Positions 1 through 48,165 of a stretch of DNA of 48,165 nucleotides are shown here, piece after piece. The notes beneath the pieces were generated by a model. The model saw only the letters and a list, made by a program, of their open reading frames with translations. It was not told the origin of the DNA and did not search any database. The stretch comes from a bacterium. GTDB lineage: Bacteria > Patescibacteriota > Minisyncoccia > Minisyncoccales > UBA1441. The position numbers were made by a program, and so were the translations under genes. Numbering within the stretch: position 1 is the first letter of the stretch; each line of letters starts with the position of its first letter. The stretch lies in assembly GCA_029559515.1 (NCBI GenBank), contig JAKQBO010000020.1:1-48165 (forward strand). Direction: 5' to 3'.

Positions 1-3
1 AAA

Positions 4-780
4 TTATTCGGTCGCCAGTCTAATATCACCACATTGGCCGTTTAAATTTTCAACCACCCTCATAACATCATCAATTTTGGGTTCGTAGGCAGTAATAATA
101 TCGCCATTTTTAAGTTTGATAGTTACTAACTTACTATGGGTCTGAAATACGCTTTTTACTTCGCAATTATTAAGGGCAGCTAAAACTGTATTCCAGTTAC
201 TGTTGGTTTCATCTGTAAAGTTTCGACCATCAGGGGTAGTGCATTGTGGCGGGTTGGATTGCATAATTAAAAAACCGGCCTTAACACAATCATCAAAATT
301 TCTAATTGTAGCTAAAAGTTCATTACACCTTTCATGGCTCGCCATATCGCTTTTGGGCAGACATTCTTTTAATTCGTCGGCTAATTCAGCGTCTTCTTCA
401 ATTAAGTTTTCAGCAATACTCCACAAAGAATAATACCGGCTGTAATATCTATGATAAGCCACTGCGCTTGTTCTAGTTGGTGACTCAAAAAGATAAGCTG
501 ATCCCAGTTGTTCTGTAAAATCATAACCCTTTTCTCTCATTAAAGATTTGATTATCTCTGAGTTATTGCTTTTGGTGATGTATTTATTTTCTCCGACGTC
601 TAATTTAACAATATCTTTATCGCTAAAAGTTAACTGAGCAATCCCTTTAATTTGTGGCCCAGGATTGCCTTCCTGAAAAATTACTGGCGAGTAGAAAAAC
701 ATAAAAATACCCAGCAATAAAATAGTGACGGATACAAGTAATAAAATCTTTTTATTTTTTGATGAGTGTTCAAAAATCAT
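4..780 (-). CDS. Hypothetical membrane-anchored or exported protein (258 aa), function unknown
   Basis: Complete ORF. It has an N-terminal hydrophobic helix (KILLLVSVTILLLGIFMFFY) followed by a Cys-containing soluble part. No motif was recognised. It lies in a lower-GC segment than the rest of the window. Confidence 0.55.
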   Translation of the reverse strand: MIFEHSSKNKKILLLVSVTILLLGIFMFFYSPVIFQEGNPGPQIKGIAQLTFSDKDIVKLDVGENKYITKSNNSEIIKSLMREKGYDFTEQLGSAYLFESPTRTSAVAYHRYYSRYYSLWSIAENLIEEDAELADELKECLPKSDMASHERCNELLATIRNFDDCVKAGFLIMQSNPPQCTTPDGRNFTDETNSNWNTVLAALNNCEVKSVFQTHSKLVTIKLKNGDIITAYEPKIDDVMRVVENLNGQCGDIRLATE

Positions 781-786
781 AGTAGA

Positions 787-969
787 TTATTTTTTCTTTC
801 TACTCCTAATTACAATAACGACCGTGACAATCATTAGAATAAGGCCGATTCCTTGTAATCCGGGGCTATCATCAAATTCACCGAATACAATAAAAAATAT
901 TCCCAATAATATTGCTAGGATTTTCGGGATCCAGGATAAAAGTTTATTTTTTATATCATGAAAGCTCAT
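787..969 (-). CDS. Small two-helix membrane protein (60 aa)
   Basis: The ORF has two hydrophobic segments and a KKK C-terminus. It lies 6 nt upstream of the 258-aa ORF on the same strand. A TATAGT element sits 8 nt upstream of its ATG. Confidence 0.45.
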   Translation of the reverse strand: MSFHDIKNKLLSWIPKILAILLGIFFIVFGEFDDSPGLQGIGLILMIVTVVIVIRSRKKK

Positions 970-977
970 TGGCTTGC

Positions 978-1006
978 ACTATAGCTCAAAAATTAACTTG
1001 ATTGAA
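978..1006 (-). promoter_or_regulatory. Candidate promoter (TTCAAT-17-TATAGT) giving a near-leaderless transcript for the 60-aa ORF
   Basis: The minus strand reads TTCAAT (1006-1001), a 17-nt spacer, TATAGT (983-978), 8 nt, then ATG (969). Confidence 0.3.
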
Positions 1007-1024
1007 TAACCAATCCTTATAGCC

Positions 1025-1054
1025 AAAACAAAAACAGCGACTAAAAAGTCGTTG
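1025..1054 (-). terminator. Hairpin plus U-tract downstream of tRNA-Ser(UGA); possibly bidirectional
   Basis: The stem is 1035-1042 / 1047-1054 (CAGCGACT aaaa AGTCGTTG on the plus strand). It is flanked by A-runs (U-runs on the minus strand) at 1025-1034 and by T-runs on the plus side. Confidence 0.4.
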
Positions 1055-1131
1055 TTTTTATTTAACTATCGATGTACCCGGGTCGCACATTCGTTATAAA
1101 TAAATGGGTTGATTCCGATAATAAATTGTGT

Positions 1132-1218
1132 TGGCGGAGGGGGTGGGATTCGAACCCACGTGTCCCGAAGGACAGCGGTTTTCAAGACCGCCCGATTAAG
1201 CCACTTTCGTACCCCTCC
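1132..1218 (-). tRNA. tRNA-Ser (anticodon UGA), CCA encoded
   Basis: The reverse complement folds as a type II tRNA:
- Acceptor stem GGAGGGG/CCCCTCC.
- Anticodon stem-loop GCGGT-CTTGAAA-ACCGC.
- Long variable arm GTCC-TTCG-GGAC.
- T-arm GTGGG-TTCGAAT-CCCAC.
- 3-prime end G-CCA. Confidence 0.9.
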
Positions 1219-1278
1219 TGGCGATTTAATCTTAACTTAAAAATATAACCTTAACAACTACCATTCAATGTTTTACAA

Positions 1279-1304
1279 AGAAAAAACCGGAGCCTGTTCC
1301 GGTT
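1279..1304 (-). terminator. Intrinsic terminator after dcd
   Basis: The minus strand reads AACCGGA-acaggc-TCCGGTT followed by TTTTTTCTTT, 17 nt after the dcd stop. Confidence 0.6.
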
Positions 1305-1320
1305 TTTAATTTTTTTAAAT

Positions 1321-1890
1321 TTAATCTTCGTCAACAAAATTACGCCACATCTGGCTGGGCCGAGGGCGCTCATCGCCAACGTACTTGCTGCTGGGCTTAT
1401 CAGAATAAGGCTGCTGGCACTCTGAAGAGAGCTCTTCAAAGATCATCTGGGCAATCGGCATTCGATAATAAAGCAAAATAGGAATGTTGGCCGTATTATG
1501 CAGTTCCAAAGTCATTTTGAGGCTGTTGCCCGGATCAAGAAAGCCGGCGGTAACATGAATCAATAAGCCCATCCGCCCAACCGAGCTCTTGCCCTCCAGC
1601 CGGCCAACATAGCGTGAAGAAACCCCCGTCTTTTCATAGACTAAGCCCAGGGCAAACTCGCCCGGATGAAGAATCAATGGATGTTGTTCGTCGATTATTG
1701 TTTCATTCATTGCATTATCCAGTGATTTTTTAGGATCAATGACATAATTCTGCTCTGTGTTGAAAGTTAAAAAATAACGGTCCAGGTGCAGATCGACCGA
1801 GGCCGGCTGGAGATCTTTCGGATCAAAAGGATCAACGACAATTTCACCCTGCTGAATAGCTTTTTTAATATCTTGATCTGATAAAATCAT
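1321..1890 (-). CDS. dcd: dCTP deaminase (189 aa)
   Basis: The sequence MILSDQDIKKAIQQGEIVVDPF...PASVDLHL...G is typical of Dcd/dUTPase-fold enzymes. The start is set at ATG 1890 because the longer ORF (to 2004) runs through the tRNA-Ser(GCU) gene. Confidence 0.88.
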   Translation of the reverse strand: MILSDQDIKKAIQQGEIVVDPFDPKDLQPASVDLHLDRYFLTFNTEQNYVIDPKKSLDNAMNETIIDEQHPLILHPGEFALGLVYEKTGVSSRYVGRLEGKSSVGRMGLLIHVTAGFLDPGNSLKMTLELHNTANIPILLYYRMPIAQMIFEELSSECQQPYSDKPSSKYVGDERPRPSQMWRNFVDED

Positions 1891-1920
1891 AGTCTTTGTT
1901 TTATTTTTCAAACATCGGAC

Positions 1921-1945
1921 AAATAAAACCGGCGAGATTAGCCGG
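1921..1945 (-). terminator. Hairpin plus U-tract after tRNA-Ser(GCU)
   Basis: The minus strand reads CCGGC-taatctc-GCCGG followed by TTTTATTT. Confidence 0.45.
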
Positions 1946-1952
1946 CTGAAGA

Positions 1953-2042
<90 letters not shown>

Positions 2043-2110
2043 CAGGAAAAGTATAGCTGTTACCGAAAAATTAGGCAAACCCAAAAAGCCGGTTGGGCAA
2101 CTGATTTTAG

Positions 2111-4789
2111 TTATCCAACCGAAGCCGGCAGTTTCTTCCGCCGGCCAGTTACCCGAAAAGAAACTTCTTCGCCTTTCAGGTCGACCGAGACCGTGCTACC
2201 GTTAACCACCGCCCCGGTAATAATCTTTAAGGAGAGCGGATCGAGAATCAAGGACTGAATTTTTCTCCGGAGCGGCCGAGCTCCAAGGTCGTGATCAAAT
2301 CCAGCCTCGGCCAAATATTTCTTCAACCGGGTCGAAAACTTTACCTCAACCCCCTTGGCCTGGCGGAGACGCTGAGCAACTTTATCCAGCTCTAAATCCA
2401 CTATCTGGCTAATCTCCTGACTGCCCAGATAGTTAAAGACAATGATATCGTCTAGTCGGTTCAAAAACTCCGGCCGGAAATATTCTTTTAATGCTTCATT
2501 TACCTTTTCCTCCATCTGACGCTGTTCCGATTCATTCTGCCCGACACCAAATCCTAGCGGACCGGCCTCCTGAATATATTCCGAGCCGATGTTTGAAGTC
2601 ATAACAATAATAGTGTTTTTGAAGGAGACTACCCGACCCTGAGAGTCAGTCAACCGCCCGTCTTCAAAAATCTGCAGCAATAAATTAAAGAAGTCCTGAT
2701 GGGCTTTCTCAATTTCATCCAGCAGAATAATGCTGTAGGGGCGGCGCCGGATCTTTTCAGTTAACTGACCGCCCTCCTCATAGCCAACATAGCCTGGCGG
2801 CGAGCCGATGGCCTTGGCCACGCTGTGTTGTTCCATATATTCTGACATATCCAGCCGGACCATCGCCTCTTCGTCATTAAATAAAAACTCAGCCAGAGAC
2901 CGGGCCAGCTCAGTTTTGCCAACGCCCGTCGGGCCCAGGAATAAAAACACTCCCATCGGGCGGTTTTGATCGCCGATCCCGGCCCGGCTGCGCCGAATAG
3001 CTCGGGTGACTGCCGAGATAGCATGGTTCTGGCCAATAACCCGGCGCCCAATGATCTTCTCCATGTCTTCAAGCCTCTTCGCCTCCTCGTCAATCATCTT
3101 GGTGACCGGGATGCCGGTCCAGCGAGAGACTACTTCGGCAATGCTCTCTTCGGTCACCTCTTCCTCAGACAAAGAGTGCTCTTTTTGGAATTTAACCAGT
3201 TTCTTTTCTTGCTGGCTAAGCTCTTTCTTCAGCTCAGGAATTTGTCCGTATTTAATCTCGGCCACTTTTTGCAGGTCGCCCTCTCGCTGAGCCATGTCGG
3301 CCTTTAACAAGAGTCCGTCAATTTCATTCCGCAACTCCTTGATCCGACGAATCATCTTCTTTTCGGCCCCCCACTTGCTGTCAATTTCTTTAACCTTCTC
3401 GTTTAAATCGGCCAGTTCTCTCTCAATTGCCTTCAGCCGGTTTTGGAACTCTTTACTCCGTTCATCCTTGAGGGCCTGTTTCTCGACCTTCAGACGAGCA
3501 ATCTCTTGGCGATAAGAATCCAGCTTCTCCGGCTCTGACTCTAGTTCTAATCTTAAGGCTGAAGCCGCTTCATCAATCAGATCAATCGCCTTGTCTGGCA
3601 AATAGCGATCGGCGATATAGCGCTGGCTTAAATAGACAGCACTTCTTAAAGCCGCATCGCTAATTTTAACCCCATGGTGTAATTCGTAGCGTTCTTTAAT
3701 ACCACGAAGAATATTAATAGCGTTTTCAACAGTTGGCTCGTTGACCTGGACCATTTGAAAACGTCTCTCCAGCGCCCGGTCTTTCTCGACATACTTTTGG
3801 TATTCAACCAGGGTGGTCGCCCCGACTGTTCTCAGTTCTCCCCGGGCCAAAGCCGGTTTAAGTAAATTAGAGGCGTCGATCGCTCCCTCGGCTGCCCCGG
3901 CCCCCACAATGGTGTGAAGCTCGTCGATAAATAATATATATTTCCCCTTGGCGCTTCTGATTTCATTTATTAGTGCCTTGATCCGATGCTCAAACTCTCC
4001 CCGATACTTGGTCCCGGCAATTAGAGCTCCCAAGTCTAGAGCAATAACCCGCTTATCTTTCAACGACTCGGGAACATTGCCGCTAATAATACGCTGGGCC
4101 AGTCCTTCAACGATCGCAGTTTTGCCGACGCCGGCCTCGCCAACTAGAACCGGGTTGTTTTTAGTCCGGCGGCTTAAAATCTGCATTACCCGCCGAATTT
4201 CTTCGTCTCGGCCGATCACCGGATCCAGTTTGCCTTCTTCGGCTAATTTGGTTAAGTCGCGAGTATATTTCTTAATCACCTGATATTTACTCTCAGGATT
4301 GGGGTCGTCAACCTGGCTGTCACCGCGCAACTTAGCCAGAGTCGCCAAAAACGATTCCTGGTTAAGACCAGGCTGATTAGTTAAAACTTCCCGAGCCTGG
4401 CTTTCTGTCTCGAGCAGTGCCAAAAAAAGATGTTCAGTTGAGATAAACTGGTCTTTCATCTGAACCGCAATCTTCTTAGCCGCCGCGAGAACTTGAGCTA
4501 GGTCTTGGGTTAAATAAAACTGGCCGGCCATTCCTTCAGCCGCTTCCACTTTTGGAATTTGGTCAATCAAGCGAGCTGTTTTTTCTTGAATTTTTTCCAA
4601 ATCAATCCCCATCTCTCTCAAGCACAAAACCACCATGCTCTCCGGCTGAGAGAGCAAAGCCTTTAATAGATGCAAGGCATCTATTCTCTGCTGGCTGTTC
4701 TGAGTAGCAATCGCGCGAGCCTTAATAATCGCTTGCTGAGAGTTGTGGGTGAAGTCACCACCACCAACCCCCTCATAACCTTCCATCAT
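2111..4789 (-). CDS. clpB: ClpB disaggregase (AAA+ chaperone, 892 aa)
   Basis: It has a Clp N-domain and two Walker A boxes ([16 protein letters not shown]). A long coiled-coil middle domain lies between the two AAA modules. Confidence 0.95.
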
Positions 4790-4841
4790 AAATAGGTTAT
4801 TAGTCTAATAAATTGTGGCACAGATAGGTAGAGCGTCAAGC

Positions 4842-6086
4842 TTAACCTTCGCGCTGACCCAAGCTGCCTTCCAGAGTTAAAATTTGCCCTTGCCGCCATA
4901 CTTTCAGAATTATCTGATCCCCCGGATCATACTCCTGGATTATCCGCCCCAGCATCTGATCCGCCGTTACTTTCTGGCCGTTGAATTCTAGAATCACGTC
5001 GCCTTCTTTCAAGCCCATTGCCTCAGCTGTCGATCCCGACATAACCGAGACGCCTGATTGAGGGTCTTGGATAATCAGAGCCCCGTAATCATAGTCCAGC
5101 TGGTGCTCTTCCTGAATGTCCTGATCAACCATAACGTAGCTGATGCCTAAGAAGGGATAGACTATTCGTCCGGTCTCCTGGAATGACTTAATCGCTCTCT
5201 TAGCCTGATTAATAGGGATGGCAAAGCCAACATTTTGAGCCTGCTCAGCCATAGCTACATTAACGCCGACGACTTGGCCGTTGAGGTCGAGCAGCGGACC
5301 GCCAGAATTTCCATGATTAATAGCCGCGTCGGTTTGAATAAGGTCGGTTAAAACATCGCTGTAGCCAAACCCATAAGCGCTAACCATTCGACTTAATCCA
5401 GAGATAATTCCGGTTGAAACCGTTCCTTCAAACTGACCAAGGGCATTGCCAATGGCTAAAACTGTCTGGCCGGGAACTAATTGATCCGAATCGCCCAACT
5501 CTAATACCGGAAAACCATCTCCCTCGACTTTCATTAGAGCCAGATCGTGCAGGGGATCCCGCGCTAAAACCTGAGCCGGATAAGTTTCATTGTCAATCGT
5601 GACCACTTGATAATCTGCATCTTCATCCAAAACAACATGTTTATTAGTTAAAATAAGTCCATCAGCCGAGATAAAGAATCCGGTTCCGTGACTAACCTCC
5701 TGACGGACACTAGGTTCCACCGGTTGATAAAACCAGCCCCAGCCGTAAAGGAAGGGATCCACGGCCACTTCTCGAGTAACGACTACGCTAACCACCCCCG
5801 GCAGAGCCTGGTTGGCTGACTCAATCACTCGCTCCTCATGAGTCGTCTGCGGAACATAATGAATCGTCTCTTGGTGAATAACTTCTGGTTGCCGCTCAAT
5901 GACCAGCGACGGAATTTTATCTTCTAAAACTTCGATGGGCAGCCAGATTTGAGCCGTTAGGCCGCCTAAAAAGCCAAAAATCCCAGCCAGAATTATAACC
6001 AGCAAATCCCGCCAACCTATTCTTCGGCCAGCCTTTTCCGGCCTCGCCGCCTCTTGAGAAATCTGATTGTTGATTGGTTCCTCCAT
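4842..6086 (-). CDS. htrA: HtrA/DegP-family serine protease with C-terminal PDZ domain (414 aa)
   Basis: It has an N-terminal TM anchor and trypsin-fold motifs (TNKHVV, GNSGGPLL). A PDZ-like C-terminus is present (GLKEGDVILEFNGQKV). Confidence 0.9.
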   Translation of the reverse strand: MEEPINNQISQEAARPEKAGRRIGWRDLLVIILAGIFGFLGGLTAQIWLPIEVLEDKIPSLVIERQPEVIHQETIHYVPQTTHEERVIESANQALPGVVSVVVTREVAVDPFLYGWGWFYQPVEPSVRQEVSHGTGFFISADGLILTNKHVVLDEDADYQVVTIDNETYPAQVLARDPLHDLALMKVEGDGFPVLELGDSDQLVPGQTVLAIGNALGQFEGTVSTGIISGLSRMVSAYGFGYSDVLTDLIQTDAAINHGNSGGPLLDLNGQVVGVNVAMAEQAQNVGFAIPINQAKRAIKSFQETGRIVYPFLGISYVMVDQDIQEEHQLDYDYGALIIQDPQSGVSVMSGSTAEAMGLKEGDVILEFNGQKVTADQMLGRIIQEYDPGDQIILKVWRQGQILTLEGSLGQREG

Positions 6087-6132
6087 AAATTATCTGAAAA
6101 TAAAAATATCGCTTTTAGCCCGTCTTGTCAAA

Positions 6133-8859
6133 TCAGCGACTGTAACGGATGTTGTCCAAGTAAAAGCTGAATTGAGAAGAGTGACGATAAGAATTGAATA
6201 TGATTTTATCGTAGCGGCCCTTGCTTCGCTGTTCGGCCGACAGGTTGGAAACGTCAAAGCTGTGCATTTCAAACGTATCCGCTTCTTGAACATCGGGCAC
6301 CAAATCTAAATCCAGAACCCGGACTATCTGAGCCGGTTTGGTCTTCAATAATAGGTAGAAATAGTTTTGATCAACCGTCATGCTTTGGCAAACATCCTCT
6401 CCCGCGGCCAAGGTTTTGGTAGTGGTTGTCGCAAAACTGTCTTTATCGAGACGAACCAGCTTGGCCGGCGAGGTCCCCAGGCAGATATAGACTGATTCGT
6501 CTAACTCTAATAAGCTGGCCGGACTGTCTTCATTAACAAACAGAGTCTTAACTAAAGTATTGGAAAAATCTCTTTTATCGATGCGAACAATTGTTCCGGG
6601 CCGACCGACCAAGCCTGCATAAATAAATTTTTCGTCCTGAGCCAAGTCAACCACCTTCGCCCCGCCCGTCTCCAGCTCTTTAGTCTCAACAGAATTCAAG
6701 TCTTCCTTGTTAATCCTTAAGATCCTAATGGGCTGAGTGTCTAAGCTGACATAAAGATAATTTTCATCCTGGGTCAGGCTGCCAATGCTATCAATGTTGC
6801 GGGGAAAATCAGTCGCCCCCACCTCTGAAAGATCGCTTTTGTCAATTTTTAGAACGCCCCCGGGCCGATGGGAATAGCCAACATATAAATAGTTTTGATC
6901 AGCTATAATTTTAGCAACTTGATAGTCCTGAAAAGAATTAGAGATGACTGAAAAATCACTCTTATCTATTTTTGCAACGTAGCCCGGGCGAGCTGAAAAG
7001 GTTCCGTAAAGATACTGTTCGTCCTGAGTTAAATCAGCCAAAGCATCAAACCCTTTCGGCAATGTTTTATAAAATACGCTCGAGAAGTCTTTTTTATCGG
7101 CCCGGGCAATAATGCTCGGCGAGGCAGAAAGTCCAATGTAAAGATAATCCCGATCATTGATAATTCGAACCGGATTATCAGCCGAGGCAATAAATTCTTT
7201 CAAAAGCCGGTACCGTTCGAGGTCTGGATCATCAAAGATGGCTTTGTTTAATCGGATAATCTTAGCGGGCTCAGTATCAAAAGCTAAAAACAGATGTTGG
7301 CCCTGACCAACCAGGTCGTAGGCCGGATGATCGCCCGGAGCCAAACTGACAGTGGTCATCAAAAGCGTTTCTTTATCAATCCGGGTCACCTGAGCCGGCG
7401 AAGTGTCAGAAACGAGGTAAATAAAGTTTTGATCCTGGCTAATGCCCCGCCCCGTAGCCGGAATAATTTTGGCCACCGCGGTAAAGTCCTGCTTAGAGAC
7501 ACGCACCATCCTCGCCGGACGGGTGCTCAAAAACAGATAAAGAAAGCTTTCATCCTGGGTCACCCCGTAAGCCGAATCCTCGCCCACGGTTAACGACCCC
7601 CTAGCCAGGCTTTGGTTCTGCTTATTGACTTTAACAATCTGAGTGGGCGAAGTATCGAGCACCGCATAAACATTTTCACTGTCGTTGATTAAAGAAATAA
7701 CTCTGTTGGCTGAAGCCTGCAGGGACAAAACGCTGGTGGTTAAATTACTCTTATCAAGCCGAATTATTTGGGCCGACCCAGTCCCGAGCCCGATGTAAAG
7801 ATAATCTTCATCTTGGGTTAATGAGCTGACGATATTCTGACCGCTGTCCAAAGCAATTGTTCGCGTAGTCACAAAATCGGACTTTGATAATCGAACGATT
7901 TTCCCGGGCGTCGTCTTTAAGCCGACATAGATGTAATTGTCGTCATTGACTAATGAGGCAATCTTATCCTCGCCGACAGCCAGAGTTTTGGTCTCGGCTC
8001 GAGAAAAATCACCCCGGTCGATTCGAATAATTTTTGCCGGACTAGTGTCAAGCCCGATATAGACATACTCGTCGTCCTCATCGATTGCCCGGGCCCGGTC
8101 TTCACCGGAAGAAAGAAAACTTGACTGGCTGAAGAATCCGAGCACTTTTTCGCCCGGCTCGCTTTGATTGATATCAAGCCGAATTTCATTAGCCGTTAAA
8201 AGATCAATCACTCCCAGTTCGCCGAACACGCTAGCTTGATGGCCGTCTCCTTTGATTGAAATATAATTGGCGGCCTGGCCGGCTGTTCGGATATTTTGGG
8301 AAATACTGACTTGAATCTGGTCGGAATCAGAGCTAATGAAAGGATGATCACAATTTTGAATCACCACCTCTTGCGGCCGAGTGCCAGTCCAGGCGATATC
8401 GTGGCCGTCTTCAGAATGGATGCTGATAAAATTTCCTTCGCCCGTTTCGCGAGACGCAAAAACCCGGTACTCTGAACCGTTGTCCTTAGTCTTATAAAAA
8501 TAAGTATAGGTCTCCATAGCCCCTCCCAAGAAGTAGGTCTGAGGATAGAGGGGATCTCTGGGAATGCCACCCGGCAAATATTCTCTTAATTCATCTTCTA
8601 AACCGAGGTCTTCCTCCAGTCGAGCGCCACTATCTCTCTTGGGAAAACTCCCCCGATCAACTCGGTAGGCTTCGAGCGCCTGCCTAATTTGAGCCAAATC
8701 AGCCTCTCGCTGAGCGTCGCGAGCCAGAGCTTGATTGTAGTTAACAACTAAATAGATAGAAACCCCGGCCAAGATCACAACCAAAACTCCGGCCACTACT
8801 TCAACTAGGGTAATTCTAATTTTTTTCTTGGTAGGTGAAGACATAAGCCTTACCGTCAT
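6133..8859 (-). CDS. Giant pilin-like protein (908 aa): GspG/type IV pilin-like N-terminal helix plus 14 tandem ~44-aa beta-propeller-type repeats
   Basis: The N-terminus KKKIRITLVEVVAGVLVVILAG...RDAQREADLAQIRQALEAYRVDRGSFP...YLPGGIPRDP matches the prepilin/pseudopilin architecture. Residues ~255-852 carry 14 repeats of the pattern D-x-x-Y/F-hYhGh-x-T/S-x-P-x-x-IhRhDK-x-DF. Confidence 0.85.
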   Translation of the reverse strand: MTVRLMSSPTKKKIRITLVEVVAGVLVVILAGVSIYLVVNYNQALARDAQREADLAQIRQALEAYRVDRGSFPKRDSGARLEEDLGLEDELREYLPGGIPRDPLYPQTYFLGGAMETYTYFYKTKDNGSEYRVFASRETGEGNFISIHSEDGHDIAWTGTRPQEVVIQNCDHPFISSDSDQIQVSISQNIRTAGQAANYISIKGDGHQASVFGELGVIDLLTANEIRLDINQSEPGEKVLGFFSQSSFLSSGEDRARAIDEDDEYVYIGLDTSPAKIIRIDRGDFSRAETKTLAVGEDKIASLVNDDNYIYVGLKTTPGKIVRLSKSDFVTTRTIALDSGQNIVSSLTQDEDYLYIGLGTGSAQIIRLDKSNLTTSVLSLQASANRVISLINDSENVYAVLDTSPTQIVKVNKQNQSLARGSLTVGEDSAYGVTQDESFLYLFLSTRPARMVRVSKQDFTAVAKIIPATGRGISQDQNFIYLVSDTSPAQVTRIDKETLLMTTVSLAPGDHPAYDLVGQGQHLFLAFDTEPAKIIRLNKAIFDDPDLERYRLLKEFIASADNPVRIINDRDYLYIGLSASPSIIARADKKDFSSVFYKTLPKGFDALADLTQDEQYLYGTFSARPGYVAKIDKSDFSVISNSFQDYQVAKIIADQNYLYVGYSHRPGGVLKIDKSDLSEVGATDFPRNIDSIGSLTQDENYLYVSLDTQPIRILRINKEDLNSVETKELETGGAKVVDLAQDEKFIYAGLVGRPGTIVRIDKRDFSNTLVKTLFVNEDSPASLLELDESVYICLGTSPAKLVRLDKDSFATTTTKTLAAGEDVCQSMTVDQNYFYLLLKTKPAQIVRVLDLDLVPDVQEADTFEMHSFDVSNLSAEQRSKGRYDKIIFNSYRHSSQFSFYLDNIRYSR

Positions 8860-8869
8860 CTAGTTCATT

Positions 8870-10309
8870 TTAACACAATCTTTCAGCATGAAAAGCTGAA
8901 GTTGCTTGAAAATTTTTCAGGCTGGCTAAAAACCAGGCAAAGTAATAGATTACTAAAAACCAAACCGGGACGGTTAAAACAATGGCGGACCAGCCCCAGC
9001 CGGAAAAAAAGACAATCATTTGAGTAATAACTGCTAAAACCAGCCCCGTTAACCAGGCGACCGGGGTAAATCCAGCTGAAAGCAGGAAGGCCAAGCCTAA
9101 GGTGAAAATCAAGGGCAAGAAGATCACCACCGCGATATTAGCCAGCGGCCCGACCAAGGACAATTGCTGAAAGTAATAGGCCGAAAGAGGAATCGTCGCT
9201 AGCTGCGCCGCCAAAGTAACGGCCAGAGATTCCCGGAGTAGGGTAACCGGGACCCAGCTCAACCATTTCTTTAGCTGATCAAACCAGCAAATTAAACCGG
9301 CGGCGGCCAAAAAAGAAAGCTGAAAACCGATGTCCCATCGTAGCAGCAGCGGATTAGCTAACAAAATAAAGAAAGCGGCCCAGATAATAGCCCGACCCGG
9401 TTGATAAAGCCGGCCCAAAATAGGTCCCAGGAAGCCCAAGCCCACCATTAACCCGGCTCGCCAGATCGAGGGACGACCACCGGTTAATAATACAAAGATT
9501 AAGATTGCCACCAAAATTAGTTTAGCCGAGCCCGGCTGGCTAAATTTAAGCTTCTTCAAGAGGCTCCTTAAAATTCCAGCCAAAACAACCAGATGCATTC
9601 CGGAAACCACTGCAATGTGGTTCAGGCCGGTCCGGGACAGGTGATTGGAAAAAGATGAATTGGAAATCCTCTGACCGAGCAACATCGCTTTCAAGAGAGA
9701 AGCTGAAGGCTCAGCCAGCCGCTGGTCGATCAAGGACGATGCCCCATCTTGAACCCGAGACGCCAAATAAGGGATAAAATAATTATTATTGCGACCGATC
9801 AATTCAACCTTTGGATGAAAAAAGGTGGCATAAACGCCCTCCTTGAGGCGATAATTTTGAAACTCCTCCGAAATAGTCGGCCGGCCAGAGACAATCAAGC
9901 GCTGTCCTGGAGAAAATTCAGCCCAGGCGTAGTCTCCAAAAACAGTGAAGTGTCCCCTTAGTTCCGGAGAACGGGCTAAAACCGGCCAGTCTAATTTAAC
10001 CTCCAGGTGGGCTCCCGTTGGACGAAGTTCTGGACGGGTAACAACTGTGCCCACCAAAACCACCTCTGCCTCGGCCTGCCATCTTTCCTGAATCGCCAGG
10101 CGTTTCTCCACTTGCAGGTTTAGATAGCCCGCCCCCAAGGCCAGCCCAATGAAAAAGACCGCCATGCTTGAGCGGCGGTCGATGATCAGAATAATTAACC
10201 CAAGAGAGATCAACAAGAAGATAATTAGCCAGTCAATCAACCAGAATGAGGCCAGCGCCAACCCGATCAAGAAACAGACAGTTAAATGGAGAGGATCGAA
10301 TTTTACCAT
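8870..10309 (-). CDS. comEC: ComEC/Rec2-family DNA internalisation channel protein, short form (479 aa)
   Basis: It is a polytopic membrane protein with an N-terminal OB-like segment and the competence-domain signature GLNHIAVVSGMHL. No C-terminal metallo-beta-lactamase domain is present. Confidence 0.8.
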   Translation of the reverse strand: MVKFDPLHLTVCFLIGLALASFWLIDWLIIFLLISLGLIILIIDRRSSMAVFFIGLALGAGYLNLQVEKRLAIQERWQAEAEVVLVGTVVTRPELRPTGAHLEVKLDWPVLARSPELRGHFTVFGDYAWAEFSPGQRLIVSGRPTISEEFQNYRLKEGVYATFFHPKVELIGRNNNYFIPYLASRVQDGASSLIDQRLAEPSASLLKAMLLGQRISNSSFSNHLSRTGLNHIAVVSGMHLVVLAGILRSLLKKLKFSQPGSAKLILVAILIFVLLTGGRPSIWRAGLMVGLGFLGPILGRLYQPGRAIIWAAFFILLANPLLLRWDIGFQLSFLAAAGLICWFDQLKKWLSWVPVTLLRESLAVTLAAQLATIPLSAYYFQQLSLVGPLANIAVVIFLPLIFTLGLAFLLSAGFTPVAWLTGLVLAVITQMIVFFSGWGWSAIVLTVPVWFLVIYYFAWFLASLKNFQATSAFHAERLC

Positions 10310-11004
10310 CAGCGAACCAAACAGTGCTTAACGAAGTTTGCCTCAAGCTCTTGAGCCCACGATCTCATCTCTCCTTGAGAATAGCTTTGAGCCGAAAGAA
10401 ATTTCGGATCAACTGTCTTCCCGGCGGAAACGAATGGCTGGAGAACATACTTTTCAGCCCCCCGAATCATCTGGCCAATTTCCATAATGTCTTCTGGGAC
10501 CAGCTGATTTCTGACAACCGTTGTTCGAAACTCATAGGCCCGTCCTGAATTCATAATGAAATCAATGCTTTGCTGAATTAATCTAAAATCAATCTCAGTC
10601 TGAGCGATCGCCGAATATTTTCCTTGGGGCGCCTTAATATCCATTGCCCAGTAATCAACTAAGCTCTCCTTTAACAGCCCAGCCAATACCTCCGGGTGGC
10701 TGCCGTTGGTATCTATCTTGACCAAAAAGCCCAGCTTTTTAATTTTCTTTAAAAACTGAGCTAGATCAGGCTGGAGAGTTGGCTCGCCGCCGGTAATCAC
10801 CACGCCGTCGAGCCGATTCACTCTCTTTTTAAGCCAGGCTAAAACATTTTCTTCCGGCTGAGGCTCTTGAAATTTCTTTGGGATCACTAGTTCCGGATTA
10901 TGGCAATAAGGGCAACGAAAATTGCACCCCTGGGTAAAGATAACTGCGCTTAACCGGCCAGGATAATCAACCAAAGAAAACCTTTGCCAGCCCCCAATTT
11001 TCAT
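10309..11004 (-). CDS. nrdG: Anaerobic ribonucleoside-triphosphate reductase activating protein (radical SAM)
   Basis: It carries the CNFRCPYCHN cluster motif. It lies immediately downstream of nrdD, with a 1-nt overlap (TAATG). Confidence 0.9.
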   Translation of the reverse strand: MKIGGWQRFSLVDYPGRLSAVIFTQGCNFRCPYCHNPELVIPKKFQEPQPEENVLAWLKKRVNRLDGVVITGGEPTLQPDLAQFLKKIKKLGFLVKIDTNGSHPEVLAGLLKESLVDYWAMDIKAPQGKYSAIAQTEIDFRLIQQSIDFIMNSGRAYEFRTTVVRNQLVPEDIMEIGQMIRGAEKYVLQPFVSAGKTVDPKFLSAQSYSQGEMRSWAQELEANFVKHCLVR

Positions 11005-13112
11005 TAATTGGCTTTAATTTTAGCCCGATGCTTAAATTCTTCTACCTTGCCGGCATTCCAATTAAAGGTCGGCCTCAAATAGCCAACGATCCGAGCATAA
11101 ACTTCGCAATCCGCCCCGCAGCTTGGGCACTTCGGCTGCTCACCATTAAGATATCCGTGCTCCGGACAAATTGAAAAGGTGGGAGAAATCGTAAAATAAG
11201 GCAGACGATAGTTTTGGCAGATTTTCTGGATTAGCCCGGGAATCGATGAGGGATCAGAAACCTTCTCACCTAAAAAGAAGTGAATTACCGTCCCGCCGGT
11301 ATACTTGGTCTGGATCTGGTCCTGAAGTTCCAAGATTTCAAACAGGTCGTCGGTGTAATCCACTGGCAGCTGAGAGGAGTTGGTGTAGAAAGGCGCCGCG
11401 CCCCGGCGATAATCTGCCTCATTGGCACATTTAATTTCTGGATATTTTCCCTTGTCTTTGAGAGCCAGCCGGTAGGAGGTGCCTTCGGCCGGAGTCGCTT
11501 CCAGATTATAGTTCACGCCGGTCTCCTTCTGAAATTCAAGCAGCTTGTCGCGAATAAAATCGAGCACTTTAAGGGCAAATTCCTGACCCTGAGGGTCGGC
11601 AATACTACAACCGAGAAAATTCTCTTCGGCCTCATTCAATCCGATCAGGCCAATCGTTGAAAAGTGGTTATGCCAATAGTGGCCAAAGCGCTCCTTAATA
11701 CTGCGAAGATAAAATTTAGAATAAGGATAAAGGCCCTGTTCGGTAAATCGCTCTAAAACTTTTCTCTTTATTTCGAGACTGTTTTTGGCCAGCACCATCA
11801 GCTTTTCCAAACGATCAAAGAAGTCTTTTTCGCCTTTAGCCAGATATCCCAGCCGGGGCATATTAATCGTCACCACCCCGATGCTGCCGGTCAGCGGATT
11901 GGCTCCAAAGAGACCGCCGCCTCGTTTGGCTAAATCTTCCAGGCTCAGTCTGAGCCGGCAACACATACTGCGGACGTCTTCCGGCTTCATATCTGAATTA
12001 ACAAAGTTGGCAAAATAGGGAAGGCCGTACTTAGCCGTCGCCTCCCAAAGGTAGGGAGTAAACGGACGGTCCCATTTGAAGTCCTTAGTAATGTTGTAAG
12101 TCGGAATAGGAAAGGTAAAGACCCGGCCCCGATAATCGCCCTCTGTCATTACCTCCAAAAAGGCCCGGTTAACCATATCCATCTCTTCCTGGAAATCACC
12201 GTAGGTTTCAGACTGGGGCTGGCCACCGATTATCACCGGCTGCGTCTGGTAGTCTTTTGGGACGACCAGATCAAAACTGAGATTAGTAAAGGGTGTTTGG
12301 AAGCCCACCCGGGTCGGAACATTCATGTTGAAAATGAACTCCTGCATGGCCTGCTTAACTTCAGCATAGGTTAGCCCGTCATAACGGATATAGGGAGCCA
12401 GCAGGGTATCAAAGCTAGAGAAGGCCTGGGCCCCGGCTGATTCGCCCTGCAGAGTATAAAGAAAATTACAGATTTGCCCCAAGGCGGGGCGAAAGTGCTT
12501 CGGTGGGCCACTCTCAATCTTGCCAGGGGCGCCTCGAAAACCAACCGTTAGCAGATCCTGCAGATCCCAGCCAACACAGTAAACAGAAAGAACACTCAGG
12601 TCGTGAATGTGAAAATCGCCGGTCTGGTGGGCTTCTTTAATCTCAGGCGGATAAATTTTATTCAGCCAATAAACGCTATTAACCCAGCCAGAAACATAAT
12701 TATTTAAACCCTGCAGCGAGTAGGTCATGTTGCTGTTTTCCTTGATCTGCCAATCGTGGTTGTGCAAATACTGGTCAACAATATCAACGTTGCTCTGATC
12801 GACTACCTCCCGGAGACGGGCGTGCTGATCGCGATAGATAATGTAGGCTCGGGCCGTTTGGCGATAGGGTGATTCCATTAAAACTGCCTCAACCAGGTCT
12901 TGAACTTGTTCAACCGTTGGTAGATCCCGAGAAAGATTGCGGTTGATTCTTTCCATTACCTGCTGCGTCAACCGTTCGGCCTCGGCCAATTCAAACTCGC
13001 CCGTAGCCTGCCCCGCCTTTTGAACGGCAACGGTAATCTTGCGCGAGTCAAAGGGGACTACTTCCCCTGATCGCTTTCTAATCTTTTTAGGCTGGGACGG
13101 ACTTTTAGGCAT
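11004..13112 (-). CDS. nrdD: Anaerobic ribonucleoside-triphosphate reductase (class III RNR, 702 aa)
   Basis: It has an ATP-cone-like N-terminus. The C-terminus carries a Zn site and glycyl-radical motif (CPSCGADCEVYARIVGYLRP). Confidence 0.95.
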   Translation of the reverse strand: MPKSPSQPKKIRKRSGEVVPFDSRKITVAVQKAGQATGEFELAEAERLTQQVMERINRNLSRDLPTVEQVQDLVEAVLMESPYRQTARAYIIYRDQHARLREVVDQSNVDIVDQYLHNHDWQIKENSNMTYSLQGLNNYVSGWVNSVYWLNKIYPPEIKEAHQTGDFHIHDLSVLSVYCVGWDLQDLLTVGFRGAPGKIESGPPKHFRPALGQICNFLYTLQGESAGAQAFSSFDTLLAPYIRYDGLTYAEVKQAMQEFIFNMNVPTRVGFQTPFTNLSFDLVVPKDYQTQPVIIGGQPQSETYGDFQEEMDMVNRAFLEVMTEGDYRGRVFTFPIPTYNITKDFKWDRPFTPYLWEATAKYGLPYFANFVNSDMKPEDVRSMCCRLRLSLEDLAKRGGGLFGANPLTGSIGVVTINMPRLGYLAKGEKDFFDRLEKLMVLAKNSLEIKRKVLERFTEQGLYPYSKFYLRSIKERFGHYWHNHFSTIGLIGLNEAEENFLGCSIADPQGQEFALKVLDFIRDKLLEFQKETGVNYNLEATPAEGTSYRLALKDKGKYPEIKCANEADYRRGAAPFYTNSSQLPVDYTDDLFEILELQDQIQTKYTGGTVIHFFLGEKVSDPSSIPGLIQKICQNYRLPYFTISPTFSICPEHGYLNGEQPKCPSCGADCEVYARIVGYLRPTFNWNAGKVEEFKHRAKIKAN

Positions 13113-13126
13113 AGTAAATAATTGAA

Positions 13127-14059
13127 TTAATTTAATCCGGTAACAATTAGCGTAATTCTAATCTCCCTCGGCTTAAGCTGCTGATCGAGAGATGTGCCGA
13201 AAATTAGACTGGCTCCCGGCCGGATGGTTTGACGAATCTGGTCGGCGATTGACTGTACCTCGGCCAGAGTCAGGTCGCCGCTACTGGCAATATTAAGCAA
13301 CGCCGCCCGAGCTTGATTAAGAGGAAATTCCAATAAGGGCGAATCAAGAGCTTCTTTAACGGCTTTCGCCGCGCGACCCCGGCCCCGGGCCGTTCCGATG
13401 CCAAAGAAAGCCGGTCCGGCTTTTTTAATCATTGTCCTGAGGGTGGCAAAATCAACATTAATCTCGCCCGAAGCGACAATTAAATCAGCAATTCCCTGAA
13501 TAGCATTGTGAAGAACTTGGTCGCACAAATTAAAAGCATTGATGAGCGAAGTTTTGTCGTTGGCTAAATCAATCAGCTTATCATTAGGGATGATCAGTAG
13601 AGTGTCAACCTGAGGTCGCAGTTTTTCCAGCCCGCTTTGGGCAATTTTAGCCCGAGGCTCTCCTTCGAAAGAAAACGGCGTCGTCACGGCAGCTATGGTC
13701 AGGATCTGCATCGATCGAGCCAACTCAGCCACCAGAGGCGCCGCCCCCGTTCCCGAGCCACCGCCCAAACCGCAGGTCAGGAAAATCATATCAGCGCCCG
13801 ACAGAACTTTTTCAATTTCAGCCTTTGATTCTTCCGCGGCCGCCCAGCCAAGACTTGGATCCATGCCGGCGCCTAGTCCGCCAGTAACTTTCTGGCCAAT
13901 CTGCAGCTTAACATCGGCCGATTTAGCCCGGAGATCTTGGACATCAGTGTTAATCGCCACCAGTTCGACCCCTTTAACGGCTTGCCGCTTCATGCGGGCA
14001 ACAGTGTTGGAGCCAGAACCGCCCAAGCCGATAACTTTTATCTTCTTAGATGATTTCAT
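13127..14059 (-). CDS. ftsZ: Cell division GTPase FtsZ, core only (310 aa)
   Basis: It has the tubulin signature GGGSGTGAAPLVA and a T7-loop region INVDFATLRT. The protein ends ...ITLIVTGLN, directly at the end of the globular core. Confidence 0.9.
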   Translation of the reverse strand: MKSSKKIKVIGLGGSGSNTVARMKRQAVKGVELVAINTDVQDLRAKSADVKLQIGQKVTGGLGAGMDPSLGWAAAEESKAEIEKVLSGADMIFLTCGLGGGSGTGAAPLVAELARSMQILTIAAVTTPFSFEGEPRAKIAQSGLEKLRPQVDTLLIIPNDKLIDLANDKTSLINAFNLCDQVLHNAIQGIADLIVASGEINVDFATLRTMIKKAGPAFFGIGTARGRGRAAKAVKEALDSPLLEFPLNQARAALLNIASSGDLTLAEVQSIADQIRQTIRPGASLIFGTSLDQQLKPREIRITLIVTGLN

Positions 14060-14099
14060 CAGCCAAAAAGCACCACTCGGGTGCTAAATAGTTTCTAAT

Positions 14100-15275
14100 T
14101 TAGGGAATAAAATGGCGAATCAGCCGGCGAAACCAGCCGCTCCGCTTAATGGCTAAGGTACCCGTTTCTTCGTCGGCCGCCAACAGAACTAAACCGGCCG
14201 CTGTGACCCAAGCCGGGTCTTCTGTCTCCAGTCCAGTAATGCCACAGGGAACACCCCTTTTGGCAATCAGTTTAAAAATCTTTCGGGCGCAGTCGGTGGC
14301 CCCTTTAAGCTTGGCGCCCCCGCCGGTTAGAACCACTCCGGCCGGCAAATCCTGACGCTGGCAGACGCTGGTCACTACTTGGTAGGCCTCTTCGAGAATC
14401 TCTTCCATGCGCGGCCTGATCACCTTGACTAGTTTTCGAGCCTGGCGGCTTTCTTCTGTCCGGCCAGTAATTTTTTCCTCACAACAAGATCCGATCTCTT
14501 TTTTAAGCCTCTCGGCTTCAGAAATCTCCAGCTCTGCGCCCACCGCAATGTCGTCGGTAATATGAGAAGAGCCCAAAGAAAAAATAGCTAAATGAATCGG
14601 CTTACCCTCCTGATAGACAATCACCTTAGTCAGGCTGTGGCCAATATCGATCAGGACTGAGCCCCGCTCTTTTTGTTGGTCGGTCAAGGCGGCCCGAGCA
14701 CAGGCCAGTGGCGTCGCAATAATATCTTCAGTCTGGCAGCCGGCTTCGGCGACAGCTTCTTTTAATTTTTTCAAGTGTGGCGAAAAAACAGACAAAACCA
14801 GAGCTTCTGCTTCCAGCCGCGTTCCAGTCATTTCCAGCGGGCGCTCAATTCCGCTCTGTCCGTCAACAATAAAATCTTTAATCAAAACCCCCCAAAATTC
14901 ATTATTGGGAGGTAGATTAATGGACTGAGCCGCTTCAATGACCCGATTGACATCTTCCTGGGAAATCCGTCCATCGGCCCGGGAGACAGAAACTAAGCCG
15001 TGGCTGGGCGTACTTAAAAACCTCGACTCGCCAATATTGAGATACACTTGATCAACTTTTTCCGAGCACGACTTCTCGGCCTGGTCGAGAGCTAGACGAA
15101 TGCTTCGGGCCAGACGATTGACGTCATGGATGCCCTGTTTATTCATCCCCTCGGTCGGGCACTCACCTAATCCCAAAAACTCCAAGCCATCGCCCTGAGC
15201 TGACTGGCGGACGATTAAGGCTTTCACTGAGCCGACACCGACATCTAAACCGGTAATAATTCGAGATCGTGCCAT
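14100..15275 (-). CDS. ftsA: Cell division protein FtsA (actin-like ATPase, 391 aa)
   Basis: It has phosphate-binding motifs (LDVGVGSVK, IDIGHSLTK, LTGGGAKL). The C-terminus is amphipathic (WFRRLIRHFIP). It lies immediately upstream of ftsZ. Confidence 0.9.
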   Translation of the reverse strand: MARSRIITGLDVGVGSVKALIVRQSAQGDGLEFLGLGECPTEGMNKQGIHDVNRLARSIRLALDQAEKSCSEKVDQVYLNIGESRFLSTPSHGLVSVSRADGRISQEDVNRVIEAAQSINLPPNNEFWGVLIKDFIVDGQSGIERPLEMTGTRLEAEALVLSVFSPHLKKLKEAVAEAGCQTEDIIATPLACARAALTDQQKERGSVLIDIGHSLTKVIVYQEGKPIHLAIFSLGSSHITDDIAVGAELEISEAERLKKEIGSCCEEKITGRTEESRQARKLVKVIRPRMEEILEEAYQVVTSVCQRQDLPAGVVLTGGGAKLKGATDCARKIFKLIAKRGVPCGITGLETEDPAWVTAAGLVLLAADEETGTLAIKRSGWFRRLIRHFIP

Positions 15276-15279
15276 AATC

Positions 15280-15495
15280 TTAAATCTGACCCATCTTGCG
15301 AAGCTGCTGATAGCGCTGCCTCGACTCTAGTCGTTTTAAAGCGCTTCGCTTTTTGGCTAAGTCGCTTAATGGTCTTTGCCAGAACCGCTGTTCTTTTGCT
15401 TTTCGCAAAACACCGCTCCGGCGAACTTCTTTAGAAAACCGGTCGACTAAGGCCACCGGTGTTTCGTTATTTTTCTTGGTAACAATAATAGGCAT
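15280..15495 (-). CDS. rpsU: 30S ribosomal protein S21 (71 aa)
   Basis: It is small and basic, with an MPIIVTKKNNETPVALVDRFSKEVRRSGVLRKAKEQRF... pattern typical of bS21. Confidence 0.8.
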   Translation of the reverse strand: MPIIVTKKNNETPVALVDRFSKEVRRSGVLRKAKEQRFWQRPLSDLAKKRSALKRLESRQRYQQLRKMGQI

Positions 15496-15535
15496 AGTGT
15501 TTTAAATATAATCCATTTACTTTCTTTTTGCAAAA

Positions 15536-16807
15536 TTAAAGCCTTTTCTTAATCAGGCTAACGGCTTGACTGCGCTTAACAAAGCGCTGCTGACCGGTAC
15601 TCATCGTCTTCAAGGTTATGGTGCCATCGAGAGCTTCTTTCTGTCCAATGATCACCGTGTACTTAACGCCCAGGCGATCAGCTCTCTTAAGCTGGGCATT
15701 CAGAGAATTACGGCCAAAGGCTTCAGCGACTTTTACCCCGCGCTGCCTTAACTCCTCAAAAATCTTAATGGCTTCTTTTTTGGCGGCCGGACCAAGTTGA
15801 GCAATAAAAACTTCCGGCTTTTCCCGATAGACGACTCGGTGCCCCGAACTCTTCATGGCGCTGACAATTCGTTCAATGCCGGCTGCCGCTCCGACCGCCG
15901 GGGCCGGCGGCGCCCCCAAAAGCTCAACCAATCCATCGTAGCGGCCACCCCCGACGAGCGCCTTCTTTTCTTCATCGTCCGACTGGACAATCTCGAAAAC
16001 CGTCCGGGTGTAATAATCTAAGCCCCGGACCAAATGAGGGTTCAGGCGATAAGGAATGTTCAGCTCGCCCAGAAGCTCCAGCACTTCTTGAAAGTGCTGG
16101 CGACATTCATCAGATAAATAATCGACCACATGTGGCAACTGTCCGACAATTTCCTGGCAAGCCGGTTCTTTGCAGTCAAGAATCCGAAGCGGATTCCGAG
16201 CCAAGCGGCGGCGGCAATCAACACAAAGCTCAGATTCGCTCTTTTTAAGCTGCTTAACTAAAACCTTCTGATAGGTTTCTCTCTCTCCGGGCCGGCCAAT
16301 CGAATTGATCTCAACCACTAGATTCTTAATCTTTAACTCGGCCAAAAGACGATAAAAGAGGTTGATCACCTGAGCGTCCAGCGCCGCATCGCCACCGCCA
16401 ATAATTTCAAAACCAAATTGGTGAAACTGACGATAGCGGCCAGCCTGGGCCTTTTCGTAGCGGAAAAAGGGGCCCCAATACCAAAGCTTAACTGGCTGAG
16501 GCCAGGTTCTGGCCCCATGTTCTAGATAAAAACGAACAACAGAAGGAGTCCCCTCGGGTCTCAAAGCTAAGACCTCGCCGCTTTTAGTTCTCAGAGTATA
16601 CATTTGTTTTTCAACGATATCGGTGTTGGCCCCGGTGCCTTTTTTAAAAAGCAAAGCGTTTTCTAAAATGGGAAAATCTATTCGGTCAAAACGATAATCT
16701 TTCGCCAGGCGCCGGCAAGCATTTTCAATCCGATAAAAGTAGGCACAATCTTCCGGAGTTAAATCGTGCATTCCCTTCGGGGTTTGGATAAACTCTTCTT
16801 CGGCCAT
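15536..16807 (-). CDS. hisS: Histidyl-tRNA synthetase (423 aa)
   Basis: It has class II motifs (RYRQFHQFGFEIIG, GGGRYDGL) and a C-terminal anticodon-binding domain. Confidence 0.95.
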   Translation of the reverse strand: MAEEEFIQTPKGMHDLTPEDCAYFYRIENACRRLAKDYRFDRIDFPILENALLFKKGTGANTDIVEKQMYTLRTKSGEVLALRPEGTPSVVRFYLEHGARTWPQPVKLWYWGPFFRYEKAQAGRYRQFHQFGFEIIGGGDAALDAQVINLFYRLLAELKIKNLVVEINSIGRPGERETYQKVLVKQLKKSESELCVDCRRRLARNPLRILDCKEPACQEIVGQLPHVVDYLSDECRQHFQEVLELLGELNIPYRLNPHLVRGLDYYTRTVFEIVQSDDEEKKALVGGGRYDGLVELLGAPPAPAVGAAAGIERIVSAMKSSGHRVVYREKPEVFIAQLGPAAKKEAIKIFEELRQRGVKVAEAFGRNSLNAQLKRADRLGVKYTVIIGQKEALDGTITLKTMSTGQQRFVKRSQAVSLIKKRL

Positions 16808-16810
16808 AGA

Positions 16811-17353
16811 TTAAGGCTTAATGACGTTAATCCGGTTTAAGGGCCAAAGCCTCAAAACCGCCCGGCCGATCAGGTTCTCAGCCGGCAAGTGTCCCCAGAA
16901 ACGAGAGTCGTAAGAGCGATCACGATTGTCGCCCAAAACAAAGTATTGGTCCTCGGCTAAGGTAACCGAGAAGTTCCGGTAGGCAGTTGCTTGAGAATAG
17001 TGGTCGTCGAAGAAAAACTGATCCCCCTCCACGGGAGTAATTAAAATCTGCTGATCAACGGTCTCCAGTTTTTCACCCGGTAAGCCGACCACTCTTTTAA
17101 TAAAACGCCGCGAAGGGTCGGTCGGCGCATAGAAGATAACCACTTCGCCCCGCTCCGGAGGGCGAAAGCGATAACTAATCTGGTCGACAATTAAATAATC
17201 CCCGTCGTAAAAACTAGGCTCCATCGAGGAGCCATCGACGACAAAGGGCTGGAAGAGAAAGTATCGAATGGGGACGACAATCAACAAGGCCAAAATGATC
17301 ACCTCAATCACCTCCCACCAAAAAGAAAAAAAGCTCTTTAAAGAGTCTCTCAT
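16811..17353 (-). CDS. lepB: Signal peptidase I (180 aa)
   Basis: It has a TM anchor, the catalytic Ser box GSSMEPSF, the Lys box KRVVGLPGE, and GDNRDRSYDSRFWG. Confidence 0.9.
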   Translation of the reverse strand: MRDSLKSFFSFWWEVIEVIILALLIVVPIRYFLFQPFVVDGSSMEPSFYDGDYLIVDQISYRFRPPERGEVVIFYAPTDPSRRFIKRVVGLPGEKLETVDQQILITPVEGDQFFFDDHYSQATAYRNFSVTLAEDQYFVLGDNRDRSYDSRFWGHLPAENLIGRAVLRLWPLNRINVIKP

Positions 17354-17380
17354 GAGTAAATTAAGTCCGTATTCTGATTA

Positions 17381-17388
17381 ATTATAAT
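17381..17388. promoter_or_regulatory. Palindromic ATTATAAT that supplies a TATAAT -10 element on both strands (lepB leftward, pth rightward)
   Basis: ATTATAAT is its own reverse complement. It lies in the 75-nt divergent intergenic region. Confidence 0.35.
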
Positions 17389-17413
17389 GGAAATTTCATC
17401 AATAATCAAGTCG

Positions 17414-17422
17414 TGCTATAAT
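17414..17422 (+). promoter_or_regulatory. Extended -10 promoter TGcTATAAT, 6 nt upstream of the pth ATG (leaderless mRNA predicted)
   Basis: TG is at 17414-15 and TATAAT at 17417-22. The ATG is at 17429. Confidence 0.5.
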
Positions 17423-17428
17423 GCTCTT

Positions 17429-17965
17429 ATGATCCTGATTGTTGGCCTGGGAAACCCCGGGCGAAAATATCGAAACACCCCTCATAACCTCGGCTTTGAA
17501 ACAGTTGACCGGCTGCGCAAAAAACACCAATTGCCCCGATTTCAGCGAGGAGAAATGGCCTTGATTTCGGCCGGTAAAATTGCCGAGCAATCAGTTCTTT
17601 TAGCCAAGCCCCTGACCTTTATGAATGAATCTGGCCGAGCCGTAGCCGCCCTGGCTAAGAGACATCAACTGGCGCCTGGCCAGATCTGGCTGATTCACGA
17701 TGAAGCTGATCTCCCCTTGGGCCAGATTAAGACTAGCCTTAACCGTAGCGCTGGCGGACACAAGGGCGTCTCTTCGGTTTATCAACAGCTCCAGACCCGC
17801 GAACTGCTTCGTTTCCGCCTGGGAACCGCTACCGAAGATAAATCCAACCTTAAAGACTTCGTCTTGAGGCCCTATCGCCGGATCGAGAGAGGTCGGGCCA
17901 AGACTATGGTCGAACAGGCAACCGAGTTAATCGAAGCCACTTTAATCGAAATATCGCCCAAATAA
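17429..17965 (+). CDS. pth: Peptidyl-tRNA hydrolase (178 aa)
   Basis: The sequence MILIVGLGNPGRKYRNTPHNLGF is the canonical Pth N-terminus. The upstream ATG at 17387 overlaps a TATAAT box and adds a non-conserved extension. Confidence 0.9.
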   Translation: MILIVGLGNPGRKYRNTPHNLGFETVDRLRKKHQLPRFQRGEMALISAGKIAEQSVLLAKPLTFMNESGRAVAALAKRHQLAPGQIWLIHDEADLPLGQIKTSLNRSAGGHKGVSSVYQQLQTRELLRFRLGTATEDKSNLKDFVLRPYRRIERGRAKTMVEQATELIEATLIEISPK

Positions 17966-17975
17966 TTATTCGATT

Positions 17976-18002
17976 AAAAAAAGGCCCGGAGGCCGGGTTT
18001 TT
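17976..18002. terminator. Bidirectional intrinsic terminator (pth on plus strand, candidate sRNA on minus strand)
   Basis: A GC-only hairpin (GGCC-CGGA-GGCC / CCCGG-AGG-CCGGG) is flanked by A7 on the left (U7 on the minus strand) and by T5 on the right. Confidence 0.65.
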
Positions 18003-18134
18003 GCCTTTGAGTCTATCTGCAAGCCACCAGAACACAATTGGGATTACCCAACGAACCCTGGCATTTAAAGAGATCCGAGTACAAGGAGGGATTACTCTTC
18101 TCTCTACTTGCAGACAGACTCAAAAGCAAAAACC
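17976..18134 (-). ncRNA. Candidate structured small RNA (~159 nt), family not recognised
   Basis: The locus has these parts:
- A consensus promoter ends 6 nt upstream.
- A 28-bp closing stem pairs 18134-18107 with 18023-17996. Its only two non-Watson-Crick positions are G.U pairs on the minus strand.
- Two internal hairpins lie within the stem (18105-18069 and 18061-18027).
- The terminator is GGCC-UCCG-GGCC followed by U7.
- No credible ORF is present. Confidence 0.6.
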
Positions 18135-18140
18135 GATGCC

Positions 18141-18168
18141 ATTATAGCCAAAAAAGACAGGTTGTCAA
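18141..18168 (-). promoter_or_regulatory. Perfect sigma70-type promoter TTGACA-16 nt-TATAAT driving the candidate sRNA
   Basis: The minus strand reads TTGACA (18168-18163), ACCTGTCTTTTTTGGC, then TATAAT (18146-18141), then GGCATC, then the G that begins the stem. Confidence 0.7.
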
Positions 18169-18170
18169 TC

Positions 18171-18199
18171 TTGGTCTTTTAGTTAAATGGTGCTACATT
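18171..18199 (+). promoter_or_regulatory. Candidate topA promoter TTGGTC-17-TGcTACATT, 7 nt upstream of ATG 18207
   Basis: The extended -10 TG is at 18191-92 and TACATT at 18194-99. The promoter is back to back with the sRNA promoter. Confidence 0.4.
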
Positions 18200-18206
18200 G
18201 TCAGCG

Positions 18207-20216
18207 ATGAAACTGGTTATCGTCGAATCACCAACTAAGTCAAAAACCATAGAGAAAATTCTGGGCTCCGATTATCGTTGCCTAGCGAGCTTGGGTCATG
18301 TCCGCGATTTACCCAAGAGCAAGCTCGGCATTGATTTAGAAAATGATTTTGAGCCCCAGTACGTCATTCCAACCAAGGCGCGTAAAACAGTTAATCAATT
18401 AAAAAAAGAGGTCGCTTCGGCCGATCAGGTCATTCTGGCCGTCGATGAAGATCGAGAAGGCGAGGCCATTGCCTGGCACCTAGCCCAGGCTCTGAATTTG
18501 AAAGATTTTGAGAGAATTACCTTTCATGAAATCACCCCTGAGGCAATCAAAGAAGCCCTGAAGAATCCGAGAGATATCGATTTAAATTTAGTGAATTCCC
18601 AACAGGCTCGAAGAATCTTAGATCGATTAGTCGGTTACCAGCTCTCGCCTTTTCTCTGGAAAAAAGTAATGAGAGGTCTTTCGGCTGGCCGAGTTCAGTC
18701 AGTTGCTGTTCACTTAATAGTTGAAAGAGAAAAAGAAATTGAGGCTTTCAAGCCCCAAGAATATTGGACGGTCAAAACAGTTCTCGAAAAAGATAAAAAA
18801 ACCTTTGAGGCTACACTGGTTAAAATTAAAAACAAGAAAATTGACCAACTGGGGCTAGATAAAGAAAAAGCCCGTCAGGCAGCTCAGCAACTGAAAAAAT
18901 CCGAACCGATTATTGCCCAGCTTCAGCAGAAAGAAACCCGGCGCCATCCCTCGCCGCCTTTCACCACCAGCACCCTGCAGCAAGAAGCCGGCCGAAGGCT
19001 GAATCTCTCCAGCCGTCAGACCATGCGGTTAGCCCAGAATCTTTACGAAAAGGGTTATATTACCTACCACCGAACCGATTCGCTTAATATGGCTGAATCG
19101 GCCCTAAAACAAGCTGAAGATTATTTAAAAAAAGAAATTGGTCCGGATTACTGGCCGGGCCAGCCGCGCTTTTATCGCAACCAAGATAAATTAGCCCAGC
19201 AGGCTCATGAGGCAATCCGGCCAACTGATATTTGGCAACATCCTGACCGGATCAATCTGACGCCGCCGGCCCTAAATCTTTACCGCTTAATCTGGCAAAG
19301 AACTTTGGCCTCGCAAATGTCGTCAGCCGTTCTCATTAAAACTTCAGCCGAGATAGTCGCTGGCGATTATTCTTTAAAAGCCAACGGACAGATTATAAAG
19401 TTTGACGGTTTTTTGAAAATATATCCGAGTGCTCTAAAAGAAAACCCGCTGCCCGACCTTAAGGCCAAAGACAAATTAACTGTTAAAAAGACTTTAGCGG
19501 AACAACACTTTACTCAGCCACCGGCCCGATATTCGGAGCCGGCTCTGGTAAAAGCGCTCGAAAACCTGGGCATTGGCCGACCTTCAACCTATGCGCCAAT
19601 TATTTCAACCATTCAGGAGCGCGGCTATGTTCAGAAAAATCCAGAAAAAAGACTTCAGCCGACTGAAATTGGCCGCATTGTTGACGAATTACTCAGCCAA
19701 CATTTTCCAGAGATTGTTGATGTCCGGTTCACCGCGAAAATGGAGGAAGAGTTAGACCTGATTGCTCAGGCTAAAAAGAAATGGCCAGAAGTGATCAAAA
19801 GCTTTTATCAGCCTTTCTCTAAGAATCTTGAAGACAAGTACCAATCAGTTGAGAAGAAAGATTTAACTGAAAAGACCGACCGCCTTTGCCCCGAATGTCA
19901 AAGCCCATTAATTATTAGGATGGGGCGTTATGGCAAATTTTACGGCTGCTCGAACTTTCCGAAGTGTCGCTTTACCGAGCCGTTTAAAAACAATAAAACC
20001 GGCGTTCATTGCCCAGAGTGTCAGACCGGCGAGATTGTCGAAAAAAAGAGTCGCCGAGGGATCTTTTACGCCTGCAACCGTTATCCTGACTGCCGATTCG
20101 CCTTATCAGATAAACCGACCGGTGAAAAATGCCCGGAGTGCTCCGCCTTGCTTGTTAAAAATAAGGAAGGTAAAATAAAGTGCAGTCAGAAAAACTGCCA
20201 TTTTCAGAAAGATTAA
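18207..20216 (+). CDS. topA: DNA topoisomerase I (669 aa from ATG 18207)
   Basis: It has a Toprim N-terminus (MKLVIVESPTKSKTIEKILG) and the active-site Tyr region (GYITYHRTDS). Three C-terminal CxxC...CxxC zinc ribbons are present. The ORF-track start at 18198 is a TTG lying inside the predicted -10 element. Confidence 0.95.
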   Translation: MKLVIVESPTKSKTIEKILGSDYRCLASLGHVRDLPKSKLGIDLENDFEPQYVIPTKARKTVNQLKKEVASADQVILAVDEDREGEAIAWHLAQALNLKDFERITFHEITPEAIKEALKNPRDIDLNLVNSQQARRILDRLVGYQLSPFLWKKVMRGLSAGRVQSVAVHLIVEREKEIEAFKPQEYWTVKTVLEKDKKTFEATLVKIKNKKIDQLGLDKEKARQAAQQLKKSEPIIAQLQQKETRRHPSPPFTTSTLQQEAGRRLNLSSRQTMRLAQNLYEKGYITYHRTDSLNMAESALKQAEDYLKKEIGPDYWPGQPRFYRNQDKLAQQAHEAIRPTDIWQHPDRINLTPPALNLYRLIWQRTLASQMSSAVLIKTSAEIVAGDYSLKANGQIIKFDGFLKIYPSALKENPLPDLKAKDKLTVKKTLAEQHFTQPPARYSEPALVKALENLGIGRPSTYAPIISTIQERGYVQKNPEKRLQPTEIGRIVDELLSQHFPEIVDVRFTAKMEEELDLIAQAKKKWPEVIKSFYQPFSKNLEDKYQSVEKKDLTEKTDRLCPECQSPLIIRMGRYGKFYGCSNFPKCRFTEPFKNNKTGVHCPECQTGEIVEKKSRRGIFYACNRYPDCRFALSDKPTGEKCPECSALLVKNKEGKIKCSQKNCHFQKD

Positions 20217-20300
20217 GCCGGGGTGGTGGAACTGGCAGACACGCATGTCTCAAACACATGTGGACGCAAGTCCTTGAGGGTTCGAGTCCCTCCCTCGGCA
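20217..20300 (+). tRNA. tRNA-Leu (anticodon CAA)
   Basis: The fold has acceptor stem GCCGGGG...CCTCGGC-A, anticodon stem-loop CATGT-CTCAAAC-ACATG, a long variable arm and T-arm GAGGG-TTCGAGT-CCCTC. It starts 1 nt after the topA stop codon. Confidence 0.9.
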
Positions 20301-20343
20301 CCGGCAGGCCTTTTTTAGAATAGACTTATATAAAGCTGAGGTT

Positions 20344-20369
20344 AAGCTAGTTGCCTTAGCTTGGTTTTT
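20344..20369 (+). terminator. Hairpin AAGCTA-gttgcct-TAGCTT plus GGTTTTTG, between tRNA-Leu and thyX
   Basis: A 6-bp stem is followed by T5. It is either the terminator of the topA-tRNA-Leu unit or an attenuator in a thyX leader. Confidence 0.4.
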
Positions 20370-20430
20370 GTGTTATTACCTAAATCAGATGAGTTCTTTT
20401 TAACCGCTCACTGAAAGGAGGCGAATGGTT

Positions 20431-21039
20431 ATGGAGATTTTAAAGCCGTATTTCGTCATTGAAGATGAGGTTAAAGGAGAGGAGGTCTTAAAAAAGCTAG
20501 AGGCATACGCCCGAACTTGTTACAAATCGGAAGATAAAATCACTTCCGATTCGGCCGGCCCCCTGATCAAGAAATTAATTCAGCGGGGCCACGAGTCTAT
20601 ACTCGAGCACGAAAAGATCACCGTTCGGGTAATATGCGATCGGGGGGTGAGTCACGAAATAGTTCGCCATCGAATCGGCTCCTACACCCAGGAGTCGACG
20701 CGTTATTGCAACTATCAGTCTCGCGGCATCAAAGTAATCAAGCCCTTCTTCTTTGACCGAGAAAAGTATCGCCTTTGGGAGGAAACTATGGCCACCTGCG
20801 AAAGCGCCTACAATAAGTTAATCGAGCTTGGGGCCTCGCCCCAAGAAGCCAGGTCGGTGCTCCCCAATTCTCTCAAAACTGAAATTGTGATCACCTACAA
20901 TTTGAGAGAGTGGCGTCACTTTTTTAAGATGAGGTGCTCGAAAAAAGCTCATCCTCAGATGAGGCAGGTCGCCGGACCCCTGCTCCGAGAGTTTAAGAAG
21001 TTGATCCCGATTATTTTTGATGACATCTCGGAAGAGTAA
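20431..21039 (+). CDS. thyX: FAD-dependent thymidylate synthase ThyX
   Basis: It carries the ThyX signature RHRIGSYTQESTRY. A strong SD (AAGGAGG, 20415-20421) lies 9 nt before ATG 20431. The alternative ATG at 20425 is only 3 nt from the SD. Confidence 0.9.
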   Translation: MEILKPYFVIEDEVKGEEVLKKLEAYARTCYKSEDKITSDSAGPLIKKLIQRGHESILEHEKITVRVICDRGVSHEIVRHRIGSYTQESTRYCNYQSRGIKVIKPFFFDREKYRLWEETMATCESAYNKLIELGASPQEARSVLPNSLKTEIVITYNLREWRHFFKMRCSKKAHPQMRQVAGPLLREFKKLIPIIFDDISEE

Positions 21040-21046
21040 AGTCTCC

Positions 21047-21079
21047 AGCCCCTGGTCGCATTCCGACCGGGGGCTTTTT
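21047..21079 (+). terminator. Intrinsic terminator after thyX
   Basis: The sequence is AGCCCCtGGTCG-cattc-CGACCgGGGGCT followed by TTTTT. Confidence 0.7.
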
Positions 21080-21122
21080 GTGTTAAGGCTAAGCTTTCAA
21101 AATTGCTCGGACCTCCGGTTTC

Positions 21123-21131
21123 TGCTAGAAT
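21123..21131 (+). promoter_or_regulatory. Extended -10 promoter TGcTAGAAT, 11 nt upstream of the proS ATG
   Basis: TGCTAGAAT is at 21123-21131 and the ATG at 21143. The same 9-mer recurs upstream of argS and of the 88-aa ORF. Confidence 0.45.
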
Positions 21132-21142
21132 ACGTTCAAAAC

Positions 21143-22378
21143 ATGAAAGCATCTGAACTGTTTCCGACAACCTTAAAAGAGCCTCCTAAAAACGCTGACA
21201 GTATTAACCATCAGCTGCTAGTTCGGGCTGGCTTTATTGATCAGCTGATGGCTGGATCTTGGACCTTACTACCGTTGGGCTGGCGAGTCGTTAATCGAAT
21301 TAATCAAGTTATTCGAGAGGAGATGAATGCCATCGGCGGCCAGGAGATGCTAATGCCCTTAATGACCCCCAAAAGTGTTTGGCATGAAACCGGTCGCTGG
21401 GATAAAGCCAAAGAGATTATGTACCAGTTCTCTGATGGCAGTGGCCGAGAATACGGCCTGGCCTTTACCCACGAGGAGGTATTAATGGATCTGCTCCGAA
21501 AACGAGTTAATACTTATGCTGATCTGCCGATTTATCTTTACCACTTTTCAACCAAGTTTCGAAATGAAGCCCGGGCCCGCAGCGGCATCCTGCGAAGCCG
21601 GGAGTTCATGATGAAAGATCTCTATTCGGCTCATGCTAGCGAAGATGATTTAATGGATTATTATCAAAAAGTTAAGGAGGCTTATGTTCGAATCTTTGAA
21701 AGACTTGGCTTTGATTGTAAAGTCACCGAAGCTTTAGGCGGAGTATTCACTAAAAACTATACTCATGAGTTCCAGGTGCCGGCCCCGGGTGGCGAGGACG
21801 TGATTTTCTACTGCAGCCAATGTGACTGGGGGCAAAACAAAGAAGTCTTCAAGGGCCAAGCCGGCCAGCCATGTCCCAAGTGCCAAAAAGGTAAAGTTAT
21901 TGAAACTAGAGCCATTGAAGTTGGCAATATCTTTCCGCTCGGCACCTGGTTCGCCGAGAAGATGCAAGGCTATTTTACCGACCAAAACAACCAGAAGAAA
22001 CCAATCTGGTTCGGTAGCTACGGCATCGGCTCCACCCGAGTCATGGGCGCCTGGGTTGAAGTCTCTCATGACGACAAAGGAATTATTTGGAATAAAGTCA
22101 TGGCCCCCTTTGATCTTCACCTGGTCGAACTACCCGGCGCCAAACAAGCTCAAGAAGTTTATCAAAAATTAAGCCAAGCGGGTCTGGAGGTATTATGGGA
22201 CGAACGAGATATAAACGCCGGACAAAAGCTGGTTGACGCCGACCTAATTGGATTGCCGGTGAGACTGGTGGTCTCTGAAAAAACCAAAGACCAGGTTGAG
22301 TGGCGCCTGAGAACCGAAGAAAAAACCGAGCTTATCTCGGTTGACGAAGCGATCAAGAGGCTAACCAAAAAGAACTAA
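21143..22378 (+). CDS. proS: Prolyl-tRNA synthetase, bacterial-type core without INS editing domain (411 aa)
   Basis: It has N-terminal MKASELFPTTLKEPPKNADSINHQLLVRAGF, motif 2 FRNEARARSGILRSREFMMKD and motif 3 GSYGIGSTR. The start is set at ATG 21143. The longer ORF from 21017 overlaps thyX and its terminator. Confidence 0.9.
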   Translation: MKASELFPTTLKEPPKNADSINHQLLVRAGFIDQLMAGSWTLLPLGWRVVNRINQVIREEMNAIGGQEMLMPLMTPKSVWHETGRWDKAKEIMYQFSDGSGREYGLAFTHEEVLMDLLRKRVNTYADLPIYLYHFSTKFRNEARARSGILRSREFMMKDLYSAHASEDDLMDYYQKVKEAYVRIFERLGFDCKVTEALGGVFTKNYTHEFQVPAPGGEDVIFYCSQCDWGQNKEVFKGQAGQPCPKCQKGKVIETRAIEVGNIFPLGTWFAEKMQGYFTDQNNQKKPIWFGSYGIGSTRVMGAWVEVSHDDKGIIWNKVMAPFDLHLVELPGAKQAQEVYQKLSQAGLEVLWDERDINAGQKLVDADLIGLPVRLVVSEKTKDQVEWRLRTEEKTELISVDEAIKRLTKKN

Positions 22379-23316
22379 ATTCGCTTCTCTCGAAATTCAA
22401 CTTCTTTCCCTCGAGCCCGCGACGCGTGTTGCTGAGTTAACTCACGCGCTTTTTCAATAATCCGGGCCGGAGCCGATCGACCCGATCCATAAGAGCGAAC
22501 TAGCGTTGTCGGACCGGCAACTTTTTTCATCATCACCAAAACATCCCCGGAAACAGCCAATCGGGCCAATCTCTTGTTCTCTGCCTCATCCCGGCCGACT
22601 ACAATCTTATGTTTTCCCTCCCAGTAATGACGGCCAACCTTCAACAGTTCAATGTCAGATTCGCTAATTTGCTTGCGCTTTTCTAATAAGCCTTTAAGTC
22701 TTTTAGAAAATTCTAAATCCGTCAAAAGGCAGCCCCCGGCCGGGGTTGGGTAGTCGGTCAACTTAAATTTTCTCGCTAAAGCTAGCTGTCTTTTCCGGGA
22801 TCGGCCAGATATGTCCTCCAGTTTTTGGCGGTCCACCAGCCCCTGTTTTTCAGGGATAGTTATTTGCATCATCTTGGCCGAAAGCGGCCGGAGTAAAAAC
22901 CCTTGCAGGCCGGACTCTTTTTCTACCAACTTGAGGCGGTCTTTGGTTTGGCTCATTGGTCGCTGCCCCAAAACCTCGCCCGTAGCGACAAAATCATAAT
23001 CGCCCTCGTCCATTATTTCGCGAGCTCTTTGCAGCATTAAGGCGTGGCAATCAATACAAGGATTAAAGCCTTTGCCGTATCCGTGACGAGGTGACCGAAC
23101 AATTGATAGCTGCTCTTCCGACAAGTCGACAATCTTCAGCTTCAGGCCGTTGGCCCGAGCTGATCGACGGGCTTGATCAGCCTTAAAGAAATAACTTTCA
23201 AAAAAAACCAGATCTACCTTAATGCCCTGCTGCTCCAAAAGCTTGGCGCCCAGTAAAGAATCGAGGCCACCCGAAAACAAGAACAGAGCCTTAGTCTTTT
23301 TCGCCATTTTGGCCAT
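22375..23316 (-). CDS. PP-loop ATP pyrophosphatase, ThiI/MnmA-like tRNA thiolation enzyme (313 aa)
   Basis: It has the SGGLDS PP-loop, NPCIDCH, ATGEVLGQRPMSQT...LLRPL (ThiI-like) and a PAGGCLLTD motif. The exact substrate is not assignable from the sequence. Confidence 0.75.
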   Translation of the reverse strand: MAKMAKKTKALFLFSGGLDSLLGAKLLEQQGIKVDLVFFESYFFKADQARRSARANGLKLKIVDLSEEQLSIVRSPRHGYGKGFNPCIDCHALMLQRAREIMDEGDYDFVATGEVLGQRPMSQTKDRLKLVEKESGLQGFLLRPLSAKMMQITIPEKQGLVDRQKLEDISGRSRKRQLALARKFKLTDYPTPAGGCLLTDLEFSKRLKGLLEKRKQISESDIELLKVGRHYWEGKHKIVVGRDEAENKRLARLAVSGDVLVMMKKVAGPTTLVRSYGSGRSAPARIIEKARELTQQHASRARGKEVEFREKRI

Positions 23317-24274
23317 CGTTAATTATCTCCATAATCACCTGGGCGATCTTATCAAAATCATGACGCACGTACCCCTCCGAACGCAGCAAGTCCCGCTCTA
23401 ATATTTTGGCCCGGCGATCAGCCAGAGCTTCAATGGAATATTCAACCATCTCCGAGCGCTCCTGCTCGTATTTTTTAACTCGTAGCCGGTCAGGCCGATG
23501 GTTATTAAAGACAATCCAATCAAAAATATCCGGCCTTAAATATTTTTCCAGCTCTTGGACAAAATTCTCTCCTCGGAAGCCATTCGTTTCGCCGAATTTG
23601 GTCATCAGGTTGCAGAGATAAACTTTGGCTGCTTTTGAGGCCTCCAGGGCTTCTTTAACCCCTGGAACGATTAAGTTGGGAATAATACTACTAAATAAGT
23701 CTCCCGGTCCAATAATAATAAAGTCAGCTTCTTTTAAGGCCTGGGTTGCCTCTGGATTAACCTGACAGGGTTGGTCATAGTAAATGCTTTCAATCCGCAG
23801 AGAGCCATCGTGCTTAGGGCAATCAATATTAGCCTCGCCTTCTATAATTTGACCGTTCTCCAGCCTGGCCCGCAGATGAACGTTGTCCAGGGTTACCGGG
23901 AAGACCCGGCCTTTAGCGCCTAGCACTCGAGCGGCTTCATGAACCCCCTGAGCAAAACCGCCCTTAATATCGGCCAAAGCAATTAAGAAAAGATTGCCGA
24001 AGCTGTGATTCAGCGAATCGCCGGCAAAGCGATAGGTAAACAGTTCTGCTAGAGTCTGGCGTGGTTCAGATAAAGCAATTAAGGCCATTCTAATGTCGCC
24101 CGGCGGTAGCACCCCAAACTCCTCTCTTAGCCGGCCGGTCGACCCACCGCTGTCAGCCATTGAAACGATGGCCGAAAGCTCAACCGGTTGATTTTTGAGG
24201 CCGGAAAGTACTGAAAATATGCCGGTGCCACCGCCAATTACCGCGACTTTAGGTCGAGTCTGCTTCATCGCCAT
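23291..24274 (-). CDS. yvcK: YvcK/CofD-family protein (UPF0052, gluconeogenesis-factor-like, 327 aa)
   Basis: It carries VAVIGGGTGIFSVLSGLK and SMADSGGSTGRLREEFGVLPPGDIR, which are family hallmarks. Confidence 0.85.
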   Translation of the reverse strand: MAMKQTRPKVAVIGGGTGIFSVLSGLKNQPVELSAIVSMADSGGSTGRLREEFGVLPPGDIRMALIALSEPRQTLAELFTYRFAGDSLNHSFGNLFLIALADIKGGFAQGVHEAARVLGAKGRVFPVTLDNVHLRARLENGQIIEGEANIDCPKHDGSLRIESIYYDQPCQVNPEATQALKEADFIIIGPGDLFSSIIPNLIVPGVKEALEASKAAKVYLCNLMTKFGETNGFRGENFVQELEKYLRPDIFDWIVFNNHRPDRLRVKKYEQERSEMVEYSIEALADRRAKILERDLLRSEGYVRHDFDKIAQVIMEIINDGQNGEKD

Positions 24275-25113
24275 TCTTTTTTTAAGGCTGATTTATCGAT
24301 CCTTCTCTTCAGCCGAAACCAGTTTCTCACCTGATGTCTTTCTTCCCAAGTTGGCCGATTGACCCGATAAAAGATTCCCAGTGGGATCCGCCCATTTTCG
24401 TAATTCCAAGATTCGATAACTTCTCGAGCTTTTAAATAATCTCCCTCTTGATGGCCTGCAACTGAATAACATTTTTCTTTCAACCGCTGTAGATCGCTTA
24501 AACGAAAAGTAATGCAAGGCTGGATAACTTCCACCAGTGAAAAGCCTTTATGGTTGATGGCTTTTGTTATCACCGCCTCCATCGACGCCGGATCAAGAGG
24601 CGAAACTCGGGCGATAAAAGAAGCTTGAGCCGAAAGGGCGACTGACAGCGGATTGTACGGAGAGTCCACCGACCCCTCCGGCGTCGTGCTCCCCCGATAC
24701 CCCTTTTCGGTTACCGGAGTCACTTGGCCAATAGTTAGAGCAAAGATGCGATTATTTAAAACTAGCGCCGTCAAATCAGGATTAAGCCGGGCTAAATGGA
24801 CCAGATGGTTCAACCCCTCGGCGTAAGCCCCGCCATCACCCAGAAAAGCCAAAACTTTCAGTTCGGGGTTAGCCATTTTAATGCCGAAAGCCGTCGGCAG
24901 AGCCCGACCATGCAGAGCATAAAAACCGTTAACATTAAGATAGTCGTAAAACTTTCCGGCGCAGCCGATGTCGGCTACGGCAACTAAATTCCTCTTGTTT
25001 ACACCCGACTCGGCCAGAGCCGTCAAGGTTTTTTTAACGCTTCTCAGAACAACGTTGTTTAAACAGCCCGGACACCAGGTATTAACTTGCGAGGTATCAA
25101 AATCTGAACTCAT
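24265..25113 (-). CDS. 2-oxoacid:ferredoxin oxidoreductase, beta (TPP-binding) subunit
   Basis: It has WCPGCLNN near the N-terminus and the TPP motif GDGGAYAEG. Confidence 0.85.
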   Translation of the reverse strand: MSSDFDTSQVNTWCPGCLNNVVLRSVKKTLTALAESGVNKRNLVAVADIGCAGKFYDYLNVNGFYALHGRALPTAFGIKMANPELKVLAFLGDGGAYAEGLNHLVHLARLNPDLTALVLNNRIFALTIGQVTPVTEKGYRGSTTPEGSVDSPYNPLSVALSAQASFIARVSPLDPASMEAVITKAINHKGFSLVEVIQPCITFRLSDLQRLKEKCYSVAGHQEGDYLKAREVIESWNYENGRIPLGIFYRVNRPTWEERHQVRNWFRLKRRIDKSALKKEWR

Positions 25114-26723
25114 GATATCTTTTTAATCCGGTCAACCAATTCATCAGCTGCGAAGGGCCGACCGTCAAACTTTAAAATTTTATCTTTTATTAAATGACCG
25201 GTTTCCATGGCAATAAGCTGTCCCAATAATCCGGTAGCATTATTTTCAACCAGGATGACCTTCTCGGCCCGTTTAATGGCCTGTTGTACCTCATCTCTGG
25301 GGAAAGGAGCCAGATAAGAGACCTGGAGAAAACGATACCCCGGCAACTCTGACAAGCTGTCACGAATCGCCCCCTGAGTCGAGCCCCAACCGATGATCAA
25401 ATTCCGGCCCCGACCCCAGGATCGAACCGGTTGCCACTTTTGGACCATCTGGCCTAAGGCTTTTTCTTTTCTGAGTCTCTTTTCATTCATCTTCTGAATC
25501 ATTGATGCTTCTTCGGTCGTAAAACCAAGTTGATCGTGCTCATAACTATTGGCTCTGACCCAGGTTGCTTGTCCCGGCACCGCCCGAGGAGAAATACCAT
25601 TGGCGGTCAAAGCATAACTTTGATAATCCCGGCCCGGTCGGTTGACTACAAACCTATCCGGCCTGATCCGAGGATAGCTCAGGTTATCGAAGGTATAATA
25701 GCTCTCGCTCAGATGCTTATCGCTTAAAATAATTGCCGGCAGGCGGTAGCGATAGGCTAAATAGAAGGCTTCCATGGTTCGATCAATCGCTTCTTGAGGA
25801 TTGCCCGGCGCCACCACTACTCGCGGAAACTCTCCATGGCCGGCAAAACGAGCAAAAGTTAGGTCGCCCTGAGCAGTATAGGTCGGGACACCGGTCGAGG
25901 GCCCGGTCCGCTGAGAGAGATAAATAACCAGAGGAATCTCAGCCATTCCAGCCAGGCTGATGGCTTCAGTCATCAGGGCAAAACCGCCGCCCGATGTACC
26001 AACCATCGTCATCGCCCCACCATAGCTTGCCCCGAGAGCGCTGTTAATGACACTAACTTCATCTTCCAGCTGCGCCACTAATATCTTTCTTGTTTTGGCC
26101 TGACGGGCTAGCTCGACCAGAACCCCGGTAGCTGGAGTCATCGGATAAGACAAGTAGACATCTAAACCGGAAGCAATCGCCCCGGAAGAAACACCATTCG
26201 TGCCGGTTAAGAAGTAATGACCGGCCACTGAACGAACCGGCAGCTCTTCTCGGGGCGAGGCCTGCTCATAGCCCCAATTCATCGCTTTAACCGCTTGAGT
26301 CCACTCCTTGAGCTCCCGCTTAGTTGATTGAATTAATAATTTTCTGGGCAGGCCCCAGCCGCCAACTAAAAACCCCAACAGGAAATTATTTACCTGATAT
26401 TTGCTTTCTAAAATATCTTCGGGCCAATTTTCCTGACTGGCTTTTTCTTTATTTAAAACTAAAGCTCCTTTGACCAGATTAGACCGATGTTGAGCAGCCT
26501 TCTGGTCAAGATCGATCACAGCTTCAAATTTATTGTCGTGAGAGTGAACCGGAGAATCAGAAAAAGTTACAATATTAAAATTATGGCCACCCCGGATCAA
26601 GGAACCGTAGTCGCGATAAATAAAGACGTAATATCCAGCCGAAGAGAGAACCCTGCCTAGCAGCGTTGCCGTAAAGTTGATGCCTTGCCCGGCTTGTCCG
26701 CAAATTAAAACGCTTTTTCTCAT
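25110..26723 (-). CDS. 2-oxoacid:ferredoxin oxidoreductase, fused gamma-alpha subunit (537 aa)
   Basis: The N-terminal gamma-like part has ICGQAGQGINFTATLLG, followed by an alpha-subunit region (SYPMTPATG). It overlaps the beta subunit gene by 4 nt. Confidence 0.85.
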   Translation of the reverse strand: MRKSVLICGQAGQGINFTATLLGRVLSSAGYYVFIYRDYGSLIRGGHNFNIVTFSDSPVHSHDNKFEAVIDLDQKAAQHRSNLVKGALVLNKEKASQENWPEDILESKYQVNNFLLGFLVGGWGLPRKLLIQSTKRELKEWTQAVKAMNWGYEQASPREELPVRSVAGHYFLTGTNGVSSGAIASGLDVYLSYPMTPATGVLVELARQAKTRKILVAQLEDEVSVINSALGASYGGAMTMVGTSGGGFALMTEAISLAGMAEIPLVIYLSQRTGPSTGVPTYTAQGDLTFARFAGHGEFPRVVVAPGNPQEAIDRTMEAFYLAYRYRLPAIILSDKHLSESYYTFDNLSYPRIRPDRFVVNRPGRDYQSYALTANGISPRAVPGQATWVRANSYEHDQLGFTTEEASMIQKMNEKRLRKEKALGQMVQKWQPVRSWGRGRNLIIGWGSTQGAIRDSLSELPGYRFLQVSYLAPFPRDEVQQAIKRAEKVILVENNATGLLGQLIAMETGHLIKDKILKFDGRPFAADELVDRIKKIS

Positions 26724-29137
26724 GACTTCGTCACAAAATTAATAAGGCGATCCGGCACAAAAGCGATCTTAACGATCTCTTGCCCGGCAATGAACTTCTG
26801 AGCTCTAGCCGAAGCTCGAGCCTTTTCCTCAACCGCGGTCTGATCTAGCCCCGCCGGCAGCTGCAGACGATCTCTCAGCTTGCCATCAACCTGAACAATC
26901 AAGGTAACCTGTTTCTTTTCTACCATTGCCTGGTCATAGCTCGGCCATTTCTGGGCAAAGACGGAACAAAAAGGTTCTTGTTTTTTATTTAACTGCTCTT
27001 GCCAGAGCTCCTCAGCCAGATGGGGCGCAAAAGGTCCTAACATTATGGCCAGCTGTTCCAGGTGCTTCATCGCTACCTTTTCTTGACCTTTAAGCTCATT
27101 GACTATCGTCATAAGCTGAGCAATAGCTATATTAAACTTAAGCTGGTCGAGGTCCTCAGATATTTTTTTAATCGCCCGAGCCATCATTCGATCTGCCTCT
27201 TCGCTACTGTTCTCTTGGCGAGGCTGCTGATAAAGCGACCAGATTCGATTGATAAAACGGACCATGCCGTTTAGCCCGCCATCCCGCCAGTCGCCCCCCT
27301 GTCTCATGTCGCCCAAAAACATCAAATACAGCCGGACGGCATCCGTGCCGTATTCAGTAAGATACTTGTCGGGGTTAACAATGTTTCCCCGGGACTTGCT
27401 GATCTTGGCCCCGTCTTTAATCAACAGGCCGTGAGCTCGAAATCTTTTGAACGGCTCTCCCTCCGGAACATAGCCCAGTTCATGCAAAACCATCGAGACA
27501 AATCGCACGTAGAGCAAATGCAAGACGCTGTGCTCCCGACCGCCAATATACATATCAACCGGTAGCCAGCGCGCCATTCTTTTTGGTTCCAGAGCTCGAT
27601 CGTTAAAATCGGTGCAAAGATAGCGTAAATAGTACCAGGCAGAATCAACAAAAGGGTCAGAAACATCTGTTTCTCGGCGAGCGGGCCCTTGGCACTTCGG
27701 ACAGGTGGTTTGGTAAAAATCCGGAACCTTGCTTAACGGCCCCCGGCCAGATCCATCTGGCTGAAAATCTTCAATATCCGGCAAGCGCACCGGTAATTCT
27801 TCCTCCGGCACCGGCTGCCACCCGCATTGCTCGCAGTAGACCATCGGAATCGGCGGTCCCCAATACCGCTGGCGACTTACACACCAGTCGCGCAAGCGAT
27901 AGGCGATTTCTCTCTGTCCAACCCCTTGTTGCTCCAGCCAGTTAATCATCCTTTCCTTGGCGCTTTCGGTCGGCAGGCCATTTAAAAAATCAGAGTTAAC
28001 CCCGACCCCTTCTTCGAGATAGGGCCGATCTTCGGTCCATTCGCCTTCAGCCGGCCTGACCACCGAAAGTATCTCCAGGTGGTTCTGTTTAGCAAACTCC
28101 CAGTCGCGCTGATCATGAGCCGGAACTGCCATAATCGCTCCGGTTCCGTAATCAGCTAAAATATAATTGGCAACGAAAACTGGAATTTCTTGATTATTAA
28201 CTGGGTTAACGGCCATCCAGCCCTCCAGTCTCAGTCCGATTTTCTCCCGGCTTTCGTCTGATCCCGTAGTGATTTGTTTCAGATAGGCGGCCAGCTGATC
28301 ATAATTTTTAATTTCTTCTTTGAACTCTTCAATCAGTTTATGCTGAGAAGAAAGGACTAGATAGGTACAGCCGAACAGAGTATCGGGACGGGTGGTAAAT
28401 ACCTCTATTTCAGATTTCTGGCGGCCGGCTTTGACAGAAAAACGTATTTTGGCTCCTTCGCTCCGGCCAATCCAATTTTTCTGAGCTGTTTTAACCTCGT
28501 CGCTCCAGTCAATCTGATCAAGATTATAATAAAGCTTTTCGGCATAATCAGTAATTCGCCAAAACCACTGCTCCATTTCTTTATACTCAACCAAGCTTTC
28601 GCACCGCTCGCACCGTCCGTCAATAACTTGCTCGTCGGCTAAGACCGTCTGGCACGACGGACACCAATTAACCTGGGAAGACCGACGATAAGCGAGCCCT
28701 TTTTCATACATCTGAAGGAATAGCCACTGCGTCCAGCGATAATAGTCCGGATGATAAGTTTCCAGGGTTCGGCTCCAGTCATAGGCGTTGCCAATCGCTC
28801 TCAGCTGCTGGTAGAATTTCTTCTCGGTCCGGGCGCTGACATCGCGGATGTGCTCTTTAATCTTTAGAGCATAGTTCTCACTATGGATGCCAAATCCGTC
28901 TAGGCCAATCGGCTCAAAAACATCATATCCCTGGAGGCGGATATAACGGCCATAGGCGTCGCTGTGGACGAAAGCATACATGTTTCCAATATGCAGCCCC
29001 TCGGCTGAAGGATAGGGAAACATCATTAGGTTATAAAAAGGCCGGGCCGCCTGATCAAGGTCAACCTGATAGACCTTTTCTTGCTCCCAAACTGACTGCC
29101 ACTTTTTCTCAACTGATTGGGGATGGTAGCTACTCAT
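26720..29137 (-). CDS. leuS: Leucyl-tRNA synthetase (805 aa)
   Basis: It has a HIGH-type motif (GLHIGNMY), a CP1 editing region, and the KMSKS variant KISKSRGN. Confidence 0.95.
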   Translation of the reverse strand: MSSYHPQSVEKKWQSVWEQEKVYQVDLDQAARPFYNLMMFPYPSAEGLHIGNMYAFVHSDAYGRYIRLQGYDVFEPIGLDGFGIHSENYALKIKEHIRDVSARTEKKFYQQLRAIGNAYDWSRTLETYHPDYYRWTQWLFLQMYEKGLAYRRSSQVNWCPSCQTVLADEQVIDGRCERCESLVEYKEMEQWFWRITDYAEKLYYNLDQIDWSDEVKTAQKNWIGRSEGAKIRFSVKAGRQKSEIEVFTTRPDTLFGCTYLVLSSQHKLIEEFKEEIKNYDQLAAYLKQITTGSDESREKIGLRLEGWMAVNPVNNQEIPVFVANYILADYGTGAIMAVPAHDQRDWEFAKQNHLEILSVVRPAEGEWTEDRPYLEEGVGVNSDFLNGLPTESAKERMINWLEQQGVGQREIAYRLRDWCVSRQRYWGPPIPMVYCEQCGWQPVPEEELPVRLPDIEDFQPDGSGRGPLSKVPDFYQTTCPKCQGPARRETDVSDPFVDSAWYYLRYLCTDFNDRALEPKRMARWLPVDMYIGGREHSVLHLLYVRFVSMVLHELGYVPEGEPFKRFRAHGLLIKDGAKISKSRGNIVNPDKYLTEYGTDAVRLYLMFLGDMRQGGDWRDGGLNGMVRFINRIWSLYQQPRQENSSEEADRMMARAIKKISEDLDQLKFNIAIAQLMTIVNELKGQEKVAMKHLEQLAIMLGPFAPHLAEELWQEQLNKKQEPFCSVFAQKWPSYDQAMVEKKQVTLIVQVDGKLRDRLQLPAGLDQTAVEEKARASARAQKFIAGQEIVKIAFVPDRLINFVTKS

Positions 29138-29885
29138 GTTTATCTAGCTGAAATAAATGATAAGCGTTTTTATCGGCTAAATCAATTATTTCGACCGTTG
29201 AAACTTTTTTAATAAAAGCAATTTTCTCGACCACTGGACGCAAACCTAAGTAGGGGACGTTCCGGCTTTGGTTGATTGAAGGCGGCGCCAAGAACGGAGA
29301 ATCTGTCTCAATCAATATTCTTTCTAGCGGCGTGCTGATAATGACTTCCTCTAAATCTTGCTTAAAGACCAGCCCGTTGAACCCCAAATAATAACCTAAA
29401 TGAAGCAGCTCTCGAGCTTCGGTTAAAGAACCGGAAAAAGAATGAATTACTCCGGGAACGCCTTTTAGTTCGCGACGGAGCAAAAGCATTAACTCCGGAT
29501 AAGCCCGGCGGCAATGGATAATTAAAGGAAGGCCCGCTCGCCGGGCCAACTGCCCTTGAGACAAAAACAGCTCTCGTTGCCTATGCTTCTCGGTCGCATC
29601 ATCGGGCTGACGATAAAAATCAAGGCCGGTTTCGCCGATCGCCACGACTCCCGGCTGGTCGATCAGATCGGATAGCTTGTCCGGATCTTCCGAGGGGCTA
29701 TTGGGATGGACGCCGACTGAAGCATAAAACCCCTTCTCTTGAGCCAAACTAATGGCCCGAACCGAGCTTTGATAATCAATGCCGGCATTGATGACCTTAA
29801 TCCCGGCTTCCTGGCAAGAAGAAATTACCTTTAATCGGTCTTGATCAAAATCCTCTAAATTCAGATGGGCGTGGGTATCAATCAT
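29130..29885 (-). CDS. tatD: TatD-family metal-dependent hydrolase/DNase (251 aa)
   Basis: It has MIDTHAHLN, ...GETGLDFYR..., IHCR and ETDSPFL motifs. Confidence 0.9.
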   Translation of the reverse strand: MIDTHAHLNLEDFDQDRLKVISSCQEAGIKVINAGIDYQSSVRAISLAQEKGFYASVGVHPNSPSEDPDKLSDLIDQPGVVAIGETGLDFYRQPDDATEKHRQRELFLSQGQLARRAGLPLIIHCRRAYPELMLLLRRELKGVPGVIHSFSGSLTEARELLHLGYYLGFNGLVFKQDLEEVIISTPLERILIETDSPFLAPPSINQSRNVPYLGLRPVVEKIAFIKKVSTVEIIDLADKNAYHLFQLDKHE

Positions 29886-31324
29886 TTAAGACGGGGGAAA
29901 AGATTGCCTGATTCTTTTTTACCAGCCAGCTGATCGGTCATTCGTTGACTGGCTTGGGGTAAAAATGGTTGGAGCAACTTGGCAATTTTTCCCAGAACAA
30001 ACAACAAGTCCGCCACGACCTCTGCCGAACCCTCTTCGCCCTTCCAAGGCTCTTCTTGCTCAATATATTGATCGCAAAAAGCAATTAAATTCCAGACTGA
30101 CATTAGAGCTTCGCGAAAATCATACCGAGCCATGGCCTGAACATATTCCTGCTGAACCTCCTTGATCGCCTGTTCTGTTTCCAGACCAGCCAGCCCAGGC
30201 TCCACTTTCATTTCTCGAGCCAGTTTGTTGACCCGGGAGAATAAATTACCCAAGCCGCTAGCTAAATCAGCATTATAGCGTTCTTTGAACTTGGTCAAAC
30301 TGAAGTCGCCGTCCTTAGTCGGCGGAATCTCGCGCAGGAGGAAATAACGAACGGCATCGCTTCCGTAATCCCGGCTTAATTTGAAAGGATCTACCCCTGT
30401 GCCGCGGCTTTTCGACATCTTTTGCCCGTCAACTGTCAGCCAGCCATGGGTCAGAATGACTTGAGGCAGGGGAAGCCCGGCCGCCAGCAAGAAGGCCGGC
30501 CAATAGACAGCATGGAACTTAATAATGTCTTTACCGATACAATGGATCTTTCTGGGATTATCAACCCACCAGTCCTTAAACTTCTGACCGTCTTTTCCGT
30601 AGTCTAAGGCGCTGATGTAATTAATCAGCGCGTCAAACCAACACCAAACAGTCTGCGTCTCGTCTTCCGGAGTCTTGATTCCCCAATCCTGCATCCTTTG
30701 GCTGGAGCGAGAGATACAAATGTCTTCTAGTCCTTGGTTAATAAAGCTTAAAACTTCATTCTTGCGCGATTCAGGAATTATCTTTAACTCGTCGCTCTCA
30801 ATGATCTTTTTCAGCTGCTTCTGATATCGAGAAAGCTTAAAAAAGTAGTTCTCTTCTTCAACCTCCTCCAGTTTGACGCCATGAACCGGACAACATCCGT
30901 CCGGAGCTTCTTCTTTTTTAAAGTAAGTTTCGCAGTTGCTACAAAGTAGCCCGCGATATTTTTTAAGATAAATATCGGGCTTAACCTTTTTCCAGAGTTT
31001 CTGAACCGCCTGGGCGTGTCTCTTTTCGGTGGTACGGATAAAATCGTCAAAGGAGAGGTCGAGAGCCTCTCTCAATTTATAAAAATGATCGGATTTTTCC
31101 TTGACGAAGCTCCGGACCGGGACCTTTTTCTCTTTAGCCGCTCGAACGGTGCCGAGACTGTTTTCATCGGTCCCAGTTAAGAAAAAAACTTCCCGGCCCC
31201 GAGCCCGATAATAGCGAGCTAAGACATCGGCCTGAACCTTCTCTAAAGCATGACCGAGATGAGCCTCGGCATTGGCATAGTCAATAGCCGTCGAAATATA
31301 GACCTTTTGGTTAGTTGCCTTCAT
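29882..31324 (-). CDS. metG: Methionyl-tRNA synthetase, minimal form (480 aa)
   Basis: It has YISTAIDYANAEAHLGHALE (HIGH region), a Zn knuckle (CSNCETY...CCPVHG), and KMSKSRG. Confidence 0.95.
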   Translation of the reverse strand: MKATNQKVYISTAIDYANAEAHLGHALEKVQADVLARYYRARGREVFFLTGTDENSLGTVRAAKEKKVPVRSFVKEKSDHFYKLREALDLSFDDFIRTTEKRHAQAVQKLWKKVKPDIYLKKYRGLLCSNCETYFKKEEAPDGCCPVHGVKLEEVEEENYFFKLSRYQKQLKKIIESDELKIIPESRKNEVLSFINQGLEDICISRSSQRMQDWGIKTPEDETQTVWCWFDALINYISALDYGKDGQKFKDWWVDNPRKIHCIGKDIIKFHAVYWPAFLLAAGLPLPQVILTHGWLTVDGQKMSKSRGTGVDPFKLSRDYGSDAVRYFLLREIPPTKDGDFSLTKFKERYNADLASGLGNLFSRVNKLAREMKVEPGLAGLETEQAIKEVQQEYVQAMARYDFREALMSVWNLIAFCDQYIEQEEPWKGEEGSAEVVADLLFVLGKIAKLLQPFLPQASQRMTDQLAGKKESGNLFPRLK

Positions 31325-32364
31325 ATTGTTACTTCTGTTCCCTGTTCTTCAGCATAGTATTCGCCGCCCTTCATATCAATAACGAACCGATAGATGATGG
31401 CGGTCATTGGAATTGCTAAAAAGGCCCCAACTATACCAAAGAGGGTGCCCCCAATGGCTAGAGCCAGCAAAATCATGTAGGGCGGTAAACCGGTCGCCTT
31501 CCGCGTCAACAAAGGAGTTAAAACATACGCCTCGATGGCCTGAATAATAAAGAGAATAACCAGTAAAATTAAGGCCATAATCCAGTTAATTTGCAAAGCA
31601 GCAATACCCGCGCCCATTAGGGCCGCCACCAAAGAACCAATGTAGGGGATAAAGTTAGCCGCACCAGCAATTAAAGCTAAGACTAAAGCCGCGTTGACTC
31701 CGAACAGTTGATAAACCAAGAAGTAGGCGGCGACGACAAAGAGCGAAGAAATAATCCTGGTGCCAAACCAGTGAGTCACCTGTTGCCGGCTTCGGGTCCA
31801 AGCCTTAACGACTCTCTTTTGATATTGGGCCGGCGCCAAAAGGGCAATCACTGACTCCACTCCTTTTCTCTCCAAAGAAATAAACAGGGCCATTAACAAA
31901 ACAAACCCGGTATTAGCCAAGCCGCCCATAACCGAACCGAGGGCTTGAAGAATATTCTCCGGAGCTCGAAGTAGCAGACTCTCCTGAGCCCACTCGCCAA
32001 TTGCACTAATATCCAAGCCAATGGCCGAAAAGAACGGGCCAACTTGGCTCAAGTACTCCGGCAGAACCGCGGCCAAGTTTTTAACCTCAACAAAAATCAA
32101 TGGAATGCTTAAGTAGAGCAAGAGAGCAAACACCCCAAAAACCAGACCATAAGTTAAGAGAACCGAAGCCCAATAAGGAATTCCGTGGTGATAAAAGAAA
32201 ACAATGGCTGACTTTAACAAAACAGCTAGAACTAAGGCAAAAATGAAACTGATCGCCAGATCTCTCAAAACAAAAAGCAAGGCGACTAGAGCAATTGTCA
32301 GAACTACCCGAACGATCGTCCGCCAGGATAAATCTAAATTATAGACTGGCTTTTCCATAATCAA
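31321..32364 (-). CDS. AI-2E/PerM-family (UPF0118) membrane transporter (347 aa)
   Basis: It is a polytopic membrane protein with the topology and length typical of the family, including a conserved C-terminal LTPLL...P segment. Confidence 0.7.
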   Translation of the reverse strand: MIMEKPVYNLDLSWRTIVRVVLTIALVALLFVLRDLAISFIFALVLAVLLKSAIVFFYHHGIPYWASVLLTYGLVFGVFALLLYLSIPLIFVEVKNLAAVLPEYLSQVGPFFSAIGLDISAIGEWAQESLLLRAPENILQALGSVMGGLANTGFVLLMALFISLERKGVESVIALLAPAQYQKRVVKAWTRSRQQVTHWFGTRIISSLFVVAAYFLVYQLFGVNAALVLALIAGAANFIPYIGSLVAALMGAGIAALQINWIMALILLVILFIIQAIEAYVLTPLLTRKATGLPPYMILLALAIGGTLFGIVGAFLAIPMTAIIYRFVIDMKGGEYYAEEQGTEVTI

Positions 32365-32381
32365 TTATTTATTAACCTATT

Positions 32382-33656
32382 CTACGTTATTTTTAATATT
32401 TTGTTAAACTGGCTCGCCCGACTTGGCCCAATTAAGGCCAGGTTTAGGTTTTGATTCTGGAAAATATTTCGAGCTAGTCGACGAATCGAGTTCGCGTCAA
32501 CCTGATCAATTCTCCGACAAACCTCTTCCGGTGTCATTGGCTTTAATCCCAGCACCTCGTACTGAGCATAGTAGCTAGCCAAGTTTTCCGCTTGTTCCAA
32601 GGACAGCCAGAGAACTCCCTTTAAATATTCTTTAGCTTTTTGAAGCTCCGCTTCCGGAACTAGCTCTTCTTTGGTCCGCTGATACTCGGAAAGAATCAAT
32701 TCTATGGCCCGATCGATCCGGCGGTTGTCCACCCCGGCTTGGGTGACCAAAAATCCGGTATCCCGCAGAGTATCGGCTGAAGTGCGAACATAATAGGCTA
32801 GCCCGCTCTTCTCCCGAATCAATGAAAAGAGGCGAGAGCTCATATTGCCACCGAGTAAAGTGGCTAGCACAGCCTGAGGAAATCTCTCCGGCTGGCGCAG
32901 CGAATAGCCTCTCACTCCGAGGCAAAAATGGGTCTGGTCTGTTTTTTTATATCGAACTTTAATTCCGGGCCGGCTTTGCTTTTCTGCCAGTCGGGGCGGA
33001 TTTTTCTGTTCTTTTCCCGAAGGAAGGCCAGCAAAGGCTTGGCTAATCTTTTTGATCACTTCTGAAGAAGAATCAAACCGTCCGGCCAAGACAACCGTTG
33101 TATTCCCGGCATGATAGTAAGAGCGGCGGTGCTCTAACAGCTGGCGGCGGTTCATTTGCTTGATGCTTGACCGGGTGCCGATAATGTCCTGACCGAGAGG
33201 ATGCCCATCATAAAGAAGATTGTACCAGAGCTCCTCAACATACTGCATCGGCGTGTCTAAATACATGTTCAGCTCCTCCAGAATAACTCCTTTTTCCCGG
33301 CTAATATCGTCCTCATTGAGCTTAGCATTAAGATAAATATCACTCAGCCAGTCTAAAGCCGTATCAAAATGGCGAGCGTTAACTTTGGCGAAATAACCAG
33401 TGTATTCCCGCCCGGTAAAGGCGTTCATGACACCACCAATTGAGTCAATGGTTTCGGCCACGGCTAGAGGAGTCGGCCGCTTAACTGTTCCTTTGAACAT
33501 CAGATGTTCCAGAAAGTGAGACACCCCGGCGACTTTTTTCGATTCATAGGCCGAGCCGGTTCCGGCAAAGGCGAACAAGGTAACGGCCCTAGCGCCCGGA
33601 CGAGGAATCGTAATGACCCTTAATCCGTTTTTAAGTCTGTAACGATTAACCTTCAT
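32382..33656 (-). CDS. M16-family (pitrilysin-like) zinc peptidase (424 aa)
   Basis: It carries the inverted zinc motif HFLEHLMFKG (HxxEH). Confidence 0.85.
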   Translation of the reverse strand: MKVNRYRLKNGLRVITIPRPGARAVTLFAFAGTGSAYESKKVAGVSHFLEHLMFKGTVKRPTPLAVAETIDSIGGVMNAFTGREYTGYFAKVNARHFDTALDWLSDIYLNAKLNEDDISREKGVILEELNMYLDTPMQYVEELWYNLLYDGHPLGQDIIGTRSSIKQMNRRQLLEHRRSYYHAGNTTVVLAGRFDSSSEVIKKISQAFAGLPSGKEQKNPPRLAEKQSRPGIKVRYKKTDQTHFCLGVRGYSLRQPERFPQAVLATLLGGNMSSRLFSLIREKSGLAYYVRTSADTLRDTGFLVTQAGVDNRRIDRAIELILSEYQRTKEELVPEAELQKAKEYLKGVLWLSLEQAENLASYYAQYEVLGLKPMTPEEVCRRIDQVDANSIRRLARNIFQNQNLNLALIGPSRASQFNKILKIT

Positions 33657-34989
33657 TAAAACTTCCTTTGGTTAAAAATTGCTTCAGAGCCGAGGGCAGG
33701 TTTTTTATCTCGACCCGAACCTGCTTCATTGAGATCCTGTCGCGCACAGTCACATCTTGCTGTTTCAGGCTGTCGAAGTCAATGGTCACTGATAAATAGG
33801 TGCCGATTTCATCTTGACGGCGGTAGCGCCGTCCAATCGAACCGGTTTCGTCGTACTGAACCCGAAAAGAAAATTTCAGCTGTTCAAAAACTTCTTTCGC
33901 TTTAGCAACCAGCTCCGGCTTTTTCATTAAAGGGAAAACCGCTACCTCTACCGGGGCCAGCTTTGGAGACAGCTGCATCACCACCTCCTCACTCCGCTGG
34001 CTTTCCTGGTCGCGGCCACCGCTAATCTTTTGATAGGCGTCGCAGATAAAAGCCAGCATGAGCCGGCCAACCCCGGCCGAGGTTTCGATGACATGAGGGT
34101 AGAACGGCTCCGGATAATCAGCGTCGCTGTATTTTAATTCCCGGCCACTGTGCCGAGAGTGATTACTTAAATCAAAGTCGCCGCGATTATGAATGCCTTC
34201 AATCTCGTGCCATCCAAAGGGAAACTTGTATTCGACATCGACGGCTCGGCGGGCATAGTGAGCCAACTCATCTGCTGGCACTTCGTATAGCCTCAGATTC
34301 TCTTTTTTAAGCCCCAGATCCAGATACCACTGTAGCCGCCTCTCTTTCCAATACTCAAACCATTCTTTAGCCTCGGCCTCAGGCGTGAACCACTCCATCT
34401 CCATTTGTTCAAACTCTCTCTGTCGATAAAGAAAATTTTTAGGATTAATCTCATTACGAAAAGATTTGCCAATTTGAGCCACGCCAAAGGGCAGTTTCAT
34501 TCTCATGGAATCAGTTACCAGGCGAAAATTTAAAAATATACTTTGGCAGGTTTCCGGACGGAGATAGGCCTGGCTTTGAGTGTTTTCAACCGGCCCAACA
34601 AAAGTCTTCATCATTAGATTGTAGCTACGCGGCTCTGTTGTCTTGCCACCGCAATCCGGACACTGCTGGTCTTTAATCTCTTCTTCTTTGAAGCGGTGAT
34701 GGCACTGCTGGCACTCAACCAGAGAATCAGCAAAGCCGCTTCCCAGGTGGCCTGAAGCCTCCCAGGTTCTGGGATTAAGAATGATTGCGCCATCTGCCTC
34801 AACTACCTGCGTATGGGCTCTGATCACGTCGGCTCGCCAGAGATTCTTAATATTATTAATCATCTCGACTCCCAGTGGGCCGTAATCGTAACTAGCTCCA
34901 AACCCCCCGTAAATTTCAGAAGAGGGATAGACGAAACCCCTTCGTTTAAGCAAGGAAACAATTTCTTTCATTGTTTTCTCTTCCGCCAT
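33646..34989 (-). CDS. glyQS: Glycyl-tRNA synthetase, homodimeric class II type (447 aa)
   Basis: It has an N-terminal RRGFVYPSSEIYGG and motif 2 FRNEINPKNFLYRQREFEQMEMEWF. A CxxC...CxxC insertion is present. Confidence 0.95.
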   Translation of the reverse strand: MAEEKTMKEIVSLLKRRGFVYPSSEIYGGFGASYDYGPLGVEMINNIKNLWRADVIRAHTQVVEADGAIILNPRTWEASGHLGSGFADSLVECQQCHHRFKEEEIKDQQCPDCGGKTTEPRSYNLMMKTFVGPVENTQSQAYLRPETCQSIFLNFRLVTDSMRMKLPFGVAQIGKSFRNEINPKNFLYRQREFEQMEMEWFTPEAEAKEWFEYWKERRLQWYLDLGLKKENLRLYEVPADELAHYARRAVDVEYKFPFGWHEIEGIHNRGDFDLSNHSRHSGRELKYSDADYPEPFYPHVIETSAGVGRLMLAFICDAYQKISGGRDQESQRSEEVVMQLSPKLAPVEVAVFPLMKKPELVAKAKEVFEQLKFSFRVQYDETGSIGRRYRRQDEIGTYLSVTIDFDSLKQQDVTVRDRISMKQVRVEIKNLPSALKQFLTKGSFNEG

Positions 34990-34997
34990 AATAAAAT

Positions 34998-36635
34998 TTA
35001 ATTAAATGGACTTTCTTCCGGCATCTGGCTGACCTCATTAACCCCCAAGGCTGCAAAGGAAAGAACCTGGTTAGTCCAGAGATCGCGGCCGCGGCCCTCG
35101 GCTGGCCCAATCAGCGGACTTTGGAGCGTCTCTATGCTTTGTGGCTGGACCACCAGTTGAAAGGCTAAGATAGCCTGTTGGTCTGGCTCCAGATGGCCGA
35201 CATCCCAAACCAGGCGGTCGCCCTCGCCTTGCAAACTCAAGCGTCCAGCCTCTTCATCTGGAAAAAGACGGTCGGCAAACATCGTCTCCGAAGGCAAATC
35301 AACCGCGACCCAAACATCATCAACCTCGTTATAAGTATTCGTCAGCCGCCAAAAGACGGTGTAGAGAGTCGTTTCGCCTAATTGAAGCGGAATTGGTCCC
35401 TCGTCTTCAAAAAACTCATCCCCAGCATAAACCTCTTGAACCAGCTCGAGCTGCGAATTGATTTTAGTAGCAAAGATATTCCGCATACTGCCGATCTCGA
35501 CCTCGATTTCAACTTGCGGACTTAGACTCCGAATCGGCCACTCCTCTTTCAAATCAATCCAAAAATCAACTTGCCCCTCCTCGTCCCGATCGAGAAACCT
35601 TAGCTCCGGAATAACCCGCCAGTCCCAAAGAATCGAACTGTGCCCGGGTTGATAAGTGGCCCGAGTGGCCCGAAGAGTATTTAAATCAAAGTAGTCGCCC
35701 TTGAGATAAATCGTTATGAACTGGTTTTCCAGGGGACGTTCGGTAACGTTTCGGAAATATATTTGATAATGTAATGAGTCGCCGGGGTTGGCAACATAAT
35801 CAAAGGAGCCGTTAATCTGCAAAGCCAGGTGAAGGGGTGCATCAGAAATTTCAATCTTCTGGCTGATTCGCTTCAGCGGCGCAAAGCCCTGTTCGGTCCA
35901 AATTCCCAGCTGAGCGCTTAAGACCACCTCTGGAACGTCTGGACTGGCCTGCCCGGTCAGGCGGATTCGTCCGCCGTCTTGAGATACTAAAAAGGGAATC
36001 TGCCATTCGCCCGGTTCGTTAGACCCGACTGGAGAGCTTTCTTTTAATTCAAAGCCTCGGGTGGCCGAAAATCTAATGCCCACATTTTCCAGAGTTTCAT
36101 CTAGAGCGGAAAAATAATTTAAGGAAAATTGAAAGTCTTCTCCCGGAGCGGCCGTTTGAGGTAAGCTGAACTCTAGCGTTAATGGAACTTCCGAGATTGT
36201 CGTAGTCGCCGAAGTATCGGCGCTATAGTAAACGCGCAACCCTTCGACCTGATAATCCAGCCTGGCCTTAGCAGTTAAAACTTCTTTTTCTTGCCCAAAA
36301 ACTTTGGCCCGGAAAGTAAACTGCTGTTCCTGGCCTGGATAAATATCTTGCTCTAGCTTTTGGCGGACCATGCTTTCGTCGGGATCAATCGGCCGGACAT
36401 AGCGAGGGAATTCAAACATTAGCTCGGCGTTCGATAAGGCAAAATTGCCCTGGTTCTTAATTCTCAAGGTATAGTCTACCGACTCCCCGACCACAATCGA
36501 TTCCGGAGCAATTAGCTCCAAAAAAACATCACCGCGAGAAGCAACGTTCTTCTGGTAAAGAAACCAGATTACTACGGCTAAAGCCACCGCTGCTATCAGA
36601 AGAAAAACTAAAATAATCTTCGTAATCTTGGACAT
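34998..36635 (-). CDS. Membrane-anchored extracellular protein with ~4 CARDB/DUF11-like beta-sandwich modules (545 aa)
   Basis: An N-terminal TM helix is followed by recurring segments of the type G-E/D-x-h-x-Y-x-h-x-h-x-N (VGESVDYTLRIKNQGN, PGDSLHYQIYFRNVTE, LGETTLYTVFWRLTNT). The function is unknown. Confidence 0.75.
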   Translation of the reverse strand: MSKITKIILVFLLIAAVALAVVIWFLYQKNVASRGDVFLELIAPESIVVGESVDYTLRIKNQGNFALSNAELMFEFPRYVRPIDPDESMVRQKLEQDIYPGQEQQFTFRAKVFGQEKEVLTAKARLDYQVEGLRVYYSADTSATTTISEVPLTLEFSLPQTAAPGEDFQFSLNYFSALDETLENVGIRFSATRGFELKESSPVGSNEPGEWQIPFLVSQDGGRIRLTGQASPDVPEVVLSAQLGIWTEQGFAPLKRISQKIEISDAPLHLALQINGSFDYVANPGDSLHYQIYFRNVTERPLENQFITIYLKGDYFDLNTLRATRATYQPGHSSILWDWRVIPELRFLDRDEEGQVDFWIDLKEEWPIRSLSPQVEIEVEIGSMRNIFATKINSQLELVQEVYAGDEFFEDEGPIPLQLGETTLYTVFWRLTNTYNEVDDVWVAVDLPSETMFADRLFPDEEAGRLSLQGEGDRLVWDVGHLEPDQQAILAFQLVVQPQSIETLQSPLIGPAEGRGRDLWTNQVLSFAALGVNEVSQMPEESPFN

Positions 36636-36647
36636 AATAAAATCTAT

Positions 36648-36666
36648 ATAACCAATGGTTATTATA
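36648..36666 (-). promoter_or_regulatory. Candidate internal promoter (TATAAT, 36666-36661) overlapped by a 7-1-7 palindrome ATAACCAaTGGTTAT
   Basis: This is the only sizeable intergenic gap (70 nt) in the 20-kb minus-strand gene block. The -10 element lies 25 nt upstream of ATG 36635. Confidence 0.3.
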
Positions 36667-36705
36667 ACTCAAAAGATAAAAAAGGCCTAACAAGATTGAG
36701 TTTGC

Positions 36706-37452
36706 CTAAGATTTAATTAGGCTAGAAGACTGGTCTTGGCGGACCGAATCGAGAAAAAATCGCGAAACTTTCTCCAGATTTTTTTGATCTTCTGGACTAG
36801 TCTTAATCCGGGCTAAGCAAGCTTTATCTTTTTCCGCAATTAAACGGAGAATTTTGATAGTATTAGGCGAGATCTTTTCTAAAAAATCCTCATCCTTCCG
36901 GCAGCCCGGACAGACTATTCCGTCCTGGGCAATTAAATAGCAGACTTCAGATTTAAGGTGATTTGAACAGCGGGCGCATTTTTGAAGGTCGATCTGATAG
37001 CCCCAGCTGTTCATTAGCGTCCAAAGAAAATAATAATAAAGGCGTTGATAGTGCTTCTTCATCAGATTCAGGGCATGCAGCGCCCCCAGATAGAGAAACC
37101 AAGTGTTGTCATCTGGCAGACGCCAAGGCGTTAGCGCTTCAACGTCTTGGGTCATTTTCCGAGCCACTATAAACCTCGCCCAGTCTCGGCTTAGGTTAGC
37201 AAACGGTGTTTTCGGTCGAGCCGCGGTAATAATCGGCTGGCGATAACCAAAAACCAATTCAATCTCGCTCCAGCTAAAGAGCCCTAAGCCACCCCTTAAT
37301 TTTGAAAGAATTTTTCTCTCCCCACGAGCGACAGCTTTAAGCTTGCCGAAGCGATCAGTTAATAAAATAATCTGGCTGTCGGCTTCGCTGATTGCTTGGC
37401 GGCCTAGTACCACGGCTTCCGTCTTCTCTTTAAGAAACATGATCGGGTTCAA
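36706..37452 (-). CDS. recO: DNA repair protein RecO (248 aa)
   Basis: It has an OB-fold N-terminus (EAVVLGRQAISEADSQIILLTDRFGKLKAVARG) and a Cys4 zinc finger (CARC...CPGC). Confidence 0.85.
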   Translation of the reverse strand: MNPIMFLKEKTEAVVLGRQAISEADSQIILLTDRFGKLKAVARGERKILSKLRGGLGLFSWSEIELVFGYRQPIITAARPKTPFANLSRDWARFIVARKMTQDVEALTPWRLPDDNTWFLYLGALHALNLMKKHYQRLYYYFLWTLMNSWGYQIDLQKCARCSNHLKSEVCYLIAQDGIVCPGCRKDEDFLEKISPNTIKILRLIAEKDKACLARIKTSPEDQKNLEKVSRFFLDSVRQDQSSSLIKS

Positions 37453-40400
37453 TGGCTAAAAAGAGCTTCTGGCCGTCTAAAACAACTTCTTGGCTTTCGG
37501 CCGGTGGCCGGCCCTCGGGCGATTTTAAATCAATAGCTTGATTATTTTTCTCAATCTCAGAACGATATTTTTCGAGAAGCTGAACCGGCTCTTCGGCTCC
37601 CCAATAATAGACAGTAGCCGGATCGGACGGCTTCAGGCCGGCTTTTTTTCTCAGATTCTTGATCGTCCGGACAACCTCTCTAATTTGGCCTTCTTCTTCT
37701 AAGTCTTTGCTCAACCGGGTGTCGACAGCGAGCTTTAGGCTGCCTTCTTCAGCCTGAACCCAGCCGGACTCTTCTTTAAGGCTTTCTTCAAAAGATACCC
37801 GGCGCACGTTTATCTCTTGGCTAATTAACTCATTTAAATCTTGATTTTTTAAGGCTGGACCCTGAACTCTCAGTTCGGCCAAGGGCTGCCTCACTTTTAG
37901 GCCGGCTTTAGCGCGGGCCTGCAAAGACAATCGGACAATTTCTCTGACCCGAGTCATCTCTGCTTCTATTTCTGGATTAATTAAATCTTCTTGAGGTTCA
38001 AAGTAGTCCTGTAGGTGAACCGAAATTGATTGGTTCTGGGACCTTAAAGAGCGATAAACTTTTTCACTAATAAAGGGGGTTAACGGAGCCATCAAATTGC
38101 TAATACTCAAAAGAAAGTATCGCAACATCTTGGCTGCAGTTTCTGTTTCTGGGCCCGGGTTTTGCAGGCGGGGTCGAGAGCGCCGAATATACCAATTAGA
38201 AAAATCATCGATTAGGTCTACGAAAAGACGGGCGACTCGATCGACCCGATAAGCCTCCATTTCTTGAATCAACTGTCGGCCCACCGCATGAAGACGAGAA
38301 AGCATCCATTGGTCAAGCAGGTTCGGGCTGAATGGAATTTGATCGTCCAATTCAATTTCCGGAGCATAAGTCAAATAGAACGAGGCGCAGTTATCGAAGG
38401 TGCTAATTATCTTCTGCATCACCTCGTTGACCTTGTCTTCGGCCACCACGTAGTTGCCGCCCAGCGAAGACTGATTCAGAAAATAAAAACGTAGCGCGTC
38501 AGCTCCATAACGATCAAGGATGACTTGAGGCGGTTGATAGTTCTTGACGTGCTTAGATAGTTTTTCGCCGCTCTCGGAGAGAATTAGACCGTGGGCAATA
38601 ACGTTTTTAAAGGCTGGTTGGTTTTGACCCAGGCCGTCATCTTTCAAGGTTAAGGCAGTCGCCAGAACGTGCAAAGTGTAAAACCAGCCCCGAGTTTGCT
38701 CTAAAGCTTCAGTAATAAAGTCAGCTGGAAAAAATTCTTTTGTCTGTTCCTGATTTTCAAACGGATAATGAAACTGAGCGTAGGGCATCGCGCCTGATTC
38801 GTACCAACAATCAAAAACCTCTTCGACTCTCTTCATCTTTTCTCCGGAAGGCGAATAAAATTCAATCTGGTCGATATAGGGACGATGAAAGTCAATCCGA
38901 CCCTCTTCATTGAAGGGCATTTGAGCAAATTTCAACTCTCGGACTTCAGCAAAATCAAGGCCTAATTCAGAGCGGCGGGCGGTATGCTCTTTTTCAGTTA
39001 AACCGAGACAGGCCGACTCCAAGTATCGAAGCGGACCCCGATGGCCGATAATTAAGACATTGGCTCCCTGATACTTTTGATCCTGGTCCTTTAAAAACTG
39101 ATAGATTCTCTGCCTCACAGCTAATCCGGTCTCACCACCTTCCGGGGTTCGGGTTAAGAACTCATCCGAAGAGTCAAAGAATTGGTAATATTCTTTGATC
39201 GATTTTCCGTTAGCGACACCAAATTGATGCTCACCCAGTTCCGAATAAAACCGAGGCTCAATCCCTAAAATTTCCCCAACTATTTCCGCCGTCTGCCGGG
39301 CTCGAGTTAAATTAGAAGAAAGAATAACATCGATTTTGTTCTCCTTTTTCAGCTTCTTGGCCGTAGCTAGAACCTGCTTCCGGCCCAATTCTGTTAATGG
39401 ATAGCCGTTATCGCGATCAATTAAAACTTTCTGAACATTGCTTTCAGCTTCACCGTGCCGCATCAGCCAATAGCGATTATCACTGAACTTCTGCTGCCTT
39501 AAGTCTTCACGCGAACCAATCACAACCGTCTCGCCTTTTTCTGATTGCCAGATCGGGATAGGCGCTCCCCAGTAGCGGTTTCGCGATACGGCCCAATCAC
39601 GGGCCCCCTCTAGCCATCGACCGAAACGACCGTTCTTAATATGTGCGGGAACCCAATTGATTTGCTGGTTATTCTTAACCAATTGATCGCGAAATTTTTC
39701 AACGGCGATATACCAGCTAGTAACCGGATAATAGACCAAACGTTGATCACAACGCCAACAAAAGGGATAACTGTGCTCAATTTCCAAAGTCCGGTAGAGA
39801 AACTGGCGTTTTTTAAGATCCTCTAAAATAGCCTGGTCGGCCACCCAAACCGGCTGGCCCGCCCCGGGCAAATTATAGCCGGTGGCCATACGGCCGCTGC
39901 GATCAACTGTAATCTTGAGAGGCAGATTCTGTTTCTTAGCCACCTCCATGTCCTCTAGCCCAAAGGCGGCTAGGTGAACTAAGCCGGTGCCTTCTTCTGT
40001 CGAAACAAAGTCAGTTTCCACCACTCGATAATCCCGGCCATTGCTAGGCGGAACATCATAGAGCGGTTGATAAGCCTGCCCGATCAGCTGTCGGCCTTTA
40101 AAAGTTTCAATCTGCTCAAAGTCTTCTTCAATCTCCGATAGCCGCGACTCGGCCAGAATTAAAAATTCCGAGCCGGTCTTAATTTTTACATAGTCGATTT
40201 CCGGATTAATCGCCACCGCAAAATTAGCCGGCAAAGTCCAGGGAGTAGTCGTCCAAATCAAAAGAGAGGTTTTCTCTTGATCAATCAGCGGAATTTTGAC
40301 GAAGACTGAAAGATCTTTAATGTCGCGATAGGCTCCGGGCTGATTCAGCTCAAAATTAGACAAAGGGGTCTCGCAGCGCGGACAATAGGGAGCCGTGCGG

Positions 40401-40921
40401 TAGTCCTGATAGACCAACCCCTGCTGATAAAGACGCTTAAAGATCCACCAAATGCTCTCGGTGTATTCCGGGTCAATCGTCGCGTAATAGTTGTCATAAT
40501 CAGCCCAGCGGCCTAATCTCTTCAGAATTTGCTCAAATTCATCTAAGCAACGAAAAACTAAATTACGGCAGGTCTGGTTAAATTTATCAATACCTAACTG
40601 CTCAATGTCCGCCTTGCTCTTCTGATTCAGCTCTTGTTCGGCCAAATTCTCCAGGGGTAGACCGTGGCAGTCCCAGCCCACCCGACGAGGCACATACCGG
40701 CCTCTCATTGTCTGATAACGAAGAACAACGTCTTTAATGGTTGACGGGAGAAGGTTGCCGTAATGAGGCTGGCCGGTGGCGAAGGGCGGACCATCATAAA
40801 AAGAGAATAGTGGCCGGCCTTGGCGCTGAGCAACACTCTGCTCAAAAACCCGGTTTTGCTCCCAAAACCTAAGAATCTCCTCCTCTGATTTAACAATATT
40901 ATTTTTTTCTTCTGGCATCAC
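37430..40921 (-). CDS. ileS: Isoleucyl-tRNA synthetase (type 2) with an inserted histidine-phosphatase-superfamily domain (1163 aa)
   Basis: It has PPFATGQPHYGN (HIGH), a CP1 editing region (TTTPWTLPAN), WAVSRNRYWGAPIPIW and KLSKH (KMSKS). Residues ~481-672 form an RHG...H phosphatase module. Confidence 0.95.
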   Translation of the reverse strand: MMPEEKNNIVKSEEEILRFWEQNRVFEQSVAQRQGRPLFSFYDGPPFATGQPHYGNLLPSTIKDVVLRYQTMRGRYVPRRVGWDCHGLPLENLAEQELNQKSKADIEQLGIDKFNQTCRNLVFRCLDEFEQILKRLGRWADYDNYYATIDPEYTESIWWIFKRLYQQGLVYQDYRTAPYCPRCETPLSNFELNQPGAYRDIKDLSVFVKIPLIDQEKTSLLIWTTTPWTLPANFAVAINPEIDYVKIKTGSEFLILAESRLSEIEEDFEQIETFKGRQLIGQAYQPLYDVPPSNGRDYRVVETDFVSTEEGTGLVHLAAFGLEDMEVAKKQNLPLKITVDRSGRMATGYNLPGAGQPVWVADQAILEDLKKRQFLYRTLEIEHSYPFCWRCDQRLVYYPVTSWYIAVEKFRDQLVKNNQQINWVPAHIKNGRFGRWLEGARDWAVSRNRYWGAPIPIWQSEKGETVVIGSREDLRQQKFSDNRYWLMRHGEAESNVQKVLIDRDNGYPLTELGRKQVLATAKKLKKENKIDVILSSNLTRARQTAEIVGEILGIEPRFYSELGEHQFGVANGKSIKEYYQFFDSSDEFLTRTPEGGETGLAVRQRIYQFLKDQDQKYQGANVLIIGHRGPLRYLESACLGLTEKEHTARRSELGLDFAEVRELKFAQMPFNEEGRIDFHRPYIDQIEFYSPSGEKMKRVEEVFDCWYESGAMPYAQFHYPFENQEQTKEFFPADFITEALEQTRGWFYTLHVLATALTLKDDGLGQNQPAFKNVIAHGLILSESGEKLSKHVKNYQPPQVILDRYGADALRFYFLNQSSLGGNYVVAEDKVNEVMQKIISTFDNCASFYLTYAPEIELDDQIPFSPNLLDQWMLSRLHAVGRQLIQEMEAYRVDRVARLFVDLIDDFSNWYIRRSRPRLQNPGPETETAAKMLRYFLLSISNLMAPLTPFISEKVYRSLRSQNQSISVHLQDYFEPQEDLINPEIEAEMTRVREIVRLSLQARAKAGLKVRQPLAELRVQGPALKNQDLNELISQEINVRRVSFEESLKEESGWVQAEEGSLKLAVDTRLSKDLEEEGQIREVVRTIKNLRKKAGLKPSDPATVYYWGAEEPVQLLEKYRSEIEKNNQAIDLKSPEGRPPAESQEVVLDGQKLFLAIEPDHVS

Positions 40922-42474
40922 ATTTTGTTGGGCGCACTAATGCCCATTAATTGCAAAGATTCACCAAGAATACCCTTAACCGTTGACAATAGCATTAACC
41001 GAGCTTTTTGCTTAATCGGTTCAGCATCAGCGACCGGGCAGTCTCGATAAAATTGATGGAGGGCTGAAGCTAGCTGGCTAGAAAACTGAGGCAGCTTATG
41101 AACTTCATAGCTCTCGGCGATACTGGTCACCGTCTCCGGATAATGAAGCAATGTTGCCATCAGCGAAAGTTCACTGGGATGATCAAGTAAAGCCTCCGGG
41201 TTGCCTGTTCGCTCGGGGGAATAATTCAGTTTCTCGAAAATACTATTGATCCGAGCGTGAGCATATTGAATATAATAAACTGGATTATCTGATGATCTTT
41301 TCACTGCTAAATTAAAATCAAAGTTAAGATGGGAATTGAGGCTCCGTTCCAAAAAGAAGTAGCGGACGGCATCTAGGCCAACCTGGTCAACCAATTCAGC
41401 AATCGTGATATAAGCGCCTCGTCTTTTAGAGATACGCAGTTCTTGACCGTCTTTTAGCACCTTAACCCACTGAGCAATTAAAATTTTCAGCTGGTGGGCC
41501 GGATAATCAAGAGCCTTCAGCCCCTGAACCAGTGGCTGAATATGGCCCTGGTGATCAGCTCCCCAGATATCAATGATTAAATCAAAGCCTCGGTCAAATT
41601 TATTCCGATGATAAGCCAGGTCGGTCATGAGATAAGTCATCTCACCGCTCGCTTTGACCAAAACCCTGTCCTTATCGTCTCCAAAAGAAGTTGTTTTCAG
41701 CCAAAGAGCTCCTTCTTTTTCCTCAGTTAAGCCCCTCTCTTTAAGCTTAGCTAAGGTAGCCTCAACTTCCTTTTTTCGATAGAGTTCTCTCTCTGAAAAC
41801 CAGGTATCAAATTTCAGGCCAATTTTCTTTACATCCGGCTTGATCATTTTCTCCAAGATATGGTCGGCGGCTTCGCGGCCGGCTTCGTCCGGATCCCGGC
41901 TTTTAACAATCTTTTTTAACTCTTCGATATAATCACCTCGATAGGTCGCCTCGGGATGACCCAAGACTGATTCGCCTAAGCGTCGAACCTGAAAGCCGGC
42001 ATCATTAACGTAATACTCTTTGACAACTTGGTGGCCGACCCGGGCGAGGACGTTGCCCAGGACATCTCCAAAAAAACCACCCCGGCCGTTACCCAGCGTT
42101 AAGGGGCCGGTTGGATTAGCCGAAACAAACTCAACCTGAATTTTCTTAACCTGATCGACTGTTATCTGCCGATCAAGACCAGACATTAGGTTCTGCCATT
42201 CTTGATTAAGCTGTTCGGCTGTTAAAAAAAAGTTAATGAAGCCCGGCTTAGCTATTTTAGCTTGATAGCCCTCGATTCTTTTGGCTAGCTCAGCGGCTAG
42301 CTTCATCGGATCAGATTTCATTGGCCGAGCTAAAACCATCGCCGTGTTAACTGCATAATGGCCGTGCTCAGGTTGATCGGGCACATAAATCTGCCAGTCT
42401 TGATCCGGCCAGCCTAATTCGCCTAGAACGCGATTAACCTCTGCTTTGATTTTTTGGGCGACTGTCTTTTCCAT
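40918..42474 (-). CDS. argS: Arginyl-tRNA synthetase (518 aa from ATG 42474)
   Basis: It has SANPTGPLTLGNGRGG and a DALR anticodon-binding C-terminus ending ...M. The TTG at 42516 used by the ORF track lies upstream of the predicted -10 element. Confidence 0.9.
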   Translation of the reverse strand: MEKTVAQKIKAEVNRVLGELGWPDQDWQIYVPDQPEHGHYAVNTAMVLARPMKSDPMKLAAELAKRIEGYQAKIAKPGFINFFLTAEQLNQEWQNLMSGLDRQITVDQVKKIQVEFVSANPTGPLTLGNGRGGFFGDVLGNVLARVGHQVVKEYYVNDAGFQVRRLGESVLGHPEATYRGDYIEELKKIVKSRDPDEAGREAADHILEKMIKPDVKKIGLKFDTWFSERELYRKKEVEATLAKLKERGLTEEKEGALWLKTTSFGDDKDRVLVKASGEMTYLMTDLAYHRNKFDRGFDLIIDIWGADHQGHIQPLVQGLKALDYPAHQLKILIAQWVKVLKDGQELRISKRRGAYITIAELVDQVGLDAVRYFFLERSLNSHLNFDFNLAVKRSSDNPVYYIQYAHARINSIFEKLNYSPERTGNPEALLDHPSELSLMATLLHYPETVTSIAESYEVHKLPQFSSQLASALHQFYRDCPVADAEPIKQKARLMLLSTVKGILGESLQLMGISAPNKM

Positions 42475-42487
42475 AATTGAATGACCA

Positions 42488-42496
42488 ATTCTAGCA
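42488..42496 (-). promoter_or_regulatory. Extended -10 promoter TGcTAGAAT, 13 nt upstream of the argS ATG
   Basis: The minus strand reads TGCTAGAAT (42496-42488). The ATG is at 42474. Confidence 0.45.
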
Positions 42497-42519
42497 TTTT
42501 CGCTAGAAACTGACAAAAA

Positions 42520-42528
42520 TGGTAAAAT
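42520..42528 (+). promoter_or_regulatory. Extended -10 promoter TGgTAAAAT, 7 nt upstream of the smpB ATG (leaderless predicted)
   Basis: TG is at 42520-21 and TAAAAT at 42523-28. The ATG is at 42536. Confidence 0.45.
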
Positions 42529-42535
42529 AAATGAG

Positions 42536-42982
42536 ATGGAATTAGCTAATAATAAAAAGGCATTTTTTGATTATGAAATTCTAGAGAAAATAGAGGCTGG
42601 TTTGGCTTTAACCGGAGCTGAGGTTAAATCAGCCAAGCTGGGCCGCGTTAGTCTAAAAGGCTCTTATGTTAGCAATCTCGGAAATCGTCTTTATTTAACC
42701 GGAGCGACTATCTCAGCCTATCAACCGGCCAACCAGCCGGCCGACTACGATGCCACCCGCCCCCGCCCCTTGCTATTTAAAAAAAAGGAGATAAGCTACT
42801 TGATTGGCAAGATAAAAGAAAGGGGCTTGACGCTAGTGCCTTTAAGAATGTATACTAAAAAGAACTTGATCAAGCTAGAGGTTGGTCTGGCTAAAGGAAA
42901 AAAGAAATTTGATAAACGCCAACAGATCAAGCAACGTGAAGATGAGCGCCGGATTAGAAGATCTTTAAAAGGCGAAGAATAA
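42536..42982 (+). CDS. smpB: SsrA-binding protein SmpB (148 aa)
   Basis: It has a typical SmpB sequence with a basic C-terminal tail. It lies immediately upstream of the tmRNA gene. Confidence 0.95.
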   Translation: MELANNKKAFFDYEILEKIEAGLALTGAEVKSAKLGRVSLKGSYVSNLGNRLYLTGATISAYQPANQPADYDATRPRPLLFKKKEISYLIGKIKERGLTLVPLRMYTKKNLIKLEVGLAKGKKKFDKRQQIKQREDERRIRRSLKGEE

Positions 42983-42985
42983 CAC

Positions 42986-43278
42986 GGGGACGAACGGCTT
43001 CGATAGAATCTCGAGGCGCGCGGTGCGGGTTAAGGTGCCGGATCCTTATTAAACTTTCGGCAAACTACAAGTGTCAACACACTTCGGGGTTTAACCCCCG
43101 CCTACGCTTACGCCTGAAAGTTTCAGGATAAGCTTTCATAGTTTTTTTGCCTCCCTTTGCGGAGGAATCTGTTTCTGAAGCGCCCTAAACGCTTCTTGAA
43201 GACCCTCTTGAGGGCTAAGCCCGTAGATGCTGCTCGTCATTGATTTTCTAGACGTGGGTTCGATTCCCACCGTCTCCA
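42986..43278 (+). ncRNA. ssrA: tmRNA (SsrA), short form ~293 nt
   Basis: The 5-prime GGGGACG pairs with the 3-prime CGTCTCC and includes the G3.U70 Ala identity pair. The T-arm is GTGGG-TTCGATT-CCCAC with discriminator A. CCA is not encoded. It lies 3 nt after the smpB stop. Confidence 0.85.
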
Positions 43279-43286
43279 CTTTTACA

Positions 43287-43850
43287 ATTAACCAATCCAC
43301 AAAAATAGATCAGTATTTTATCAACAATGCAATTGAGCAAGGTTTGAGGTGGGCTAAGAAGTCGCCGGATCAGATAAGATTAGTCGGCCCGGATGGAAAG
43401 CAGCTCGGCGTCTTCAATCTGGAACAGTCTTTAAATAAGGCTCGAGAAGAAGGCCTCGACTTGGTTTTAATCACGGCCAAAGCCAATCCGCCGGTTTGTC
43501 GCATCATCGAGGCCGGCAAATTCCTTTATCAGAAAAAGAAGGAAAAGAAAAAGACCGACTCCGTTGAGTCGAAAAAGCTTAAGATCAAGTTCAACACCTC
43601 AGAGCATGACATGGAGACCCGAGTCAACCAGGCCAAAAAGTTCTTAGCCAAAGGTAACCGGATCCAGGTGATTATGATGCTTCGCGGCCGAGAAAATGCC
43701 TTTCGGCCTCAGGCCGAAGATAAGATGAAACATTTTTTGGCAATGATCGAATCGGCTTGTCCGGTTAAGATAGAAAACCAAACTTCGCGCAAGTCAAAGA
43801 TAATTCAGTACGAGGTTTCGCCTAGTTCCCCTAAAAAACATGAAAGCTAA
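43287..43850 (+). CDS. infC: Translation initiation factor IF-3 (non-AUG start; exact start uncertain)
   Basis: It has the IF3 N-domain (QIRLVGPDGKQLGV...EEGLDLVLI...NPPVCRIIEAGKFLYQKKK) and C-domain. No in-frame ATG lies between the tmRNA end and the conserved region. Candidate starts are ATT 43287, ATA 43305, ATC 43320 and ATT 43332. Confidence 0.8.
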   Translation: MNQSTKIDQYFINNAIEQGLRWAKKSPDQIRLVGPDGKQLGVFNLEQSLNKAREEGLDLVLITAKANPPVCRIIEAGKFLYQKKKEKKKTDSVESKKLKIKFNTSEHDMETRVNQAKKFLAKGNRIQVIMMLRGRENAFRPQAEDKMKHFLAMIESACPVKIENQTSRKSKIIQYEVSPSSPKKHES

Positions 43851-44031
43851 AACAAGAAAATCTTTAGCCAGCCGATTTAAGGTGACCGGCACCGGCAAGG
43901 TGATGCGCCGGACAACAGGGCAGGATCACCTTCGGCAGAACAAGGCCAAGAGAGTAAAACAAGCCAAGCACAGCTGGGTAGAGGTCCCGCCGCCTTTGGC
44001 CAAGAAGATTAAAAAATTGATGAGAGGATAA
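43840..44031 (+). CDS. rpmI: 50S ribosomal protein L35
   Basis: It has the MKAKTRKSLASRFKVTGTGKVMRR pattern and sits in the canonical infC-rpmI-rplT order. Confidence 0.9.
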   Translation: MKAKTRKSLASRFKVTGTGKVMRRTTGQDHLRQNKAKRVKQAKHSWVEVPPPLAKKIKKLMRG

Positions 44032-44034
44032 AAC

Positions 44035-44379
44035 ATGCCTAGGACTAGTAGAGGAGCAACTGCTTCAACTAAAAAAAAGAATATATTAAAAGAAACTAAG
44101 GGTTTTCGCTGGGGGCGAAAGTCAAAATTTTGCCTGGCCAAAGACGCTTATCGCCACGCCCAGGTTCATGCCTATACTGATCGGCGACGCAAGAAGCGTG
44201 ATTTCCGGCAGCTGTGGCAGATAAGAATCAATGCAGCGGCCCGACAAAATGGATTAACCTACTCCCAGTTAATAGATAAATTAAACAAAGCTGAGGTGAA
44301 GGTAAATCGCAAGATGCTATCGCAGCTAGCGCAAGAAAAGCCTGAAAGCTTTGCCCAGCTCATTAAGAAAATAGTTTAA
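44035..44379 (+). CDS. rplT: 50S ribosomal protein L20
   Basis: It has the MPR...KGFRWGR...DRRRKKRDFRQLWQIRINAAAR hallmark sequence. Confidence 0.95.
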   Translation: MPRTSRGATASTKKKNILKETKGFRWGRKSKFCLAKDAYRHAQVHAYTDRRRKKRDFRQLWQIRINAAARQNGLTYSQLIDKLNKAEVKVNRKMLSQLAQEKPESFAQLIKKIV

Positions 44380-44385
44380 TAAAAG

Positions 44386-44421
44386 ACCCCTAGTCTAATT
44401 AAGACCAGGGGTTTTTGTTTT
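44386..44421. terminator. Bidirectional intrinsic terminator between the convergent rplT and membrane protein gene
   Basis: The sequence is ACCCCTaGTCT-aatta-AGACcAGGGGT followed by TTTTTGTTTT. The stop codon of the minus-strand gene lies in the hairpin loop. Confidence 0.7.
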
Positions 44422-45457
44422 GCCAAATTTGCTTTATCTTTTTAAACAAGACATCGGCTTTGTCTTCTAATATCTTGCCCGAGAAATAAAGCAGATAGAA
44501 AATACTAATAGCACAAACAACCAAGAACATCCCTCGCCAGACAAAACTAAGGCTAACAGCGGCGGCTCGGCCAAGGCCGAACGCCCCAAAGGCCATCGCC
44601 TGAAGAACTTCCATACTGCCGAGCGTAGCCGGCAGGAAGAACAGCAAACTCAGGCCGGCCAGGGCGTGAACCACCAAGGAATAAGAAATCGAAACCTGTC
44701 CGGTAATGAAGTAAAACAAACAGAACATCTGGGCCCAGGCGGCTAAGTTTTTAACCACAGTCGCTCCCAGAACGTGCCTGGAGCGACTCTGCCGAAGATC
44801 AAAAAAGCTAGCAATTTCGTTCTCTTCTTTTTCGAAATTAATTATTTTCTTCTTTTTCAACAGTTTTTTCAAACCAAAGATACGCAGGGCCGGCTCAACG
44901 ATGCTTTTTTTGTGGCGAATCCGATGAAAGGCATAATAAGCAAAGGCGATGGCTCCTAATGGAATCAGGGATAAAGATAAGATTAATTCTGGACTTTCGA
45001 ACCCGGTTAAGGCGCCAAAAACCAACAAGCCAATCAGAATAAAAACTGAATGAACTAGGAGATCAGCCAATTTATAGGTAATCAGAGAATTAACCCCTCG
45101 CCGCCAAGGCACCCGCATCTCCATGTTTAGTAGATATAAAACTATCGCTTCGCCGCCAATAAAGGCCATTGGTGTCACAAAACTAACCGCCGTGCCGATG
45201 ATCATAATCCGCCAAAGCTTCCGCCAGGGAAGACGATAGCCAATGTGGCGAAGAGTTTCCTGCCAGGCCAGAGTTGCCATCCCCTGGATCCCCAGGGTCA
45301 GCAAAACCAGCAACGCAAATTGCCAGGGTCTAATCAGCTGGAGCGATTCAATAATATTAGCCCACTCAACCTGGCCGCTAATCACCAAGAAAAAGAAAGC
45401 TCCGATCGTCAGTGTGACTAAAAAAATCAAGAAGTTTTTGAATGACATAATCGACAA
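44399..45457 (-). CDS. UPF0104 / LPG-synthase-TM (flippase-like) family membrane protein (352 aa)
   Basis: It has about 8 TM helices. The N-terminal third (…RPWQFALLVLLTLGIQGMATLAWQETLRHIGYRLPWRKLWRIMIIGTAVSFVTPMAFIGGEA) follows the family pattern. Confidence 0.6.
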   Translation of the reverse strand: MSIMSFKNFLIFLVTLTIGAFFFLVISGQVEWANIIESLQLIRPWQFALLVLLTLGIQGMATLAWQETLRHIGYRLPWRKLWRIMIIGTAVSFVTPMAFIGGEAIVLYLLNMEMRVPWRRGVNSLITYKLADLLVHSVFILIGLLVFGALTGFESPELILSLSLIPLGAIAFAYYAFHRIRHKKSIVEPALRIFGLKKLLKKKKIINFEKEENEIASFFDLRQSRSRHVLGATVVKNLAAWAQMFCLFYFITGQVSISYSLVVHALAGLSLLFFLPATLGSMEVLQAMAFGAFGLGRAAAVSLSFVWRGMFLVVCAISIFYLLYFSGKILEDKADVLFKKIKQIWQNKNPWS

Positions 45458-45489
45458 AGAAAAAGCACCAAAAACATTGTTTTTAGTGC
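45456..45489 (-). terminator. Intrinsic terminator after the 88-aa ORF
   Basis: The minus strand reads GCACUAAAAACA-aUGUUUUUGGUGC, a 12-bp stem with one G.U pair, followed by UUUUUCUUU. Confidence 0.55.
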
Positions 45490-45501
45490 ATTTTCATAAA
45501 A

Positions 45502-45768
45502 TCAAGCCTTGTAAACGCGGTAGCCTGGTCTAACCCGCTGGTCGACCTTCATACCCACCTCCTGCTTGGCTTTAGCCTGGTCAATCTTTTCGTGGTCAAC
45601 CTCCATCGAGGTTACCTCTTGGATAAAGTCAGTTTCTCCGCCAACAAACCTAATCTGATCGCCAACCTTTAGGGTCTTGCTCAAGCTGATCACGGCCACT
45701 CCGATCTGATCAAAATAATGAACGACTTGGCCGATTAAGTTTTTTTCGTCCAAATCTTCTTGAGGCAT
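45502..45768 (-). CDS. Small beta-barrel protein resembling EF-Tu domain II (translation-factor-like, 88 aa)
   Basis: The sequence IGQVVHYFDQIGVAVISLSKTLKVGDQIRFVGGETDFIQEVTSMEVDHEKIDQAKAKQEVGMKV has the G-D-x-h-x-h...G pattern of the GTP_EFTU_D2 barrel. Confidence 0.55.
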   Translation of the reverse strand: MPQEDLDEKNLIGQVVHYFDQIGVAVISLSKTLKVGDQIRFVGGETDFIQEVTSMEVDHEKIDQAKAKQEVGMKVDQRVRPGYRVYKA

Positions 45769-45824
45769 AAAATTAAAGATAATTTTTAATAATTTTGACC
45801 TTTATGGGTAAACCCATTGCTCTT

Positions 45825-45833
45825 ATTCTAGCA
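45825..45833 (-). promoter_or_regulatory. Extended -10 promoter TGcTAGAAT upstream of the 88-aa ORF (56-nt leader)
   Basis: The minus strand reads TGCTAGAAT (45833-45825). This is the third copy of this 9-mer in a promoter-appropriate position. Confidence 0.4.
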
Positions 45834-45870
45834 AAATTATCTCTTTTTTCCAGCCTCAGAAACTAGGTAG

Positions 45871-45942
45871 TACCCCCAAAAGGAATCGAACCTTCATCCC
45901 GGCCTCCGGAGGGCCGTGCTTTATCCGTTAAGCTATGGGGGC
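45871..45942 (-). tRNA. tRNA-Arg (anticodon CCG)
   Basis: The reverse complement is GCCCCCA-TA-GCTT-AACGGATA-AAGC-A-CGGCC-CTCCGGA-GGCCG-GGAT-GAAGG-TTCGATT-CCTTT-TGGGGGT-A. CCA is not encoded. Confidence 0.85.
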
Positions 45943-46578
45943 GCGATAAGCAACAATAAAGCAGTTACGGCGCCGACCTCTTTTTAAAAAACCTGCCTCT
46001 TCTATCAGAGCCCCTGATCTCAGAACCACTCTTTTTAAACCTCTCAAGCTAAAAAAATGGTAGTAGATTAAGGCCCGATCGCCCCATTGCCTCAAAAAAG
46101 AATTTCTATTTAACTTTTGCCAAAAGCTAATACGGTCCGGCTGCCAGACAGTAATTACTATCCGGCCGCCTGGTTTAACCACCCGAACGGCTTCGCTTAA
46201 AACCCTGGCCGCCGCTACCTCGGGGAGGTGATGCAGCAAGGCAATTAGCCAGACTGAATCAAAAAGACTATCCTGGTATGGAAGCTGACGGGCATCGCCG
46301 ACTCTAAAAGAAAACTCGGGATATTTTTGCCGGGCCGCCTCAATAAGATTCCTAGAAAGATCAAAACCGTGGTAATCTATTGTAGTCTGCTCAAATAATT
46401 TAATCAATCGTCCGTGGCCACAACCAAGGTCAAGAATACGATCGCCCTTCTGAACCAGCTTAGAAAAATATCTTAACTCTGGCCATATTTCTGGACGTGA
46501 AGCCTGAAATTCGTCAGCAATTTCATTGTAGCTTCGTTGGTTTAGAGCAATTAATTCATCTTCAGTCAATTTTTTCAT
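45928..46578 (-). CDS. Class I SAM-dependent methyltransferase (216 aa)
   Basis: It has SAM-binding motif I (ILDLGCGHGRL) and an acidic loop. Its last five codons plus the stop codon are encoded by nt 1-15 of tRNA-Arg. Confidence 0.8.
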   Translation of the reverse strand: MKKLTEDELIALNQRSYNEIADEFQASRPEIWPELRYFSKLVQKGDRILDLGCGHGRLIKLFEQTTIDYHGFDLSRNLIEAARQKYPEFSFRVGDARQLPYQDSLFDSVWLIALLHHLPEVAAARVLSEAVRVVKPGGRIVITVWQPDRISFWQKLNRNSFLRQWGDRALIYYHFFSLRGLKRVVLRSGALIEEAGFLKRGRRRNCFIVAYRAPIA

Positions 46579-48165
46579 GGATCAAAAAAGCACAGAAGCT
46601 TGCGAGCAAATTATTCTGGCCCTGTTAGAAAAGCCAGAACTGACGGAATTTGAATTGGGCAAAGTTAAGCGTGCGGTTGCTAAGAAATACCACATTTTTC
46701 AGCCTAAAAACTCTCAACTGCTGTCAGTTTATCACGAGCTAATCAAAGAAAAAAGAATCAATCCTCGCCCAGAGTTAGCCCGCCTTTTAATTACCCGTCG
46801 GGTCCGCTCTCTTTCCGGCGTCAGCGTAATTTCCGTTCTGACCAAGCCTTATCCCTGTCCCGGCCGATGTCTTTACTGTCCGGAACAAAAGGGCGTTCCG
46901 AAAAGCTACCTACGAAACGAACCGGCCGTGATGAGGGCCATTGATCATCAATATGACCCCTATCGCCAAGTGGCTAGCCGGATTGCCGCCCTGGTTTCTC
47001 TTGGCCACCCGACTGATAAACTAGAGCTAATCGTTATCGGCGGAACCTGGAGTTATCTGCCTCACGACTACCAAACTGATTTCATCCATCGCTGTTTCCA
47101 AGCAGCTAACCAACAACTGAGCCAGAGCTTATCCGAGGCTCATCGAATAAACGCCCAGGCCAAACATCGAATTATTGGATTAACGCTTGAAACTCGTCCT
47201 GACTATATTAATCCGGCCGAGATTAAGAGAATGAGGCAGCTCGGAGCGACTAAAGTTGAGCTGGGTGTTCAGTGTCTGGACGACAGGATTTTGTCTCTTA
47301 ACCAGCGGGGCCACGGGGTTAAAGCTGTGGCCCAAGCCACTCGTTGGCTAAAAGACGCCGGCTTCAAGGTTGGCTATCACTTAATGCTCAACCTACCCGG
47401 AGCCAGTATTGAACAGGAAAAATCTGCCGCTCAATTAATGTTTAATGATCAGAGATTCCGTCCTGATTTTTTAAAAATATACCCAACGGCTATCTTGCCC
47501 GAAGCCCCTCTCTATCGATGGTGGCAAGAAGGACGCTACAAGCCCTACTCCCGCCGGGAACTAATCGAGTTAATTAAATTTATTAAAGAGCGGGTGCCTG
47601 TCTATTGTCGTATCCAGAGGGTGATTAGAGATATTCCCTCTGAAAACGTACCCGTGGGGCCAGTTAAAACCACTAATTTAAGAGAGATTGTCTTAGCCGA
47701 GATGAAAAAAGAAGGCCGGGCCTGCCGTTGTATCCGTTGTCGAGAGATCAAGGAAAACCAGTCCGGCGAAGAGCCTGTTCTGTTTCGAGACGATTATTCC
47801 TCGGCCCAAGGCACGGAAATATTCTTGTCTCTAGAAAACCCCCAGAGAGACTGCCTCTCGGCTCTGCTTCGGCTCAGGATACCCTCTGGCGCCTTTTCTC
47901 AAAAGAACCATTTCTGGCCGGTACTTAATCGGGCGGCTCTGATTCGAGAATTACACACTTACGGTCGGCACCTGCCTTTGGGCGAAAAAGACTCTCTCTC
48001 CGCCCAGCATCACGGCTTAGGTCAAAAGCTAATAATCGAAGCAGAAAAAATTACTTCCCAGGAATTTGCCGATCGCGTTGACAAGATTGCCGTTATCGCC
48101 GGGATTGGCACTAGGGAATATTATCGTCGATTTGGCTATGAGCTCGAAGATACTTATATGGTCAA
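46577..48165 (+). CDS. elp3: Elp3-family radical SAM/GNAT tRNA modification enzyme (partial; 3-prime end cut by the window edge)
   Basis: I translated this by hand from ATG 46577. It reads MDQKSTEACEQIILALLEK...VRSLSGVSVISVLTKPYPCPGRCLYCP (Elp3 radical SAM cluster motif) ...GIGTREYYRRFGYELEDTYMV (GNAT C-terminus). The frame must be open to the window end, because no stop-terminated ORF is listed for it in the ORF track. Confidence 0.85.
   Translation, partial: MDQKSTEACEQIILALLEKPELTEFELGKVKRAVAKKYHIFQPKNSQLLSVYHELIKEKRINPRPELARLLITRRVRSLSGVSVISVLTKPYPCPGRCLYCPEQKGVPKSYLRNEPAVMRAIDHQYDPYRQVASRIAALVSLGHPTDKLELIVIGGTWSYLPHDYQTDFIHRCFQAANQQLSQSLSEAHRINAQAKHRIIGLTLETRPDYINPAEIKRMRQLGATKVELGVQCLDDRILSLNQRGHGVKAVAQATRWLKDAGFKVGYHLMLNLPGASIEQEKSAAQLMFNDQRFRPDFLKIYPTAILPEAPLYRWWQEGRYKPYSRRELIELIKFIKERVPVYCRIQRVIRDIPSENVPVGPVKTTNLREIVLAEMKKEGRACRCIRCREIKENQSGEEPVLFRDDYSSAQGTEIFLSLENPQRDCLSALLRLRIPSGAFSQKNHFWPVLNRAALIRELHTYGRHLPLGEKDSLSAQHHGLGQKLIIEAEKITSQEFADRVDKIAVIAGIGTREYYRRFGYELEDTYMV

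Follow-up and report, generated by a model that had tools for sequence, protein, structure and literature searches.

The window, a stretch of DNA of 48,165 nt, comes from an uncultured Saccharibacteria/Patescibacteria (CPR) bacterium and carries on its minus strand a single open reading frame of 908 aa, situated between comEC and the gene for an HtrA-type serine protease (Table 1). All three genes lie on the same strand, as the earlier note on this DNA had it, with a gap of 10–25 nt between the end of comEC and the start of the target gene, and with the protease gene starting 46 nt past the target stop. Translation probably begins at M6, giving a product of 903 aa, because the equivalent Met is the start in four of five database orthologues and in all three orthologues from GTDB genomes, and because AAGG stands just 5' of the ATG at 8844. 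A scan for promoters and terminators gave signals that could not be told from background. The protein belongs to an environmental lineage known from activated sludge, landfills and digesters.

Table 1. Features of the target gene, its neighbours and the pilD gene of the sister species; positions are those of the window unless a locus is named.
Feature	Position	Strand	Description
Whole ORF	6133..8859	(-)	908 aa; probable true start ATG 8844 (M6), giving 903 aa, ~100 kDa
Basic leader MSSPTKKKIR	8815..8844	(-)	10 aa, net +4; ends in Arg at -1
Hydrophobic alpha1-N segment ITLVEVVAGVLVVILAGVSIYLVVN	8740..8814	(-)	Invariant Glu+5
Complete pilin module, aa 16-158	8386..8814	(-)	52-residue alpha1 helix and head with five-stranded sheet
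N-terminal flank, aa 159-250	8110..8385	(-)	~90 aa, beta-rich; tentative first half of CBM8-like beta-sandwich
Repeats 1-7, aa 251-540	7240..8109	(-)	Four-stranded blades of DUF6923 type; putative first seven-bladed propeller
Inter-propeller linker, aa 541-558	7186..7239	(-)	Short helix; least conserved part of protein
Repeats 8-14, aa 559-861	6277..7185	(-)	Putative second seven-bladed propeller
C-terminal segment, aa 862-908, ending FSFYLDNIRYSR	6136..6276	(-)	47 aa; tentative second half of beta-sandwich
comEC (upstream neighbour)	8870..10309	(-)	DUF4131 and Competence domains, 479 aa; PF03772 at 2e-42
HtrA-type serine protease (downstream neighbour)	4842..6086	(-)	Trypsin_2 and PDZ
pilD, sister species	L013 15439-16227		PF06750 and PF01478

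The product is a modular protein of the type IV pilin family, made up of a leader, the alpha1-N segment, a pilin head, a beta-rich segment, fourteen blades and a conserved tail, and all of the peptide strings quoted for it previously were found at their places in the translation. Judged by its sequence, the N-terminal part is a whole pilin module, homologous to bona fide pilins. A profile of aa 1–250 matched 2785 proteins at E <= 1e-3, with the best matches spanning profile positions ~8–155, and aa 1–158 align end to end with stand-alone CPR pilins of 144–156 aa (profile E 1e-13 to 1e-18), the motifs ARD-QR, YP, (I/L)P-DPLYP and Y-Y-YK being conserved in the module. When 68 of the homologues were scanned against Pfam, PF07963 (N_methyl) was present in 51 and PF08334 (T2SSG) in 35, and many of them had further modules, of LamG, beta-helix, RCC1 or PQQ-propeller type, and were thus themselves modular. 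The AlphaFold2 model of aa 1–165, built from 47 sequences (pLDDT 92.9, pTM 0.81), has a helix at residues 18–69 and five strands (108–148) in the "lollipop" arrangement of pilins. A Foldseek search with this model returned no significant match, the best being a Thermus type IV pilin at E 0.58. The pilin or pseudopilin N-terminus proposed in the earlier note is therefore supported, and extends to a whole module of helix and head with homology to thousands of CPR pilins.

The same helix bears on a very improbable reading, namely that the protein is secreted or wall-associated after cutting by signal peptidase I at A44-L45-A46|R47, the pilin-like helix being merely a Sec signal peptide. The window protein, P0002, P0003, P0004 and the L008 orthologue do have an A-x-A/A-x-S motif past the hydrophobic segment, and the window carries a signal peptidase I gene. 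However, this motif is part of the ARD motif that the whole family has in alpha1-C, canonical pilins included, and at -1 of the putative site P0005 has Asn and L007 has Thr. The hydrophobic segment, at 24–25 residues and with a Glu, is atypical for Sec signal peptides, and the model places the site within an unbroken helix with pLDDT above 95.

The prepilin-type processing site reads KKKIR|ITLVE, with Arg at -1, Ile at +1 and Glu at +5, exactly as had been described, and is non-canonical. In every orthologue read (seven sequences) the -1 residue is Arg or Asn. It is Arg in the window protein and in P0001 to P0004, and Asn in P0005, P0010, L007 and L008, whereas among the best 149 of the 2785 relatives it is G/S/A in 130, with Phe at +1 in 128. 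The Ile at +1 of the window protein is replaced by Leu or Phe in orthologues, and Glu+5 does not vary, either among the orthologues or across the 47-sequence family alignment. No match to PF07963 (N_methyl) was obtained for the target protein at E <= 1, and degenerate sites are also seen in a few other family members (P0025, P0046, P0051). Strom and Lory are said to have found, in 1991, that prepilin peptidase needs a small residue at -1. An Arg or Asn at this position may point either to atypical processing, or to an uncleaved subunit at the base of the pilus or in a priming complex, and the same uncertainty over processing has been raised for PilX1 and PilX2 of TM7x (PMC11623550). A rather doubtful extension would be that a fully functional pilin module has been kept despite Arg or Asn at -1, with CPR peptidases accepting a broader range of substrates, or with an uncleaved pilin as a regular, membrane-retained priming or anchoring part. 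If true, an uncleaved pilin would hold a 75-kDa binding module whilst priming or anchoring the pilus.

These features of the site also favour the main rival reading, possible but in our view unlikely, in which the protein is a pilin-derived surface adhesin or receptor that acts independently of any pilus, with the uncleaved class III signal peptide as a permanent anchor and the pilin head as a stalk. The double propeller would then be held out from the cell body for close contact. The orthologues' departure from the G/S/A of most relatives, the lack of a PF07963 match, the degenerate sites elsewhere in the family and the position of the gene outside any pilin cluster all agree with this, as does the N-terminus, in which a basic leader is followed by the hydrophobic segment ITLVEVVAGVLVVILAGVSIYLVVN, with no second such segment elsewhere in the chain. 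Archaeal FlaF and FlaG resemble archaellins but retain an uncleaved N-terminal helix. They offer a possible analogy, as pilin-fold proteins that stay as unprocessed membrane anchors, but they belong to another domain of life and another machine and have no propeller. Set against a permanent anchor is the strong constraint on Glu+5, a charged residue in a membrane helix, and on the whole pilin head, which would not be expected of a mere anchor. Furthermore, the signal peptide of TM7x PilX2 is non-canonical as well, yet its mutant phenocopies loss of the major pilin (PMC11623550).

The propeller region follows the beta-rich segment. A repeat HMM seeded with 11 obvious copies recovers exactly 14 copies over aa 251–861, the three non-seed copies scoring i-E 8e-11, 1e-5 and 2e-11, with a period of 41–50 aa (mostly 43–44) and a mean pairwise identity of 29%. 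The LVIVD or YVTN type suggested for these repeats previously did not hold, as neither LVIVD (PF08309) nor YVTN (TIGR02276) matched at E <= 1 in searches of Pfam and NCBIfam, and the repeat family is instead DUF6923 (PF21959), found by Pfam at 50.1 bits against a gathering threshold of 27 (4e-13) in three stretches. A literature search on DUF6923 found no papers. AlphaFold2 models four strands in each of the 14 repeats (pLDDT ~80–90) and places a helical linker exactly between repeats 7 and 8, and the best Foldseek matches are tandem seven-bladed double propellers (the Utp21 tandem WD, CFAP52, LRP6 and BT4663; E 1e-18 to 1e-15, TM 0.3–0.44). From this model we infer that the fourteen DUF6923 blades form a tandem seven-bladed double propeller. 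The propeller fold and the division of fourteen repeats into two sevens suggested in the earlier note are thus supported by the four-stranded blades, the linker at the middle and the double-propeller matches, from which the putative ring count is taken. The distant repeat protein P0009 was considered as phage-tail-like, which was rejected, as PHROGs gave no match for either the target or P0009.

The segments on either side of the blades had been suggested to be halves of a CBM-like beta-sandwich, and this claim is weakly supported. A profile of the two joined flanks matched Dictyostelium CBM8 (7t7y) at E 0.0014 and 21.6 bits, collinear across the junction and over both halves, whilst the N-terminal flank alone gave E 0.13 and the C-terminal flank profile found only insignificant matches in the PDB, CBM8 not among them. 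Pfam gave no match on the joined flanks, AlphaFold2 yielded no model of them (pLDDT < 50 in the full model), and a database search with the joined profile for an uninterrupted domain returned only the fragmentary orthologue P0010. As for the ligand residues of DdCBM8, the aligned region does not include W572 and W574, Q686 is matched by an Asn, and Y600 by His207, in place of which L007 and L008 have Tyr. The flanks may tentatively be read as halves of one CBM8-like beta-sandwich, and the propeller module appears to be nested in this sandwich rather than simply appended. If true, this would be a rare nested architecture, a 14-blade double propeller within a loop of a CBM-like sandwich.

Conservation differs between these parts. 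At the deepest orthologue level, identity is 59–62% in the pilin module, 48–52% in the propellers and 74–79% in the 47-aa C-terminal tail, which is the most conserved region of the protein, compared with ~54% for the whole. Such a pattern agrees with a well-conserved carrier bearing a binding module that evolves more quickly.

The neighbourhood of the gene was examined for its bearing on function. All eight related loci likewise have the target beside comEC; however, the whole topA-to-dcd block of housekeeping genes around it is collinear in every relative found, all from one clade, so the adjacency is not independent evidence and carries little weight. In an improbable reading, the protein would serve the neighbouring ComEC channel as a DNA receptor in natural transformation, capturing DNA as part of a competence pseudopilus. 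The close, same-strand position directly downstream of comEC, kept across the related loci, would suit such a role, and Saccharibacteria are described as naturally competent (PMC10633639). The DNA-binding alternative raised in the earlier note is nonetheless disfavoured by the acidity of the whole protein (pI 4.9, net -31) and of both propellers (pI 4.65–5.0), and in TM7x the T4P-2 pilin mutants, pilX2 included, have wild-type competence (PMC11623550).

No pilus genes were found within the window, and the target gene lies outside any pilin operon or cluster. The sister species, whose orthologue is 74% identical, does have a complete type IV pilus locus that starts 6.9 kb downstream of the gene on the same strand, in the order pilM-(pilN-like ORF)-pilO-pilB-pilT-pilC, then three genes for canonical pilins, pilD and a further two pilin-like ORFs; the pilN-like ORF had no Pfam match. 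The machinery that a pilus role would call for, pilB, pilC, pilD and pilM included, was seen in the sister species, the contigs of the window organism itself ending ~1 kb past the window.

Together these observations are best explained by a pilus-associated adhesin for a bacterial host or glycan, to which we give a probability of roughly 0.55. The N-terminus would insert N-in/C-out, which would therefore place ~870 residues outside the cell, and the pilin module would dock the protein onto a type IV pilus machine whose genes would lie close by. Within the pilus it may be a low-abundance subunit, tip-located or priming, because it would be too bulky for the body of the filament. The propellers, maybe together with the CBM-like sandwich, would bind a surface ligand of the bacterial host or of its matrix, perhaps a cell-wall glycan by pure conjecture, and the outcome would be pilus-mediated attachment serving an epibiotic lifestyle. 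Against this reading stand the Arg or Asn at -1 together with the missing PF07963 match, the place of the gene away from any pilin operon and the lack of a significant Foldseek match for the pilin model. The pilus-tip adhesin put forward in the earlier note is thus plausible, being in keeping with the pilus locus of the sister species and with the precedent of TM7x PilX2 (PMC11623550).

CPR bacteria, Saccharibacteria among them, live in attachment to host bacteria, and host recognition is largely unknown beyond a few oral strains. The present protein offers a concrete candidate, specific to its clade, for the host-binding adhesin of an environmental lineage, and would represent a second, independent lineage with large pilin-family adhesins that are without the canonical peptidase site. 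With a defined substrate in this second lineage, and with the matching PilD gene from a close relative, it becomes testable whether these pilins undergo cleavage, and by which enzyme.

Several known systems resemble the target in part. GspG (PF08334, TIGR01710) shares with it an alpha1 helix with Glu5, the motif A-x-x-D/R-x-R...L...AL..Y and (I/L)P-DP in the head, and the GspG structures 5wda and 3fu1 are its best direct sequence matches among solved structures. This similarity is weak, however, since the target falls below both curated cut-offs (PF08334 at 19.5 bits versus 21; TIGR01710 at 23.5 versus 88.85), is without the Gly-Phe site and is six times longer; GspG is moreover part of the T2SS, whereas in the target's CPR lineage pilus genes, not a T2SS, are seen. 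PilY1/PilC likewise places a beta-propeller on a type IV pilus for adhesion, a role that is proposed for the target, but PilY1 is not a pilin and uses its IPR008707 propeller to dock on minor pilins, whereas the target has a pilin module of its own and gave no Pfam match to this family (IPR008707/PF05567). The Pam donor-strand-exchange pili of CPR (10.64898/2026.03.03.709456) were considered and set aside as unrelated, having Ig-like folds and no pilin helix.

Closer likenesses are found among the modular pilins, which are widespread and include S. sanguinis PilB (vWA) and PilC (lectin), as well as an 860-aa pilin of Candidatus Falkowbacteria, also CPR, with 12 propeller-type IPR013211 repeats (Raynaud et al., 2021, PMC8179133). 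By the definition used in that study the target is a modular pilin, with a pilin module and an extra domain that is not specific to pilus biology, and as in those proteins a small N-terminal pilin module bears a bulky grafted functional module. The modular pilins were, however, gathered by the canonical class III signal peptide (IPR012902), a signature that the target lacks, and their repeat family differs from DUF6923; the extra module of the target, moreover, appears nested and not just added on.

In the same phylum, TM7x (Nanosynbacter lyticus) has PilX1, with a lectin-like jelly-roll, and PilX2, with a seven-bladed propeller, both proposed to be tip adhesins, and deletion of pilX2 halves host binding (Grossman et al., 2024, PMC11623550). 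Like the target, each has a large binding module placed after a pilin module, and no predicted PilD-type signal peptide. The likeness is one of description, and there are differences in build and in setting: PilX2 has one RCC1-type propeller, whereas the target joins on a single chain fourteen DUF6923 blades, read as two propellers, and perhaps a CBM-like sandwich, and pilX1 and pilX2 sit inside pilin loci, whereas the target gene sits between comEC and htrA. No new type of system is revealed here, and the target is instead most likely a further protein of the same kind as the TM7x PilX proteins and the modular pilins.

The gene between comEC and htrA encodes an extracytoplasmic, modular protein of the pilin family with a predicted double propeller, which we infer to be a pilus-associated adhesin, located at the tip or in the priming complex. 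The gene is a single ORF, and every peptide string quoted in the earlier note was found in it. The product is probably 903 aa long (~100 kDa), as the Met equivalent to M6 is the start in four of five database orthologues and all three orthologues from GTDB genomes, and AAGG lies immediately 5' of the ATG at 8844 (the M6 codon). The family is narrow: a search of 5.8 billion clustered proteins returned five full-length orthologue clusters (52-99% identity), and a representative library added one orthologue, the 263-aa fragment P0010. Among GTDB genomes, orthologues are carried by "Patescibacteria group bacterium UBA1441" at 74% identity and by two uncultured Candidatus Saccharibacteria MAGs at 54-55%. 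Near-identical DNA is present in metagenomes from activated sludge, landfill, anaerobic digesters and groundwater; a search for RNA sequencing runs returned none.

Residues 1-158 form a complete pilin module, as evidenced through homology and model topology, in agreement with the pilin or pseudopilin N-terminus proposed previously. Direct profile matches are weak, with T2SSG (PF08334) at 19.5 bits (cut-off 21), GspG (TIGR01710) at 23.5 bits (cut-off 88.85), and the GspG structure 5wda at E 0.06 with a single sequence and 0.0045 with a profile. An exhaustive HMMER search, using a profile of aa 1-250 built from five orthologues, returned 2785 proteins at E <= 1e-3, the top matches (1e-13 to 1e-18) spanning profile positions ~8-155. 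Relative to the prepilin peptidase site, G, S or A occupies -1 in 130 of the 149 top matches and Phe occupies +1 in 128, and among 68 homologues run against Pfam the N-terminal methylation motif (PF07963) was found in 51 and T2SSG in 35. In MAFFT, aa 1-158 and stand-alone pilins of 144-156 aa can be aligned over their full length and share the motifs ARD-x-x-R, AL-x-x-Y...YP, (I/L)-E-E-D, YLP-x-(I/L)P-x-DPLYP and Y-x-Y-x-YK...G-x-EY(K/R). AlphaFold2 (aa 1-165, 47-sequence alignment; pLDDT 92.9, pTM 0.81) predicts a helix of 52 residues (18-69) and a sheet of five strands, a modelled topology that is the pilin lollipop. Foldseek gave no significant match to this model in the PDB, the first being a Thermus type IV pilin (E 0.58), and the fold assignment is therefore based on homology and topology. 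The HMMER search also returned P0011, a 755-aa protein with six tandem pilin head domains (RDQIR...YP...IPTDP...) and no canonical pilin N-terminus, an unusual offshoot of this family.

The predicted processing site is consistently non-canonical in this family. In the alignment register, Arg occupies -1 in the window protein, as previously read, and in the full-length orthologues P0001-P0004, and Asn does so in P0005, P0010 and the orthologues at loci L007 and L008; +1 is Ile, Leu or Phe, the Glu at +5 is invariant, and PF07963 did not match the protein in a Pfam search. Three small CPR pilin homologues, P0025, P0046 and P0051, have Arg or Lys in place of G/A/S at -1 (KKLSR|PRLLE, KKLK|NRLGE and DTR|FSLFE, respectively), so degenerate sites recur in the pilin family. 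Only one hydrophobic segment (~aa 12-45) is present, behind a leader of +4 charge, which argues for an N-in/C-out topology with the leader cleaved or not. In the main rival to the pilus-associated reading, cleavage would never occur and the protein would work as an adhesin anchored in the membrane, without involvement of the filament. Cleavage by signal peptidase I at the A-x-A after the helix (A44-L45-A46) carries little weight, as these residues belong to the ARD motif present family-wide, fall within a confidently modelled helix, and are not maintained as a cleavage site (Asn in P0005, Thr in L007).

The 14 tandem repeats reported earlier were recovered at aa 251-861 with an HMM seeded with 11 evident copies, the other three lying outside the seed. 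Their consensus is G-x-D...SL-x-QD-x-x-YLY-x-GL-x-T-x-PA-x-IVRIDK-x-DF and their mean pairwise identity 29%. The suggestion of LVIVD/YVTN-type blades did not hold, as neither family matched in Pfam and NCBIfam searches; Pfam assigns the repeats to DUF6923 (4e-13, above threshold), with a DDB1/RSE1 propeller match below threshold. The full-length protein, modelled in AlphaFold2 from five sequences, has a mean pLDDT of 66 and is confident over aa 255-850 (pLDDT ~80-90), with four strands per repeat and a short helix plus low-confidence stretch (aa 539-553) exactly after repeat 7. In the PDB, the best Foldseek matches (Utp21, CFAP52, LRP6 and the BT4663 sensor domain; E 1e-18 to 1e-15, 600-720 aligned columns) are double propellers, with two seven-bladed units in tandem. 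Given this break and these matches, two predicted seven-bladed rings are the natural reading, as the earlier note had anticipated.

Both flanks of the repeats (aa 159-250 and 862-908) are strongly conserved among orthologues, the tail more so than any other region of the protein, and both have pLDDT < 50 in the full-length model. That they are halves of one CBM-like sandwich is a reasonable but still tentative suggestion. When the flanks of seven orthologues were joined in one profile, a single PDB sequence, 7t7y, matched collinearly across the junction (E 0.0014, 21.6 bits; query 31-155, chain 28-150). In Dictyostelium CelA, this chain is the CBM8 beta-sandwich (PMC9079177). The caution stems from the N-terminal flank alone finding this chain at E 0.13, the C-terminal flank alone not finding it, and a database search revealing no uninterrupted homologue of the joined flanks; the joined profile had no Pfam match.

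The adjacency of comEC, the pilin-family gene and htrA on one strand was confirmed. The order topA, pth, lepB, hisS, ftsA, ftsZ, nrdD, nrdG, comEC, pilin-family gene, htrA, clpB, dcd holds in every related locus, except that L007 lacks htrA. Linkage with comEC thus stands but, as gene order throughout the block is shared within a single clade, it does not count separately towards a functional link. The protein is unlikely to serve ComEC as a DNA receptor, as it is acidic (pI 4.9) and T4P-2 pilin mutants of TM7x (Nanosynbacter lyticus) kept normal competence (PMC11623550). ComEC itself comprises DUF4131 and Competence channel domains without the C-terminal metallo-beta-lactamase-type domain, and its gene is among the fastest evolving of the block (47-58% identity vs 75-90% for neighbours). 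A window-wide search found no pilus genes or other pilin-like N-termini. The pilus machinery sought was found in the sister species (L006 and L013), whose orthologue is 74% identical, as a complete type IV pilus locus. It begins 6.9 kb downstream of that orthologue, after genes for TspO and a bacterial eRF1-like protein (baeRF), and runs pilM, a PilN-like gene, pilO, pilB, pilT, pilC, three tandem near-identical canonical major-pilin genes (MNNKGFTLIELL...), prepilin peptidase pilD (PF06750 + PF01478) and two more minor pilin-like genes. Contigs of the window organism stop ~1 kb beyond the window, where the sister-species order resumes with a DUF167 gene.

The window is otherwise densely packed with housekeeping genes, including nrdDG, ftsAZ, many aminoacyl-tRNA synthetases, clpB and smpB with tmRNA. 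The ORF between dcd and the DUF167 gene in the window organism (L009-L012) has no family match, is absent there in the sister species and looks like a strain-specific insertion. The true dcd start lies further in, as dcd is called at 196 aa on related contigs. In a 52%-identity relative (L001/L002), the longer NrdD and a nearby LAGLIDADG-like ORF suggest an intein or homing-endonuclease insertion.

Features of the window and of related loci
Feature	Position	Strand	Remarks
Pilin-family gene	6133..8859	-	908-aa ORF
comEC	8870..10309	-	PF03772 at 2e-42; 479 aa; 10-25 nt upstream of pilin-family gene
HtrA-type protease	4842..6086	-	46 nt downstream of pilin-family gene
ORF	4..780	-	258 aa
dcd (as mechanically listed)	1321..2004	-	5' end overlapped by tRNA-Ser(GCT)
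tRNA-Ser(GCT)	1956..2042	-	
nrdD	11004..13112		702 aa
ORF	34998..36635	-	545 aa; only sub-threshold DUF11/DUF7619-type matches; may be another surface protein
Isoleucyl-tRNA synthetase	37430..40921	-	1163 aa; PF00300 histidine-phosphatase domain inside, aa 485-647 (E 3.7e-33)
tmRNA	42986..43281	+	tag VNTLRGLTPAYAYA; directly after smpB
nrdD of relative	L001/L002 4365-7886		1173 aa
LAGLIDADG-like ORF	L001 16804-17745		near nrdD
Type IV pilus locus	L013 7294-17229	same as orthologue	compact, complete

Five points suggest a pilus-associated adhesin: the pilin module and Glu+5 are under constraint, the propellers evolve faster than the pilin module (48-52% vs 59-62% identity among orthologues), a pilus locus lies nearby in the sister species, modular pilins exist as a general concept (PMC8179133), and TM7x offers a precedent. 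As such an adhesin, the protein would recognise a ligand on a host or in a matrix, probably a glycan. Its moderate interest lies in being a candidate for host recognition and a defined substrate for asking how pilins without a canonical site are processed. Modular pilins, with CPR examples carrying many propeller-type repeats, are already published, as are pilins of Saccharibacteria that carry a propeller or a jelly-roll and have non-canonical signal peptides. This protein is a clade-restricted new example, set apart by its predicted double propeller of DUF6923 repeats, what may be a nested sandwich and the consistent Arg/Asn at -1. The TM7x precedents are two large minor pilins, PilX1 with a jelly-roll domain and PilX2 with a seven-bladed propeller; PilD signal peptides are predicted in neither, and deletion of pilX2 halved host binding (PMC11623550). 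Like them, the protein described here is a large pilin-family member with a non-canonical signal peptide, and it resembles PilX2 in its predicted propellers.

Follow-up and report, generated by a model that had tools for sequence, protein, structure and literature searches.

The trans-encoded alpha-r14/NfeR1 sRNAs silence mRNAs by covering their ribosome-binding sites, for which they use an ultraconserved, C/U-rich anti-Shine-Dalgarno (anti-SD) motif, CCUCCUCCC, exposed in the loops of hairpins whose stem sequences vary (PMC10746234). In RsaE/RoxS, C-rich loops pair with Shine-Dalgarno (SD) sequences, and RNase III cleavage follows (PMC6158497). The RNA described here, predicted in the pth-topA gap of a CPR (Patescibacteria) bacterium, shares with alpha-r14/NfeR1 (related to AbcR1/2; alpha-rhizobia) a conserved anti-SD loop and co-varying stems. 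However, alpha-r14/NfeR1 have three CCUCCUCCC loops whereas this RNA has one anti-SD loop, shows no sequence or model similarity to them, and has ends that pair in a 26-29 bp helix. Moreover, alpha-r14/NfeR1 belong to SD-rich alpha-proteobacteria; the hosts of this RNA are CPR bacteria in which hardly any gene is SD-led, and it keeps its position at dprA/topA across deep lineages. Membership in alpha-r14/NfeR1 was rejected, since a single loop, with (U)CCCUCCUU, is present and their models give no match at E <= 10; they would be a functional analogue only.

RsaE/RoxS of Firmicutes and the staphylococcal C-rich-loop sRNAs are Hfq-independent, and their loop motifs pair with SD or G-rich sequences. 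Like the present RNA, RsaE/RoxS are unusually well conserved for sRNAs. In contrast to it, they contain a CCCC-repeat motif and lack a terminal closing helix; membership was rejected since no Rfam match was obtained and the C-rich motif is not duplicated in unpaired form. With 6S, 4.5S (SRP) and Y RNA it has in common a strong promoter, a long terminal helix and a stable rod-like shape, as well as a core-genome gene that is present in one copy and conserved at large evolutionary distances. It differs from them in lacking the central bubble of 6S RNA, the domain IV and GNRA loop of SRP RNA and the Ro/Rsr context of Y RNA. Literature searches retrieved no described CPR sRNA family and none matching this RNA.

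The predicted gene of ~160 nt lies on the minus strand of the window (the whole stretch of DNA analysed, 48,165 nucleotides), with a transcript of ~159 nt predicted to begin at G18134 (+1) and to include the whole U-tract (17976..18134). The covariance model matched the window at 17994-18136 with 152 bits. The putative promoter consists of TTGACA (-35, 18163..18168) and TATAAT (-10, 18141..18146), separated by 16 nt and placed so that the predicted +1 is 6 nt downstream of the -10 box; it matches sigma-70 in 12/12 positions, the sole such match within the 3 kb scanned. The closing helix is formed by a 5' arm (18106..18134) and a 3' arm (17996..18024), found both by folding and by an inverted-repeat search. 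As an inverted repeat (18107-18134 / 17996-18023) the arms comprise 28 nt with two non-Watson-Crick positions, the longest in the window, and the MFE structure adds one U.G pair, giving 29 bp.

Enclosed by this helix are two hairpins on the same strand. Hairpin 1 (18069..18105) has a basal stem, a purine-rich internal loop (GAA/GGA in the window), a 5-bp apical stem and an 11-nt loop, AUCCCUCCUUG (18092-18082 in the fold), in which UCCCUCCUU (18083..18091) includes CCUCCUU, the 16S anti-SD sequence. Hairpin 2 (18026..18062) has a basal stem of 7-8 bp with conserved G.U pairs and an apical stem of 5-7 bp with a UAAU loop, reading UUGGG-UAAU-CCCAA in the window. The RNA would end in an intrinsic terminator, GGCC-UCCG-GGCC plus U7 (17976..17994), whose plus-strand reading also closes pth. 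Promoter, 28-bp stem from G18134, hairpin 1 with its loop, and the terminator common to pth had all been proposed in the preliminary description and were recovered by our analysis as proposed; hairpin 2 was recovered with 18062-18026 as its limits.

On the plus strand, a divergent topA promoter (TTGGTC, 17 nt, TGcTACATT; 18171..18207) can be read by eye. Its match of 8/12 is below the scan threshold, so that we infer it from the block itself, which is kept in relatives. Its -35 box is 2 bp apart from that of the sRNA. The topA start is ATG 18207 and not TTG 18198, and since this ATG is only 7 nt past the -10 box the topA mRNA is probably leaderless.

On the minus strand the RNA folds with -81.4 kcal/mol (z = -9.3), and 0/200 shuffles were equally good; the plus-strand fold has -61 kcal/mol (z = -6.0). 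Read on the minus strand, both non-Watson-Crick positions of the arms form G.U pairs, which had been noted from the window sequence, and such pairs are conserved in relatives: the G.U pair at alignment columns 22/123 is present in 11/11 near relatives. If the plus strand were the RNA, the conserved G.U pairs would become A.C mismatches. Thus the minus strand is the RNA strand. Covariance-model scores were 146-164 bits for the minus strand vs 33-43 bits for the plus strand, with a model that was built on the minus strand.

RNAalifold derived the same three-way junction from 11 sequences. In the MAFFT alignment of these (A2), 17/48 pairs showed compensatory changes, and the proportion of paired cells was 98.3% compared with 33-47% in slid controls (0/500 shuffles). 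The 14-sequence model-fitted alignment (A4), which consists of the near set and three distant members, had compensatory changes in 34/48 pairs. The 26 aligned pairs of the closing helix account for 7 of these changes in A2 and for 15 in A4. In hairpin 1, 4/5 apical and 2/3 basal pairs were compensatory among the 11 sequences; in hairpin 2, an apical G-C is replaced by A-U, again compensatory, and the loop sequence varies in distant members.

What is conserved on these variable stems is the loop of hairpin 1. UCCCUCCUU is invariant in 11/11 near relatives, in which 4/5 flanking stem pairs co-vary, and the CCUCCU core is present in all members, whether near, distant three-way-junction or hairpin-type. 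In the clade with 72-75% identity the loop flank is CAGUCCCUCCUU. Below the apical stem most members have a GAAA/AGUA internal loop, which looks like a loop-E or sarcin-ricin-like motif of the kind that may serve as a docking site for protein or RNA. Other features of the window sequence were not kept. Hairpin 2 contains a second UCCC, which is engaged in base pairing and has not been conserved. The octamer GUAAUCCC, which the preliminary description had pointed out in both hairpins, is replaced in relatives by CAGUCCC (hairpin 1) and GUAAUCUC (hairpin 2); its repetition is therefore a coincidence, whereas the structures around it stand. The same description had stated that no ORF of more than 6 codons starts inside the RNA. 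In fact a minus-strand GTG ORF of 43 codons (18035 to 17904) begins within it, but in the relatives of 72% identity this ORF is interrupted by a stop after three codons, and thus it is not coding.

Eight other distinct loci have the same RNA in their syntenic gap between pth and topA; their TopA is 99 to 72% identical to that of the window. Relatives are carried, among others, by contig Ga0116141_10000903 and by the Logan runs SRR32456876 and ERR6088238. The search set comprised 160 topA-anchored loci from GTDB genomes and JGI metagenomes. With nhmmer and blastn the sRNA retrieved from these only the near-identical strain L081, so that distant members had to be sought with covariance models. 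In L081, G18134 is changed to A and C17997 to T, and an AG is deleted; these changes weaken the last two pairs of the closing helix and are uninformative on the strand. A covariance model found three distant CPR loci (L114, L094 and L083), with the order pth, RNA, dprA, topA, and the refined model R2, run against the 159 other loci (L001-L080, L082-L160), added no members to these. In three more loci this place is taken by one long hairpin of simpler form, which shares the apical motif. A model of this hairpin type (R3, built from L025 and L136) yielded no further members, a match in L041 (E = 0.05) being an unrelated tandem repeat. No convincing homologue was seen in the pth-downstream gaps of L109, L108, L013, L100, L034 and L023. 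A regex and folding scan for CCUCCU loops in non-coding gaps gave nothing new, and a simpler stem-extension scan added one new locus, L046. Matches of 13-14 nt found by blastn between the 5' arm (GGTTTTTGCTTTTG) and the part of other topA genes that encodes the N-terminus are a coincidence; the window's own topA pairs with the arm over only about 8 bp there.

Altogether, the homologues comprise 12 more distinct sequences with the three-way junction and 3 loci of the hairpin type. Relatives and abundant covariation, which the preliminary description had named as a check on its proposal, were thus obtained (17/48 and 34/48 pairs); its term orphan has to be dropped, for the family occurs in several CPR lineages. 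Judged by these homologues, it is a putative sRNA family of Patescibacteria/CPR lineages of the Parcubacteria (Paceibacteria) type. In every locus found, dprA-topA or topA is preceded by the gene, which is encoded by the other strand and in most cases directly adjoins dprA/topA; in L094 a 180-aa ORF with no Pfam match lies in between. This position stays fixed while the identity of TopA falls from 99 to about 50%. The nucleotide identity of the sRNA to its relatives (70-92%) is about equal to or above that of topA and lepB, and 8-19 points above that of pth.

The signals of the gene are maintained as well. The -35 box TTGACA is invariant in all homologues whose promoter region was inspected, and TATAAT, TAGAAT, TAAAAT or TATACT occurs as the -10 box at the same distance, giving promoter matches of 12/12 in the window and L094, 11/12 in L114 and L168 and 10/12 in L046. 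The region upstream of the L083 copy contains no clear promoter. The terminators of the relatives are unrelated GC-rich hairpins with a U-run, always located at the end of the helix. Neither the window nor any of the loci has more than one copy of the gene, and the arm sequence has no second site in the window with <=3 mismatches allowed, which answers the concern that it might be a dispersed repeat. With regard to the generic criteria for an independent structured ncRNA gene, we found a promoter, a terminator, covariation, conservation and no conserved ORF.

In Rfam 15, only the tmRNA and four tRNAs of the window reach the gathering threshold. The best local match, Phe_leader with 29.5 bits against a threshold of 55, is due to a generic long stem and terminator. 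The loci of eight relatives gave tRNAs only. As the preliminary description had presumed, SRP, 6S and RNase P RNA are not matched even at E <= 10, nor is Y RNA, and there is no confident Rfam match in the window or the eight loci. Going by its sequence, this is a genuine small RNA gene with its own predicted promoter and terminator, matching no Rfam 15 family. Some further identities were dismissed on motif grounds. A 5S rRNA-like or SRP Alu-like RNA, prompted by the three-way junction and the octamer, is contradicted by the lack of an Rfam match, by motifs in the wrong positions and by an octamer that relatives do not share. The hammerhead-like CUGAUGAG...CGAAA of L114 lies within the co-varying closing helix and is not conserved.

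Our preferred reading, which we hold tentatively, is that of a stable trans-acting sRNA that pairs with SD sequences and probably controls rare SD-led mRNAs. Transcription would start from the near-consensus sigma-70 promoter at the first base of the 26-29 bp helix, which joins the two ends of the RNA and is directly followed by the intrinsic terminator. The long helix, together with hairpin 2 where present, would be a rigid scaffold shielding both ends from exonucleases. The working part would be the apical loop of hairpin 1, which presents unpaired CCUCCU(U) for antisense pairing with GGAGG-type SD or other G-rich sequences. Pairing could block ribosome binding on rare SD-led mRNAs in an otherwise SD-independent or leaderless genome, and RNase III cleavage of the sRNA-mRNA duplex may follow. 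Expression, exact ends, SD pairing and target identity are thereby all things that we infer.

The only candidate target in the window is thyX, with the SD sequence AAGGAGG (20415..20421, plus strand). Of 35 long ORFs, no other has a full AGGAGG within 20 nt before the listed start, in line with the earlier view that most genes of the window are SD-poor or leaderless; words like AAGGAGGGA are depleted (6 observed vs 18 expected). This SD-poverty is the same in loci with and without the sRNA, all CPR loci being SD-poor. Of the 35 initiation regions, that of thyX forms the best duplex with the loop (-12.8 vs -9.7 kcal/mol for the next), which agrees with its earlier nomination as a target. However, the match is just the 7-nt canonical SD, and the SD flanks show no consistent co-variation with the loop flanks. 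The strong thyX SD is kept in five relatives; in L161 and L165 the sRNA is present and thyX is absent from the neighbourhood. Since the complementarity is that of a generic SD and its flanks do not co-vary, thyX can be put forward as a candidate only.

Three features sit less easily with simple SD pairing. Typical base-pairing sRNAs turn over faster than this RNA, and its positional conservation down to a TopA identity of about 50% may point to a function that is closer to housekeeping or tied to a protein. Furthermore, a near-perfect helix of at least 26 bp that is maintained by covariation is beyond the needs of simple antisense action, and the GAAA/AGUA internal loop of most members has the look of a docking site. 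A rather unlikely alternative that would accommodate this is a decoy of the 3' tail of 16S rRNA. In it, the loop would be a copy of (A/G)AUC..CCUCCUU that titrates a factor recognising the tail, not mRNAs, and extra docking surface would come from the closing helix and from the internal loop that resembles loop E. Candidates for such a factor would be the KH domain of Era, YbeY or another nuclease that matures the 3' end, bS21 or bS1, and IF3. The similarity to the tail does extend past CCUCC into the loop flanks (AAUCCCUCCUU in the window, GAUCCUCCUU in L083, ACCCUCCUU in L114), and the deep positional conservation, the helix upheld by covariation, the GAAA/AGUA loop kept in most members and the absence of target-specific co-variation at the thyX flanks are all consistent with a decoy. 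Yet no partner protein is linked to the RNA in its neighbourhood, and we know of no affinity of pth, dprA or topA for a 16S-tail-like sequence. Moreover, CAGUCCCUCCUU of the 72-75% clade fits the tail less well, and the window's own subclade has GAA/GGA in place of GAAA/AGUA.

The remaining explanations appear far less probable. Paired ends in a long helix, a strong promoter and deep single-copy conservation next to core genes would also suit a housekeeping RNA (6S-like, Y-RNA-like or SRP-related) that has drifted past the Rfam models, but we consider this improbable: none of these families reaches a gathering score in the window or in the loci of eight relatives. 6S RNA (RF00013) is further contradicted by an interior of two co-varying hairpins that leaves no open central bubble, bacterial SRP (4.5S) RNA (RF00169) by the absence of the GNRA tetraloop and domain IV motifs, and bacterial Y RNA (Yrn/YrlA) by the lack of a TROVE protein among the window ORFs; the hairpin-type members, a stem with a CCUCCU loop, are the core of none of them. 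Even less credit can be given to an effect at the DNA level, in which the strong divergent promoter is coupled to that of dprA/topA by supercoiling or RNA polymerase competition and a bidirectional terminator insulates pth, the RNA product being incidental. topA promoters respond to supercoiling, and the fixed opposite-strand position, the adjacent -35 boxes of the window and the overlap of the dprA start codon with the sRNA -35 box in L114 fit such a coupling. It leaves unexplained, however, the 34/48 compensatory pairs, the strand-specific G.U pairs and the conserved loop on variable stems, and could be an added role, not the sole one. A mobile or defence-related repeat can practically be disregarded. 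The long terminal inverted repeat is the one point in favour of a MITE, a retron msr/msd RNA or a phage-carried RNA. Against a MITE stand the single copy and the fixed syntenic position in all relatives, and against a retron the antisense of pth downstream on the minus strand and the lack of an RT domain in the window ORFs, among which no reverse transcriptase, transposase or cas gene was found. Two chance matches from a pattern scan of IMG/VR were both rejected by the covariance model.

SD pairing and tail mimicry can also be combined. A doubtful, more general proposal is that CPR bacteria possess a lineage-wide RNA that mimics the 16S 3' tail on a long double-stranded scaffold and is a global competitor or decoy for SD sequences or for an anti-SD-reading factor, the three-way-junction and plain-hairpin forms being variants of one ancient dprA-topA RNA. 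If this were true, a 16S-tail mimic would tune SD-dependent vs leaderless or SD-independent initiation where SD-led translation has been largely abandoned.

Alignment A4 and model R2 could seed a new Rfam family and would improve the annotation of a recurrent 'empty' intergenic region by dprA/topA in Patescibacteria. To our knowledge, the regulatory RNAs of CPR bacteria are essentially uncharted, and an sRNA with full gene signals and strong covariation is an entry point to CPR regulation. Its only conserved motif is an anti-SD sequence, in genomes with almost no SD use in the sampled loci. This raises the question whether residual SD-led translation, for example of thyX, is under the control of an anti-SD-like RNA, or whether a factor of the 16S tail is titrated.

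On re-reading the minus strand of 17800-18400, the promoter, closing helix, hairpins and terminator of the preliminary description were all seen. The predicted RNA of ~159 nt (17976-18134, minus strand) lies between pth (17387-17965, plus strand) and topA (18207-20216, plus strand). Its promoter, TTGACA (18168-18163), a 16-nt spacer and TATAAT (18146-18141), is the only 12/12 match within the 3 kb scanned. The closing helix starts at G18134, 6 nt past the -10 element, and its arms (18134-18107 and 18023-17996) form the longest inverted repeat of the 48 kb window, in which they have no other occurrence. Hairpin 1 (18105-18069) carries the 11-nt loop AUCCCUCCUUG; hairpin 2 spans 18062-18026 in the computed fold, and the terminator GGCC-UCCG-GGCC plus U7 occupies 17994-17976. 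The minus-strand structure, with a closing helix of 29 bp, has a folding energy of -81.4 kcal/mol (z = -9.3); the plus strand reaches -61 kcal/mol (z = -6.0).

When GTDB genomes and JGI metagenomes were scanned with TopA as anchor, a single near-identical strain emerged (L081, with 99.5% identity across 8 kb). At the other anchored loci TopA identity is at most 59%, and the sRNA has no match at the sequence level. A large protein collection supplied TopA relatives of 99, 96, 89, 83, 75 and 72% identity, and contigs were retrieved for the 89, 83, 75 and 72% steps. All fetched contigs keep the gene order ftsA, hisS, lepB, pth, a gap of ~215 nt, and topA (hisS is at 15536-16807 and lepB at 16811-17353 in the window, both on the minus strand; these two, pth and topA were assigned by Pfam), and the same minus-strand RNA is present in the pth-topA gap of every one. 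Its nucleotide identity to these relatives, 70-92%, is about equal to or above that of topA and lepB and 8-19 points above that of pth. TTGACA is kept in the relatives, with TATAAT, TAGAAT or TAAAAT as the -10 element; a terminator hairpin is always present, its sequence wholly different.

Eleven distinct sequences, aligned with MAFFT and folded with RNAalifold, gave the same three-way junction. Compensatory double changes occur in 17 of the 48 pairs, and 98.3% of cells are paired, against 33-47% when the partners were slid by 1-3 columns; none of 500 shuffles reached the observed covariation. Four of the five apical pairs of hairpin 1 co-vary (GAGUA/UACUC to GGACA/UGUCC); the UCCCUCCUU that they enclose is constant. 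Several G.U pairs (alignment columns 22-123 and 81-107) recur in each of the 11 sequences and would be A.C mismatches on the plus strand; the earlier argument that the minus strand is the RNA is thus borne out comparatively. The octamer said to be duplicated in the two hairpins, GUAAUCCC, is not conserved in relatives. That the sRNA gene is genuine is near-certain.

A covariance model of the sRNA found three more members at CPR loci with TopA 52-55% identical, each on the strand opposite topA: L114 (1928-2076), L094 (848-998) and L083 (186-323), with E-values of 1e-9 to 1e-13. These loci are ordered pth, RNA, dprA, topA, and the promoters match at 11/12 (L114) and 12/12 (L094) positions. Once these members were added, in an alignment fitted to the model, compensatory pairs rose to 34 of 48. 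The distant copies keep the long closing helix, hairpin 2 with a different loop, the loop core CCCUCCU or CCUCCUU, and, under the apical stem of hairpin 1, a GAAA/AGUA internal loop that resembles a loop-E or sarcin-ricin motif.

At three further loci, inspection of non-coding gaps revealed a simpler RNA that is placed and oriented alike. Two (L025, L136) have a ~108-nt hairpin with the apical loop CUUUCCUCCUAG, 23-39 kcal/mol more stable on the minus than on the plus strand; the third (L046) has a ~80-nt hairpin with the loop AACCCCUCCUAAC downstream of TTGACA-17-TAGATT. No pth was detected at L046, where the gene upstream lacks a Pfam match; hence the constant neighbour of the RNA is dprA/topA on the opposite strand; dprA is lost from the window's lineage. 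Searches of the other ~150 topA-anchored loci with refined models added no copies, so near topA the family has a patchy distribution within CPR. In another CPR lineage (L109), the gap between pth and dprA (1782-1990) has three CCUCC(UUA) motifs on its plus strand, which on the minus strand are strong Shine-Dalgarno (SD) sequences ahead of tiny ORFs, and a perfect 17-bp hairpin after pth; this may represent an alternative solution at this locus. L041 (2480-2680) holds two tandem ~88-nt units (UAAUCUAGUGAGCGAGUGGAACGCGAAA...) downstream of a gene, which fold very stably (-80 kcal/mol) and are unrelated to the sRNA.

At gathering thresholds, Rfam 15 identified tmRNA and four tRNAs in the whole window and nothing else. 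A permissive scan of 17900-18250 gave Phe_leader as best match (29.5 bits; threshold, 55), which stems from the generic long stem and terminator. Accordingly, the sRNA is assigned to no known family by either scan. A MITE is ruled out because the sRNA is single-copy and syntenic, and a retron because no reverse transcriptase is present; transposase, cas and Ro-type genes are likewise not found in the window. IMG/VR gave only two chance pattern matches, both rejected by the covariance model. Covariation in each of the two internal hairpins leaves no 6S-type bubble, and 6S RNA is rejected, as is SRP RNA, whose motifs are absent. An internal GTG ORF is interrupted in relatives and was rejected as coding.

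The putative extended -10 of topA, TGcTACATT (18191-18199, plus strand), ends 7 nt ahead of the ATG at 18207, and topA appears from its sequence to be leaderless. Its putative -35, TTGGTC, and the opposite-strand -35 of the sRNA are 2 bp apart, and the promoter block 18171-18207 (plus strand) is conserved among relatives. The sRNA promoter is back-to-back with that of dprA/topA; in L114 the ATG of dprA and the sRNA -35 overlap. Such an arrangement could add transcriptional coupling, yet coupling cannot account for the RNA-level constraints.

The remaining window genes are housekeeping (clpB, htrA, comEC, nrdDG, ftsZA, several aminoacyl-tRNA synthetases, smpB, tmRNA, infC, rplT). The first base of tRNA-Leu(CAA) (20217-20302, plus strand) directly follows the topA stop codon (20216), and its 3' half has UCCCUCCCU, like the sRNA loop and not its complement. 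An isoleucyl-tRNA synthetase-like ORF (37430-40921, minus strand, 1163 aa) contains a complete histidine-phosphatase domain at residues 485-647 (His_Phos_1, E = 3.7e-33), an unusual fusion or insertion inside a class I synthetase core. The tmRNA gene (42986-43281, plus strand) starts a few bases past the smpB stop (42982), and since the IF3 ORF as called (43227-43850) overlaps its 3' end, infC probably has its true start further downstream or a non-canonical one. The ORF at 6133-8859 (minus strand, 908 aa) has a weak DUF6923 repeat as its sole annotation, and that at 34998-36635 (minus strand, 545 aa) has no Pfam match. A second inverted repeat (45761-45858; 26-nt arms, 77% complementary, 46 nt apart) adjoins tRNA-Arg (45870-45942).

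SD sequences are nearly absent from this genome, and SD-poverty is general across these CPR loci. AAGGAGGGA-like words are depleted (6 observed, 18 expected), and among 35 long ORFs thyX alone (20425-21039, plus strand, Pfam) has a full AGGAGG within 20 nt before its listed start. Its SD, AAAGGAGG (20415-20427), is the sole strong one among window genes and is retained in five relatives (L162, L167, L168, L169, L171) as (A/U)AAGGAGG or GAGGAGG, where the genes neighbouring thyX have none. Of the initiation regions, that of thyX is also predicted to pair best with the loop, at -12.8 kcal/mol, and the runner-up reaches -9.7 kcal/mol. The complementarity is generic, with no co-evolution with the loop flanks, and L161 and L165 keep the RNA with thyX not nearby.

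The three architectures have just one sequence in common, CCUCCU, which is unpaired and caps a closed-end long helix. Possibly, this loop would pair antisense with rare SD-led or G-rich initiation regions and occlude them. We tentatively rank this as the most likely mechanism, at somewhat less than even confidence, because of the CCUCCU loop, the SD-poor genome, the thyX pairing with its kept SD, and known precedents: the alpha-r14/NfeR1 sRNAs have the anti-SD motif CCUCCUCCC in loops whose stems vary and occlude ribosome-binding sites (PMC10746234), and RsaE/RoxS act on SD sequences through C-rich loops, after which RNase III cleaves (PMC6158497). The main rival is that the sRNA is a decoy mimicking the 16S 3' tail, which fits at least as well with the near-perfect helix of at least 26 bp, the deep positional conservation and the GAAA/AGUA internal loop.

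The preliminary reading is thus supported overall and the finding is real; the single correction concerns its orphan status, as the sRNA has homologues in relatives and at distant CPR loci. Nearest in kind are sRNAs with anti-SD loops, from which this one differs in its distinctive closed-end long-helix architecture and its SD-poor genome. It founds a CPR sRNA family without a match in Rfam 15.

Follow-up and report, generated by a model that had tools for sequence, protein, structure and literature searches.

A histidine-phosphatase domain nested in the CP3 region of a patescibacterial isoleucyl-tRNA synthetase

The ileS locus and its nested domain

The 48,165-nt stretch of patescibacterial DNA analysed here (the window) carries on its (-) strand a gene for a type-2 (eukaryote-like) isoleucyl-tRNA synthetase (ileS, 37430..40921), identified from the ORF list, Pfam, the NCBIfam model TIGR00392 and relatives in the PDB. 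As the initial annotation had stated, the ORF is uninterrupted; it comprises 1163 aa counted from a GTG start, and the true start is likely the ATG at 40918, which would give 1162 aa, as in P0001. The ArgRS gene argS (40918..42516, (-) strand) lies directly upstream, its stop codon overlapped by the ileS start (GTGATG), and a recO-like gene that belongs to the conserved synteny (36706..37452, (-) strand) lies directly downstream and overlaps ileS. On the strand opposite ileS, the ORF list shows no frame of at least 80 aa. Notwithstanding the insert described below, the protein scored 825.8 bits with TIGR00392 ileS (cutoff 621.4), and its best PDB relatives are human cytoplasmic IleRS, at 729 bits, the T. 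thermophilus enzyme, at 694 bits, and P. megaterium IleRS2. Because the equivalog cutoff is exceeded, the host protein is a type-2 IleRS, a class Ia aminoacyl-tRNA synthetase (aaRS). The CP1 editing domain, the anticodon-binding helical domain and the type-2 C-terminal domain were all found in it, and Pfam placed Anticodon_1 at residues 870–1014 and DUF5915 at residues 1047–1158, with tRNA-synt_1 split into two stretches. The CP1 editing motif WTTTPWT (residues 223–229) shows no variation across the alignment, the KMSKS motif reads KLSKH (residues 787–791) and the HIGH motif reads HYGN (residues 53–56), with Asn in place of the fourth His, a variant that also occurs in the closest relatives and in 12 of 121 aligned sequences. 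PGAP labels the insert-bearing proteins only as 'class I tRNA ligase family protein'.

Nested in this synthetase is a segment of 199 aa (residues 477–675; 38897..39493, (-) strand), which consists of a histidine-phosphatase domain, a C-terminal strand and a linker that leads the chain back into CP3. Its boundaries follow from two alignments. Across 120 homolog clusters the length of the interval 470–690 is bimodal, with 20–33 residues in 39 clusters and 210–232 in 81, and alignment to human IleRS pairs query residue 476 with residue 490 and query residue 676 with residue 497. The span first proposed, residues 481–672 (38906–39481), was therefore essentially right and needed only slight refinement. 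Pfam assigned residues 485–647 (38981..39469, (-) strand) to His_Phos_1 (PF00300, profile positions 2–167 of 194) with E = 3.7e-33 and 115.3 bits against a gathering cutoff of 21.7. The full-length AlphaFold2 (AF2) model had a pLDDT of 90.6 and a pTM of 0.84, with values of 93–95 for the linkers and 86–97 for the insert, which reached 93.8 when modelled alone. Foldseek matched the insert model best to the branch-1 small-molecule phosphatases GpgP Rv2419c (4pz9, 6s2q), TIGAR (3dcy, 3e9c), PspA (4ij5), PhoE/YhfR (1h2e), a riboflavin-pathway HFP (9mmh) and CobC (6nru), at TM 0.74–0.79, E values down to 7e-15 and a probability of 1.00 for GpgP, PspA and PhoE; sequence matches in the PDB fell in the same families. 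By its profile, catalytic core and alpha/beta fold, the insert is a member of branch 1 of the histidine phosphatase superfamily. Pfam, NCBIfam, PDB, AF2 and Foldseek thus agree with the original reading of a complete histidine-phosphatase domain interrupting a type-2 IleRS.

The insert shares with these enzymes the catalytic set Arg, His, Arg, Glu, His, a length of about 190–200 aa and a short cap region, but they are free-standing, whereas the insert is nested in another enzyme and is only about 25% identical to them. An N-x-Y before the RHG and a C-terminal GExREL strand belong to the insert's own clade; both are shared with standalone ileS-adjacent homologs and not with GpgP, PspA, PhoE, CobC or TIGAR.

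The residues expected of the superfamily, which the initial annotation had recognized as the RHG His, a second Arg, a Glu and a distal His, were examined in 82 insert-bearing clusters. Within R488-H489-G490 (39452..39460, (-) strand), which includes the nucleophilic His, R488 and H489 are present in all 82 clusters and G490 in 71. The second phosphate-binding Arg, R540 (39302..39304, (-) strand), lies in the motif S536-x3-R540-x3-T544-A545 and is kept in 81 of the 82; the predicted general acid E564 (39230..39232, (-) strand) is Glu in 54 and Asp in 28, and so acidic throughout; and the distal catalytic His, H627 (39041..39043, (-) strand), is invariant (82/82). Mean identity among these inserts is just 38%, yet their catalytic positions hardly vary or do not vary at all, and the RHR(E/D)ERH signature is kept in about 150 further copies, whether nested at the first or second insertion site, in tandem or standalone. 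Within the window's cluster of 96–99.9% identical proteins, the density of variable sites is 0.055 in the insert and 0.044–0.055 elsewhere in the protein, and no variable site falls on a catalytic residue. The nested phosphatase is apparently active, as predicted from this conservation, which rules out a catalytically dead connective peptide. An ordinary connective peptide is ruled out as well, because insert-less relatives hold only about 25 residues at this position.

Specific identities within the superfamily were rejected one after another with NCBIfam models. Scores fell below cutoff for true dPGM (dPGM_arch, 90.4 versus 225; TIGR01258, 21.3 versus 81.7; GpmB, 55.5 versus 261), CobC (TIGR03162, 79.3 versus 162.9), PspA (45.1 versus 350) and SixA (44.4 versus 74.5). 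Since every specific equivalog model stays below its cutoff, no function can be transferred from dPGM, CobC, PspA, SixA or GpmB, and the description 'phosphoglycerate-mutase-like' fits the fold only, not the function. One PHROG of no assigned function matches the domain, which says nothing on function. Across domains, pI values span 4.9 to 10.2 and net charges -11 to +23, so that the domain is not consistently basic.

As first described, the WGAPIPIW block precedes the insert and another conserved block follows it; the region is CP3 as defined for yeast IleRS (PMC7955072). The insert begins 25 residues downstream of the CP2–CP3 linker (residues 440–452; 39566..39604, (-) strand), whose yeast counterpart lines the pocket in which the tRNA CCA end and reveromycin bind (PMC7955072). 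On either side stand the two halves of the CP3 hairpin, residues 453–476 (39494..39565, (-) strand) and 676–705 (38807..38896, (-) strand), which in most relatives carry the first CxxC pair and the second Cys pair, respectively; both pairs are lost here. The initial annotation had noted the absence of the Cys pairs and took the domain to stand in their place. The loss is confined to the window protein and its clade, 22 clusters in all, and replacement does not hold generally, because Cys pairs flank the insert on both sides in 59 of the 82 insert-bearing clusters, which places the insert inside a zinc knuckle. All 22 clusters of the window's clade are insert-bearing; with the Cys pairs lost and no insert-less member seen, the insert is probably entrenched in this clade.

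Distribution and turnover of the phosphatase domain

The nested architecture was found in at least 170 homolog clusters: 81 of the best 120, with insert-less relatives drawn from top matches to an insert-bearing query and hence a biased sample, plus 92 further representatives at the 50% level. The window's own 90%-identity protein cluster comprises 11 members on as many contigs from four sources (NCBI, ENA, JGI and Logan), which together with the hundreds of homologs excludes misassembly or a chimera. Some IleRS proteins carry 2–4 phosphatase copies. A second insertion site, the loop of residues 853–867 before the anticodon domain (38321..38365, (-) strand), is empty in the window protein and holds a His_Phos domain in P0122 and P0238; P0228 combines His_Phos and GNAT domains in one IleRS-like protein.

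The domain also exists as a gene of its own. Six of seven close single-domain standalone homologs tested sit directly upstream of an insert-less ileS, four of them with ArgRS upstream, and these ileS-adjacent loci follow the ArgRS–ileS–RecO synteny of the window, with the phosphatase gene between argS and ileS. Several of the short proteins counted as standalone are probably fusions cut short by contig ends. One standalone homolog adjoins a ROK kinase and has GlmS and a HAD hydrolase in its neighbourhood, a sugar-metabolism context, and tandem-double standalone proteins were found away from ileS. Among the 150 best domain matches in a library of 1.84 billion proteins, there was no long host protein other than IleRS, only standalone single and tandem-double forms. 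Scanning genome contigs with a 4-sequence insert alignment recovered two Patescibacteria MAGs, and the scan with the single window protein (non-conserved 8-mers) recovered only unrelated standalone phosphatases of Firmicutes. A neighbour-joining tree of the domain (about 180 columns, distances 0.5–1.4) is too shallow to order the standalone and nested forms. Among relatives the phosphatase is a neighbour gene, a nested domain in one to four copies, or absent, which points to a previously undescribed accessory partnership with IleRS. The literature agrees with the initial annotation, which knew of no described IleRS of this architecture: a search for IleRS–phosphatase or comparable synthetase–phosphatase and synthetase–GNAT architectures returned nothing relevant, and the AARS Online paper does not use the word 'phosphatase' in its main text. 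The proteins themselves are abundant, and unremarked, in public databases.

Presence of the insert differs between near-identical genomes. Insert-plus and insert-less alleles encode proteins that are 96–98% identical, and the core tree requires at least 10 state changes. IleRS can thus do without the domain. In one pair, P0025 (with insert) and P0094 (without), the syntenic loci are 97.8% identical across 10.3 kb and differ by a 594-nt indel, which is bordered by two divergent tracts, one of 45 nt and one of 66 nt, and then by about 660 nt of identical sequence. In a second pair, P0027 (with) and P0089 (without), the indel is again 594 nt, and its flanks are 63–64% identical against a background of 89–90%. 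The flank sequence follows the insert state, not the core phylogeny. Recurrence of the same 594-nt indel inside a short divergent tract in two pairs argues for exchange of a CP3 cassette through recombination and indicates that the CP3 hairpin, whether it carries the phosphatase or not, is swapped among related lineages. Such a swap would proceed by homologous recombination, with crossovers within the conserved WGxPIPIW and EVFDCWFESG codons.

Two kinds of mobile element were rejected. No Hint or intein model of Pfam matches, and the junctions REDLRQ/QKFSDN and NEEGR/IDFHRP lack Cys/Ser/Thr or a His-Asn pattern, which argues against an intein. A transposon-type insertion was rejected because the insert is not flanked by repeats, apart from short chance matches, and its GC content is like that of the flanks. 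Inteins and mobile insertions resemble the insert in occurring sporadically at one exact site of a conserved essential gene and in moving, or being lost, with short flanks; unlike them, the insert has no Hint domain, splice residues, endonuclease or junction repeats, and it stays in the mature protein.

Candidate roles of the nested phosphatase

We consider it probable that residues 477–675 form a folded, catalytically competent branch-1 phosphomonoesterase in CP3 of a working IleRS, an accessory partner that is exchanged as a cassette. By the chemistry of the superfamily, H489 would be transiently phosphorylated, with the phosphate held by R488, R540 and H627 and E564 acting as general acid. 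The phosphatase would be a partner of IleRS outside the aminoacylation machinery, and its lineage occurs among relatives in five states: a gene of its own between argS and ileS, one insert in CP3 as in the window protein, a tandem of 2–4 copies, an extra copy before the anticodon domain, and none at this locus. For the substrate we favour, as a guess, a small phosphomonoester, either metabolite or nucleotide, handled alongside IleRS; a tRNA end or a phosphoprotein is less likely. The substrates suggested in the initial annotation are speculative. Adjacency and fusion could also mean co-expression or local gene shuffling only.

The last point leads to the strongest alternative, which we regard as possible and clearly less probable: that an unrelated housekeeping or metabolic phosphatase was caught in a permissive IleRS loop from the gene next door and kept for co-expression, with no link to aminoacylation. 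Consistent with this, both insertion sites are variable surface loops, alleles without the domain persist in near-identical proteins, the fold relatives are metabolic phosphatases, one standalone homolog has the ROK kinase, GlmS and HAD hydrolase as neighbours, and the tandem-double standalone proteins lie away from ileS. However, independent occupation of two IleRS loops, adjacency to ileS and tandem amplification together exceed what chance co-location would give, and the 150 best domain matches include no other long host protein. Any coupling to IleRS function is inferred, as are the enzymatic activity and the class of substrate.

In a second alternative, the phosphatase would act on the IleRS system itself, for example by dephosphorylating IleRS hit by a toxin kinase, as a cis-acting module of repair or counter-defence. 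Some members of the histidine phosphatase superfamily, namely SixA, PGAM5 and Sts-1, are protein phosphatases, and SixA is among the weak NCBIfam matches. Three genetic formats and two insertion sites tie the domain specifically to IleRS, and the first site is 25 residues past the CCA-pocket linker; its copy number reaches four; and its turnover between near-identical genomes is typical of conflict-related accessory functions. We nonetheless judge this unlikely, since the nearest solved folds are all small-molecule phosphatases, the charge is not consistently basic as would be expected of an RNA-binding module, and PADLOC defence models matched neither the insert nor two standalone homologs. 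Moreover, we know of no histidine phosphatase that acts on RNA ends, and repair of tRNA ends would not obviously be limited to one synthetase. Rather improbable, too, is cis-acting protection of isoleucine charging, in which the domain would strip phosphate or pyrophosphate placed by a toxin or phage from the 3′ end of tRNA-Ile or from IleRS, or would destroy a phosphorylated IleRS inhibitor. That the segment is a structural spacer without catalytic function, or a product of faulty assembly or gene calling, is very improbable, given the 11 contigs from four sources, the recurrence in 81 of the best 120 clusters and 92 further representatives, the continuous frame, the conservation of all catalytic residues and the confidently predicted fold.

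Known parallels and significance

The accessory phosphatase favoured here has partial precedents. It folds separately and is nested in the Rossmann fold through a two-strand connection, as are the editing domain CP1 of IleRS, ValRS and LeuRS and the modules CP2 and CP3; like CP1, it is hydrolytic. CP1 is universal and ancient and acts on misacylated tRNA, whereas the insert belongs to an unrelated superfamily, occurs in some Patescibacteria only, can be dispensed with, differs in copy number from protein to protein and passes between lineages; the window IleRS retains a normal CP1 editing domain and CP2 besides it. The NCBIfam model NF040702 'ileS_w_GNAT' is a curated precedent for an IleRS with an extra enzyme domain, in that case an N-acetyltransferase of another superfamily; the window protein has no GNAT domain and scored 268 bits against a cutoff of 1999. 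The best NCBIfam match to the insert, PRK07238 (91.7 bits, model positions 179–342), describes the bifunctional RNase H/acid phosphatase of the mycobacterial Rv2228c type, in which a CobC-like histidine phosphatase is likewise joined to a nucleic-acid enzyme; that fusion is end to end and with another partner enzyme, and the insert scored far under its cutoff of 326.

The aaRSs rank with the most conserved of all enzymes, and their cores seldom contain new catalytic domains, CP1 editing being the classic example. In the IleRS described here, CP3 contains a second hydrolase of an unrelated kind, and the full series from neighbour gene through nested domain to multi-copy array exists in nature, which illustrates how neighbour gene and nested domain can be two forms of the same partnership. 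In Patescibacteria, part of an essential gene appears to act as an exchangeable cassette, and automated annotation downgrades these essential enzymes to a generic class I tRNA ligase label. If the protective reading were true, cassette gain and loss and copy amplification would be the footprint of an arms race within an aaRS. Insert-plus and insert-less alleles at 96–98% identity constitute a natural experiment on the role of the phosphatase in isoleucine charging.

A phosphatase domain nested in a type-2 IleRS

The ileS gene of the window reads as one uninterrupted ORF of 1163 codons (37430–40921, minus strand), flanked by argS (40918–42516) on one side and by a recO-like gene (36706–37452) on the other. 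GTG is its first codon and ATG its second, the ATG sharing bases with the stop codon of ArgRS (GTGATG); the database twin P0001 (1162 aa) begins at this ATG. Pfam resolves the ORF into tRNA-synt_1 in two pieces, His_Phos_1 (residues 485–647, E=3.7e-33), Anticodon_1 and DUF5915, and the protein passes TIGR00392, the NCBIfam IleRS equivalog model (825.8 bits; cutoff, 621.4). The host enzyme belongs to the type-2 IleRS group, its nearest relatives of known structure being the human cytoplasmic enzyme, that of T. thermophilus and IleRS2 of P. megaterium. Its class I HIGH signature reads HYGN (residues 53–56, window 40754–40765, minus strand), with the fourth His replaced by Asn, as in the closest relatives P0001–P0008 and in 12 of 121 aligned sequences, the remainder having HYGH; KMSKS reads KLSKH. 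Divergent from the argS–ileS–recO operon lie an SmpB-sized ORF (148 aa) and, directly after it, a tmRNA gene (together 42536–43281, plus strand; tmRNA 42986–43281, Rfam RF00023, 90.6 bits). The gene order SmpB, ArgRS, IleRS, RecO, DUF7619 was kept in every related locus examined.

Alignment with human IleRS placed query residue 476 at human 490 and residue 676 at human 497, so that approximately 199 residues (477–675, window 38897–39493) occupy the place of six, between the WGAPIPIW block and a conserved downstream block. The coordinates, sequence quotes and residue assignments of the initial annotation, which had located a histidine phosphatase at residues ~481–672, were correct. In yeast IleRS, the region corresponding to the insertion site is connective peptide CP3 (residues 459–526), preceded by a linker (453–465) that lines the binding pocket for reveromycin and the CCA end of the tRNA (PMC7955072); the counterpart of this linker in the window enzyme, residues 440–452, lies 25 residues upstream of the insert. 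CP3 forms a CxxC...CxC zinc knuckle in relatives that lack the insert. The knuckle also persists in 59 of the 82 that carry the insert, with the phosphatase placed at the tip of the knuckle hairpin. All four cysteines are gone from the window's clade (22 clusters), where the hairpin halves correspond to window 39494–39565 and 38807–38896 (minus strand). The earlier proposal that the phosphatase stands in place of the Cys pairs therefore holds for this clade but not elsewhere. The full-length AlphaFold model of the window IleRS had a pLDDT of 90.6 and a pTM of 0.84, and both linkers joining the insert to IleRS scored 93–95, suggesting that the predicted orientation of the phosphatase is fixed rather than floppy.

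The nested architecture is genuine and occurs widely. At 90% identity, the cluster of the window protein has 11 members, found on 11 contigs that come from NCBI, ENA, JGI and Logan. PF00300 was present in 81 of the 120 best homolog clusters (1120–1196 aa, 43–100% identical to the query), from records labelled Parcubacteria, Paceibacterota, Colwellbacteria or 'Patescibacteria group', and was missing from the remaining 39 (940–1024 aa). Among species-representative genomes, the window's own clade consists of Patescibacteria MAGs. A search of 1.84 billion representatives with the insert alone gave 984 matches below 1e-10; among the 150 best of these, 92 of 148 new representatives were IleRS-associated, no other long (non-IleRS) host was found, and the rest were standalone single or tandem-double phosphatases. 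An artefact of assembly or gene calling can in effect be ruled out, and so can a dead spacer. The 90% cluster of the window protein includes HQO27505.1, deposited as 'Candidatus Pacearchaeota archaeon', a label that probably reflects misbinning or a mistaken taxonomy in the public record: the locus is bacterial, with tmRNA, SmpB and RecO, and its relatives belong to Patescibacteria.

Fold, family and conservation of the insert

Modelled alone, the insert reached a pLDDT of 93.8 and superposed on GpgP Rv2419c, TIGAR, PspA, PhoE, the riboflavin-pathway HFP and CobC (TM 0.74–0.79, ~25% identity); sequence searches of the PDB returned the same families. It fell under every cutoff of the specific NCBIfam models for dPGM, GpmB, CobC, PspA, SixA and RNase H/acid phosphatase; the insert is thus placed in branch 1 of the histidine-phosphatase superfamily and in none of the characterised subfamilies. 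The description 'phosphoglycerate-mutase-like' is thus apt for the fold but not as a function, the dPGM and GpmB models being below cutoff. The insert (window 38888–39496, minus strand) also matched phrog_12933, a phage protein family with no function assigned (E=2e-26), so related histidine phosphatases are encoded by phages too; none of the PADLOC defence families matched.

In the 82 clusters that carry an insert, mean identity between inserts is 38%; R488, H489, S536, G568, E597, R605 and H627 were each present in 82/82 and R540 in 81/82, and position 564 was acidic throughout (E in 54, D in 28). The RHR(E/D)ERH signature was kept in ~150 more copies, among them standalone domains, duplicates and copies at the second site. 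Within the window's 96–99.9% identical cluster, variable sites accumulate in the insert at the rate seen elsewhere in IleRS, and none coincides with a catalytic residue. This pattern is that of an enzyme held active by selection, a predicted activity that would proceed by phosphomonoester hydrolysis via phospho-H489.

Genetic coupling of the phosphatase lineage to ileS

The phosphatase lineage is genetically coupled to ileS. The closest free-standing relatives of the insert (~190 aa, 35–45% identical) resemble it in starting with N-x-Y..RHG and ending in a GExREL strand. Among the seven single-domain standalone representatives whose neighbourhoods were checked, six directly precede an ileS that lacks the insert, at spacings from a gap of ~120 nt down to a 13-nt overlap (within 2 nt for the four adjoining ArgRS); one standalone homolog adjoins a ROK kinase instead. 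ArgRS lies upstream in four of the six, and RecO and DUF7619 follow wherever the contig extends that far, the same synteny as in the window. A tandem-double standalone protein is encoded elsewhere, away from ileS. The IleRS (locus L015, 1103–1471, plus strand) encoded just downstream of standalone P0133 has GVHH in place of HIGH, a non-canonical IleRS2 motif linked to mupirocin hyper-resistance (PMC10485003), so the proposed partnership covers both HxGH and GxHH IleRS2 lineages.

Amplification occurs within IleRS itself. Four homologs (P0159, P0181, P0231 and P0265) carry two tandem phosphatase copies in CP3, and P0121 (1161 aa) has four His_Phos domains in tandem after an N-terminal IleRS portion and is truncated by the contig end; all three complete copies show the full catalytic signature. 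In P0122, P0238 and P0197, a second copy occupies the loop at query residues 853–867, which connects the stem-contact fold to helix 1 of the anticodon-binding domain. The IleRS-like P0228 (1066 aa) has His_Phos in CP3. Its editing domain contains a ~175-aa segment that matches the IS200-type Y1 transposase, and beyond the HxPFEN motif the whole remainder is replaced by a GNAT acetyltransferase domain. P0228 may represent a decayed paralog, or it may indicate that IleRS is a domain-capture hot spot in these bacteria.

Taken jointly, the neighbour gene, nesting at two sites and amplification are a classic fusion-and-neighbourhood signal for functional partnership, short of proof. Co-location with no biochemical coupling, an explanation that differs from partnership in the coupling alone, we regard as possible but rather unlikely. 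Action of the phosphatase on tRNA-Ile ends or on IleRS itself appears improbable. The charge of the domain varies (pI 4.9–10.2) and is not consistently RNA-friendly. Together with the fold relatives and the functional-looking free-standing forms, this variation suggests that the phosphatase would act on a small molecule.

Exchange of the CP3 cassette

The phosphatase is accessory and exchangeable. A neighbour-joining tree of the IleRS core, from which CP3 was left out, required at least 10 insert-state changes among 121 sequences. Insert-plus P0025 and insert-minus P0094 are 96–98% identical outside CP3, and their loci have a common gene order over 10 kb with 97.8% identical DNA. The two alleles do not differ up to the end of ...TGGCAGTGTCAAAAATGCGG, after which 21 of 45 positions differ, followed by a 594-nt indel and 28 differences in 66 nt; from GAGGTTTTTGATTGTTGG on they are identical for ~660 nt. 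P0027 (plus) and P0089 (minus), which form a second, independent pair, differ by the same 594-nt indel, with flanks 63–64% identical against a background of 89–90%. In the mixed subclade, flanks diverged by 0.45 between proteins of unlike insert state and by 0.26 between those of like state, the core divergence being equal, and the flanks of P0094 were 84% identical to insert-less proteins (cores only 80–85% identical) but 63% identical to its own 98% sister. The simplest reading is homologous recombination in which the CP3 hairpin is exchanged as a unit, whether or not it contains the phosphatase, with the invariant flanking codons as putative crossover sites. Outside the cassette, the 5′ half of ileS is a mosaic between these 97.8% identical loci (L012, 6001–7295, versus L014), in which patches of 87–94% identity (for example, L012 6519–6608) alternate with stretches of 98–100%; the 3′ half has four differences in 1.3 kb. 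The mosaic suggests more recombination tracts within ileS.

No phosphatase gene lies beside ileS at the insert-less locus of either pair, so IleRS works without the domain. The insert is polymorphic in clades retaining the CP3 cysteines. All 22 Cys-less clusters, the window's included, bear it and this clade has no insert-less member, suggesting that the insert is structurally entrenched there and that it took over the structural role of the zinc knuckle.

Nested catalytic domains are known in class Ia synthetases, as in CP1 editing. The NCBI-curated NF040702, an IleRS with a GNAT domain, is a precedent for an extra enzyme domain in IleRS. Public annotations of the insert-bearing proteins read only 'class I tRNA ligase family protein' or 'isoleucyl-tRNA synthetase', and our literature search, the AARS Online paper included, found no mention of a histidine phosphatase in CP3 or of the neighbour-gene, second-site and multi-copy variants, consistent with the initial statement that no IleRS of this architecture had been described. 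A folded branch-1 histidine-phosphatase domain with all catalytic residues, set within CP3 of a type-2 IleRS that is itself complete, is a solid architecture that would surprise a synthetase specialist, and it gives a natural experiment.
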